The notes: generated by a model from the sequence alone, not told the origin. DNA of 64,000 nucleotides from Macrostomum lignano (GCA_002269645.1 NIVC01001833.1:168578-232577); one strand, 5' to 3'. Positions 1-64,000 are shown, numbered from the stretch's first letter. Translations and numbers: made by a program.

Positions 1-3000
1 CCTAACTGAGAATCTCCCCATGGGATCCTAGATCCTCCTTCCTAACTGAGAATCTCCCCATGGGATCCTAGATCCTCATTCCTAACTGAGAATCTCCCCA
101 TGGGATCCTAGACCTAGATCCTCATTCCCAACTGAGAATCTCCCTATGGGATCCTAGATCCTCATTCCCAACTGAGAATCTCCCCATCGGATCCTAGATC
201 CTCCTTCCTAACTGAGAATCTCCCCATGGGATCCTAGATCCTCATTCCCAACTGAGAATCTCCCCATGGGATCCTAGATCCTCATTCCCAACTGAGAATC
301 TCCCCATGGGATCCTATAGATCCTCATTCCTAACTGAGAATCTCCCCATGGGATCCTAGATCCTCATTCCCAACTGAGAATCTCCCCATGGGATCCTATA
401 GATCCTCATTCCTAACTGAGAATCTCCCCATGGGATCCTAGATCCTCATTCCCAACTGAGAATCTCCCCATGGGATCCTAGATCCTCATTCCCAACTGAG
501 AATCTCCCCATGGGATCCTATAGATCCTCATTCCTAACTGAGAATCTCCCCATGGGATCCTAGATCCTCATTCCCAACTGAGAATCTCCCCATGGGATCC
601 TAGATCCTCCTTCCTAACTGAGAATCTCCCCAATGGATCCTAGATCCTCCTTCCTAACTGAGAATCTCCCCATGGGATCCTAGATCCTCCTTCCTAACTG
701 AGAATCTCCCCATGGGATCCTAGATCCTCATTCCTAACTGAGAATCTCCCCATGGGATCCTAGACCTAGATCCTCATTCCCAACTGAGAATCTCCCTATG
801 GGATCCTAGATCCTCATTCCCAACTGAGAATCTCCCCATCGGATCCTAGATCCTCCTTCCTAACTGAGAATCTCCCCATGGGATCCTAGATCCTCATTCC
901 CAACTGAGAATCTCCCCATGGGATCCTAGATCCTCATTCCCAACTGAGAATCTCCCCATGGGATCCTATAGATCCTCATTCCTAACTGAGAATCTCCCCA
1001 TGGGATCCTAGATCCTCATTCCCAACTGAGAATCTCCCCATGGGATCCTATAGATCCTCATTCCCAACTGAGAATCTCCCCATGGGATCCTAGATCCTCA
1101 TTCCCAACTGAGAATCTCCCCATGGGATCCTAGATCCTCATTCCCAACTGAGAATCTCCCTATGGGATACTAAATCCTAATTCCCAACTGAGAATCTCCC
1201 CATGGGATCCTATAGATCCTCATTCCCAACTGAGAATCTCCCCATGGGATCCTAGATCCTCATTCCCAACTGAGAATCTCCCTATGGGATCCTAGATCCT
1301 CATTCCCAACTGAGAATCTCCCCATGGGATCCTAGATCCTCATTCCCAACTGAGAATCTCCCCATCGGATCCTAGATCCTCCTTCCTAACTGAGAATCTC
1401 CCCATGGGATCCTAGATCCTCATTCCCAACTGAGAATCTCCCCATGGGATCCTAGATCCTCATTCCCAACTGAGAATCTCCCCATGGGATCCTAGATCCT
1501 CATTCCCAACTGAGAATCTCCACATGGGATCCTATAGATCCTCATTCCTAACTGAGAATCTCCCCATGGGATCCTAGATCCTCATTCCCAACTGAGAATC
1601 TCCCCATGGGATCCTATAGATCCTCATTCCCAACTGAGAATCTCCCCATGGGATCCTAGATCCTCATTCCCAACTGAGAATCTCCCCATGGGATCCTATA
1701 GATCCTCATTCCCAACTGAGAATCTCCCTATGGGATACTAAATCCTAATTCCCAACTGAGAATCTCCCCATGGGATCCTATAGATCCTCATTCCCAACTG
1801 AGAATCTCCCCATGGGATCCTATAGATCCTCATTCCCAACTGAGAATCTCCCTATGGGATCCTAGATCCTCATTCCCAACTGAGAATCTCCCCATGGGAT
1901 CCTAGATCCTCATTCCCAACTGAGAATCTCCCCATCGGATCCTAGATCCTCCTTCCTAACTGAGAATCTCCCCATGGGATCCTAGATCCTCATTCCCAAC
2001 TGAGAATCTCCCCATGGGATCCTAGATCCTCATTCCCAACTGAGAATCTCCCCATGGGATCCTATAGATCCTCATTCCTAACTGAGAATCTCCCCATGGG
2101 ATCCTAGATCCTCATTACCAACTGAGTATCTCCCAATGGGATCCTAGACACTCATTCCCAACTGAGAATCTCCCCATGGGATCCTAGATCCTCATTACCA
2201 ACTGAGAATCTCCCCATGGGATCCTAGATCCTCATTCCCAACTGAGAATCTCCCCATGGGATCCTAGATCCTCATTCCCAACTGAGAATCTCCCTATGGG
2301 ATCTAATCCTCATTCCCAACTGAGAATCTCCCCATGGGATCCTAGATCCTCATTCCCAACTGAGAATCTCCCCATCGGATCCTAGATCCTCCTTCCTAAC
2401 TGAGAATCTCCCCATGGGATCCTAGATCCTCATTCCCAACTGAGAATCTCCCCATCGGATCCTAGATCCTCCTTCCTAACTGAGAATCTCCCCATGGGAT
2501 CCTAGATCCTCATTCCCAACTGAGAATCTCCCCATGGGATCCTAGATCCTCATTCCCAACTGAGAATCTCCCTATGGGATACTAAATCCTAATTCCCAAC
2601 TGAGAATCTCCCCATGGGATCCTATAGATCCTCATTCCCAACTGAGAATCTCCCCATGGGATCCTAGATCCTCATTCCCAACTGAGAATCTCCCTATGGG
2701 ATCCTAGATCCTCATTCCCAACTGAGAATCTCCCCATGGGATCCTAGATCCTCATTCCCAACTGAGAATCTCCCCATGGGATCCTAGATCCTCATTCCTA
2801 ACTGAGAATCTCCCCATGGGATCCTAGATCCTCATTCCCAACTGAGAATCTCCCCATGGGATCCTAGATCCTCATTCCCAACTGAGAATCTCCCCATGGG
2901 ATCCTATAGATCCTCATTCCTAACTGAGAATCTCCCCATGGGATCCTAGATCCTCATTCCCAACTGAGAATCTCCCCATGGGATCCTAGATCCTCATTCC

Positions 3001-6000
3001 CAACTGAGAATCTCCCCATGGGATCCTAGATCCTCATTCCAACTGAGAATCTCCCCATGGGATCCTAGATCCTCATTCCCAACTGAGAATCTCCCCATGG
3101 GATCCTAGATCCTCATTCCCAACTGAGAATCTCCCTATGGGATCTAATCCTCATTCCCAACTGAGAATCTCCCCATGGGATCCTAGATCCTCATTCCCAA
3201 CTGAGAATCTCCCCATGGGATCCTAGATCCTCATTCCTAACTGAGAATCTCCCCATGGGATCCTAGATCCTCATTCCCAACTGAGAATCTCCCCATGGGA
3301 TCCTAGATCCTCATTCCCAACTGAGAATCTCCCCATGGGATCCTATAGATCCTCATTCCTAACTGAGAATCTCCCCATGGGATCCTAGATCCTCATTCCC
3401 AACTGAGAATCTCCCCATGGGATCCTAGATCCTCATTCCCAACTGAGAATCTCCCCATGGGATCCTAGATCCTCATTCCCAACTGAGAATCTCCCCATGG
3501 GATCCTATAGATCCTCATTCCCAACTGAGAATCTCCCTATGGGATCCTAAATCCTCATTCCCAACTGAGAATCTCCCCATGGGATCCTATAGATCCTCAT
3601 TCCCAACTGAGAATCTCCCCATGGGATCCTAGATCCTCATTCCCAACTGAGAATCTCCCCATGGGATCCTAGATCCTCATTCCCAACTGAGAATCTCCCC
3701 ATGGGATCCTAGATCCTCATTCCCAACTGAGAATCTCCCCATGGGATCCTAGATCCTCATTCCCAACTGAGAATCTCCCCATGGGATCCTAGATCCTCAT
3801 TCCAACTGAGAATCTCCCCATGGGATCCTAGATCCTCATTCCCAACTGAGAATCTCCCCATGGGATCCTAGATCCTCATTCCCAACTGAGAATCTCCCCA
3901 TGGGATCCTAGATCCTCATTCCCAACTGAGAATCTCCCCATGGGATCCTAGATCCTCATTCCCAACTGAGAATCTCCCCATGGGATCCTAGATCCTCATT
4001 CCCAACTGAGAATCTCCCCATGGGATCCTAGATCCTCATTCCCAACTGAGAATCTCCCCATGGGATCCTAGATCCTCATTCCCAACTGAGAATCTCCCCA
4101 TGGGATCCTAGATCCTCATTCCCAACTGAGAATCTCCCCATGGGATCCTAGATCCTCATTCCCAACTGAGAATCTCCCCATCGGATCCTAGATCCTCCTT
4201 CCTAACTGAGAATCTCCCCATGGGATCCTAGATCCTCATTCCCAACTGAGAATCTCCCCATGGGATCCTAGATCCTCATTCCCAACTGAGAATCTCCCCA
4301 TGGGATCCTAGATCCTCATTCCCAACTGAGAATCTCCCCATGGGATCCTAGATCCTCATTCCCAACTGAGAATCTCCCCATGGGATCCTAGATCCTCATT
4401 CCCAACTGAGAATCTCCCCATGGGATCCTATAGATCCTCATTCCCAACTGAGAATCTCCCCATGGGATCCTAGATCCTCATTCCCAACTGAGAATCTCCC
4501 CATCGGATCCTAGATCCTCATTCCTAACTGAGAATCTCCCCATGGGATCCTAGATCCTCATTCCCAACTGAGAATCTCCCCATGGGATCCTAGATCCTCA
4601 TTCCCAACTGAGAATCTCCCCATGGGATCCTAGATCCTCATTCCTAACTGAGAATCTCCCCATGGGATCCTAGATCCTCATTCCCAACTGAGAATCTCCC
4701 CATGGGATCCTAGATCCTCATTCCCAACTGAGAATCTCCCCATGGGATCCTAGATCCTCATTCCAACTGAGAATCTCCCCATGGGATCCTAGATCCTCAT
4801 TCCCAACTGAGAATCTCCCCATGGGATCCTAGATCCTCATTCCCAACTGAGAATCTCCCCATGGGATCCTAGATCCTCATTCCCAACTGAGAATCTCCCC
4901 ATGGGATCCTAGATCCTCATTCCCAACTGAGAATCTCCCCATGGGATCCTAGATCCTCATTCCCAACTGAGAATCTCCCCATGGGATCCTAGATCCTCAT
5001 TCCCAACTGAGAATCTCCCCATGGGATCCTAGATCCTCATTCCCAACTGAGAATCTCCCCATGGGATCCTAGATCCTCATTCCCAACTGAGAATCTCCCC
5101 ATGGGATCCTAGATCCTCATTCCCAACTGAGAATCTCCCCATGGGATCCTAGATCCTCCCCAACTGAGAATCTCCCCATGGGATCCTAGATCCTCATTCC
5201 CAACTGAGAATCTCCCCATGGGATCCTAGATCCTCATTCCCAACTGAGAATCTCCCCATGGGATCCTAGATCCTCATTCCTAACTGAGAATCTCCCCATG
5301 GGATCCTAGATCCTCATTCCCAACTGAGAATCTCCCCATGGGATCCTAGATCCTCATTCCCAACTGAGAATCTCCCCATGGGATCCTAGATCCTCATTCC
5401 CAACTGAGAATCTCCCCATGGGATCCTAGATCCTCATTCCCAACTGAGAATCTCCCCATGGGATCCTATAGATCCTCATTCCCAACTGAGAATCTCCCCA
5501 TGGGATCCTAGATCCTCATTCCCAACTGAGAATCTCCCCATGGGATCCTATAGATCCTCATTCCCAACTGAGAATCTCCCTATGGGATCCTAGATCCTCA
5601 TTCCCAACTGAGAATCTCCCCATGGGATCCTAGATCCTCATTCCCAACTGAGAATCTCCCCATGGGATCCTAGATCCTCATTCCCAACTGAGAATCTCCC
5701 CATGGGATCCTAGATCCTCATTCCCAACTGAGAATCTCCCCATGGGATCCTAGATCCTCATTCCCAACTGAGAATCTCCCCATGGGATCCTAGATCCTCA
5801 TTCCAACTGAGAATCTCCCCATGGGATCCTAGATCCTCATTCCCAACTGAGAATCTCCCCATGGGATCCTAGATCCTCATTCCCAACTGAGAATCTCCCC
5901 ATGGGATCCTAGATCCTCATTCCAACTGAGAATCTCCCCATGGGATCCTAGATCCTCATTCCCAACTGAGAATCTCCCCATGGGATCCTAGATCCTCATT

Positions 6001-8050
6001 CCCAACTGAGAATCTCCCCATGGGATCCTAGATCCTCATTCCCAACTGAGAATCTCCCCATGGGATCCTAGATCCTCATTCCCAACTGAGAATCTCCCCA
6101 TGGGATCCTAGATCCTCATTCCCAACTGAGAATCTCCCCATGGGATCCTAGATCCTCATTCCCAACTGAGAATCTCCCCATGGGATCCTAGATCCTCATT
6201 CCCAACTGAGAATCTCCCCATGGGATCCTAGATCCTCATTCCCAACTGAGAATCTCCCCATGGGATCCTAGATCCTCATTCCCAACTGAGAATCTCCCCA
6301 TGGGATCCTAGATCCTCATTCCCAACTGAGAATCTCCCCATGGGATCCTAGATCCTCATTCCCAACTGAGAATCTCCCCATGGGATCCTAGATCCTCATT
6401 CCCAACTGAGAATCTCCCCATGGGATCCTAGATCCTCATTCCCAACTGAGAATCTCCCCATGGGATCCTAGATCCTCATTCCCAACTGAGAATCTCCCCA
6501 TGGGATCCTAGATCCTCATTCCTAACTGAGAATCTCCCCATGGGATCCTAGATCCTCATTCCCAACTGAGAATCTCCCCATGGGATCCTAGATCCTCATT
6601 CCCAACTGAGAATCTCCCCATGGGATCCTAGATCCTCATTCCTAACTGAGAATCTCCCCATGGGATCCTAGATCCTCATTCCCAACTGAGAATCTCCCCA
6701 TGGGATCCTAGATCCTCATTCCCAACTGAGAATCTCCCCATGGGATCCTAGATCCTCATTCCAACTGAGAATCTCCCCATGGGATCCTAGATCCTCATTC
6801 CCAACTGAGAATCTCCCCATGGGATCCTAGATCCTCATTCCCAACTGAGAATCTCCCCATGGGATCCTAGATCCTCATTCCCAACTGAGAATCTCCCCAT
6901 GGGATCCTAGATCCTCATTCCCAACTGAGAATCTCCCCATGGGATCCTAGATCCTCATTCCCAACTGAGAATCTCCCCATGGGATCCTAGATCCTCATTC
7001 CCAACTGAGAATCTCCCCATGGGATCCTAGATCCTCATTCCCAACTGAGAATCTCCCCATGGGATCCTAGATCCTCATTCCCAACTGAGAATCTCCCCAT
7101 GGGATCCTAGATCCTCATTCCCAACTGAGAATCTCCCCATGGGATCCTAGATCCTCATTCCCAACTGAGAATCTCCCCATGGGATCCTAGATCCTCATTC
7201 CCAACTGAGAATCTCCCCATGGGATCCTAGATCCTCATTCCCAACTGAGAATCTCCCTATGGGATCCTAGATCCTCATTCCCAACTGAGAATCTCCCCAT
7301 GGGATCCTAGATCCTCATTCCCAACTGAGAATCTCCCCATGGGATCCTAGATCCTCATTCCCAACTGAGAATCTCCCCATGGGATCCTAGATCCTCATTC
7401 CCAACTGAGAATCTCCCCATGGGATCCTAGATCCTCATTCCCAACTGAGAATCTCCCCATGGGATCCTAGATCCTCATTCCTAACTGAGAATCTCCCCAT
7501 GGGATCCTAGATCCTCATTCCCAACTGAGAATCTCCCCATGGGATCCTAGATCCTCATTCCCAACTGAGAATCTCCCCATGGGATCCTAGATCCTCATTC
7601 CCAACTGAGAATCTCCCCATGGGATCCTAGATCCTCATTCCCAACTGAGAATCTCCCCATGGGATCCTAGATCCTCATTCCCAACTGAGAATCTCCCCAT
7701 GGGATCCTAGATCCTCATTCCCAACTGAGAATCTCCCCATGGGATCCTAGATCCTCATTCCCAACTGAGAATCTCCCCATGGGATCCTAGATCCTCATTC
7801 CCAACTGAGAATCTCCCCATGGGATCCTAGATCCTCATTCCCAACTGAGAATCTCCCCATGGGATCCTAGATCCTCATTCCCAACTGAGAATCTCCCCAT
7901 GGGATCCTAGATCCTCATTCCCAACTGAGAATCTCCCCATGGGATCCTAGATCCTCATTCCCAACTGAGAATCTCCCCATGGGATCCTAGATCCTCATTC
8001 CCAACTGAGAATCTCCCCATGGGATCCTAGATCCTCATTCCCAACTGAGA
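1..8050. repeat. 40-bp tandem satellite (CCCAACTGAGAATCTCCCCATGGGATCCTAGATCCTCATT), about 200 copies, continues beyond left edge
   Basis: Directly visible unit with NcoI (CCATGG) and BamHI (GGATCC) sites in most copies. Variant-rich on the left, nearly homogeneous from about 6 kb, degenerates at about 8050. Confidence 0.98.
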
Positions 8051-8429
8051 ATTCTCCCCTCATGGAATTTCCAATAATTTCAAATTCGCTATTGAAGTGG
8101 TGAATCTCGTTTCCCATTTAATAAGGGGATTCTAATTTTCTTAAAGATAGTTATAAAATGTTATAATTAAATTAAAATGTGGGATAAAACGTAATGAGAT
8201 GAGTTAACGGTTGCCAGGAGAGCTAGCGAGGTGTTCAGATGGACTTGGACAAAGCAAATTTTGAACAAAAACTTCATTTCTGACGTATTTGTTACACAAA
8301 ACCGCTTTGCCTAATTAATTAATACATAGCACATCTAAACAACCCACTACCTCACCTCGGTAAATTTGATTAACAAATTAACAACCGATTAAATATATAA
8401 TTATTAATCACTTGTAGTTTCGTTTGGTT

Positions 8430-9700
8430 CGGTTTGCAGCCTTTGCTAAAAAAAACGCCGCATAAGCAAAAATTTCGCAATAAAACAAAACTGGCCCCCT
8501 CGCTTACGCACAGAAGTCTCCGGTGGCGCACAGATTTTTTTCTTAAGCCGACGATTATTAGGCGACGAAAAATTTTGGAGCTCCCGTCCCGTCCCGCCGG
8601 GCCCGCCCCGATTCCGCCCGGCCAGAAAATCGTTGGCGCGTTGCGGGCAAACGGGGGAGGGAGGGCCTTGAAAAGCCATGGAAATATATATATTTTTAAC
8701 CCCCCCCCTCCTGCCCGCAGGGGCTTGTTGGGTTGAGGTTGGGCCCGCCGCCGGCCGGCACCAGGAGGGTATGAGATTTCTACTGTGCAGCGGCGGGGAC
8801 TATGGCGTGGAATTGGGTATAGAGAGCTAGTCTAAAAAACGTTTGGCTGAACGGAGGGGGTTGGGACTGCGAGACTTGCGGGGGCGCGGGTTGGTTGTGC
8901 CTTTGTCTGGGGTGGTGGGCGCAACAACACCCCCGGGCCACCACTCCCCCTCCTCCCCGGCCACCCCCCTCCGCTAAGTGGAGTGGAGGCCCTGGTTGTA
9001 AACTGACGTCAGGTCTATTAATAAAACGTGCTCCCCTCCCCCAGCCGGCCACGGGCCCTGGAGGGTTTGGATAGAGAAGGGAGTTATTACATTGAAGCGA
9101 GAATGGTCCTAGACTTGAACTATATAAAACTGGCAAATCCAAGCGTCGTGCATGTACATACACACACACACACATATACACACCGCGAACACAGTGACGC
9201 CCACCATCCCAAGGCTGCGCAAATAATCACGTGCCCCTCCCCGCAATTTTTTACAGAACTAATACTGACTTTGCGCTTGCGGTTTATGGAAGGGTAAGGG
9301 AGGGGGGGGCAGCGGCGGCGGGTGCGGGACGAGAGGCCGGGACTTGGAAGCCATGCATTTGGCCTGGCTCACTGTCTGGCTTGGGCTAAGAAAGGAACTC
9401 GGTTAGAGAAATTTATCAAGCCCCAGCTGGTCCAGTTCTTCCTTACAGCAAACACCGACCCCCGACCCGTTCTCTCTCCCCTCTCTCAAACGCCCCACCA
9501 AACTAAAACTAAATCAAACCACCCCGCCCGCTGGTGCGGGGAGGGGTGGGAGTCTGACTATCGGGACAGATTTTCAACTTGCAGTTGGGACAGCTGGGAG
9601 ACACCCGCTTGGACTGATCGGCCAATAAGGCTTAATACCTAAAGCCCTACAGTTACAGAGCCTTAACCGCTTTGTGCTAAATATTACGAAATGATCGAAA
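8430..9700. promoter_or_regulatory. GC/CpG-rich unique island, putative promoter or enhancer
   Basis: CpG-rich with GC-box-like runs, perfect CRE palindrome CTGACGTCAG at 9003-9012, TATATAAA at 9121-9128. No convincing protein ORF. Function is inferred. Confidence 0.35.
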
Positions 9701-9812
9701 AACAGACAAAAAACCTAAACCTCTGCTTCCTAGGTTTAAATTTATTAAGGAAACCTCTGCTTATGGAGTCCAGGGCCAGGCATTAGATTTATATTTTGGC
9801 AAGGCCGAAAAC

Positions 9813-10031
9813 CAATGACGGATACACGGGGGTCAAGAGGGTCAGCTGACCCCCTGAGAAAATTAAGGGGGTCATTGACTCCATGGAAATTTGAAACAAA
9901 AATTTTACTGTTTTGTATGTGCAAGGGTTAGAGTCTGGATCTGGACTGAGAGCAAAACATTACTCAATTGCGGCTCCAGGGGGGGTCAGCTGACCCCTGA
10001 CCCCGTAGTGAAAAATCCTGAACCCACCCCC
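9813..10031. mobile_element. MITE-like element with imperfect inverted ends
   Basis: GGGGGTCAAGAGGGTCAGCTGACCCCC near the left end mirrors GGGGGGTCAGCTGACCCCTGACCCC near the right end. No TSD identified. Confidence 0.45.
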
Positions 10032-10037
10032 AGCCCC

Positions 10038-12152
10038 GGCCGCAGGTGAGATTTATCGCCAATTAAGCGCCACAAGTGAGATTTATCGCCAATTAAGCGC
10101 CACAGGTGAGATTTATCGCTAATTAAGCGCCACAGGTGAGACTTATCGTCAATTAAGCGCCGCAGGTGAGATTTATCGTCAATTAAGCGCCGCAGGTGAG
10201 ATTCTAGCTCCGCAGGTGAGATTCTAGCGCCGCAGGTGAGATTCTAGCTCTGCAGGTGAGATTCTAGCTCCGCAGGTGAGATTCTAGCGCCGCAGGTGAG
10301 ATTCTAGCTCTGCAGGTGAGATTCTAGCTCCGCAGGTGAGATTCTAGCTCCGCAGGTGAGATTCTAGCTCCGCAGGTGAGATTCTAGCTCCGCAGGTGAG
10401 ATTCTAGCGCCGCAGGTGAGATTCTAGCGCCGCAAGTGAGATTCTAGCGCCGCAGGTGAGATTCTAGCGCCGCATGTGAGATTCTAGCGCCAATTAAGCG
10501 TCCCAGGTGAGATTCTAGCTCCGCAGATGAGATTCTAGCTCCGCAGATGAGATTCTAGCTCCGTAGGTGAGATTCTAACGCCACAGGTGAGATTCTAGCG
10601 CCGCAGGTGAGATTCTAGCGCCGCAGGTGAGATTCTAGCGCCGCAGGTGAGATTCTAGCTCCGCAGGTGAGATTCTAGCTCCGCAGGTGAGATTCTAGCG
10701 CCGCAGGTGAGATTCTAGCGCCGCAGGTGAGATTCTAGCGCCGCAGTTGAGATTCTAGCGCCTATCAAGCGCCGCATGTGAGATTCTAGCGCCAATCAAG
10801 CGCCGCATGTCATGTGAGATTCTAGCGCCAATTAAGCGTCCCAGGTGAGATTTTAGCGCCACAGGTGAGATTTTAGCGCCGCAGGTGAGATTCTAGCGCC
10901 GCAGGTGAGATTCTAGCGCCGCAGGTGAGATTCTAGCTCCGCAGGTGAGATTCTAGCTCCGCAGGTGAGATTCTAGCGCCGCAGGTGAGATTCTAGCGCC
11001 GCAGTTGAGATTCTAGCGCCGCAGGTGAGATTCTAGCGCCGCAGGTGAGATTCTAGCGCCGCAGTTGAGATTCTAGCGCCGCAGTTGAGATTCTAGCGCC
11101 TATCAAGCGCCGCATGTGAGATTCTAGCGCCAATCAAGCGCCGCATGTCATGTGAGATTCTAGCGCCAATTAAGCGTCCCAGGTGAGATTTTAGCGCCAC
11201 AGGTGAGATTTTAGCGCCGCAGGTGAGATTCTAGCGCCGCAGGTGAGATTCTAGCGCCGCAGGTGAGATTCTAGCGCCACAGGTGAGATTTTAGCGCCGC
11301 AGGTGAGATTCTAGCGCCGCAGGTGAGATTCTAGCGCCGCAGTTGAGATTCTAGCGCCTATCAAGCGCCGCATGTCATGTGAGATTCTAGCGCCAATTAA
11401 GCGTCCCAGGTGAGATTTTAGCGCCACAGGTGAGATTTTAGCGCCGCAGGTGAGATTCTAGCGCCGCAGGTGAGATTCTAGCGCCGCAGGTGAGATTCTA
11501 GCGCCGCAGGTGAGATTCTAGCTCCGCAGGTGAGATTCTAGCGCCGCAGGTGAGATTCTAGCGCCGCAGTTGAGATTCTAGCGCCGCAGGTGAGATTCTA
11601 GCGCCGCAGGTGAGATTCTAGCGCCGCAGTTGAGATTCTAGCGCCGCAGTTGAGATTCTAGCGCCTATCAAGCGCCGCATGTGAGATTCTAGCGCCAATC
11701 AAGCGCCGCATGTCATGTGAGATTCTAGCGCCAATTAAGCGTCCCAGGTGAGATTTTAGCGCCACAGGTGAGATTTTAGCGCCGCAGGTGAGATTCTAGC
11801 GCCGCAGGTGAGATTCTAGCGCCGCAGGTGAGATTCTAGCGCCACAGGTGAGATTTTAGCGCCGCAGGTGAGATTCTAGCGCCACAGGTGAGATTCTAGC
11901 GCCGCAGTTGAGATTCTAGCGCCTATCAAGCGCCGCATGTCATGTGAGATTCTAGCGCCAATTAAGCGTCCCAGGTGAGATTTTAGCGCCACAGGTGAGA
12001 TTCTAGCGCCAATTAAGCGCCGCAGGTGAGATTCTATCGCCAATTAAGCGCCGCAGGTGAGATTCTAGCGCCAATTAAGCGCCACAGATGAGATTCTAGC
12101 GCCAATCAAGCGCCGCAGATGAGATTCTAGCGCCGCAGGTGAGATTCTAGGT
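10038..12152. repeat. 20-bp minisatellite (GCCGCAGGTGAGATTCTAGC) with a higher-order 565-bp duplication
   Basis: Unit visible. Diagnostic variant CCTATCAAGC recurs at 11099/11664 and 11357/11922, both 565 bp apart. Confidence 0.95.
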
Positions 12153-12889
12153 GAGATTTTAGTAACATTTCAATACTGAATATACTATACCCAGTGTACT
12201 GTAAGTATTTTTCTAATCTGGCACTATCCTGCTGTGCGGGTGTGACGCATTAAATTATATAATAGGAATTAGAAGTACATGTATAGTACTATTGTGCAGT
12301 GCACCGTACCGGTGCTCCAGACAGGCGGTCTGAGGGGGGTCTGGGTAAGGGGGGGGTTGGCCAATGAGCCGTATCGTTTTCTATTTTATTCCCTCTCTGA
12401 GCTCTACCTATATAACATTATAGCAAGCCCATAATAAGTAAAACAACAGACAGAGCAAAAACACTTATTCACAGGTTGGCTTAGTGAAGAAAAAACTTGA
12501 GGATAAAAGTATACAAAGATGGAGAATTGACAAGGGGAATCCTACGCTCATATCATGTTGATTGCTTCGTTTACCATCAGGTGCACTATGCACTATTGAA
12601 AGTCCAAAGTGGGACAAGACTGTATAGATAAACATTATAAATGCGAGACTAAGGTGTGATTAGCATTTTAGTTTTTAGCCATATATACATGTTATTTAAG
12701 AAACTAGCGAACTAGCAACGTTAGCTAGACGCTTTAATATATAATAACAGTGTGTACTTACATATTTATAATATTGTTATTGCACACACGATAAGGCAGC
12801 CATCAATGCCTTCAAATATGAGTGTCATAATTTAAATATTGTTTACCGATAAAGCGCTTGGTTAGGTTGGGTTTGGGGCTAGAACATGA

Positions 12890-15160
12890 TGAGAGGGAGA
12901 GATGGGAGAGGGAGAGATGGGAGAGGTGAGAGAGGGAGAGATGAGAGAGGAAGAGGGGAGAGAGGGAGAGGTGAGAGAGGGAGAGATGAGAGAGGGAGAG
13001 ATGGGAGAGGGAGAGGTGAGAGAGGGAGAGATGAGAGAGGGAGAGGTGAGAGAGGGAGAGGTGAGAGAGGGAGAGATGAGAGATGAGAGAGGGAGAGATG
13101 GGAGAGGAAGAGATGGGAGAGGAAGAGATGGGAGAGGAAGAGATAGGAGAGGGAGAGATGGGAGAGGAAGAGATGGGAGAGGGAGAGATGAGAGATGAGA
13201 GAGGGAGACATGGGAGAGGAAGAGATGGGAGAGGGAGAGATGGGAGAGGAAGAGATGGGAGAGGGAGAGATGAGAGATGAGAGAGGAAGAGATGGGAGAG
13301 AAAGAGATAGGAGAGGGAGAGATGGGAGAGGAAGGATGGGAGAGGGAGAGATGAGAGATGAGAGAGGGAGAGATGGGAGAGAAAGAGATAGGAGAGGGAG
13401 AGATGGGAGAGGAAGGATGGGAGAGGGAGAGATGAGAGATGAGAGAGGAAGAGATGGGAGAGAAAGAGATAGGAGAGGGAGAGATGGGAGAGGAAGGATG
13501 GGAGAGGGAGAGATGAGAGATGAGAGAGGGAGAGATGGGAGGGGAAGAGATGGGAGAGGAAGAGATGGGAGAGGGAGAGATGGGAGAGGAAGAGATAGGA
13601 GAGGGAGAGATGGGAGAGGAAGAGATGGAAGAGGGAGAGATGAGAGATAAGAGAGGGAGAGATGAGAGAGGAAGAGATGGGAGAGGAAGAGATGGGAGAG
13701 GAAGAGATAGGAGAGGGAGAGATGGGAGAGGAAGAGATGGGAGAGGGAGAGATGAGAGATGAGAGAGGGAGACATGGGAGAGGAAGAGATGGGAGAGGGA
13801 GAGATGGGAGAGGAAGAGATGGGAGAGGAAGAGATGGGAGAGGGAGAGATGAGAGATGAGAGAGGAAGAGATGGGAGAGAAAGAGATAGGAGAGGGAGAG
13901 ATGGGAGAGGAAGGATGGGAGAGGGAGAGATGAGAGATGAGAGAGGAAGAGATGGGAGGGGAAGAGATGGGAGAGGAAGAGATGGGAGAGGAAGAGATGG
14001 GAGAGGAAGAGATAGGAGAGGGAGAGATGGGAGAGGAAGAGATGGAAGAGGGAGAGATGAGAGATAAGAGAGGGAGAGATGGGAGAGGAAGAGATGGGAG
14101 AGGAAGAGATGGGAGAGGGAGAGATGAGAGATGAGAGAGGAAGAGATGGGAGAGGAAGAGATAGGAGAGGGAGAGATGGGAGAGGAAGAGATGGGAGAGG
14201 GAGAGATGAGAGATGAGAGAGGGAGAGATGGGAGAGGGAGAGGTGGGAAAGATGAGAGAGGGAGAGATAAGAGAGGGAGAGATGGAGAGAGGGAGAGGTG
14301 AGAGAGGGAGAGGTGAGAGAGGGAGAGATGAGAGATGAGAGAGGGAGAGATGGGAGAGGAAGAGATAGGAGAGGAAGAGATGGGAGAGGAAGAGATGGGA
14401 GAGGAAGAGATGGGAGAGGAAGAGATAGGAGAGGGAGAGATGGGAGAGGGAGAGATGAGAGATGAGAGAGGGAGACATGGGAGAGGAAGAGATGGGAGAG
14501 GAAGAGATGAGAGAGGAAGAGATGGGAGAGGGAGAGATGAGAGATGAGAGAGGGAGAGATGGGAGGGGAAGAGATGGGAGAGGAAGAGATGGGAGAGGGA
14601 GAGATGGGAGAGGAAGAGATAGGAGAGGGAGAGATGGGAGAGGAAGAGATAGGAGAGGGAGAGATGGGAGAGGAAGAGATGGAAGAGGGAGAGATGAGAG
14701 ATAAGAGAGGGAGAGATGAGAGAGGAAGAGATAGGAGAGGAAGAGATAGGAGAGGAAGAGATGGGAGAGGGAGAGATGGGAGAGGAAGAGATGGGAGAGG
14801 GAGAGATGAGAGATGAGAGAGGGAGAGATGGGAGAGGAAGAGATGGGAGAGGAAGAGATGGGAGAGGAAGAGATGGGAGAGGAAGAGATGAGAGATGAGA
14901 GAGGGAGAGATGGGAGAGGAAGAGATGGGAGAGGAAGAGATGGGAGAGGAAGAGATAGGAAAGGAAGAGATGGGAGAGGAAGAGATGGGAGAGGGAGAGA
15001 TGAGAGATGGGAGAGGGAGAGATGGGAGAGGGAGACGTGGGAAAGATGAGAGAGGGAGAGATAAGAGAGGGAGAGATGGAGAGAGGGAGAGATAAGAGAG
15101 GGAGAGATGGAGAGAGGGAGAGATGGGAGAGTCGGGAGAAGGGGAGAGGGGAGAGGCAGA
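12890..15160. repeat. Polypurine GA-rich satellite (about 15-bp GGAGAGGAAGAGATG / GGAGAGGGAGAGATG units)
   Basis: Almost exclusively A/G on the + strand over 2.3 kb. All long ORFs here are low-complexity artefacts. Confidence 0.97.
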
Positions 15161-15804
15161 GAGTGGATATCAAAAGAAGTATAATGTATAACCTATAATC
15201 AAATTTACGTAGCAGGCAAGTGAAGGAATGTATAATCTGAGACGGATATTATTGCAATAAAATTAAGAAAAGGCCTTCTTTGAATATAAATATTTGTTTT
15301 GAAATTTATTAACATACGAGTACCAATTTCCTAGTGGTATTGCATTTGCATTCGCACACACTTTAGTTTGGAGTTGACATTGACTAGTCTACAGGGAATG
15401 GAGGTCGGAGGCTGAATGGAGATGATGGAGACAGACTCACTCACTGTCACTAGCTGTAAACTTACATGTAAAATGTAATGTATACAAGTGTCATCTTTTA
15501 CTCTTTCTCTTCTTTTGCTTGTTAGAAATTGTCTTCGTGCACCTTAAATGCAGGTCTCTTTTGAGTAGACACACACAGCGGTTAACAAATCTTTTAAACC
15601 TGACCTCAAACCCTCCAAGACCCAGTACAGAGTCCACAGACAAGACTGGGTCGGAGAAGAGAGAAGAGAACAGACCGAAGTAGACAGATAAGATTTAACC
15701 TAAAGAGTAAAAATAGAAATGAATATATGTACGATTCTGCACGCTTAATGTTTGTAGTAACGTTGCAAATGCGTACCTGTGTGTGTGTGTGTGTCACTGA
15801 CCTA

Positions 15805-16662
15805 GTGTGTGAACCTCTCCTTCCTCAGTGCGAATCTCTCCTTCCTCAGTGTGAACCTCTCCTTCCTCAGCATGAATCTCTTCTTCCTCAGTGTGAACCT
15901 CTCTTTCCTTAGTGTGAATCTCTCCTTCCTCAGCATGAATATCTCCTTCCTCAGTGTGAACCTCTCCTTCCTCAGTGTGAATCTCTCCTTCCTTAGTGTG
16001 AACCTCTCCTTCCTCAGTGTGAACCTCTCCTTCCTCAGCATGAATATCTCCTTCCTCAGTGTGAACCTCTCTTTCCTCAGTGTGAATCTCTCCTTCCTCA
16101 GTGTGAATCTCTCCTTCCTCAGCATGAATCTCTTCTTCCTCAGTGTGAACCTCTCTTTCCTTAGTGTGAATCTTTCCTTCCTCAGCATGAATATCTCCTT
16201 CCTTAGTGTGAATCTCTCCTTCCTCAGCATGAATCTCTTCTTCCTCAGTGTGAATCTCTCCTTCCTTAGTGTGAATCTCTCCTTCCTTAGTGTGAATCCC
16301 TCCTTCCTCAGTGTGAATCTCTCCTTCCTCAGCATTAATATCTCCTTCCTTAGTGTGAATCTCTCCTTCCTTAGTGTGAATCTCTCCTTCCTTAGTGTGA
16401 ATCTCTCCTTCCTCAGCATGAATCTCTTCTTCCTCAGTGTGAACCTCTCCTTCCTTAGTGTGAATCTCTCCTTCCTTAGTGTGAATCTCTCCTTCCTCAG
16501 CATGAATATCTCCTTCCTTAGTGTGAATCTCTCCTTCCTTAGTGTGAATCTCTCCTTCCTCAGCATTAATATCTCCTTCCTCAGTGTGAATCTCTCCTTC
16601 CTCAGTGTGAATCTCTCCTTCCTCAGCATGAATCTCTCCTTCCTTAGTGTGAACCTCTCCCC
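15805..16662. repeat. 21-bp minisatellite (CTTCCTCAGTGTGAATCTCTC)
   Basis: About 40 units with periodic AGCATGAAT variants. Unit length divisible by 3 explains the open frames. Confidence 0.95.
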
Positions 16663-17473
16663 AATATAAATCGCTTGTAAAGAAATGTAAATCTATTCCT
16701 CAGTGTGAATCTCCTTCTTCAGTCATCATGTTGGTCGGGCTTCTTGTCCTTTCTCTCTTCTTCCAGTACAGCTGGGCCTGGGATATCAGTTAGCATAACT
16801 AGCAAAGTCCCACTCCCACCGCAAGACAAAGCCTATTGCCCTGCACTTTCTAACCCATGGTAAAGGTCCCCCCTCTTCCTTGAGCGTGACTCATAAGGGT
16901 ATAAAAGCTGGAAAACGGACCCGACCGCAGACTAAAAGTAAACCCTTGGTCTGGAATGGGATGATGGGAGGGGTACTTCTCTGGGAGGGGATCCCGAGTG
17001 TGGAGATAAAGATTTGTACGGGACAAGGACGGCTTTCGTGGCAAATCGGGAATCCAGACCGTCTGTGTCCATGACCTTGAACTGGAATTTACGGCGGAGG
17101 GGGTTGCTTGCGGCAGACGTGCGTGGAAGGTCTAAGGATCGCTTCGCACTGTTGGGTGTGTAAAATCGGCAATTGTGACTCACTTTGACTCACTGACCTT
17201 GATAATTCTTTTCGCCACCAGCTATTGAACTATTGTTAGTTGAAATTACTACTTGAAACGGATAAGTGAGTAGTAGGTCGATATGTAAGGCTAAATAAAA
17301 TCACAATTTGTTTCAACAAAATAGAAAGAACTTGGATTTTTCTATGTATTCTACTTACATGCGAAACAAGAGTAGTGCGTTAAAGAAAGACGCTGTTTTT
17401 TATCTAAATCACCGAGAGTCTTGGAGTCCCACTTTAGTAATAACTCTAATTGATTCAAGTCGATTCACTATGC

Positions 17474-17687
17474 TCTCCTCTCCTCACCTCACCTCACCTC
17501 TCCTCTCCTCTCCTCTCCTCTCCTCTCCTCTCCTCTCCTCTCCTCTCCTCTCCTCTCCTCTCCTCTCCTCTCCTCTCCTCCTCTCCTCTCCTCTCCTCTC
17601 CTCTCCTCTCCTCTCCTCTCCTCTCCTCTCCTCTCCTCTCCTCTCCTCTCCTCTCCTCTCCTCTCCTCTCCTCTCCTCTCCTCCTCT
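17474..17687. repeat. (CCTCT)n microsatellite
   Basis: Directly visible. Confidence 0.97.
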
Positions 17688-18502
17688 CGCGGGTTGCTTT
17701 CATAAACGCAAAACTTTGCAACCGCTAATTTTTTTGCAGTCATTTTCACAACCGCTAAAAAGACTGCCGTATATGAAAGTAAGTGCAAAAATTTTAGCGG
17801 TTGTGAAATTTCGCGTTTGTGAAACCAACCCCCTCTCCCCTCCTTTCTTATTCTATTCTATCCTTTCCTCACCTCTCCTCACCTCCTCCTCACTATCTTT
17901 ACCTCTCAATTTCTCATTGCCTCTCCTCTTCTGTCCTTTCTTTCTCAGTCCCCTCTCTCCCCTCTCCTTTCTTCTACCAGAGTTTTTGCTAAAATTATGT
18001 TTCCAATTAAGATAGTGTCGTTTCTTGCAAAAATTTCTATTTCCCCCCACCTATTTGTGTTTTTTGCGCAAAAATGGACTCAATTATTTTCTTAGAAACT
18101 ATAATGTTCCTGCCGCATCTACTTACTCAGCCTCTCTTAGCTGCATCCAGAAGTTTTAATCCATGTTGTCATGACAACGTTAAAAATGGACGCTGTCTTT
18201 CATATGTCCACTAGCTTTGTTCCATAGTTCCATAGCGTGTCGCATTAAAAATTCACCTAATGACTTTTCCGTGAGAACTTAAATTGAGACTTCGATGCTA
18301 TGTGCCCGTTTGTGTCAGCTGTCCAGTCATTGACGTAAATCATTCCTCACTCTGTGTCTAATTTTAAACTAGAGAGATTTCTTGTTGGTCCAATCACGCA
18401 GACCCGCGACTGCTGCGTGTGAATATTAACAGCTACTTTCGCGGGACTCAGGACCGTCGCATCAAAAAATTTTCATGTGCAAAAATACTGGAGCATTGCA
18501 AC

Positions 18503-20991
18503 ATGAAATTTGCCTTAAGTCTGTACACCTTGGCCTTCTTGACTTCTCTGGCTTGTGGTGAGTAAACACAATGTTAGTTTTGTAAAATGATATTTAAGCT
18601 TACGTGCTACACGGGTCTCTCCTGACATCTTCACTGCGTGTGTCCTCTGACACCCCACTGTCTCTCCTGACATCTTCACTGCGTGTGTCCTCTGACACCC
18701 CACTGTCTCTCCTGACATCTTTACTGCGTATGTCCTCTGACACCCCACTGTCTCTCCTGACATCTTCACTGCGTGTGTCCTCTGACACCCCACTGTCTCT
18801 CCTGACATCTTCACTGCGTGTGTCCTCTGACACCCCACTGACTCTCCTGACATCTTCACTGACCCCGTCGCTAGCCAGTGGGACACCAGCTAACTCTATC
18901 AAAGTCTTCTTCTTCTACCAGAAGTACAGCTTGCACTTTTGAATCCTGTCACGCAACTCCCATCTGATCTCCCCAACTTGCTCGCAGCCGACGTGCCGCC
19001 ATTCGAGCTCACTGAGGCCCCGGTCCAGCTCAACGCCTCCTCGAGCAGCGAGCTTTTCAACTCCACCGGCTTGCGCTCCGACTCCGAGTGCCTCGCCGTC
19101 TGTCGGTCACGTGACTGTCTGGCAACCGCCTTCGTTCCATCGACCGGCTTCTGTCAGCAGCTGTTGGTGCACCACGATTCTCTGGGCCAGCAGCCTCAGG
19201 AGACTCGCGTGGACAGGCGACTGGGAGCCGAGCTGGGCGACTCCGGCATGCGCGTGTGGCGGCGAGAGGACTTCGACAGCCAGGTTGGGCAACGCCGCAT
19301 CGGAGCACCTACGACGACAACTCCGACGACTACTCCAACGACAACTCCAACGACAACTCCGACGACAACTCCAACGACAACTCCGACGACAACTCCGACG
19401 ACAACTCCGACGACAACTCCGATGACAACTCCGACGACTACTCCGACGACTACTCCGACGACTACTCCGACGACTACTCCGACGACAACTCCGACGACAA
19501 CTCCGATGACAACTCCGACGACTACTCCGACGACTACTCCGACGACTACTCCGACGACTAATCCGATGACAACTCCGACGACATCTCCGACGACTACTCC
19601 AACGACAACTCCAACGACAACTCCGACGACAACTCCGACGACAACTCCGACGACAAATCCGACGACTACTCCGACGACTACTCCGACGACTACTCCGACG
19701 ACTACTCCGACGACTACTCCGACGACAACTCCGACGACTACTCCAACGACAACTCCAACGACAACTCCGACGACAACTCCGACGACAACTCCGACGACAA
19801 CTCCGATGACAACTCCGACGACTACTCCGACGACTACTCCGACGACAACTCCGACGACTACTCCGACGACAACTCCGACGACAACTCCGACGACAACTCC
19901 GACTACAACTGCCCCTCCAGTCAGCTACACTATTCAATTTCAAAGTAAGCACTTCCTTTTAGCATGTACGCGTTAGCCAATGAGGCACTCAGAAAAAACA
20001 AAAAGTGCAGTTATGATCGTGTTATATTTTACAGATACAAACACCGGACCTTCCGGCTCGGTGCAGCAGCTGTCAATCAACGCCACCGGCTGCTACCTCA
20101 TCGAGGCCTCCGGAGCCTGGGGCGGCAACAGCACCAGCAGCGGCAAGCTGGGGGGCAAAGGCGCCTTGGCCAAGGGCAACTTCAGCCTGACTCTGGACAC
20201 AACTCTGAGCATCCTTGTTGGCCAGGCGGGTGCAGAGCCCAATGACCACTACGGCGGTGCTGGCGGTGGCGGCGGCAGCTTCGTGTTCATCAACAGCAGT
20301 CCGAAGCAGCTCCTGGTAGCTGCTGGCGGCGGCGGCGGAGCGACGCGGTATTTTGACGGTGAGCTGTGACAGGTTACCTTCTGCTGGATGCTGGGATCCA
20401 CCGAGAGTGATGCTACATGTTTTCTGTTGCATTCCAGGACGCCCCGGCCAGTCCGGCGTGAACGGGACCGACGCAACCCAATCGAGTTCCGGCAAGCCGA
20501 GCTTCGATCACGGCGGTGCCAACGGCGCTGCCGGCTACAATTCTCCCCAGGAAGTGGACAGCAAGGCTACTCACGGCGGCTGCGGCTCGGGCTGGAATGG
20601 CAAGGCTGACAATGTCAGACGAGGCAACAATGACGGAGAACGAGGCGGCTGGCTATTCGACAGCAGCGGAGGTGGTGGCGGAGCTGGCGGCACCTATAAC
20701 GGAGGCGGAAGTGGCGCGGGCACCGGAGGCTTCGGCGGAGGCGGCGGCGGTGGCTGCGGTGGCAGTGGCAGCACGTGCGACAGCGCCTGCTCCGGCCCGT
20801 GCAAATCCTCTGGCGGAGGCGGCGGCGGCTACAGCGGCGGCGGCGCCGGAGTCAACGAAGGTCAAGCTGGTGGCGGCGGCGGCTCCTACTGCTCCGGTGT
20901 CGGCTGCTCCAGCGTCACAGGCGGCTCGGTGAACTCGGCGAATCCGCACGGTCTGGTGACGGTGACCGGGCCTGGCGGCGGCACCTGCTGA
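18503..20991 (+). CDS. Secreted PAN/apple-like + PTTT mucin stalk + ALK/LTK-type glycine-rich domain protein, paralog A (651 aa)
   Basis: join(18503..18557,18922..19944,20035..20358,20438..20991); all introns GT-AG, phase 1; 1956 nt in frame. Signal peptide MKFALSLYTLAFLTSLAC. 4-Cys ECLAVCRSRDCLATAFVPSTGFCQQL resembles PAN/apple. About 50 PTTT repeats. YLIEASGAWGG...GGKGALAKGNFSL...ILVGQAG...GGGGGSFV...LVAAGGGGGA matches the ALK/LTK glycine-rich region pattern. Model supported by the paralog's identical exon phases. Confidence 0.85.
18615..18862. repeat. 45-bp minisatellite in intron 1 of paralog A
   Basis: GTCTCTCCTGACATCTTCACTGCGTGTGTCCTCTGACACCCCACT, about 5 copies. Inverted homolog at 30560-31800. 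Confidence 0.9.
19308..19910 (+). repeat. 12-bp coding minisatellite (CCGACGACAACT) encoding the PTTT mucin-like stalk
   Basis: In frame within exon 2 of paralog A; absent from paralog B. Confidence 0.9.
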
Positions 20992-21104
20992 GCTGATGCT
21001 GGACACTCGGGATCGACGGAAAATAACGGAGTTGAAATGAAACTCCAAGGACCCACTTTCAAGATAATAGCTGGGAGATTTCCGTGTCTGCCATTAATAT
21101 CTTC

Positions 21105-21450
21105 TTAGCTACAGAGGGGGCGCCAGCTACAGAGGGGGCGCCAGCTACAGAGGGGGCGCCAGCTACAGAGGGGGCGCCAGCTACAGAGGGGGCGCCAGCT
21201 ACAGAGGGGGCGCCAGCTACAGAGGGGGCGCCAGCTACAGAGGGGCGCTAGCTACAGAGGGGTGCCAGCTACAGAGGGGTGCCAGCTACAGAGAGGGCAC
21301 CAGCTACAGAGGGGTGCCAGCTACAGAGGGGGTGCCAGCTACAGAGGGGGTGCCAGCTACAGAGGGGGTGCCAGCTACAGAGGGGGTGCCAGCTACAGAG
21401 GGGTGCCAGCTACAGAGGGGGTGCCAGCTACAGAGGGGGTGCCAGCTACA
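21105..21450. repeat. 18-bp minisatellite (CAGCTACAGAGGGGGCGC) downstream of paralog A
   Basis: Visible; inverted homolog at 27700-28172. Confidence 0.93.
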
Positions 21451-21914
21451 GAAACTGAGACAGGCCGGGTTCACCTGTGTGCTGTTGAGTTGTCTTTACA
21501 AATTAAGCAAAGCTTCTGTCAGTGGGCCATTGATGTCAATAATATTCGAATGCAATATTTATACTTTAACCCGAATCAGCTCTTTTCAATAGCAAAATGC
21601 TATTTTACATGTATTTTTGTTTAACCTTCAAGTCAATATCAAGATATTCGATATTTATTATTACTCTAAAAAGTTAATAACGAATCCCCTATTCATTTTT
21701 TTCAAAAGTTTTTAAACTACCTTGCTTATATGCTTCTATTAAAACCAACCCTTTAAAATCTATTTCTGATTAATTATAGCTCATATTTTTTCTGTCTCTG
21801 GGCTGTCTCTAAAAAAGAATTTAATTGAATACACTGAATAATTTAACCCAAAAAATTCTGCTTTTTCAGTGCCATGGTGACTTGTTTTTTAAATAGGTGG
21901 CCCTGAGTCCTCTA

Positions 21915-22420
21915 AGTGAGTCCCTAGATCCTTCAGTGAGTCTCTAGATCCCTTATCGAGTCCCTAGATCCCTCACTGAGTCCCTAGATCCCTCACTGAG
22001 TCCCTAGATCCCTCACTGAGTCCCTAGATCCCTCACTGAGTCTTTAGATCCCTCACTGAGTCCTTAGATCCCTTACTGAGTCTCTAGATCCCTCACTGAG
22101 TCTTTAGATCCCTCACTGATCTTTTAGATCCTTCACTGAGTCCCTAGATCCCTCACTGAGTCCCTAGATCTCTCCCTGAGTCCCTAGATCTCTCACTGAG
22201 TCCCTAGATCCCTTACTGATCTTCTAGATCCCTCAGTTAGTAACTAGATCCCTCAGTGAGTAACTAGATCCCTCACTGATGTTCTAGATCCCTCAGAGAT
22301 TAACTAGATCCCTCACTGATCTCTAGATCCCTCACTGAGTCCCTAGATCTCTCACTAAGTCCCTAGATCCTCCTCACTGAGTCTCTAGATCCCTCACCGA
22401 GTCCCTAGATCCCACTGAAC
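21915..22420. repeat. 20-bp minisatellite (GAGTCCCTAGATCCCTCACT), inner end of left arm
   Basis: Visible; inverted homolog at 26925-27240. Confidence 0.9.
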
Positions 22421-22754
22421 CCCTACATGTAGATCCTAGTTTCCTCGACAACCTCATTCACGTGACTAACCTGTAGCCCAACAAAGGCAGGCCCACGGGA
22501 AAATGTGATGCTCATAAATTCACAGCAGGTTGAATTCTGGGCCTTCCCAAAAACTCTTTTTTAAATCCTTCTGGCAAGAAATATTTAGCACAGTCAAAGG
22601 CTGGTTACTAAGCAATTAAAACTCAGAGAAAAACTGAAACAAAGAAGATTTTAACTTGCCTGTTCTATTCAAAGTCTTCTCTTTATCTCTTTTGTCTGAC
22701 AGCTGTTGTTAAAATAAAGGCAGATATAGCTTACTGACTGGGAGAGTATAATGA

Positions 22755-23310
22755 GTAGAGTAGAGCCGAGTAGGTTAGATAAGAGTAGAGTAGAGTGGAG
22801 TAGAGTGGAGCAGAGTAGAGTAGAGTAGAGTGGAGTAAAGTGGAGTGGAGTGGAGTAGAGTGGAGTAGAGTGGAGTAGAGTGGAGTAGAGTGGAGTAGAG
22901 TGGAGTAGAGTGGAGTAGAGTGGAGTAGAGTGGAGTGGAGTGGAGTGGAGTAGAGTAGAGTGGAGTGGAGTGGAGTGGAGTGGAGTGGAGTGGAGTGGAG
23001 TGGAGTGGAGTGGAGTGGAGTAGAGTGGAGTGGAGTGGAGTAGAGTGGAGTAGAGTAGAGTGGAGTGGAGTGGAGTGGAGTGGAGTGGAGTGGAGTGGAG
23101 TGGAGTGGAGTAGAGTAGAGTGGAGTAGAGTGGAGTAGAGTGGAGCAGAGTAGAGTAGAGTAGAGTGGAGTAGAGTGGAGTAGAGTGGAGTAGAGTGGAG
23201 TAGAGTGGAGTGGAGTAGAGTGGAGTGGAGTAGAGTAGAGTGGAGTGGAGTTGAGTGGAGTGGAGTGGAGGAGAGTGGAGTACAGTAGAGTATCGCAAAG
23301 TAGAGTAGAG
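22755..23310. repeat. (AGTGG/AGTAG)n pentanucleotide microsatellite
   Basis: Directly visible. Confidence 0.95.
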
Positions 23311-23744
23311 TAAGATAAAGTAGGGTGCACTGGAATAGAGCAGAGTCGATGCAGTTAGAGTGGAATATTAGCAAAGCAGCAGCTCACTCATACTGTTTGA
23401 AGGCAGACATGCCAGCAAATTCTGCATTGCCCAACCTGCATTTGAGCCATGTTCGCAAACAGCTCCAGCTTAATTCCTAACTGTCCTTTTCTTAATCCCC
23501 CCTGGTTCAGCACTTATTATTCTTGAAGTGAACAAACCCTGTCTCTCTCTACACGCAAGAGAACTACCCCCCCCCCCCAGCCAGAGCTGGTCTCAACTTT
23601 GAAAATTTAATTAAACCTCAGCAGATGGAAGAGAGCAGTGGCGCATAGGAGAAAAGCAGGGAGCAAACAGAGCTAATTGTTAGCACAGAGGTGACAGAAC
23701 GGTGCATATTTAAGTACGATATGGCTGGCAAGTTGCCGCTTTGC

Positions 23745-23752
23745 TATATAAA
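23745..23752 (+). promoter_or_regulatory. TATA box upstream of the orphan gene
   Basis: TATATAAA about 120 bp upstream of ATG 23865. Confidence 0.45.
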
Positions 23753-23864
23753 AGACTGCAAGGCTCTCTAGACCGTTTTTCTCAACTGCAAAAAACGAAT
23801 AAATCGAGGCCCATCACCCTGCCTGTCTGAGACTAGACTCAAAAAAGCCTCCAAAAGACCAGAA

Positions 23865-24989
23865 ATGGAAGACCCAGTCGTGAAACTGAGACGCTGCAAA
23901 TCTGCCCGACCAGACATGGCTCGGAGATCCCGGTAACATGATTTATTATTAATAATCTAAGATTGATTAATGAGTAGTGAGTTTATTAACTGTGTCGCAT
24001 TGCAGCACTGACAATCGCTGGGATCCCTGGGATCCGGTGGTCCAGGCTCGAATCCTGCCGCTCGGCACTAAGCACTGGAGTCAGATGAAGGCTCAGGTAT
24101 GTAGAAGAAGTAGAATGTACACTCTGTGACTTAGAGGCTGGCCCTCATGGACATGCGATGTACATACATTTGTGCGTATCAATTCGATACATATCGTCAA
24201 GTAATATAGTCAATAACGAAGTATACTTACCTGCAAATCTTGCTTATAGCACATCTTATTGAGCACATCTCACTGATAACATCTCACTGATGAGCACATC
24301 TCACTGAGCACATCTCACTGAGCACATCTCACTGAGCACATCTCACTGAGCACATCTCACTGAGCACATCTCACTGAGCACATCTCACTGAGCACATCTC
24401 ACTGAGCACATCTCACTGAGCACATCTCACTGAGCACATCTCACTGAGCACATCTCACTGAGCACATCTCACTGAGCACATCTCACTGAGCACATCTCAC
24501 TGAGCACATCTCACTGAGCACATCTCACTGAGCACATCTCATCGAGCACATCTCACTGAGCACATCTCACTGAGCACACTAATCCCCTTTATTTTCACAG
24601 GCCACCGCAAACTGCCCCTCGACATCCAAAAAAGACACTTCGGTGCAATTTGCTTTGCCAGACAACGAGAAGCAACAGAAGTCTGCTGGTGGAGGCCCTG
24701 AGGTTTGAAGAATCAGGAGCTGTCAGAATCTTCTCATTATCGAAAGAATTATAATTAGGCTCAAATTCCCACAACTCCGTTGTAGAAATTCAACAGACCA
24801 AGGACTGCTGCCGAAGCCACCACAGCCGCCGCCCTCCCAGTCGCCATGGACGGCTTGCGCATTCGCAGGTCACCGCATCCGGGCTCTCCAAGCTGGCTAG
24901 CGAAGCTCAACACTGGCTACAATCAAAGGGCCAGACAGGGCTTCGTGTACTGGTTCACCGGACGGCCGAAACCGACTCAATGTGAATAA
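23865..24989 (+). CDS. Hypothetical 154-aa protein, 4 exons, no recognised domain
   Basis: join(23865..23932,24006..24096,24601..24702,24786..24989); GT-AG introns, phases 2/0/0 consistent, 465 nt ending TAA that overlaps AATAAA. Exon 2 is open in only the frame required. MEDPVVKLRRCKSARPDMARRSRTDNRWDPWDPVVQARILPLGTKHWSQMKAQ...GFVYWFTGRPKPTQCE. Confidence 0.6.
24260..24578. repeat. 14-bp minisatellite (TCACTGAGCACATC) in intron 2 of the orphan gene
   Basis: Visible, about 20 near-perfect units. Confidence 0.93.
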
Positions 24990-25054
24990 AATGATAGCTG
25001 ATGATGGCTGCTTCGTTGTCAAGGGGTTCTGATTAGACGCATTTGGTTCCCTCT

Positions 25055-25590
25055 GTGAGATCGTTTGATGTTACCTTAATTCCTTAATTCCCCGACAAAA
25101 TCCTCTGGTATTCCTTAATTCCTCTGTGAGATCCTTTTATGTGCCTTAATTTCCTACAAGATCCTTTGACGCGTCTTAATTCCCTTACAAGACCCTTTAA
25201 TGTGCTTTAATTCCCCTACAATATTGATGTTGTCTTAATTCCCCTACAAGATCCTTTGATGTTGCCTTAATTCCCCTACCAGATCCTTTGATGTTGCCTT
25301 AATTCCCCTACAAGATCCTTTGATGCGCCTTAATTCCCCTACAAGATCCTTTGATGTTGCCTTAATTCCCCAACATTATCATTTGTTGTGTCTTAATACC
25401 CCTACTAGATCCTTTGATGCGCCTTAGTTCCCCTACAAGATCCTTTGATGTTGCCTTAATTCCCCTACCAGATCCTTTGATGTTGCCTTAATTCCCCTAC
25501 TAGATCCTTTGATGTTGCCTTAATTCCCCTACCAGATCCTTTGATGTTGCCTTAATTCACCTACAAGATCCTTTGATGTGCCTTAATTCC
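25055..25590. repeat. About 32-bp minisatellite (GATCCTTTGATGTTGCCTTAATTCCCCTACAA)
   Basis: Visible, degenerate on the left. Confidence 0.88.
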
Positions 25591-26024
25591 TTAATTGACT
25601 AAACAATTCGACAAGAAATCGTGCCTCACCGTCCCCGCAGTCGGTCGGTACAGCACCGGAGCGAAGCACATGCAGTACGGTCTCGGCATGGCGCCAAGAA
25701 GTTAAACGAAAGTTAGACAACATTTCGATGAAGACGAAGAAAACATTTCTGTCCTATTAATAGCATTAACCAAAAGGTCTGCACAGAATGTACGTTTACA
25801 ATGAACAGTAAATATTAGTTGTATATTTTTTGCACAAGTAACGCCTTTTTAATTACAACATAAAACTTTGAAACACTGTTTAAAATTGCTTTCAATCAAA
25901 TATACAGTAGAAAGCTTCTAAAATTTTATTTTTCGCTAACCGTATTTCGTAGAATTTTGTTTTTATTCCACGTAAATATGAATTCAGATTCAATAGCCAT
26001 CTGTTTTAATGGATGCTAGCTGCA

Positions 26025-26905
26025 TCACTCCAAGACTCTCGATGATCTAGTGAGCGTCACTCCACTCTCGATGATCTAGTGAGCCTCACTCCAAGACTCT
26101 CGATGATCTAGTGAGCGTCACTCCACTCTCGATGATCTAGTGAGCCTCACTCCAAGACTCTCGATGATCTAGTGAGCGTCACTCCGCTCTCGATGATCTA
26201 GTGAGCGTCACTCCGCTCTCGATGATCTAGTGAGCGTCACTCCAAGACTCTCGATGATCTAGTGAGCGTCACTCCGCTCTCGATGATCTAGTGAGCGTCA
26301 CTCCACTCTCGATGATCTAGTGAGCCTCACTCCAAGACTCTCGATGATCTAGTGAGCGTCACTCCACTCTCGATGATCTAGTGAGCCTCACTCCAAGACT
26401 CTCGATGATCTAGTGAGCGTCACTCCGCTCTCGATGATCTAGTGAGCGTCACTCCGCTCTCGATGATCTAGTGAGCGTCACTCCGCTCTCGATGATCTAG
26501 TGAGCGTCACTCCGCTCTCGATGATCTTGTGAGCATCACTCCACTCTCGATGATCTTGTGAGCGTCACTCCACTCTCGATGATCTTGTGAGCATCACTCC
26601 ACTCTCGATGATCTAGTGAGCCTCACTCCAAGACTCTCGATGATCTAGTGAGCGTCACTCCGCTCTCGATGATCTAGTGAGCGTCACTCCGCTCTCGATG
26701 ATCTAGTGAGCGTCACTCCGCTCTCGATGATCTAGTGAGCGTCACTCCGCTCTCGATGATCTAGTGAGCGTCACTCCGCTCTCGATGATCTTGTGAGCAT
26801 CACTCCACTCTCGATGATCTTGTGAGCGTCACTCCACTCTCGATGATCTTGTGAGCGTCACTCCAAGACTCTCGATGATCTAGTGAGCGTCACTCCAAGA
26901 TACTC
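26025..26905. repeat. 29/31-bp minisatellite (CTCTCGATGATCTAGTGAGCGTCACTCCG)
   Basis: Visible, about 30 units with two length variants. Confidence 0.93.
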
Positions 26906-26924
26906 CAGATAGAGGTATATAGGG

Positions 26925-27240
26925 TGAGGGATCTAGGGACTCAGTGAGGGATCAATGGACTCAGTGAGGGATCTAGTGACTCAGTGAGGGATCTAGTGAC
27001 TCAGTGAGGGATCTAGGGACTCAGTGAGGGATCAATGGACACAGTGAGGGATCTAGGGACTCGGTGAGGGATCAATGGACACAGTGTGAGATCTAGGGAC
27101 TCAGTGAGGGATCAATGGACACAGTGTGAGATCTAGGGACTCAGTGAGGGATCTAGGGACTCAGTGAGGGACCTAGGGACTCAGTGAGGGACCTTAGGGA
27201 CTCTATGAGGGACCTAGGGACTCACTTAGAGGACTTAGGG
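26925..27240. repeat. 20-bp minisatellite (AGTGAGGGATCTAGGGACTC), inverted copy of 21915-22420
   Basis: Reverse complement of the left-arm unit. Adjacent unique sequence is also homologous (CACTTAGAGGACT...GGGCCACC...AAGTCACCATGGCAC). Confidence 0.9.
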
Positions 27241-27699
27241 CCACCCATTAAAGAAGCAAGTCACCATGGCACTGCAATTATTGGGACGGCATTTAAAAAC
27301 AGAATAGTTTCGGTCAAATTTTCCTGTGTATTAAACAAAAACCTCTTTAGAAACAGTCCAGAGAAAATCAGAGTTATTTTTTCAAAGCAAAAAAGTTAAA
27401 AAACTCTCTTTGTTTTACATTATTAAATAGCGGTTTTTTACAAGCGTAAAAAGTTAGAAAAAATTTAAGATAGGGAAATATTATTGACCTATAAGACTAG
27501 TAAATATCGATTCTCTTAATATTGACTTGAAAGTTGAACTAAAATAGAAGTACATTTTCCTACTGAAAAAGGCTTATTTTGGGTTAAAGCATAAATATTG
27601 CATTTGATTATGATTGATATTTATGGCACACTGACTGAAGCTTGGCTCAATTTGTAAAGACAACTCAACACCACACAGGTGAACCCGGCCTGTCTCAGT

Positions 27700-28172
27700 T
27701 TCTGTAGCTGGCACCCCTCTGTAGCCGGCTCCCCTCTGTAGCTAGCGCCCCTTTGTAGCTGGCGCCCCCTCTGTAGCTGGCGCCCCCTCTGTAGCTGGCG
27801 CCCCCTCTGTAGCTGGCACCCCCTCTGTAGCTGGCGCCCCCTCTGTAGCTGGCACCCCCTCTGTAGCTGGCACCCCCTCTGTAGCTGGCACCCCCTCTGT
27901 AGCTGGCACCCCCTCTGTAGCTGGCACCCCCTCTGTAGCTGGCACCCCCTCTGTAGCTGGCGCCCACTCTGCAGCGGGCGCCCCTCTGCAGCTGGCACCC
28001 CCTCTGTAGCTGGCGCCCCCTCTGTAGCTGGCGCCCCCTCTGTAGCTGGCACCCCCTCTGTAGCTGGCGCCCCCTCTGTAGCTGGCACCCCCTCTTTAGC
28101 TGGTGCCCCCTCTGTAGCTGGCACCCCGTCTGTAGCTGGCGCCCCCTCTGTAGCTGGCGCCCCCTCTGTAGC
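27700..28172. repeat. 18-bp minisatellite, inverted copy of 21105-21450
   Basis: TGTAGCTGGCGCCCCCTC units. Confidence 0.93.
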
Positions 28173-28309
28173 TACGAAGATATTAATGGCAGACGAGGAA
28201 ATCTCCCAGTTATTATCTTGAAAACGGATCCTTCGACCCTCTGTTTCGTTTAAACTTTCATTTCAACTCCGTTGTTTCTCCGTCGCTCCCGAGTGCTCAG
28301 CTTCAGCCC

Positions 28310-31300
28310 TCAGCAGGTGCCGCCGCCAGGCCCGGTCACCGTCACCAGACCGTGCGGATTCGCCGAGTTCACCGAGCTGCCTGTGACGCTGGAGCAGCCG
28401 GCACCGGAGCAGTAGGAGCCGCCGCCGCCACCAGCTTGGTCGCGGTTGACGCCGGCTCCGCCGCCGCTGTAGCCGCCGCCGCCGCCGCCAGAGGATTTGC
28501 ACTGGCCTTCGCAGGCGCTGCCGCACTTGACGGCACCGGCGCCGCAGCCACCGCCTCCGCCGCCGCCGAAGCCTCCGGTGCCCGTGCCGCTTTTTCCTCC
28601 AGCTCCGCCAGCGCCTTCGGTGCCGTCAAAAATCCAGCCGCCTCGTTCACCGTCGTAGCTGCTCAGTCTGGGGTTGGCGGCCTTGCCACTCCAGCCCGAG
28701 CCGCAGCCGCCGTGCCTGGCCAGGTTCTCGACATCACTCGGCTGGTTGTAGCCAGCAGCTCCGTTGGCACCGCCGTGGTCGAAGCTCGGCCTGTCCGAAG
28801 TCGATAGGGTTGCGCCGGTGCCGTTCACGCCCGACTGGCCGGGTACACCTGAACGAAACAGCAGTGTTTGTAGAGACAGAAGAGAGCCAGTCAGTCAGTC
28901 AGTCAGTCAGTCAGTCAGTCAGTCAGTCAGTCAGTCAGTCAGTCAGTCAGTCAGTCAGTCAGTCAGTCAGTCAGTCAGTCACCCACTCACTCAAGTCAGT
29001 CAGTCAGTCAGTCAGTCAGCTCACCATCAGAGTACTGTGAAGCTCCGCCGCCGCCGCCAGCAACTACCAGGAGCTGCTTCGGGCTGCTGTTGATGAACAC
29101 GAAGCTGCCGCCGCCTCCGCCGGCACCGCCAGCCTTGTCATTGGGCTCTGCGCCCGCCTGGCCAACAAGGATGCTCAGAGTTGTGTCCAGAGTCAGGCTG
29201 AAGTTGCCCTTGGCCAATGCGCCTTTGCCGCCCAGCTGGCCGCTTTTGGTGTTGTTGCCGCCCCAGGCTCCGGAGGCCTCGATGAGGTAGCAGCCAGTGG
29301 CGTTGATTGACAGCTGCTGCACCGAGCCGGAAGGTCCTGTGCTCGAGTCTGGTAGTTTGGAGTAAAATTAAAACTCATGTATAAAAGTAGGGCCCATGGT
29401 CGATATATAGGATCAATTGTTTTAAGACAGTGGTTGTAAAGTACGAGTATTTTATAGAGAATCCAGCTTCATGGGTGCGGGCCAGATGAGAGTGGAAAGG
29501 ATAGGGAATGGAAGAAGAGAGATGAGAGAAGAGAGGAGAGATGAGAGGAGAGATGAGAGAAGAGAGGAGAGATGAGAGGAGAGAAGAGAGAGGGGAGAGA
29601 AGAGAGAGTTTGAGATGAGAGAGGTTGAGAAGAGAGAAGGAGAGAAGAGAAAGGTTGAGATGAGAGATGTTGAGAAGAGAGGAGAGAAGAGAGAGGTTGA
29701 GATGAGAGAGGGGAGATAAGAAGAGAGAAGAGCTAGGGGAGAGAAAAGAGAGGGGAGAGAAGAGAGAGGGGAGAGAAGAGATAGGTTGAGATGAGAGAGG
29801 TTGAGAAGAGAGAGGTTGAGATGAGAGAGGTTGAGGTGAGAGAAGAGAGGGGAGAAGAGTAGATTTAGAGAAGAGGAGAGACGGGACACGAGACTGAGAG
29901 AAGAGGGGACCCCGCTGCTTAAAGACAAAGTTAAAAAAAACTTTCTGAAGGCCATTTTAATCTACAATATACGACCAAACACAGCTAAAGAGGTCTTGAA
30001 GACTTTTAACAGCGATTTTTGCCAACGACCTTAATTTAGAAAGTCTAGACATTTTTGGTTGTTCGAATGAGTGCTTTTACTTACTTCGAAATACATGTAC
30101 GGACGTCGGCTTGAACCGGCGTTGCCCAACCTGGCTGTCGAAGTCCTCTCGCCGCCACACGCGCATGCCGGAGTCGCCCAGCTCGGCTCCCAGTCGCCTG
30201 TCCACGCGAGTCTCCTGAGGCTGCTGGCCCAGAGAATCGTGGTGCACCAACAGCTGCTGACAGAAGCCGGTCGATGGAACGAAGGCGGTTGCCAGACAGT
30301 CACGCGACCGACAGACGGCGAGGCACTCGGAGTCGGAGCGCAAGCCGGTGGAGTTGAAAAGCTCGCTGCTCGAGGAGGCGTTGAGCTGGACCGGGGCCTC
30401 CGTGAGCTCGAATGGCGGCACGTCGGCTGCGAGCAAGTTGGGGGGATCAGATGGGAGTTGCGTGACAGGATGCAAAAGTGCAAGCTGTACTTCTGGTAGA
30501 AGACTTGTAGACTCGGACTTCAATGAAGTCAGCTGATGTCTCGTTGCGGCCAGCGATCGGGTGTCAGAGGACACACGCAGTGAAGATGTCAGGAGAGACA
30601 GTGGGGTGTCAGAGGACACACGCAGTGAAGATGTCAGGAGAGTCAGTGGGGTGTCATAGGATAAACGCAGTGAAGATGTCAGGAGAGTCAGTGGGGTGTC
30701 ATAGGATAAACGCAGTGAAGATGTCAGGAGAGTCAGTGGGGTGTCATAGGATAAACGCAGTGAAGATGTCAGGAGAGTCAGTGGGGTGTCAGAGGATAAC
30801 GCAGTGAAGATGTCAGGAGAGTCAGTGGGGTGTCAGAGGTCACACGCAGTGAAGATGTCAGGAGAGACAGTGGGGTGTCAGAGGACACACACAGTGAAGA
30901 TGTCAGGAGAGACAGTGGGGTGTCAGAGGATAAACGCAGTGAAGATGTCAGGAGAGTCAGTGGGGTATCAGAGGACACACGCAGTGATGTCAGGAGAGTC
31001 AGTGGGGTATCAGAGGACACACGCAGTGATGTCAGGAGAGACAGTGGGGTGTCAAAGGACACACGCAGTGAAGATGTCAGGAGAGACAGTGGGGTGTCAG
31101 AGGACACACGCAGTGAAGATGTCAGGAGAGACAGTGGGGTGTCAGAGGATAAAGGCAGTGAAGATGTCAGGAGAGACAGTGGGGTGTCAGAGGATAAACG
31201 CAGTGAAGATGTCAGGAGAGTCAGTGGGGTATCAGAGGACACACGCAGTGAAGATGTCAGGAGAGTCAGTGGGGTGTCAGAGGATAAACGCAGTGAAGAT

Positions 31301-31910
31301 GTCAGGAGAGACAGTGGGGTGTCAGAGGATAAACGCAGTGAAGATGTCAGGAGAGTCAGTGGGGTATCAGAGGACACACGCAGTGAAGATGTCAGGAGAG
31401 ACAGTGGGGTGTCAGAGGATAAACGCAGTGAAGATGTCAGGAGAGGCAGTGGGGTATCAGAGGACACACGCAGTGAAGATGTCAGAGGACACACACAGTG
31501 AAGATGTCAGGAGAGGCAGTGGGGTATCAGAGGACACACGCAGTGAAGATGTCAGAGGACACACACAGTGAAGATGTCAGGAGAGTCAGTGGGGTATCAG
31601 AGGACACACGCAGTGATGTCAGGAGAGACAGTGGGGTATCAGAGGACACACGCAGTGAAGATGTCAGGAGAGACAGTGGGGTGTCAGAGGATAAACGCAG
31701 TGAAGATGTCAGGAGAGACAGTGGGGTGTCAGAGGATAAACGCAGTGAAGATGTCAGGAGAGACAGTGGGGTGTCAGAGGACACACGCAGTAAAGATGAC
31801 ACGTACGGAAGCTTAAATATCATTTAACAAAACTGACGCTAAGAGTTGACCTTACCATAAACCAGAGAAGTCAAGAAGGCCAAAGTGTACAGACTTAATG
31901 CTAATGTCAT
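28310..31910 (-). CDS. Secreted PAN/apple-like + ALK/LTK-type glycine-rich domain protein, paralog B (441 aa, no mucin stalk)
   Basis: complement(join(28310..28848,29025..29348,30085..30492,31856..31910)); all phase-1 GT-AG introns; 1326 nt. Signal peptide MTLALSLYTLAFLTSLVY. Exon 3 has the same length as in paralog A (324 nt). Confidence 0.85.
28888..29020. repeat. (CAGT)n microsatellite in intron 3 of paralog B
   Basis: Visible; absent from the 79-nt homologous intron of paralog A. Confidence 0.95.
29505..29905. repeat. GA-rich low-complexity repeat in intron 2 of paralog B
   Basis: Visible; the homologous intron of paralog A is only 90 nt. Confidence 0.9.
30560..31800. repeat. 45-bp minisatellite in intron 1 of paralog B (expanded)
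   Basis: Reverse complement of the 18615-18862 unit, about 5-fold longer. Confidence 0.95.
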
Positions 31911-32454
31911 GTTGCAATGTTCCAGTACGCTCGTACAGTTTGAGTTGGAATTTTTTGCACTGAAATTTCTTGGTGCGATGGTCCCGAGTTCCTAAGTTTC
32001 CCTGTTAATATGCTTCCGAAAGAAGACAATTGCGATGCAGTCACGATGAGTCTGCTTGATAGGGTGCGCTGCTTTTGCCTCGGGCCAAAAAAAATTATGG
32101 GCGGGCTTTTTTTACAAGAAGTTAAAATTAGGCTCTTTAAACTCGAGTGCACTTTAAAGCATCTAGAGTCGAAGTAGTCTAATTAGTGTTCACGGCACAT
32201 CTTCAAAGAGTCCCTACCCCTATTGTCTATTAAACAATGGGACGGGAGCCACCCACCTGCCTGAATACATGCACCTGCAGCAAGCAGGAAATTTTTTAAT
32301 GAGACAGCAGAAGCTGCATCGCATGCTTTAGTTGCTAAGTGGTGGGTGACTACGGAGAAGTAAGACAGTTCTTAGTAGCTAAAAGCAAAAACCTATGCCA
32401 AAAGCAAGAACCAAGCTTTGACAAACAAATTCTGAGCAAAATACGTTACTCGTA

Positions 32455-33072
32455 GAGACCAATAGAGTTGATCTCAGTCAGGGGACATCTAGAGACCAAT
32501 AGAGTTGATCTAAGCACAGTGAGGGGACATCTAGAGACCAATAGAGTTGATCTCAGTCAAGGGACATCTAGAGACCAATAGAGTTGATCTAAGCATAGTG
32601 AAGGGACATCTAGAGACCAATAGAGTTGATCTAAGCACAGTGAGGGGACATCTAGAGACCAATAGAGTTGATCTAAGCACAGTGAGGGGACATCTAGAGA
32701 CCAATAGAGTTGATCTAAGCACAGTGAGGGGACATCTAGAGACCAATAGAGTTGATCTCAGTAAGGGGACATCTAGAGACCAATAGAGTTGATCTAAGCA
32801 CAGTGAGGGGACATCTAGAGACCAATAGAGTTGATCTAAGCACAGTGAGGGGACATCTAGAGACCAATAGAGTTGATCTAAGCACAGTGAGGGGACATCT
32901 AGAGACCAATAGAGTTGATCTAAGCACAGTGAGGGGACATCTAGAGACCAATAGAGTTGATCTAAGCACAGTGAGGGGACATCTAGAGACCAATAGAGTT
33001 GATCTCAGTCAGGGGACATCTAGAGACCAATAGAGTTGATCTAAAGCACAGTGAGGGGACATCTGGAGACCA
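32455..33072. repeat. 42-bp minisatellite (TAGAGACCAATAGAGTTGATCTAAGCACAGTGAGGGGACATC)
   Basis: Visible, with occasional 40-bp variants. Confidence 0.93.
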
Positions 33073-33589
33073 GACTTCTACTATAGCAATAATTACATTT
33101 TTATTGAAATTAGGCAAACGAACTCAAATGCAAAATTCTTTCTCAAGAAATAAATTTATCAATCCCAATTCAGGCAGCAAAAAACCAGATGTTAAATTAA
33201 CCAAATGATTCAACTCAGCTGCTAGTAAATAAAATATTTACTTATTTATTATAAATAATCTTGCAATACTCAAACACACTACTGACAGCGGCACAAAGAC
33301 ACAATGACAAACCCAACTAAGCATGGGATTAAAGCGAATTTAAATTCAAACAGATCAGAAAGTTACGGTAAGAGATATAAAAAACATCAAATTATTACCC
33401 ACAAAACTGTTAGCACGGGAAGCAACATTCTTAGAAATATGAGCAACAAAATATAGATTGTATATGTATTTAAGAGTAGATAAAAATAGAGACACAAAAA
33501 CTGCTACAAATTGCAAAGCTGTGTGCAGGGAGTGCTCGACAAACGACAGCCGGGGTGCCGCCACTTGGCAGTGAAATATGCCTGTAGAC

Positions 33590-33590
33590 A

Positions 33591-33682
<92 letters not shown>

Positions 33683-34305
33683 AAGAAAGGAGAGAGAGGG
33701 AGACATAGAGGGGGGCACAGAGAGAGACAGAAGTCAGGGAGACAGAGGGAGACAGGGAAAGAGAGAGGGGGAGACAGAGGGGACACGGAGTGGGAGACAG
33801 GGAGGGAGAGGGAGACAGGGGTACAGGGAGGGAGACAGGGAGACAGAGAGGGAGACAGGGATACAGGGAGACAGATGGACACGGAGACGGAGAGGGGGGA
33901 GACAGGGGTACAGAGAGGGAGACAGAGATGGACACGGAGAGGGAGACAGAGAGGGAGACAGATGGACACGGAGGGAGACAGATACAGGGAGGGAGACAGG
34001 GAGACAGAGAGGGAGACAGATGGACACGGAGGGAGACAGATGGACACAGAGGGAGACAGATACAGGGAGGGAGACAGGGAGACAGAGAGGGAGACAGATG
34101 GACACAGAGGGAGACAGATACAGGGAGACAGAGAGGGAGACAGATGGACACGGAGGGAGACAGATACAGGGAGACAGAGAGGGAGACAGATGGACACGGA
34201 GGGAGACAGATACAGGGAGACAGAGAGGGAGACAGATGGACACGGAGGGAGACAGATACAGGGAGACAGAGAGGGAGACATGGACACGGAGGGAGACAGA
34301 TAGGA
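33590..34305. repeat. (GA)n plus GA-rich minisatellite
   Basis: Visible. Confidence 0.92.
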
Positions 34306-34869
34306 AACAAAAAAATCAGATTCAAAGTATTCAGAGATTTGTCTTAACAAGCAGCCATCAACAACAACAAAAAATAGAAACCTCCTTCAAATTTTATCGG
34401 CGCAAAATAGATACGTGTTGTCACACTACTTGCAATAAAAAACGGCACCAATAGTAGAATAAAGCGCACACGAACAACCAAATTTGTTTAAAAAAGTTTA
34501 AAAAAGACAAAAAATTGCAGTTCACGAAAAAATAGAAGAGGTGCAAAAGCTGCATTGCTAGTGAGTTGCTATTAAATGGTGATACAGAGGCGTAAGACAG
34601 CTCATAGTAGCTAAAAATATTGAATTGCCAATAATCGACGCTATTACATACTAATAGAAAATTATAAAGTGCATAATCAGAATAAACACTGCACTTTGAG
34701 TAGTCCCAAAAAGCATTATTTTAACATATAATGTTGATAATGTTGAAATCCATCAAATTATTGAAAGCAAGCAAATTGCTTTTGGCTGATAAATCGAATG
34801 TTTTTAGATTTTAGAATCAATGCAAAATATTTTTTAAAGGAAAATTGTTTCAATTTTGCTTATCAATAA

Positions 34870-37800
34870 TTAATTTTTCTCCACAACTGGCGAGTTTTCT
34901 GCGGTGGGCGGCTGAACCACAATCCTGGGCGCGTCTAGCAGCAGTGGGTTCGATTCCTCCGGTCTGTCCGAACTGTCCGGAGGGGGTGAGTTAATGCATT
35001 TGTGTCCGAGTGACAATAGATAGGTGTCCGAGAGATAATGGACTTGTGTCCGACAGATAATGGACTTGTGTATGGGAGATAATGGAATTGTGTCCGGAAG
35101 ACAATGGACTAGTGTCCGAGTGACAATAGATCTGTGTCCGAGAGATAATGGACTAGTGTCCGAGAGACAATAGATAGGTGTCCGAGAGATAATGGACTTG
35201 TGTATGGGAGATAATGGACTTGTGTCCGGGAGATAATGGACTTGTGTCCAGGGGATTTGTGTCCGAGTGACAATAGATAGGTGTCCGAGAGATAATGGAC
35301 TTGTGTCCGAGAGATAATAGACTTGTGTATGGGAGATAATGGACTTGTGTCCGGGAGATAATGGACTTGTGTCCAGGGGATTTGTGTCCGAGTGACAATA
35401 GATAGGTGTCCGAGAGATAATGGACTTGTGTCCGAGAGATAATAGACTTGTGTATGGGAGATAATGGACTTGTGTCCGGGAGATAATGGACTAGTGTCCG
35501 AGACAATAGATAGGTGTCCGAGACATAATGGACAGGTGTCCGAGAGATAATGGACTAGTGTCCGAGTGACAATAGATAGGAGTCCGAGAGATAATGAATT
35601 TGGATTAATGAACATACCCGGCCGCATCGTCCTTCCTAGGCCGTCGTTGCATCTGGCCCCGGTCACCAGCGCCCTTCTCGTCCATCTCGTCCGACACATT
35701 GAAGGTCACTTCGATAGATTTTTTCTTTTTAACAGCGGACGAATGAGCGACGCCCTCTGGAGTCTCAGACATTGGCATGTCGACTGTTGCGTCGTTTTTG
35801 TTGGACTCGGGATTTGAACCGTCCGTTCCTCGTCCGCAGCACAGCGTGATGGGGGGCATGATGTCGTCCAGCCACCTCAGCTCGGTTGTAGTGAACAAGT
35901 GGTTCAGCGCCCATCGCACGAAGCACATGGCCAGCACCATGACGGGGAACAGGATGGAGATGGCCGAGATTGCTTTCACAACCCAAAGCAGGACCAGGCA
36001 GGTCACTTGGATGATAGTGAACTTGTGCACCTGCATGATTTTCACGTGCCTGCGGGGCGATTGATGGATCCCACTAGCTTATGGGATTATCAGGTACAAG
36101 AGGACCTGGGAGGCTGGTCCAGAAACTGGGGATCTGGGAGGCTGGTCCAGAAACTGGGGATCTGGGAGGCTGGTCCAGAAACTGGGGATCTGGAGGCTGG
36201 TCCAGAAACTGGGGATCTGGAGGCTGGTCCAGAAACTGGGGATCTGGAGGCTGGTCCAGAAACTGGGGATCTGGGAGGCTGGTCCAGAAACTGGGGATCT
36301 GGGAGGCTGGTCCAGAAACTGGGGATCTGGAGGCTGGTCCAGAAACTGGGGATCTGGGAAGCTGGTCCAGAAACTGGGGATCTGGGAGGCTGGTCCAGAA
36401 ACTGGGGATCTGGGAGGCTGGTCCAGAAACTGGGGATCTGGGAGGCTGGTCCAGAAACTGGGGATCTGGGAGGCTGGTCCAGAAACTGGGGATCTGGGAG
36501 GCTGGTCCAGAAACTGGGGATCTGGGAGGCTGGTCCAGAAACTGGGGATCTGGGAGGCTGGTCCAGAAACTGGGGATCTGGGAGGCTGGTCCAGAAACTG
36601 GGGATCTGGGAGGCTGGTCCAGAAACTGGGGATCTGGGAGGCTGGTCCAGAAACTGGGGATCTGGGAGGCTGGTCCAGAAACTGGGGATCTGGGAGGCTG
36701 GTCCAGAAACTGGGGATCTGGGAGGCTGGTCCAGAAACTGGGGATCTGGGAGGCTTGTGGCACAGCAACTGAGGATCTGGGAGGCTGGTGGCACAGCAAC
36801 TGAGGATCTGGGAGGTGGATGGCCCAGCAACTGGGGATCTGGGAGGTGGATGGCCCAGCAACTGGGGATCTGGGAGGCTTATTTTTGCCTCTAAATCTAC
36901 AGGAGACGGTACCAAAAAACAGTCTCACCTGAGGAACCTGTAGTCTGGCTGGTACTTCTGCGGCATGAAGAAAAGCCCCACCCGCTGCACGAACTGCACG
37001 CCGCGCAGGCTGGAGATGCCCATGAACAGGAACACTCCGTACAGCACCGGCATGGGGATGTGCTTGAGCACCGGGGTCAGGAAGACGGACAGGCCGATGA
37101 GCAGGAAGATCAGGAAGCCGGTGACGCGGTTCTCGCTGAAATTAAATTGCAAGCACGCAAAAAAATGGCGATAAAGCAGCATTATTAATCTCCATTAGGA
37201 ATATCCCTTAAATTTTCTAAAAAGTTAGTTACTCAATAAATTCTTCAAGAATTACCCATTGAATTCTCCCATAATTCCCCCATTGATTTCTCCCAGAATT
37301 CCCCACTGAATTGTCCTAGAATTCCCCATTGGTTTCTCCTAGAATTCCCCATTGGTTTCTCCTAGAATTCCCAATCGAATTCTTTCAGAATTCCGCATTG
37401 AATTCTCCCAGAATTCCCCATTGAATTCTCCCAGAATTCCCCATTGAATTCTTCCAGAATCCTCCCACTGAATTCTCCCAGAATTCCCCATTGAATTCTC
37501 CCAGAATTCCCCATTGAATTCTCCCAGATTTCCCCATTGAATTCTCTTAAATCGGCTTTGATTTACAACCATAGAATTTCTAATAGAATTCCCTAAATAC
37601 TAATTTGAGAATTATGCTAGAATGTTATAAAAATTCTTCTTAGGGAACTTTCCCAAGAACTCAAGCCAGACAAAAATCTGTGAATCTAATAAAAACTCAA
37701 TAAATATACTCACCGACACCCGAGGAACTTGGGCCTCTCCCCCGGAGCAGTTGTCTCGCTCTCAATTTTCAAGGCCATCACGTGATTGATTGACAGCACG

Positions 37801-40800
37801 GTGGCGGCAACAAACCAGGGAATGCCCAGAATAGAATTGATGCCAATCAGCACTGCAACAATCAGCAAGTCAAGATGATAGCCCAAGCCTTTCTTCAGCT
37901 TGTTCTCTTTGCGATTGACAATCACAGCTGTGATCTGCTGGTCCATGAAGATCAGAATAGTTGCTAGGAGAGCCGGCAGCAGGGCCAGTGGGATGGAGTA
38001 CCAGGGATTCTGATTGCGAGTACCGAACGGCGAAACCAACCAGCCCCTGGTCTCGTAGCCCAGCGTAGGCGAGAAGGACTCCGGGACGTGCAGTTTAGGA
38101 GTCTGCAGGCCTACCAACAGGTCCAAACCAGTCATGGCAACAATCGCTATCATCACAGCGAAATCGCTAATGACCATACGGACTCGGTTAGGAAAGAATG
38201 GCGAAGTTCGCATCAGTTTGAGTCCATAGCTGATCACAAATGTGCCAATAGCCAGCAGGCAGGAGAAGAAGAATACGTCTGGTACGGCGAACTTGCCGCA
38301 CCCGCTGCCAACCCACTGGCCCAGCTGGGCGGTGCACAGCTTGTTATTCTTGTCCCAGTCCCAATCGTAGTACACAATGGCAGTGTGGTTAGTGTAATAC
38401 CTGCCATCGGAGTCGTTGTAGCTGGGTATTCTCAGATGCTGGCCCTGAGCTAGCGGTTTCGATTGGTTGAGATTCGACTCGCAGATGCAATTGAAATCCG
38501 GCAGGTAGTTGGGATGCCAGTCAGGATTAATAGGATAAGCTTTCAGTATGTTGCGCAACTTTTTGAAGGCTTCGATGATGAAGATGAGAGCGATTAGGCT
38601 GGCGAAAGACTCTTCTGTGAAGCGGGTGATGTACCTGCGGGATTGAGGATGGATGAAGGACTTAGTAGATTGGCAATTACCACTAAGTAAATTCCTTATT
38701 GCACACAAATTTACCCCCTAGTTTATACCTGAATAAACACTAGTTTATACTCAATAGGCACTTCAGTTTATACTCCTGTAAACACATGAGTTTAAACTCA
38801 AATAAACAGTCACCACTTTCAACCCAAATAAACACTCTAGTTTGTAGCTGAATAAACATCCTCTTTATACCCAAAAGAAAACCCAGTTTACACTCACATT
38901 AACAACCTAGTTCAAACCCAAATAAACACCCGAGTTTTTACCCAAATAAACCCAAGTTTATACCCAAATAAACCCCAGTTTAAACCCAAATAAACACCCC
39001 AGTTTAAACCAAAATAAACACCCACTTTAAACCCTAATAAACACCCCAGTTTTGAACCCACAAACACCCCACTTAAAATCCAAATAAACACCCGAGTTTT
39101 TACCCAAATAAACCCAAGTTATACCCAAATAAACCCCAGTTTAAACCCAAATAAACCCAAGTTTATACCCAAATAAACACCCCAGTTTAAACCCAATCAA
39201 ACACCCCACTTAAAATCCAAATAAACAATCCCGTTCAAACCCAAATAAACACCCAATTTAAACCCAAATAAACACCCAGTTTAAACCACAAATAAACACC
39301 CGTTAAACAAAAAAACCCAGTTTAAACCCAAATTAACACCCCAGTTTAAACCCAATCAAACACCCCACTTAAATCAAAATAAACAACCCCAGTTTAAATC
39401 CAAATAAACACCCCTTTTATGGATATTAAAAACAGCCATAAAACTCAAAACTCACTTGACCAAAGCGCTCAAATCGAAGGCCACAACGGTGAGCAAAATG
39501 AGAAATATCCACAAGCCAACCCACATTCGAAATGACAGATAGTCCCAGCCCAGCGAGTTCTTGCTGAACCTGAATATGATTGACTCGAACACGAGCATGG
39601 GACCGGTGGAACCTGTTGCCGCAGGTATGAAGGAAAAGATTACGGATATGAATGCGAGTACACAGTTGCGGAATCTTCAACCTAGAAACTGCTTTCTCAT
39701 GATAAATCTCACGGCTCTGACATATTTTATGTTAACTATGGTTAACTATCAGATATATTATACCATCTTCTCTAAACCATCCCATAGTTCTCTATCATCT
39801 ATCTCATAGTTACCTCTCATTTATCTCATAGTTCTCTGTCATCTATTTCATAGTTCTCTCTCATCTATCTCATAGTTCTCTCTTATCATCTCATAGTTTT
39901 CTCTCATCTATCTCATAGTTCTCTCTTATCTCATAGTTCTCTCTCATCTATTTTATAGTTCTCTCTCTCATTTATCTCATAGTTCTCTCTCATCTATTTT
40001 ATAGTTATCTCATCTTTTTCGCACTATACTCTTATTTAGAAAAAATAAACAATCCTAACCGAGATTAAAATACAACCATAAACAGACGATATGTTTTGAA
40101 AACAATATAAAACTCAGCCGGCAGAGACAAATTACCCAATATGGTGAGCGGCTGTCCGGAGCACAGAGCGAAGAGAGTGCCACAGATGGCACCAGACAGG
40201 ATGGACTCCATAGCGCCCAGATAGCCTTCAGTCTCGTCAGACAGCAGGCCGCCAAAGGTGATGATGGGAGTCAGACAGGCAAAGTACAGAAAGAAGAAAG
40301 CGCCAATAGTTTGCACGTGAATAGCGTCGCGAATATCTGACCAATAGAATGGCGCTTTGCGTTTCACATCTTCAACCAGGCCGCCAAAAAGTCTACCAGT
40401 GATGCGCAGTGACGGATCCGTGTGACAGGTCTCCTCATAGGCCGGGGGACTGTCTCCATTGGGTCCGGACTTTGATAACAGATTGGCGCCAGATGATGCG
40501 GTGGCGCTGCCTCCGCCTTCGCCGCCATTTGAGCCGCTGGCGAGCTCGTGAGATGCCAGCGCGGCGGGAACGGCTGGAGTTTCGGAAAAAATGGATGATA
40601 ATTTTCGGAAATATTGAAAAATATAATAAAATGCGCTACTAGGCTACTTAACAGTCGATATTCAGTAGTATAATTAGGAAAAATAATAATCAACGTCAAA
40701 GTCAATCCTAGTGACTTACAAGCCGACGTTCCAAGAAGAGCATTCGAACCGGTGACAGGTACAGAGCCCTGTTTGCGAGGCTCCTGGGAGGGCACCTCCT

Positions 40801-41826
40801 TCGGTGGCTCAATTCGAATCGATGGGTCCCATTCGTTTGGCGGCAGAACTGTGCAGGATTTCAGGAATTCATCCACGCCGCAGAGCAGGTCGTCCTGTTC
40901 AAGGCAGATGTGGTTGAGATGATATAACTTAGTGAGGTGGGTGACTGAGATAAGAACACAGCGAGAGCGGAGTGGGGTGGGTGACTGAGATAAGAACACA
41001 GCGATAGCGAAGTGGGGTGGGTGACTCAGATAAGAACACAGCGAGAGCGGAGTGGGGTGGGTGACTGAGATAAGAACACAGCGAGAGCGGAGTGGGGTGG
41101 GTGACTCAGATAAGAACACAGCGATAGCGGAGTGGGTTGGGTGACTGAGATAAGAACACAGCGATAGCGGAGTGGGGTAGGTGACTGAGATAAGGACACA
41201 GCGAGAGCGGGGTGAGGTGGGTGACTGAGATAAGAACTCTGCGATAGCGGAGTGGGGTGGGTAACTGAGATAAGAACACAGCAAAAGCGGAGTGAGGTGG
41301 GTGACTAAGATGAGCACACACCTTGCTCTTGGCCAGGTAGGCCACATCGTGGAAGACCTCATCAGACATGAGCGTGGCCATGCTCCTGCCCATCTCGTGA
41401 AAGTTGGCACTCTGTCCCGGCGGTCCCAGCAGCACGTAGATGAACCTGGTCGGCACTGGAACCTCGGTGAGATCGCCCAGCACAACGGCAGTTTTCAATC
41501 GAATAAACGCCGTCACAGGATGGTCGAGAAAGTCGGTACTGCCAACCAGGATGTTGGAAGTCTCAGCTCCTGGCGGAATTTTCTTCATGAAGTGCTGGTC
41601 GAACCGGTAGCTGCTGGCGGACGCAGTGAGCTCTGGTCCCTCTGCTCCGTGCTGCTGGGCTTCTATGTCGCCGCGGCTGCTGTCTACATGCTTCAGATTG
41701 CCGACTGATGGGTGAACGGCGTCTGCGGGTGTGATAGGGTGAGGCAAAGTGAGGCATATCGCATATAATATCGTCTTTCACAGACTATTCCTGAACTTAA
41801 CACAAACTTGAACATACTTAAAAATT

Positions 41827-41865
<39 letters not shown>

Positions 41866-44800
41866 CCTAATCCAATTCACACACACTCTAATCCGATTCA
41901 CACACACTCGACTTCGATTCACACACACTCTGATCTAATTCACACACACTCTGATCTGATTCACACACACTCTAATCCAATTCACACACACTCTCGAATC
42001 CGATTCACACACACTCTGATCTGATTCACACACACTCTAATCCAATTCACACACACTCTAATCCGATTCACACACACTCGACTTCGATTCACACACACTC
42101 TGATCTAATTCACACACACTCTGATCTGATTCACACACACTCTAATCCAATTCACACACACTCTCGAATCCGATTCACACACACTCTGATCTGATTCACA
42201 CACACTCTAATCCAATTCACACACACTCTCGAATCCGATTCACACACACACTAGAATCCGATTCACACACACTCTGATCTGATTCACACACACTCTAATC
42301 CAATTCACACACACTCTCGAATCCGATTCACACACACACTAGAATCCGATTCACACACACTCTGATCTGATTCACACACACTCTAATCCAATTCACACAC
42401 ACTCTCGAATCCGATTCACACACACACTAGAATCCGATTCACACACACTCTGATCTGATTCACACACACTCTAATCCAATTCACACACACTCTCGAATCC
42501 GATTCACACACACACTAGAATCCGATTCACACACACTCTGATTTGATTCACACACACTCTGATCTGATTCACACACACTCTAATCCAATTCACACACACT
42601 CTGATTTGATTCACACACACTCTGATCTGATTCACACACACTCTAATCCAATTCACACACACTCTAATCCATTCACACACAATCTATGCCGATTCACACA
42701 CTTTCTAATCCGATTCACACACTTTCTAATCCGACTCACACACAACTGAACACCTCAAAAGCACCCTAATCCGATTCGCACGAATTCGCAACTCACCCCT
42801 ATCCAAATCCTTCGACGAATGCTTTCGCCCAATCTCGGCAAAGCTGCGTATTTTGGCGCCCAAATTGCCCCTGGCCTTTTTCTCATGCAGATGCAAATGC
42901 CGTTTGAGCAGCACATCCTTGACCAGCTCTCTGGATTCCGATGTTAATTTCCGTTTCTGAACGAGACGATCAAGCAATAGGTCGGCGATTGATTCCATAG
43001 TTTGGCCCTCGCATTCCAGCATGATTTCGCCTGTAAATTTGACAACCAAATCTTTAAGAACCGATATGTATCGAAAAAAAAATCTTTAGAAAAATTGTTT
43101 GAAAATTCTCTAGTTACCGTTGTAGATAGAATTTCGTACTTCGAACAAAGCGAACAGGCTCAGGGTGGCCACGTGAGGCTTTGACCAACGCTCGCCGCCT
43201 TCTTCAACATCCTCTTCGAATTTGATCCATCGAGCTGTCTCTTTCCACTGCAGATCACCTGACAGGTGAGAGACAGTGCGGATGAGCTTAGTGTTTATTT
43301 AGTGTACATTAAGCTAGTAGGGGGCTGAGTGTACATTAGGGCAGGAGGGGGCTGAGTGTACATTAGGGCAGGAGGGGAATGAGTGTACATTAGGGCAGGA
43401 GGGGGCTGAGTGTACATTGGGGTAGGAGGTGAGTGTACATCAGGGTAGGAGGGGACTGAGTGTACATTAGGGTAGGAGGGGACTGAGTGTACATTAGGGT
43501 AGGAGGGGACTGAGTGTACATTAGGGTAGGAGGGGACTGAGTGTACATTAGGGTAGGAGGGGACTGAGTGTACATTAGGGTAGGAGGGATCTGAGTGTAC
43601 ATTGGGGTTGGAGGGGACTGAGTGTACATTGGGGTAGGAGGGGAGTGTACATTAGGGTAAGAGGGGGCTGAGTGTACATTGGTGAAGGAGGGGAGTGTAC
43701 ACTAGGGCAAGAGGGGGCTGAGTGTACATTGGGGTAGGAGGGAGTGTACATTAGGGTAAGAAGGGGCTGAGTGTACATTGGGGTAGGAGGGATCTGAGTG
43801 TACATTAGGGTAGGAGGCAACTGAGTGTACATTGGGGTAGGGAGGGGCTGAGTGTAAATTAAAGTAGGAGACGACTGAGTGTACATTGGGGTAGGGAGGG
43901 GCTGAGTGTACATTGAGTAAGGATCGGGTTTGTACATTAGGCTGGGTAAGAATTGAGTAAGGCTTTTAAAGAAAATGTTATTTCTATCTAGCTCGTAGAA
44001 AAACTCCAAAGTTGGCCAAGTCTCAAGCACAACACCATTTTAAAAATACAGTTCTTACTAACTCAATTGCTAAAAGGTTCACAAGGAAACTGGAAATACC
44101 AATCTACGTCTACATGAAAAGGCTGGCATTACTAATTCCAAGATGTCTACTAACAGTAATAGAAACAACATTTTTAAGCCTGCATTTATCGAAGAAATGA
44201 AGTTAATAAGGAAATTATATCTGGGATTGATCATGCCATTAATATTTAGTAGAAGTCATAAATCAAGTCACTAATTAACTACTGCAATAAATAAGAAAAC
44301 TAAAAAAATATATGGGCATCACGGCAGAAATTCTTAGTTTTTGTGCAATCTAACTGAAAATAAATTTTGCATTAATGCGTTTAAATTAAAATCATTCCAA
44401 AAATATTAAACAAATCGGTGAAATTCAAACCGTTTAATTCTTCATGGTGACTGAAAATAAATCAGATTTGAGAACACACGGTTCACAGAGTACATAAATG
44501 CACTTTTGACTACTTAAAAAGCGAGCTGAAGCATAACTTTTTGAGTTAGACAATTGCTTTTGGGAGCACGACCATTGACTGTCCACCAGTCTAGGTTAAA
44601 GTTAGGGTGCAGGTTAGGGTTAGAGGGTTTGGGTTTAGGTTAGGGTTTGGGTTTAGGTTAGGGTTTAGGTTTGGGTTAGGGTTTGGGTTTAGGTTAGGGT
44701 TTGGGTTTAGGTTAGGGTTTAGGTTTGGGTTAGGGTTTGGGTTTAGGTTAGGGTTTGGGTTTAGGTTAGGGTTTGGGTTTAGGTTAGGGTTTAGGTTAGG

Positions 44801-47800
44801 GTTTGGGTTTAGGTTAGGGTTTAGGTTAGGGTTTGGGTTTTGGTTAGGGTGCGGGTTTAGGTTAGGGTGCGGGTTTAGGTTAGGGTGTGGGTTAGGGTTT
44901 GGATTTGTTTTTAGGTTCGGGTGTAGGATAGGGTTTAGGTTAGGGTGTGGATTAAAGAGTTCAGGTTTAAGGCACTTTTTCAAAGGTTCGTAGACACATA
45001 GTATTTACATAATTCATTCAATGACTATAGTCAAGATCTCTTGAATAAAAATTAGATTTCTTAAAGCCCATATCATAGCCAAAAGCTAACGAGTTAAATG
45101 CAGAAAGCATAATAACAAAGTTATTAATTTTAACAAGTCCACCAATTGCATTAGAATGCATGAAAACACTGTTACATCATTTTCCAAGCGTCTGAGACAC
45201 ACACACACACACACTGGAGTTCTGGAGTCTTGCACCCGATGAAAACGGTACCTAGGGCCTAGAAGCGTTCCCAGAGTCGTTGCAGGTAAACGCATGTAAA
45301 AAAGGAAATTAGTGACTCTAGACGACTTAGCTAGACGACTTAGACGACGATTTAGCCTTAATATTACAGTGATAGTTACTCCTGTCGTTTACCCTAAAAT
45401 TACGTTAATTTGCTTAGGTCTTTCATAGGTATAGGTATATTAGCTATATAATATAGAATATAAACAGAGTTAAAAACAAAAAAATTACCAGCAGCATCAG
45501 ATTTGAACAATTCGTCCATTTCGCAGAAAACCGGATGCACTTCCGGTTCGTCCGGCCCGTTCTCGTCGTCATCCTGATTGCTGCCGAGTAGGAACTGCAC
45601 ACGGGCTGACGGGTCAGCGGTCTGAGACTGGGGACCTGGGCAGCCGGGAAAAAGAGATGAAGTTTCACCCTGTCAAAACAGACTACTTACAGTAAGCAGG
45701 AATGAACTTAATGCATTGTTGGCACCATCACTGATAAACTTTAACCTTGCATAGTCAGACTTGCCTCCCTCTTTGATATTTTTGGTCCCATCAATATTTT
45801 CAGCTTGCCTGCCGAATTCCCTTTCAAGTAATTGATTTTATACCTGCCCTAATTGGGCCAGATGTGCAACCTGAAGGTGCATCTGAAGGCTGCGTACGTC
45901 TGTTCAGTCCAAGGACTGGGGAGTGGTCACACACCCCCTCAATTACCCCAGCTAATGCTGGCACCCATTTTACAGCTCTGGGTGAACTGAAGCAATGCAG
46001 AGTTAAGTGTCTTTCTTAAGGACACAAATTATTACAGTAGGATCGGGAATCGAACCCCCGACCTTCGAGTCGTGAGTCAGACGCTCTAACCACTACGCTA
46101 CAATCCCTATCATTTCAAGTTCATACACAAAAAAGTGCTGCTAGGGATCCTCTATGATCTACAACTTTTTTGTAACTCTATGAGGCATCATAGGCCATAG
46201 GCCTAATAAGTAAGCAACAGCTTATTATTAAATTATCATGGTAATAAAAAAACTATGAAAGAGAATAATCTGCCACAATAACTAAGGTCGACTTAGCAAC
46301 TGAATTTGTGTACAATAAAAACCAAGGCAAAATAAAAACCAATGTATGTATTAGTATAAGTACTACGGTGATGATTAGTCTAATTTTCATAAAAGTCGAC
46401 AAAATTGGCATGCAATTTAGAAATTTCTATAGTTAACAATTTCTGTAAATGTCACACAGTGAATGTCAGAGGATGTCACACAGTGAATGTCAGGGAATCT
46501 CACACTGTGAATGTCAGGGAATGTCACACTGTGAATGTCAGGGAATGTCACACTGTGAATGTCAGGGAATGTCACACAGTGAATGTCAGGGAATGTCACA
46601 CTGTGAATGTCAGGGAATGTCACACAGTGAATGTCAGGGAATGTCACACTGTGAATGTCAGGGAATGTCACACAGTGAATGTCAGGGAATGTCACACTGT
46701 GAATGTCAGGGAATGTCACACAGTGAATGTCAGGGAATGTCACACAGTGAATGTCAGGGAATGTCACACAGTGAATGTCAGGGAATGTCACACTGTGAAT
46801 GTCAGGGAATGTCACACTGTGAATGTCAGGGAATGTCACACAGTGAATGTCAGGGAATGTCACACTGTGAATGTCAGGGAATGTCACACAGTGAATGTCA
46901 GGGAATGTCACACTGTGAATGTCAGGGAATGTCACACAGTGAATGTCAGGGAATGTCACACAGTGAATGTCAGGGAATGTCACACAGTGAATGTCAGGGA
47001 ATGTCACACAGTGAATGTCAGGGAATGTCACACTGTGAATGTCGGTAGATACCTTAAAAAATGCACTAATATAATGCTACTGTACTACTTCTAAAATACT
47101 ACTTGTACGCAACTAAATATTCAATAAAAGTGTACAACAGAACAACAAGGTGCAAAGCAGCACAGAGAGACAATAAAGTTAGTAAAAATCACCTGGATCA
47201 GTATCGGTGGTTTAGTGGAATTATTAAAAACGACAAAAATGAAACAAGATATGCAGATAAACAGACGCATTAAGCTCGTACCAGCGATTCACTGATATTT
47301 TGGCATAATAAATCGTATAGGCTGTACTATAACAGATTTTACCTGTCTCCGTCTTGGTGACAATGTCTGCTAGCCTGCTGAAGTCTTTAAATTTTATTTG
47401 CAGAAAAAAGCAGAGAAATTAAGAAATTAGTTTTATTCACTTCTTGACTTAAAGTAAATACAATTTGAAAGGAAAGAGATAAATGATGATTACTGAGGAT
47501 TGAGGTTTGATTCTGGCGCTATCTGAGGTTTGATTCTGGCGCTATCTGAGGTTTGATTCTGGCGCTATCGGAGGTTTGATTCTGGCGCTATCTGAGGTTT
47601 GATTCTGGCGCTATCTGAGGCTTGATTCTGGTGCTATCTGAGGTTTGATTCTGGCGCTATCTGAGGCTTGATTCTGGCGCTATCGGAGGTTTGATTCTGG
47701 CGCTATCTGAGGCTTGATTCTGGTGCTATCGGAGGTTTGATTCTGGCGCTATCTGAGGCTTGATTCTGGCGCTATCTGAGGCTTGATTCTGGTGCTATCT

Positions 47801-49778
47801 GAGGTTTGATTCTGGCGCTATCTGAGGCTTGATTCTGGTGCTATCGGAGGTTTGATTCTGGCGCTATCTGAGGCTTGATTCTGGCGCTATCTGAGGTTTG
47901 ATTCTGGTGCTATCTGAGGTTTGATTCTGGCGCTATCTGAGGTTTGATTCTGGCGCTATCTGAGGTTTGATTCTGGCGCTATCTGAGGCTTGATTCTGGC
48001 GCTATCTGAGGCTTGATTCTGGCGCTATCTGAGGTTTGATTCTAGCGCTATCTGAGGTTTGATTCTTGGCGCTATGTGAGGCTTGATTCTGGCGCTATCT
48101 GAGGTTTGATTCTGGCGCTATCTGAGGTTTGATTCTGGCGCTATCTGAGGCTTGATTCTGGCGCTATCTGAGGTTTGATTCTGGCGCTATCTGAGATTTG
48201 ATTCTGACGCTATCTGAGGCTTGATTCTTGATTCTGGCGATATCTAAGGTTTTTTGCGCTATTTGAGTTTAGATTTTGGTCCTGTGTCTAAAATTCTTGC
48301 GTTTTAAAAGTTAGACAAAAGTAGTTTCATACAAAAGATTGCAACTGGATACAAAAAACAAAAAGTGCGAAAAAGGAATTAACAACATGATACAGGTGAC
48401 AATGCAAGAAAATAATGTGTATTAAGCCAATAGAAAGACAAACAGTAAATCGAAGAACTCACCTGGCGTTGCGTTCTCGTCAGCTTCGTTAACGGCGGCC
48501 ACTGAAAATAATTGTTACAATTAAGATTCAGCTTTAATGAAGTGATATTTTGAACACTTAGATTACTTAGTGGCAACTGGGTCATGGATGAAGTTTAAGC
48601 AAATAGAAGATTGAGATGCAGGTTAAATGGGTTAGATTCAGATAACTAGGGTGAGAGTCATGTATATAGGGTAAGATTTAGGTCACTAGAGTGAGATTCA
48701 GGTAACTAGGGTGAGATTCATGTATCTAGGGTAAGATTTAGGTCACTAGAGTGAGATTCAGGTAACTAGGGTGAGATTCATGTATCTAGGGAGATTCAGG
48801 TGACTAGAGTGAGATTCATGTATCTAGGGAGATTCAGGTGACTAGAGTGAGATTCATGTATCTAGGGAGATTCAGGTCACTAGGGTGAGATTCATTGAGA
48901 TTTATGTAGCTAGGGAGATTCAGATAAGTAGGGTGAGATTCATGTAACTAGGGTGAGATTCATGCATTTAGGGTGAGATTCAGGTCACTAGAGTGAGATT
49001 CAGGTAACTAGGGTGAGATTCATGTATCTAGGGAGATTCAGGTCACTAGGGTGAAATTCATGTATCTAGGGTGAGATTCTGGTGACTAGAGTGAGATTCA
49101 TTGAGATTTATGTGGCTAGGGAGATTCAGATAATTAGGGTGAGATTCAGATAATTAGGGTGAGATTCAGATAATTAGGGTGAGATTCAGATAAGTAGGGT
49201 GAGATTCATGCATCTAGGGTGAGATTCAGGCCACTAGGATGAGATTCAGGTAACTAGGGTGAGATTCATTGAGATTTATGTAGCTAGGGAGATTTAGATA
49301 ATTAGGGTGAGATTCAGATAAGTAGGGTGAGATTCATGCATCTAGGGTAAGATTTAGGTCACTAGAGTGAGATTCAGGTAACTAGGGTCAGATTCATGTA
49401 TCTAGGGAGATTCAGGTCACTTGGATGAGATTCAGGTAATTAGGGTGAGATTCAGATAAGTAGGGTGAGACTCAGGAATCTTGGGTGAGATTCGGTAACT
49501 AGGTGACATTCAGGTGTTATTCCACTAGGGGTGATTCAGTGTCATTCCATCTCACTATTATTCTGCTGATGATTTCTACGTCGTCTGCGTTTCTTTCGCG
49601 AGCCGCTAGCCGCAGAGGAGGGCACGTGCACTCCAATGTACATGGTCTTGCCGCCGCCTACGCTGCCGCCGCCGCCGCCTAGTATAGGCATGCATCGGTG
49701 AGTCTCAGCCTCCTCAAACACTCGCTGACCTCCGCTGTGACGTGAAGCGGCAGGAATAGGCTCCTCTCGTTCGGACAT
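34870..49778 (-). CDS. SLC4A: SLC4 anion exchanger / Na+-coupled bicarbonate transporter (SLC4A7/8/10, Ndae1-like), about 1219 aa
   Basis: Exons (minus): 49778-49556, 48501-48463, 47384-47343, 45635-45489, 43258-43118, 43030-42797, 41722-41322, 40894-40720, 40573-40136, 39612-39456, 38634-37714, 37135-36929, 36049-35618, 34972-34870; all GT-AG and phase-consistent (3660 nt). Hallmarks: [140 protein letters not shown]. The two micro-exons and the last exon are less certain. Confidence 0.95.
35000..35590. repeat. 22-bp intronic minisatellite (GTGTCCGAGAGATAATGGACTT)
   Basis: Visible. Confidence 0.9.
36100..36875. repeat. 28-bp intronic minisatellite (CTGGGAGGCTGGTCCAGAAACTGGGGAT)
   Basis: Visible. 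Confidence 0.93.
37250..37550. repeat. 23-bp intronic minisatellite (GAATTCTCCCAGAATTCCCCATT)
   Basis: Visible. Confidence 0.85.
38720..39415. repeat. Degenerate about 24-bp intronic repeat (TTTAAACCCAAATAAACACCCCAG)
   Basis: Visible. Confidence 0.85.
39780..40015. repeat. About 22-bp intronic repeat (TCTATCTCATAGTTCTCTCTCA)
   Basis: Visible. Confidence 0.8.
40935..41310. repeat. 40-bp intronic minisatellite (GTGACTGAGATAAGAACACAGCGATAGCGGAGTGGGGTGG)
   Basis: Visible, about 9 units. Confidence 0.92.
41830..42745. repeat. (CA)n-based compound minisatellite (about 21-23-bp units)
   Basis: Visible, e.g. CTCTAATCCAATTCACACACA. Confidence 0.92.
43320..43915. repeat. 27-bp intronic minisatellite (GAGTGTACATTAGGGTAGGAGGGGACT)
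   Basis: Visible. Confidence 0.9.
44590..44960 (+). repeat. Interstitial telomere-like hexamer array (TTAGGG/TTTGGG/TTTAGG)
   Basis: Visible; TTAGGG alternates with variant hexamers. Confidence 0.85.
45830..46112 (-). mobile_element. tRNA-derived SINE with CORE-like central domain
   Basis: Minus strand GGGATTGTAGCGTAGTGGTTAGAGC (A box)...GGTTCGATTCCC (B box), then TGTGTCCTTAAGAAAGACACTTAAC...TTCAGTTCACCCAGAGCTGTAAAATGGG, resembling the MIR/CORE consensus. Possible 8-bp TSD TTTCAAGT at 45822-45829 and 46113-46120. Confidence 0.8.
46447..47045. repeat. 24-bp intronic minisatellite (GAATGTCACACAGTGAATGTCAGG)
   Basis: Visible; A/T dimorphism at one position. Confidence 0.95.
47490..48240. repeat. 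23-bp intronic minisatellite (ATCTGAGGTTTGATTCTGGCGCT)
   Basis: Visible. Confidence 0.95.
48640..49500. repeat. 20-bp intronic minisatellite (CTAGGGTGAGATTCAGGTAA, degenerate)
   Basis: Visible. Confidence 0.9.
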
Positions 49779-50309
49779 TTGTTTGGACAGTTGGAAATAA
49801 AGCTTTCAAGTCGTGGCTTCAACAACAAAACATGAACAGCAGAGAGAATGCGCAAGCAAACTTTAACGGGGGTTGATGTTGATTATAAAAATAACTGGGC
49901 ACTGCTAATTCTTGCATATTTAACTAACTGCAGGTCCATTGGATCAGAAAATTCTACAAAATAAGAGCCAATACAAAATTGCGCAGAATTCAATGCAGAG
50001 CGCCTTTTTTTAACGCATTAAAATTGCGCCAACAAGCTGGAAGAACCTTTCAAATCTCTCAACATACAACTGCGCAGTACAAATACGAACTATAACCGAC
50101 ATTGGGCAAACAAACCTTATATTGAGAAGCAATTACTAAAGTAGTCGAAATTCGAACTCAGACCAAACACTAGAAGGGCGAGGAGTTTTACAATCATTCA
50201 TCTGATAAGCATATTGCAAGCACGCCTGGATAATTCTGCAAGTTGCTTAACGTTTTATTAGTTTAGGGCGCAAATTTCGTGTTGCACTAGCGTCACATTT
50301 GTGATCAGT

Positions 50310-50970
50310 TTGCACTTGTGTCACATCTGTGGTCTCTTAGTGTGCGCTTGTGTCACATCTGTGGTCTCTTAGTGTGCACTTGTGTCACATCTGTGGTCTC
50401 TTAGTGTGCGCTTGTGTCACATCTGTGGTCTCTTTGTGTGCGCTTGTGTCACATCTGTGGTCTCTTTGTGTGCGCTTGTGTCACATCTGTGGTCTCTTTG
50501 TGTGCGCTTGTGTCACATCTGTGGTTTCTTAGTGTGCACTTGTGTCACATTTGTGATCTTTTAGTGTGGGCTTGTGTCACATTTGTGATCTTTTAGTGTG
50601 TGCTTGTCAAATCTGTGGTCAATCAGTGTGCACTTGTGTCACATTTGTGGTCTCTTAGTGTGCGCTTGTGTCACATTTGTGGTCTCTTAGTGTGTGCTTA
50701 TGTCAAATCTGTGGTCAATCAGTGTGCACTTGTGTCACATTTGTGGTCTCTTAGTGTGCGCTTGTGTCACATCTGTGGTCTCTTAGTGTGCGCTTGTGTC
50801 ACATCTGTGGTCTCTTAGTGTGCGCTTGTGTCACATCTGTGGTCTCTTAGTGTGCGCTTGTGTCACATCTGTGGTCTCTTAGTGTGCGCTTGTGTCACAT
50901 CTGTGGTCTCTTAGTTTGCACTTGTGTCACATCTGTGGTCTCTTAGTGTGCACTTGTGTCACATCTGTGG
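50310..50970. repeat. 32-bp minisatellite (GTGTCACATCTGTGGTCTCTTAGTGTGCGCTT) upstream of SLC4
   Basis: Visible. Confidence 0.93.
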
Positions 50971-51107
50971 GTGCTTGCTATTTTTCAGCATACATCAGCA
51001 TATATCCCAACATATATGACAATAGAAAATTTTCAGCTAACATCTACCTGTGTACATGTTAGGATCAAATAAAGTGACTTTACATAGAACATACTATACT
51101 ACATGCG

Positions 51108-51292
51108 ACTAGTAGCACAACCATAAATTTTTTGAGGGGGAGGGCAGATTCTGGAGGGTAAAGTCCCAGGAAGGGGGCAGAGGGGTGGCTCTGGTTTTGG
51201 CAAAAATTTGCTTGGTTCCCCCTTTGATTTTTTTGGGGTCTCTGCCTAAGATGAAAGTGCAACCACCCCACCTCTCCTGGTTGCACCACTGC
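51108..51292. mobile_element. Short MITE-like element
   Basis: Imperfect inverted ends TAGTAGCACAACCAT / CTGGTTGCACCACTG around a GC-richer core in AT-rich DNA. Confidence 0.3.
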
Positions 51293-54200
51293 ATGCAACA
51301 CTGTCAATATGGAATACAAGGAATAAAAAGAAGAATTTAAAACTTTTGCCCAAAAATGTTCTTTTCCTTAATTTTTTAGCAACTAAAAACTATTTTAAAT
51401 ATTATTTTATAATTTTCTTCTTAGTATACGTTGCAAAACTGCTAACTTTAGGTTTGTTATTCTGCATGAATAATGAATTCAAAATAAAAAAAGCATACAA
51501 CTTTGGCATTCATAGTTAAAAGCATTTTTAGTCTCAGCATGCAAACATGGTCCTGCATTTACTCCCACTGGACCTAGCATACACTAATACAGGATGCAAA
51601 CTATGGCTTGAATCATTTGATTAGGCCTAAATATATTAGCTATATACAAGGACTATTTAAAGCATATATATTAAAATTAAAAAAGATATAATAATAAAGT
51701 CAATCATGAAGTCTAGATCAAAAATAATAGTTTCAATAAAATGAAAAATTCCATTTTTCTTTATTATTTCTATCTTACTAGTCTATTAATAGGCCAAGTA
51801 TAAATAAAATTGCTATAATATCAATTTAAAAATATTATATTTTATATATTATTACACTTACTTTGGAATGAGGTTTCTAAAATCTTTCTAAAACTAAAAG
51901 TATAATTTGTATTTGTATTAAAAGTAGATTTATGCTATCAACACTAATAACAAATAGCCTATTAGTAGATATACTCAAGCTTAAGCAAATATATAATACC
52001 AAATTGATAATAAATTAAACACTATTTTATTAATCAACTTTTAGAAATTTGCAGATTGTTTTATTATGATATTAATTAGAAATTTTAGTACTACTAGACT
52101 TTATTATTTATATTACCTACCTAACTACCTTATATTACTTACCTACTTTAATGACATTGGTCTCTACTATTTATAGGTAATTTAATTCTTTATATTCAAT
52201 AAATACAATAAGGGCATTATATCTTACAATCTAAATGTTTTGTGCATCTTTGCTATGTCATTCTATACAATGATATATATATATATATATAGGCCCTACC
52301 TTTTGTTTTAAATAAGTATGATTTATAGGCTTTTACTTTATTATGAAATAGGGTTATTTTTTAGAATTGTTTTCCTAGAAAGTATTACATTTGAAATTAA
52401 ACTACTTTGTTTTAATGTGTATAATATTAGTAATATTGTGACTATTATAAATATTAGAAAATTTTATTTGTTTTAAACCATGCTGAAAAGGGGTATAAAT
52501 ATACTAGGCCTAGCTACTAGCAAGAGAAGAGGCAACTTACTATTGTACTAGCTTAAAATTTGTTCTAGTATCTTAAATTGAAGCTTGAGTAAAACTTACT
52601 AACTTAGTTATTTAGAAGCATCAAAAGCCCTAAGATTGGGAGGATTCAATCCATTCTTACAAAATGAGACATCCAGATTTAGAATCTAAGAAATTGCCTT
52701 AGAAGGCAGAAATCCTACCATAAGGTAGAGTAATCTAAACTCAGAGTCTGAGAAACCTGCCTCACCTCAGGGCAGAGTACCTAGCAAATAAGCTGTGACC
52801 CTTTGATCACAGGAATGCCTAGGAATGAGAGAATAAAAAACCTTAATGTAAGAAGCATAAGAGATATAAGAATAAGGTAGATTAGGGGTTGCAAATAGGG
52901 TGTAATTTACACCCTGAAATTTGGATTTGCACCCACTTTTTTTCATTGGATGCAACTCTTGTATCTATATTTTTTGAGATCAGGATGCACGCAAGTCATT
53001 TTTTAGCAAAAGTTACAAACAAAACATCATGCATAAATATACTGTTTTAATACTTTTTTGAATCTTCATTGAATACTTTCCCTAAATTCAGACCTAGATG
53101 CAAGTTGCATCCTAGTTTTCATATTTTTATCCATTTTTAAGCTTGAGATGCAATCTTGCATCCATATTTTTGGTAGAAAAAACCCTAGGGTAGATAGTAC
53201 CATAAGACTGCTCAGGCCAAAAGTATAATATATATACATATGCTACCAGTAGATAAATACATACGCTACTAGTAGATATATACACTGCTAGAAGTACAAC
53301 ATCTATAAAAGTACAAGTATTATAGCACTATTAGAACTTTGGTGTCAGCAGCAAAATAAATTAGATAGAGAGCAATCAGCACTGTTACGAATTTGATAGC
53401 AGCTTAAGGATATTTAGAGTAAGAAGTAGAAAAAGTAGCCCTAGCACAATTAAAATATGATACTATAAAATTAAAAAAACATATCAATATAACAAATGTA
53501 ATATAACATCTATAGTTTCCTAGAAAGGCAAACTAGAATACCAAAGTAGCAATAATCCAAGAAATAAAAAGCATAGATAACTTTACTTTTGCTTGATATT
53601 TTGTATTTTAATTTCTTTGTCATTATCAAGAATATTAGGCCCTATTTAGGCTTGCATTAAATTGCATTTTTTATCCTACCATTATATATAACTTTATAAA
53701 AAGTGACAAATTCTACTGAATACTAACTAAAATATACACTGACTAAGTAAAAAGTTGACCATCTCATGATCTCACTCATTGAAGAAGTATGTTTATTTCT
53801 CAAGTGCAATTCAAGGATCAACATTGAAACCTAATCCTTGACATTGTCACCTAGCCTATTTTTTGTTTTATTGTGACAAAGCCAATTTTAAAATAATGTC
53901 AAAATGATATTTTCTTTTTCTATTATATGACATGTTCGGATGAACTTTAACTGTTTTTTATATATGATATAAGTTCTTGTTAGGCCTAGTTACGATATTT
54001 TTTTTATTTACCTACTAAAATAAGTGGCCCGGGGAAGCAGCCTGTGGCCAATTCAGGTCAATAAACGCGCTCGATATATATAATGTGAAAAATTTTACAT
54101 TGCAAGTTTAATAGAAACTAAATTTTCTGAAATCAGTTCTACTAACTTACGTTAATTACTGACTGCTTATTAGTAGCCCATAGCTTCTTACGCAGCTGTA

Positions 54201-54399
54201 AGAAGTCCGTGACGACTGCGAATACGAATATACTTTCAAAATGTTTAAGCTGCTTTTTGACACTATACTAGGTATTATTTGCTAAAAAATATTTTTGCAG
54301 TAAAAATATTTTTAACAGCCACTTTGGCTTGTAAAATTATTGTAGCTACGCAAACAATTTAGACCTTTTTTTGTTAAGCTAACGCTTTTAAAGCCGAGG

Positions 54400-54947
54400 T
54401 GTTATATAGAGCACTTCCATTTTTTCTGCCCCACATAGTGACCTGTTATGGCGACGCTGGTAGCCTAAAGGCGGGCGGCGCGATCCCGGAGCTCCCGGCC
54501 TTTCTTGCTCACCCGCCTGGGCCTCAGTTCCAAGCAGCGAATGGATGTGACTCGGGACACTGGCCCATAGGACTTGTGTAGGGGTGTTGACAGTTGTAAC
54601 AGTTAGTTAGCTTTATAGCTTCCCAATGAGTGAACCCGCATGTAATCCGGACTTCTAGATCCGGGGTCCCATTTTGCTTGTTGCACTTGGCCTGTGAGGC
54701 CCAGGGGGAAACTTTTCAGGTCAGGCCAGTCTGGGCGTCTTATCCAGGTCGACGTCGCTCACCCCTTTTTCGAGCGAAACCAGCTTGTTTTTTGGTCGCA
54801 TTTTGCAGGGTGGCTTTCCCACCGGTGTAGCTTATTGCACGTTGCTGCATTTGTTCTTTTAAATAAAGCGTGCGCCGCTTCGCTCTGTTTCTTTATTTGA
54901 ACGGCCAGGGAGAGTGTAGTGGCCGCTAGTTTAGTTTAGGCGTCACA
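54400..54947 (+). mobile_element. LTR-like segment (possible solo LTR)
   Basis: GC-richer block with AATAAA near its 3' end and terminal ...GTCACA matching TGTGAC at 54546. No TSD found. Confidence 0.25.
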
Positions 54948-55219
54948 CTATAGTGTCAGCAGTCCCTCGCCGTCGCCATGGGCTGCCGTCTGCCGCTGGA
55001 CTTAGCCGACTCCACACCAACCATTGCATTAGGTCGACGACTGCGAGGAATCTGGTCGATAGTGGACAGTCAAAAGAAGAAATCAAGGCTATGACAGATA
55101 CGTGGATCGCTTCGTATAAAAGTATAATTGTACAGAAAACGGTCAACGGCGACAAGACGATCCGGCGACAGTCAAAGCGGCGACAAGGTGTACATATATG
55201 CAGTACTCGAGTAAAGCGC

Positions 55220-55631
55220 TAGTGAGTACAACAATCTGGATGCTCTTTTCGATAATGTACATGACACATTGCTACGGAGCGCTGTTTGGCAGGTGTCCGA
55301 CCTTAGCGTCTACTAGCAGGCAATGCGCACAAACAATGACACTGCCGAGGGCTGGCATCGATGGCTCAATCGTCGTGCGCAACGCGGATGCCTGCAATTT
55401 TACCTACTTGTAAAGTTGCTGCATGACGAAAGACGTGTCTGTGAAATGGAAGCGTCGAGGCTGGTTCGCCAGCAGGGCGTACAGCGTCGAAGGCAGCAGC
55501 GCAGCGCTTACCAACGCGTACAGAAGCTGTGCTTCCGTCTGTGGACGGAGTACGCATGCGGCGAGCGCTCGGCGTTGCAGCTGCTGCAAGCGTGCAGCAA
55601 GCTCAACGGGCCTGCAAATGGTCTGAGATGA
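55220..55631 (+). pseudogene. Decayed MULE (Mutator-like) transposase C-terminal fragment
   Basis: LFDNVHDTLLRSAVWQVSDLSVY*QAMRTNNDTAEGWHRWLN...FYLLVKLLHDE...Y...LW..Y..G..S..QLL.A.S follows the MULE RTNNxxEGWH motif; in-frame stop. Confidence 0.75.
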
Positions 55632-57333
55632 GTGATTGGGCTGCTTTTACTGCGCTACAATTATTAGTACTTTTTTAAATAGTGCACTTCTTATCAAATT
55701 CGATATCGCGGGCTTTGTGACAAAAAGACATTTCTCTTTTCTTGATTCGTTGAGTTGTGGGCCACCCCTAATGTACACAGCTGCTCAACTAAAATGTACT
55801 TGACTGTGTCCATTGGTACACTGTACGCACATGTGTAAAAATAGGTGCAGTCAACAAATGCCTAGGGCGCACAGATAAAAAACAACTTAGTTCGTTTTGT
55901 TTGTATCTACATGTATTGTCGGGTAGATACAAACAAATTTCGCCGGATTGACTGTAAGCCTACATGTACATGCATTCGCATAGCTAGCTACTGTTTTTTG
56001 TCCCATTACCGTAATTAATATAAAAGTTAACGTAATAAATTGTTTTAAGCCATACATCGCATCAAGGATTCCGACAGCCAGCAGACCAAACGCATCTCTC
56101 TGAAAAGATAAAAGACAATATTTCTAATAGTCTCCCAGCCGTCCTACAGGACTCCAAGACTCATTTTAATTCGAAGAAAATCGAGTTCAGCATCCTTTAA
56201 CTACAGCTTAATGAGTTATATCCTAAGGCAAGATATCCAGAAATTGAAATTCCACTGAAAGACTCTATACATGGTTTACTTTTTATGGAAACATTAATGC
56301 TTACAGGGTCCACCCTTTCGATTAATTAAAAAATCTAATGCAAGTACAAGAAGCTACATGTAAATCAAGAATATTGATCTATCTATAAAAATTCTAGAAA
56401 ATTCTATTGAACTAATTTCTAATTAGTTTAATTAAGCTTAAAACTGGCATGCAAGTCCAATACAGCATCGACTTTGAAGCTTGACTCTGCACTGCTTACA
56501 CAAATTGTAATTAATTTGCATGTCATGCAAGTCAAAGTGGCCGCGCACACTGAAGCGGCTTCAAATTTAATCAATTTCGGTCGATTTCGCGCTCGACAAG
56601 GCGGCAAACGAGACAAAATTACGTGTATTGGGCTTCTATATGTGGTGCAAAGTGGGATTGAGAGAAGAGAATCCAGTGCTGCTTAAAAAGCAGCAGGGCG
56701 GCATAAAAACACGCCACAGAGACTGCATGCTGTGGTGAAAAGAACTTCAACTTTCATCAGCAGCAAACAGTAAGATTGGCTCGTAAAGCTCACTGCATGG
56801 CATGTTGCAAAGCAGAAAATCCAATATGGTACGCGGGCATTCTATACTGTTCTGCTACATCCCCACCGAGTTAATTAGACTAGAGGAAGAACCATCGGGC
56901 ACAGGGACCTTATATATATTCAATACGTGCATACAGCTGCAGGCATACGCTCGGCTGGCCCAGTGTTGGGTTCCGTAATTGAAATACGTATAGCGGCAGC
57001 GAGGAATCTTTGATACACCGCGCGCAGTTGTTAAGACGCCTCGCTCGCGAATTAGACTGGCGACCAAATTCATCAGCGGGTCAATAAAGACGGAGCCGCG
57101 CGCACACGCATAGCTATATGCAGCGGTTGGATAAGCTAGCTGACCAGAATTTTAAAATCAAGCAGAAAAGGGGCCGAGACGGCGAGATAAGAGAGCTGGA
57201 AGAGGATGGGGGTGCATTAGCCAATGGCAAGCGATGACGGGATTTTTTGTTAAAAACAAGCTTTCATGGGCATAAATTGGCACCCAGCTCTCTCTTCAAC
57301 AAGATTTCTCTCCTATCGCCCTTTTCCGAAAGA

Positions 57334-60300
57334 ATGTCACCAAATACAAAGATTTTGCTTCTGCTTCTTGTTTTAGCATTCGGTATTTGCTGTAGCAAAA
57401 AGCAAAAATCTTGGCCGACAACAACGGATGCGCACCTGCAGTACCTGTTCGACCTGTTGCCAAGGCTCAGCCATGGCTCAGACTCGATGTCGAGATTAGG
57501 CAACGACAGCATAAGGGCGGTGCGAGCTGAGCTGAGTGAGTATCATTTAATGAAATTTCCCATGCTTTTTGATGTCTCATCATAACAAAACCATGATCTT
57601 GAAAAGCGTTTCAACTGCATTTTGAGGAGAGAGAGAGTATAAACATGTAGGTAAGTTTTAGAGAGTAAAAATACAGAGTGGATGGTGGTCTCCGTGCTTT
57701 GATTGCCTGAAAGTTAGGCCTTGGCTTGTCAATTGATTGCGCATAAAATAAGATTATATAAAGAAGGGCCGCACCGGCGCCGAAGGCTCTTCTGCAAAGA
57801 CGTAGGCGCTTGATTGAATTGATAGATAGATTGTATTAAAACGAACAAGAGGCCCATGACCTTTTGGAGAATAAAGGGGAGAGAAGACAGACGAGCAGTC
57901 AGTCAAGCAGAGAAAGCCAGAGACAATAAACATAAAGAAAGACAGACAAGCGTAGACAGACAGCTTAGAAGCGGACACCAGTTCGCACACATCAACAGAT
58001 TTTAAGGAGTAATTGAAGCTCATTAACCTCAACACGGCTACAAGAGACAACATGAATTGAAATACTTGTATTCTAAACTTAATTTTAGCATTTTAGTAAA
58101 TACTCTGTCTAATCTATCAGGCAGACAAACCAATAAATAAATCAAAGAGCAAAGGAAGAAGAGGGGAATAAAGGAAATTTTATAAACTAACCAACCTGAT
58201 TTCCGTAGAGGCGCGGGTCTGACAGGGTCTGATCTGGGGCGCTCTACATTGCCCTAATGAGCAGTTTCAGATTCCCTATAGCATTAGCTAATACAGATGA
58301 AGTGGCTTTCCACATGTTATCAGCCAGTCCTAACTGCCTGACAAGGCAGCAGCTGCATACATAGCATCTTCATCAGCGGCCACTTGTGTTGGACAAGACT
58401 CGTCTGCTCTGGGCATAAGATTATTGACCCCCCTCCCCCAATGGGCAACGCTATATTTCAATGTCTCAACTTCTCTGGGAACTGATTTAATTTTCAATTG
58501 AAGCATGCATTGCGTCCGAGGTAGATTCAAAAGTTATTCTATGGCTCGCAATTAACACAGTTATGTTTGCAAAACTGAATTTGCGACGATTGCAGGGGCC
58601 GATTTCATAAAAAGAAGCTAGCCATAAGCCGTAAGCTGCTGCTTGTTAAGCTGCAACTTTCAGCAGTTGTTAAAAAAAGCGTTTTATAAACGATTGCTAA
58701 AAATCCGTGCTAAAACCAAGGACAACTTGATAACTCAGGACCGGAAACGAGCCAATTCATGGCGAAAAAAGTATGAGGCTCGTTTAAAAGCATTGTTCAT
58801 CCGTATGCGCATGCTTTCAGTTGCCAATGTATACTCGTATCATATTTGACTTTTTGATAGGCAGTCAGAAGGCGGCTGCAGGGTCGGTTTTCTTAAATGT
58901 TGAATAGTTTTATTGCATGTTACGCAGCATCCCCAGAGCATTGCTTCAGGGAAGTAAAACTTGCCAACGACAGCAAACAATTTCCGCACTCGCAAAGCAC
59001 ATGACGGTGATCGCAGCGAAATGAAGCATCCGAAACAGAGGCAAGCAAAATTGAACAGCCACTTACCAAGAAGAAAAATCGGTATCAGCCTTAGAACAAA
59101 TGGCTTACCGCCGAACAATGGCTTCAACATTATTGCGAGCACTGTTCGAGCAGTTTTGTTATGATTGTCTGACGCTTGGCCGAGCAGATGTTGGCACCGA
59201 TAGCGAATCGATGGCTGGACATACATTTCATCGGAAATCAACACACAAGACTTCTGCTGCGGTTTCAGTTTGGCAAATGTGACCTTTACGAACTCGTGTG
59301 CATCCTTTTCAGTGCCAATCTCTCCTAGACCAGCCAACTGAGTGCCTAATGTGCGTTGGTGGGGCAAAGGAAGGAGCGTCTGTGCATGCGCGTATGCAGA
59401 ACTGCTAATCAGGTAAAGCAATGCAGATTCGCGCATAGTGGCAATGTCGTATCGTCGATTGTGTTGGGTGCGTTGTGGCGAGCTCGAGTAGCTTCAGGAT
59501 GAATGTAACCGATGTGTCCGGTACAACTCCATCGTGGTTAAAGGCAATAGAAAGGTTCTTAGATAATGCCCTCACCTCACTTTCGACGTCCACTGTAGAG
59601 TTTTTACAACGATTTATGATAGCTTCAAGTTGCGACCAATACTTTAATGTTGGTTGAAATCCAAGCAGATCTCGAACCGCAACTGGTGAGTGTAACCGAA
59701 AGCATCGCACGGAATAGTTTGGTGAAACGAAAACTCGCAGAACCATTTCGGCATTGGTGCTTAACCAGAAGATAAACACCTCCTCTTGAACAATGGTAAC
59801 GATAAGCTGATGTGCTTTGATGACGTCTAAACAGTGAATGGATGCTCGGAATTCAGTCCACGATGGCAGCGTGTCACGCTCTTCGAAATTCTACTAGTTC
59901 ATCTTGGAAAAGGCATCGTTCGGACAACAGCACGCCCCTTCCCTCAGCCTGTCGACTGGCACGCACTGCAATATCCAAGCACGCATCTTAGTGTTTTGTT
60001 TCGACCCTATTTGATGGAGTGCAAATACGCTCGAATACGCTCGGCAGGACTGCAGGACTCCGTCGAAAACTGATGGTGGATGTAGCGGCCTTTCATTTCT
60101 TCCCTTTTTTATCATTGGTGCATCTTGAGGCCAGTGCTTAGCACACACGCCCATGTAGTCTGTCACGGTCTAAACAACAACAAAATTGTTAATGAATTCA
60201 TGTGGCCAGGCTAAATCTGATTCACAAAGCACATTTGAAGAAAGTCTTACCGTCAGTTGATTAGGCAGTGACAGTCGCCAAGCCTCTCGTTCAGTTGCAT

Positions 60301-63300
60301 CTTTAGAAACGAAAGTCTTACCGTCAGTTGATTAGGCAGAGACAGTCGCCAAGCCTCTCGTTCAGTTGCATCTTTAGGAAACGAAAATACTGCAACATTC
60401 CGATCACGGTTGCTATTTTAGTTTGCACAACAGAAAATGACGCTGAATTTTCTCGGCATGATATTTAGTTTTAGCAAGAATAAAAGTTCTCTCTCTCAAA
60501 TGCAAGTGCATGCGAAGAACTCAATTTTCAGCTCAGATTTCTTCGCTTTTGTAGCTTTGGATGGGCATAGAACAATGCTTTTAAACGAGCCTCTTACTTT
60601 TTTCGCCATGAATTGGCTCGTTTCCGGTCCTGAGATATCAAGTTGTCCTTGGCGAAAACACTATCATGTCCCTGCTGCCTCAACAGCTTTTACCATAGAC
60701 ATCAAGCTGTGGCTTGATAGCTATGCGTTTATGAAACCCAGTCATGGAAAAGCAGTCAAAGCCGCAGCTAAAAGCCGTTAGCTGTATTTGCAGTTAGCAG
60801 TTTTTTGCCATAGAAAAGACTCAGACGATATAACTTTGCCTGCTAGCTGGTGGCATTTCTAAAAGAATATAAGATCGATTGTTTGTGAATCAACTTCGGA
60901 CAGAACGCATGCTTGGTCGATTTGTAACTCGGCAAGTTAAGAAGGTGAGTGCTGAAAAACAAGAAAATTATCATCTCGCTGTTACACTTTGCAGAGATCT
61001 CCTTTAGCTGTTCATGTGTAGGCAGTATAGAGGAAACCTCTCTGACCACTACAATTGTTGCGCAATGCAACTGAACCATAACAGCCACGTTAAAGCAGAC
61101 GTGCTTTTGAAAGGTAATCAGCCTAATGCTAATTTGTTATATCTTTGTTGGTATCTATACCCCTTTGCTGCATAAGCGAGACTGTAGGAATGCAAAAACT
61201 TGTTCGTTCAAGCTAGCAAAATTTATGCCCACCAATTGACGCTGGCCTGTCAAAGAACCGAGCCATTCGTTTAAACAACTGTCTGCTGAAGCATGGCTTA
61301 AATAAGCTGACCGAGTTTGTTAGTTTAGTTTAAGCATTGCAAGTGTCGTCACCCTCCCAATTCTTCTTGCGCATAAGCATAGCGCAAAGCTTAGTCAGTT
61401 AGTTGTAAGGGGATTTTGTCCCAGACGAAAAAATCAAGGCGAAAGTCGACCGAAAGGAGACAAGCAGTCGTGCATGCTGATTTCGCTGACAACTGAGCGC
61501 GTACATGCTCACATATGGAGTACAGCGGTCCTGAGTTTCTCATCGTCAGGCAGTGTACACACTGCACTCTTGGGTGTTGGTTGGGCCTCGTGGGTGTAAA
61601 TCGCAGCCCCAAATCAATGTGGGCTCCGCGCAAGGAACCGAACCTGGTACTTTGGCACAAGTGATTTGCTTTTTAGATAGATGGAATTTTTATCATACAT
61701 TTTAGCCATTATCCTCAATTGAGATTCGTGCCTGAAAAGAGGGGATAATTAGTAGTCATCTATTTATTTGAATGCAAGTAGTGGACCAGAAGTTCTACCC
61801 TGGAGCAGGGGAGTTGCTCCTACACTGGGGAGTTGCCTCCTAGACAGGGGGTTGCTACCTGAACTGGGGAGTTGCTACCTGGACTGGGGAGTTGCTACCT
61901 GGACTGGGGAGTTGCCTTCTAGACTGGGAGTTGCATCCTGACTGGGAGAGTTGCATCCTGGACTGGGAGAGTTGCATCCTGGACTGGGAGAGTTGCATCC
62001 TGGACTGGAGTGTTGCATCCTGGACTGGGAGAGTTGCATCCTGGACTGGGGGTGTTGCATCCTGGACTGGGAGAGTTGCATCCTGGACTGGGAGAGTTGC
62101 ATCCTCGACTGGAAGAGTTGCATCCTGGACTGGAGCACCAGGACTGGGAGTTGCACCCTGGAGCGGGGGAGTTGCATCCTAGACTGGGAGAGTTGCATCC
62201 TGGACTGGGAGAGTTGCATCCTGAACTTGAGAAGTTGCCTTTTTAGACTCGGGAGTTGCATCCTGAATTGGGAGAGTTGCATCGTGGACTGGAGGGTGGT
62301 ATCCTGAACTTGGGGAGTTGCCTTCTAGACTGGGAGAGTTGCATCCTGAACTGGGAGGGTTGTATCCTGAACTGGGGGTTGCCTTCTAGACTGGGAGTTG
62401 CATCCTGAACTGGGAGAGTTGCATCCTGGACTGGGAGAGTTGCATCCTGGACTGGGAGAGTTGCATCCTGGACTGGGAGAGTTGCGTCCTGGACTGGGAG
62501 AGTTGCATCCTGGACTGGGGGAGTTGCATCCTGGACTGGAGAGTTGCATCCTGGACTGGGAGTTGCATCCTGGACTGGAGAGAGTTGCATCCTGGACTGG
62601 AGAGTTGCATCCTGGACTGGGAGTTGCATCCTGGACTGGATGAGTTGCATCCTGGACTGGGAGAGTTGCATCCTGGACTGGGAGTTGCATCCTGGACTGG
62701 GAGAGTTGCATCCTAGACTGGAGAGTTGCATCCTGGACTGGGGGAGTTGCATCCTGGACTGGAGAGTTGCATCCTGGACTGGGAGTTGCATCCTGGACTG
62801 GGAGAGTTGCATCTCGACTGGGAGTTGCATCCTAGACTGGGAGAGTTGCATCCTGGACTGGGAGAGTTGCATCCTGGACTGGGAGAGTTGCATCCTGGAC
62901 TGGGAGAGTTGCATCCTGGACTGGAGAGTTGCATCCTGGACTGGAAGTTGCATCCTAGACTGGGAGAGTTGCATCCTGGACTGGGAGAGTTGCATCCTGG
63001 ACTGGGAGAGTTGCATCCTCGACTGGGAGTTGCATCCTAGACTGGGAGAGTTGCATCCTGGACTGGAGAGTTGCATCCTGGACTGGGAGAGTTGCATCCT
63101 GGACTGGGAGAGTTGCATCCTGGACTGGGAGAGTTGCATCCTGGACTGGAAGTTGCATCTAGACTGGGAGAGTTGCATCCTGGACTGGGAGAGTTGCATC
63201 CTGGACTGGGAGTTGCATCCTGGACTGGGAGTTGCATCCTAGACTGGGAGAGTTGCATCCTGGACTGGGAGAGTTGCATCCTGGACTGGGTGTTGCATCC

Positions 63301-64000
63301 TGGACTGGAGAGCACCCAGGACTGGGAGCTGCACCTGGAGCGGGGGAGTTGCCGCTAGACTGATAATTTGAAAGGATAGCATTAAAAGATCAACGCTTAG
63401 CACGGCAATTTACAAAGAAACACATGTTACAAATATTTCCATCCAGGCCGAATTAACACTAGACTGTGGCTTCAGTTCAACGCCACCCAGGCCCAGTTAC
63501 TACCGTCGCTAACGTCGTCAAACGGCGATTTAAACCGACTGGTGAAAGCGCGAGCTGCACTTCTTTCTAAAGCCACGCTCGCAACTTGGTCACGGGGACA
63601 GAAAGGGGTGTATCAGCTTCTACAGTCAGCGGGGTCATGCACCGAGTTGTTATCGTTGATCGGTCACGTCGCAAACGCCGTCATCGAAAGCGCCGTCGCC
63701 GCCGACGCCGCCGTCGTACGGCGACATGGTCGAATCGATCAAAGAAGACCAATTCGCCCGCGCCCCGCCTCCGTCTGCTTGGTCGATTCTCTGTAGTGCA
63801 AAATTTTAAGCATAGACGACACAGAAAGCGCCAAATTTCGCGACGCTTGGCAGAGAGTGGAAATCACGCAGACTCTTCTTCGGCACTTGAAATCCGCGGC
63901 AAGGCGTCGAAAACGAGGGCATTCATCGGAGCAGTTCTTGTTGACGCTGAGCTTTGAAAAACGAAAATCGAATGGCAAAGTGAGAGGTGTCTCGCTACAA
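57334..64000 (+). CDS. Probable secreted TGF-beta-family ligand, prodomain portion (partial, runs off window)
   Basis: Exon 57334..57535 (signal peptide MSPNTKILLLLLVLAFGICCS; YLFDL...SIRAVRAEL; GTGAGT donor, phase 1). Phase-1 acceptor at 63573 gives ...KGVYQLLQS...; after 63797 ...DAWQRVEITQTLLRHL...RRRKR...FLLTLSF. Motifs resemble BMP/activin prodomain (FDL..AEL..VYQVL..WxxFDIT). In-frame TAG at 63794 requires an 81-nt intron (63716-63796) or a lesion. No mature cystine knot is visible in the window. Confidence 0.45.
58593..60746 (-). mobile_element. Decayed THAP-domain P-element/THAP9-like transposon bounded by inverted repeats
   Basis: Exon 60459-60322 MPRK(F)SV..CCAN*...VFSFPKD...EREAW...PN plus exon from 60169 VTDYMGVCAKHW...PPSVF give a THAP-like domain. 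59436-59060 LPLPHQRTL...CVLISDEMYVQPSIRY...ARTVLAIMLKPLFGGKPFVLRLIP gives the P/THAP9 core with the first catalytic D. Stops and frameshifts present. 83-bp inverted repeat 58716-58798/60570-60652 (2 mismatches). Confidence 0.8.
61795..63360. repeat. 19-21-bp minisatellite (GGGAGAGTTGCATCCTGGACT)
   Basis: Visible, about 75 units with length variants. Confidence 0.96.

Follow-up and report, generated by a model that had tools for sequence, protein, structure and literature searches.

Glycine-rich domains in receptors and phage adhesins

To our knowledge, work on the ALK-type glycine-rich domain (GRD) in animals has been confined to its role as ligand-binding part of two receptor kinases. In ALK and LTK, the GRD (PF12810; human ALK and LTK, C. 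elegans SCD-2) has MAM/LDLa as N-terminal partner and is followed by an EGF-like module, a membrane helix and a kinase. Proteins with the same domain and no kinase occur as well. Corals (Oculina patagonica) and amphioxus possess stand-alone GRD proteins of ~300 aa, and the octocoral Dendronephthya gigantea (LOC114528171) combines PAN_1 (31.8 bits) with a GRD in a product of 419 aa. We know of no described function for the kinase-free GRD proteins of marine invertebrates.

Fibre tips of phages, such as cyanophage Pam3 gp24 (TNF-like plus Gly-rich) and gp38 of T-even phages and S16, likewise combine a scaffold of Gly motifs with loops that vary. The loops of gp38 are proven determinants of specificity, and its Gly motifs are proposed recombination hotspots; the literature ties gp24 both to ALK and to gp38. 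Phage virion proteins more generally often have the ALK-type GRD fold (BFVD matches to E 2e-13). A preliminary description of the locus presented here had pointed to ligand binding by the ALK GRD and loop-borne specificity in gp38, in agreement with this literature. At the DNA level, the nearest parallel is the homogenisation of palindrome arms, e.g. on sex chromosomes.

An inverted gene pair in Macrostomum lignano

The window analysed is a stretch of 64,000 nt of the M. lignano genome (GCA_002269645.1 NIVC01001833.1:168578-232577). It contains an inverted duplication with two convergent (tail-to-tail) four-exon genes, A and B, and the gene pair stands as first described, with both frames intact and GT/AG introns. 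The account developed below, namely a secreted paralog pair with a PAN-like domain and a GRD, a stalk in A, a conversion mosaic between the arms and loops under relaxed constraint, is as a whole likely to be correct.

The left arm (approximately 18486..22428) carries gene A and the shared 3' minisatellites, and the right arm (approximately 26924..31927) carries gene B. Both were delimited by comparing the left half with the reverse-complemented right half in blastn and by inverted repeats (I1-I25). The spacer of 4.5 kb between them (22429..26923) has no inverted match and consists of unrelated minisatellites (TRF arrays) and short unique pieces. A search for ORFs in the spacer gave short ones and no long one, and no Pfam family matches a spacer peptide that five UniRef models share. 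Three of the inverted repeats are 18911-19297 versus 30117-30503 (387 nt, 99%), 20032-20366 versus 29017-29351 (335 nt, 91%) and 20701-20992 versus 28309-28600 (292 nt, 90%). Intron 1 of gene A contains a minisatellite with a 45-nt unit (18615..18861, 5.5 copies; TRF, blastn and inverted repeats); in gene B, intron 1 is filled by the same unit (30559-31798, 27.7 copies), with 94-96% identity arm versus arm. An Rfam search of the window gave no match.

Gene A, on the plus strand, encodes 651 aa and gene B, on the minus strand, 441 aa, with matching intron phases and canonical GT..AG borders; UniRef A0A1I8G511 (M. lignano) matches gene A at 100%. Exon 1 of gene A (18503..18557) comprises the ATG and the hydrophobic leader MKFALSLYTLAFLTSLAC up to a phase-1 donor, GTGAGT. 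Exon 2 (18922..19944) encodes a PAN-like four-Cys domain (18922-19298), a (PTTT)50 stalk and a short linker, and ends at a phase-1 donor (TTTCAAA/GTAAGC). Exon 3 (20035..20358) contributes the first part of the GRD, with TNF-like strands and the first poly-Gly motifs, and exon 4 (20438..20991) the remainder up to ...GPGGGTC and the stop. Gene B repeats this layout on the opposite strand, with the ATG and hydrophobic leader MTLALSLYTLAFLTSLVY in exon 1 (31856..31910), the PAN-like domain and a 10-residue linker, FKPTSVHVFR, in exon 2 (30085..30492; phase-1 donor TTTCGAA/GTAAGT), the first part of the GRD in exon 3 (29025..29348; alternative in-phase acceptor at 29336) and the remaining GRD and stop in exon 4 (28310..28848). 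As read from the genomic sequence, splicing of A and B presumably follows these models.

The products had been described as secreted and kinase-free. This holds in so far as A and B start with hydrophobic leaders and end just past the GRD. Both stop right after ...GPGGGTC, at the place where family members with complete C-termini also end, just past a conserved C-terminal Cys. Downstream of the GRD in A and B there is no EGF-like module, membrane helix or tyrosine kinase, the three elements that follow the GRD in ALK and LTK, and the spacer has no long ORF. Both products are therefore predicted to be secreted without a membrane anchor. The domain order would run from a signal-like leader through a PAN/apple-like domain of ~100 residues with four Cys to an ALK/LTK-type GRD (TNF-like sandwich plus polyglycine lattice).

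A feature overlooked in the preliminary description is an in-frame repeat of 600 nt in exon 2 of gene A, absent from gene B (19308..19910, plus strand). It consists of ~50 copies of a 12-nt unit (TRF, 49.9 copies, 0% indels) translated as mucin-like (PTTT)n. Among variant codons, 27/36 are synonymous in the PTTT frame, while the two remaining frames give 1/35 and 4/34, and the conserved phase-1 donor lies 3' of the repeat. An intronic PTTT repeat was considered and rejected, given its coding-type substitutions and the wrong phase produced by the only nearby donor (CAG/GTTGGG) and acceptor. Copy A has gained a mucin-like (PTTT)n stalk of ~200 residues between its two domains, and the stalk is presumably O-glycosylated.

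Domains of the two proteins and their family

The glycine-rich part had been assigned to the ALK/LTK type, and Pfam, a family profile and the fold of a paralog all confirm a genuine GRD of this type. Against PF12810 (cutoff 24.5 bits), the GRD of B scores 29.1 bits and that of A alone, although 83% identical, 14.4 bits. A family profile including the exons of the window retrieves human ALK (E 2.4e-38) and LTK (E 1.3e-33) over positions 22-310 of 313, i.e. with homology along the whole domain. Evidence on the fold comes from an AF2 model of paralog P0143, which is 48-50% identical to A and B and whose GRD is modelled with pLDDT 85-97. In a Foldseek comparison with the PDB, the best 21 matches of this model are all ALK/LTK (E 1e-10 to 4e-5, probability 1.00), and the Pam3 fibre is the first non-ALK match; the gp38 sandwich is not among the best 50 PDB matches listed. 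According to the model, the GRD of P0143 is a TNF-like beta-sandwich fused to a polyglycine-II lattice, a match that rests on whole-domain comparison since DSSP gives no PGII label. Gly motifs and TNF-like strands are conserved. An insert, C-x7-C-x3-C-x3-C, is additional relative to ALK/LTK, and the N-terminal partner is PAN-like instead of MAM/LDLa.

The N-terminal domain is probably PAN/apple-like. The original label 'PAN' is thereby retained in part: the fold matches are indeed PAN domains, but their E values are all ≥0.27 and Pfam PAN_1 remains sub-threshold (13.5 bits, E 0.065, cutoff 21.4), so that the domain stays outside PF00024 (PAN/Apple, PROSITE PS50948) as Pfam delimits it. N-domains of paralogs score 16.2 and 15.8 bits over the same part of the profile. 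Alignment with true PAN repeats by hhalign gives a probability of 17.7% (E 1.4e-3), and phmmer matches a true multi-PAN protein at E 3e-4; against the PDB, phmmer with the N-domain returns chance immunoglobulin matches only. The AF2 model of gene B exon 2 shows a strand-helix-strands arrangement at low confidence (pLDDT 55), and its best fold matches are the N-domains of plasminogen and HGF, SML-2, Wsc1 and the apple domains of MIC4. Core Cys were examined for the PAN pattern, a hairpin (C-x3-C-x4-C-x11-C) enclosing a helix that packs against a beta-sheet; of the four Cys, three are shared by all paralogs and one by 9/10. The automatic UniProt name of the gene A product is 'Apple domain-containing protein'.

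The pair belongs to an M. lignano family of at least 10 members. Among 1.84 billion representatives searched, the flatworm N-domain is found in M. lignano only. Between paralogs, identity is 28-35% in the N-domain and 46-54% in the GRD, the reverse of the A/B pair (100% and 83%). The 'constant N-terminus' of the preliminary description is thus no family property, since paralogs diverge more in the N-domain than in the GRD. As a proof of exchange, the mosaic UniRef model P0121 was set aside: B-specific changes explain it equally well and its source assembly is error-prone.

Uneven divergence between the arms

The observation that started this analysis was a nearly invariant PAN exon next to replaced loops in the GRD. 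Over the roughly 376 nt shared in the PAN-like exon, A and B show 4 differences, and all six loop peptide pairs originally quoted are present. Elsewhere, identity between A and B is 49/55 in exon 1, 295/324 in exon 3 and 460/538 in exon 4, and introns 2 and 3 are unalignable. Third positions differ at 3/126 in the N-domain versus 54/286 in the GRD (Fisher p 9e-7), corresponding to dS of 0.03 versus 0.25. The longest identical run, 188 nt, was matched in 0/20000 permutations (p < 5e-5). Differences are thus distributed much more unevenly than chance would produce. At the other end, the last 42 residues show two differences, and in these codons 0/36 silent sites differ (binomial p 3e-5 versus the silent-site rate in the rest of the GRD).

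Two homogenised tracts can be delimited accordingly. Tract 1 pairs 18911..19297 in arm A with 30117..30503 in arm B and is 99% identical. Tract 2, defined by silent sites, pairs 20863..20991 in arm A with 28310..28438 in arm B; its 3' flank is only 87% identical. Since the ends are constant at silent sites too, and since family-wide it is the GRD that is better conserved than the N-domain, the pattern of constant ends and a variable middle appears to be mainly a local mosaic of gene conversion between the arms, conversion being read here from the comparison of the two arms with each other. The suggestion of the preliminary description that the constant part was homogenised by conversion is upheld in this form. 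Homogenisation of the PAN exon and of the 42 terminal codons would be recent, and the rest would keep an older divergence. Like palindrome arms, the locus thus has tracts nearly identical at silent sites, with the difference that they span only about 130-390 nt and that the arms, otherwise 9-15% diverged, are far from fully homogenised.

Only 11 nt separate the 5' edge of tract 1 from the exon downstream, a position that is also compatible with unusual selection acting on this exon.

Selection on the loops and alternative explanations

Within the part of older divergence, replacements would gather in family-wide variable loops under relaxed purifying selection, with strong conservation of Gly motifs and beta-strands. 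In a simple Nei–Gojobori count on two sequences, omega is about 0.6 at family-variable (loop) positions and 0.07-0.27 at conserved scaffold positions. An alternative interpretation holds that the loops are under diversifying selection, that the paralogs make up a germline repertoire of binders with different specificities, for immune, mating or adhesion recognition, and with an N-module kept uniform by conversion, and that Gly-motif DNA is perhaps a recombination hotspot. Replacements are almost confined to loops between invariant Gly motifs, at an omega far above that of the scaffold, as this interpretation expects. The Cys-braced C-x7-C-x3-C-x3-C loop reaches about 1.9 (non-significant, p 0.43) and differs in further close paralogs too (CGGSSNKCNGACSGQC and CGGGGNKCDSACSGPC). 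A UniRef model adjoining the same anion-exchanger gene joins an A-like exon 3 to a B-like exon 4, and in phages the GRD fold is a receptor-binding tip and the gp38 motifs have been proposed as hotspots. Yet omega is significantly above 1 in no region or window tested between A and B, and loop dN does not reach dS (Fisher p 0.08). Silent and replacement differences covary (pS versus pN, rho 0.80, p 9e-6), as a mosaic of divergence ages predicts. Moreover, the N-domain is the least conserved across the family, which leaves no constant module at the system level, paralog P0134 stands alone without an inverted partner, and the mosaic UniRef models derive from an error-prone assembly. A loop omega of 0.6 could hide a few positively selected sites, but we regard a diversifying repertoire as rather doubtful. 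The 'diversified recognition system' initially proposed therefore finds no support. Because the density of replacements tracks that of silent differences, their clustering is largely attributable to the mosaic of divergence ages and relaxed loop constraint. A and B differ here from gp38, whose loops demonstrably set specificity; loop variation between A and B carries no signature of positive selection. Extended to the whole M. lignano PAN-like/GRD family, as a germline repertoire of soluble recognition proteins whose loops, above all the C-x7-C-x3-C-x3-C insert, diversify adaptively while Gly-motif DNA promotes patchwise exchange between paralogs, the idea is unlikely; if true, it would be an animal counterpart of the phage adhesin design of Gly motifs and hypervariable segments.

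Two further explanations would also challenge a conversion mosaic between functional paralogs. One copy could be a decaying, non-functional duplicate, with differences due to neutral drift in a future pseudogene. The leader of gene B, which has no basic residue and ends ...SLVY, a poor signal-peptidase site, fits such decay, as does the sub-threshold Pfam score of the GRD of A. This is nonetheless very improbable in view of reading frames and splice sites that are all intact over 441 and 651 codons, the low omega at conserved positions and the strong synonymous bias in the PTTT repeat. Alternatively, the inverted pair could be an assembly artefact joining two haplotypes or homeologs head to head. 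The M. lignano genome is duplicated and repeat-rich, about 48% of the window is tandem repeat, and small differences separate related UniRef models from the window. However, exons diverge by 9-15% between the arms, introns 2 and 3 do not align, and the 600-nt coding insertion and the minisatellite copy numbers set the arms further apart, beyond what alleles in an inbred line would show. Furthermore, in the older ML2-based UniRef model P0123, gene A is followed by the spacer, by gene B in antisense and by the anion-exchanger gene, also in antisense. Order and orientation are thus the same in an independent assembly, and an artefact is most improbable.

Function, relatives and significance

Since ALK and phage fibres bind their ligands through the GRD, the likeliest function of A and B, by analogy, would be that of an extracellular binding or adhesive protein, perhaps associated with mucus or surfaces. 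Nothing in the sequences and models analysed shows binding of cytokines of the ALKAL/Augmentor type. A literature search on Macrostomum glycine-rich, PAN or ALK proteins and PF12810 yielded nothing relevant.

The locus displays the GRD as a free, predictedly secreted module joined to a PAN-like domain, plus a mucin stalk in one copy, in a family expanded in a tractable flatworm and with relatives in corals, amphioxus and phages. A kinase-free GRD bears on the origin of the ALK ectodomain and is experimentally accessible here. The gene pair also illustrates, cleanly and on a small scale, that a design of constant frame and hypervariable loops can be mimicked when the arms of an inverted duplication are partly converted.

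Relatives occur in cnidarians and amphioxus, and the pair belongs to an already known, uncharacterised kind of protein. The D. gigantea protein has the same PAN plus GRD architecture. From their marine counterparts, the flatworm proteins differ by an N-domain too diverged for PAN thresholds and by the mucin stalk in copy A; with the coral proteins, the flatworm GRDs have in common the motifs GERGG, HGGxGxGW and AGGGGGSYCSGxxC.

Structure of the gene pair

The window is eukaryotic and very rich in minisatellites, tandem repeats making up ~48% of its length. It contains an inverted duplication with a left arm (18486-22428) that carries gene A and a right arm (26924-31927) that carries gene B; the two genes, one per arm, converge on the spacer, 4.5 kb of unrelated minisatellites. 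Gene A is encoded on the plus strand by exons at 18503-18557, 18922-19944, 20035-20358 and 20438-20991 (651 aa), and gene B on the minus strand by exons at 31910-31856, 30492-30085, 29348-29025 and 28848-28310 (441 aa), with a second in-phase acceptor at 29336 in exon 3. Junctions were read directly and the exons joined. Both frames are intact, the introns are canonical GT..AG and the intron phases are the same in the two genes; the four-exon anatomy proposed in the preliminary description thus holds, as does its observation of an inverted convergent pair. The shared part of exon 2 has only 4 differences over ~376 nt, in agreement with the count given there. The six peptide pairs that it quoted are all present. 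Identity between the genes is 49/55 in exon 1, 295/324 in exon 3 and 460/538 in exon 4, and 2 positions differ in the last 42 residues, while introns 2 and 3 are not alignable between A and B. A (CAGT)33 microsatellite (28888-29019) fills the greater part of gene B's intron 3; its counterpart in gene A is 79 nt of unrelated sequence. Across the window the minisatellites are built on dozens of different units, and an array of a 40-nt unit occupies 8 kb (4-8059; 200 copies, 96% matches).

In gene A, a 12-nt repeat (19308-19910) follows the PAN-like domain in an open frame that continues to a phase-1 donor homologous to that of gene B. When the repeat is read in the PTTT frame, 27 of its 36 variant codons are synonymous, whereas the two other frames give 1/35 and 4/34. 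This synonymous bias shows that the repeat is translated, and protein A is predicted to consist of the PAN-like domain, a (PTTT)50 stalk and the glycine-rich domain (GRD), in that order. The preliminary description had overlooked this stalk, in place of which gene B has a 10-residue linker.

A glycine-rich domain of ALK/LTK type without a kinase

The assignment of the glycine-rich region to the ALK/LTK type is confirmed. Gene B scores 29.1 bits with Pfam PF12810, above the cutoff of 24.5; gene A alone remains sub-threshold (14.4 bits), its GRD being 83% identical to that of B. A family profile, which includes the window's own exons, matches human ALK (E 2.4e-38) and LTK (E 1.3e-33) over the whole domain, consistent with homology throughout its length. 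The fold was modelled on P0143, a M. lignano paralog 48-50% identical to A and B, with pLDDT values of 85-97 in the GRD. Against the PDB, the top 21 fold matches of this model are all ALK/LTK ectodomains, and the first match after them is the cyanophage Pam3 fibre. Among viral models (BFVD), many virion and fibre proteins of phages share the fold, with E values down to 2e-13. The GRD is the ligand-binding part in ALK/LTK and the distal, receptor-recognising part in the Pam3 fibre; earlier background statements on ALK and on the gp38 adhesins agree with the literature. The ALK-type fold also occurs in giant-virus proteins, and many BFVD matches are automatically named ‘receptor protein-tyrosine kinase’, a misnomer found on the flatworm proteins described here too.

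Unlike ALK and LTK, the flatworm genes end at the GRD. Genes A and B both stop after ...GPGGGTC, those paralogs whose C-terminus is complete terminate at this conserved cysteine, and the spacer contains no long ORF. Nothing follows the GRD, and the predicted products are not receptor kinases, in agreement with the kinase-free proteins proposed earlier.

N-terminal domain and putative function

The domain encoded by exon 2 (N-domain) is probably PAN-like. Of its four cysteines, three are invariant and one is conserved in 9/10 paralogs. The remaining evidence is weak, though it agrees. PAN_1 scores of 13.5, 16.2 and 15.8 bits are sub-threshold but come from a common part of the profile; phmmer matches the domain to a true multi-PAN protein (P0133, E 3e-4) and hhalign gives a weak alignment of the cysteine core (probability 17.7%). 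Confidence in the AF2 model is low (pLDDT 55), and its best fold-search matches, all with E >= 0.27, are to PAN domains (plasminogen, HGF, SML-2 and MIC4). The PAN identity given in the preliminary description is therefore retained as probable. PAN/apple domains generally bind proteins or carbohydrates.

Leader peptides, many N-x-S/T sequons, a PTS stalk and the lack of an anchor point to A and B being secreted glycoproteins, in line with the kinase-free, secreted proteins envisaged earlier. By analogy, their role is most likely extracellular binding or adhesion, for example as mucus- or surface-associated proteins.

Family and relatives

The best protein matches are all from Macrostomum lignano. 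When 1.84 billion representatives were searched exhaustively with phmmer, the exon-2 domain of gene B matched only 14 proteins; those looked up are all from M. lignano (one being an ENA contig) except P0133, the genuine multi-PAN protein. M. lignano matches that were read or scanned have the same N-domain, followed by a GRD wherever the model reaches that far, and at least 10 paralogs can be counted as distinct units. UniRef A0A1I8G511 maps with 100% identity to gene A and to pieces of the spacer; as it then continues across gene B in antisense, it is a chimeric automatic model, and it shows the same order and orientation in an independent assembly. Paralog PAA78312.1 (L001 10001-12085; GCA_002269645.1, NIVC01000695.1) shares the PAN-like/GRD exon layout, but an inverted partner is absent within 10 kb of it. 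Thus, the palindromic arrangement is not a family rule.

Outside flatworms, profile searches retrieved an octocoral protein combining a bona fide PAN_1 domain with a GRD, stand-alone GRD proteins of ~300 aa in corals, a related protein in amphioxus and large numbers of surface proteins from bacteria. Not only the single domains but also the PAN+GRD combination already appear in automatic annotation, to which the pair is an uncharacterised addition; a literature search found no papers on these M. lignano proteins.

Constant ends and variable middle

Between A and B, dS (Nei-Gojobori) is 0.03 in the N-domain, 0.19 in exon 3 and 0.28 in exon 4. Third positions differ at 3/126 sites in the N-domain versus 54/286 in the GRD (p 9e-7), and an identical run of 188 nt was reached in 0/20000 permutations. 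The last 42 codons have silent differences at 0/36 sites (p 3e-5), and the 3' flanks of the genes are only 87% identical between arms. Silent and replacement differences covary in 20-codon windows (rho 0.80, p 9e-6, over the whole gene; 0.64 in the GRD). In the family as a whole, conservation is lowest in the N-domain (28-35% identity between paralogs versus 46-54% for the GRD), a trend that the A/B pair reverses (100% versus 83%); the constant N-terminus of the preliminary description is hence a property of this pair but not of the family. Collectively, the silent-site, covariation and family-identity results point to a recent, local homogenisation of the constant parts. The simplest mechanism is gene conversion from arm to arm, as suggested before, and the variable block is largely the portion retaining older divergence.

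The alternative, that the loops diversified adaptively, was examined with GRD positions classed by their conservation in 42 other GRDs, independently of A and B. At family-variable positions omega (dN/dS) is ~0.6 (dN 0.18-0.20, dS ~0.30), and at family-conserved positions 0.07-0.27. In the GRD, 48 residues differ between A and B. The differences sit in segments of the model outside strands and Gly motifs, where relaxed constraint would also place them. No window has an omega convincingly >1 in this comparison of two sequences; the best candidate is a cysteine-braced insert (CGAGAVKCGSACEGQC / CGGSGSTCDSACSGPC; omega ~1.9, p 0.43), which differs in other close paralogs too. The adaptive diversification put forward in the preliminary description is thus left unsupported: comparing two sequences, which is compatible with a few selected sites, lends no positive support to the idea of a diversified recognition system, and we regard a loop-diversified recognition repertoire as improbable.

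Neighbouring features

Directly upstream of gene B lies a multi-exon SLC4-type anion-exchanger gene (~35575-45633, minus strand; HCO3_cotransp 324, 134 and 77 bits on three ORFs). The UniRef models P0121 and P0122 wrongly fuse this gene to a PAN-like/GRD gene, either gene B or a homeologous copy. P0121, which adjoins this anion exchanger, matches gene A at 98% identity in exon 3 but is B-like in exon 4 (compared with 20055-20240 and 28520-28729); the pattern could reflect a mosaic history in a homeologous copy, or an error of the older assembly.

Between the minisatellites of the spacer, short unique pieces occur on the plus strand at 24007-24099, 24577-24702, 24786-24980 and 25629-25757. Five UniRef models for paralogous GRD genes carry these pieces spliced onto the 3' end, at 81-100% amino-acid identity (most pieces 93-100%), and the pieces are better conserved than the GRD genes. 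They have no Pfam match and could represent 3' UTR or read-through, a repeat or a small gene. ORFs at 58843-59493 on the minus strand match P-element/THAP9-type transposase domains below threshold (TNP-like RNase H 20.8 bits, Tnp_P_element 17.8 bits) and are probably a transposon remnant. A degenerate, interstitial telomere-like array (TTAGGG/TTAGGT/TTTGGG variants) is found at 44614-44946, near the first exons of the anion-exchanger gene.
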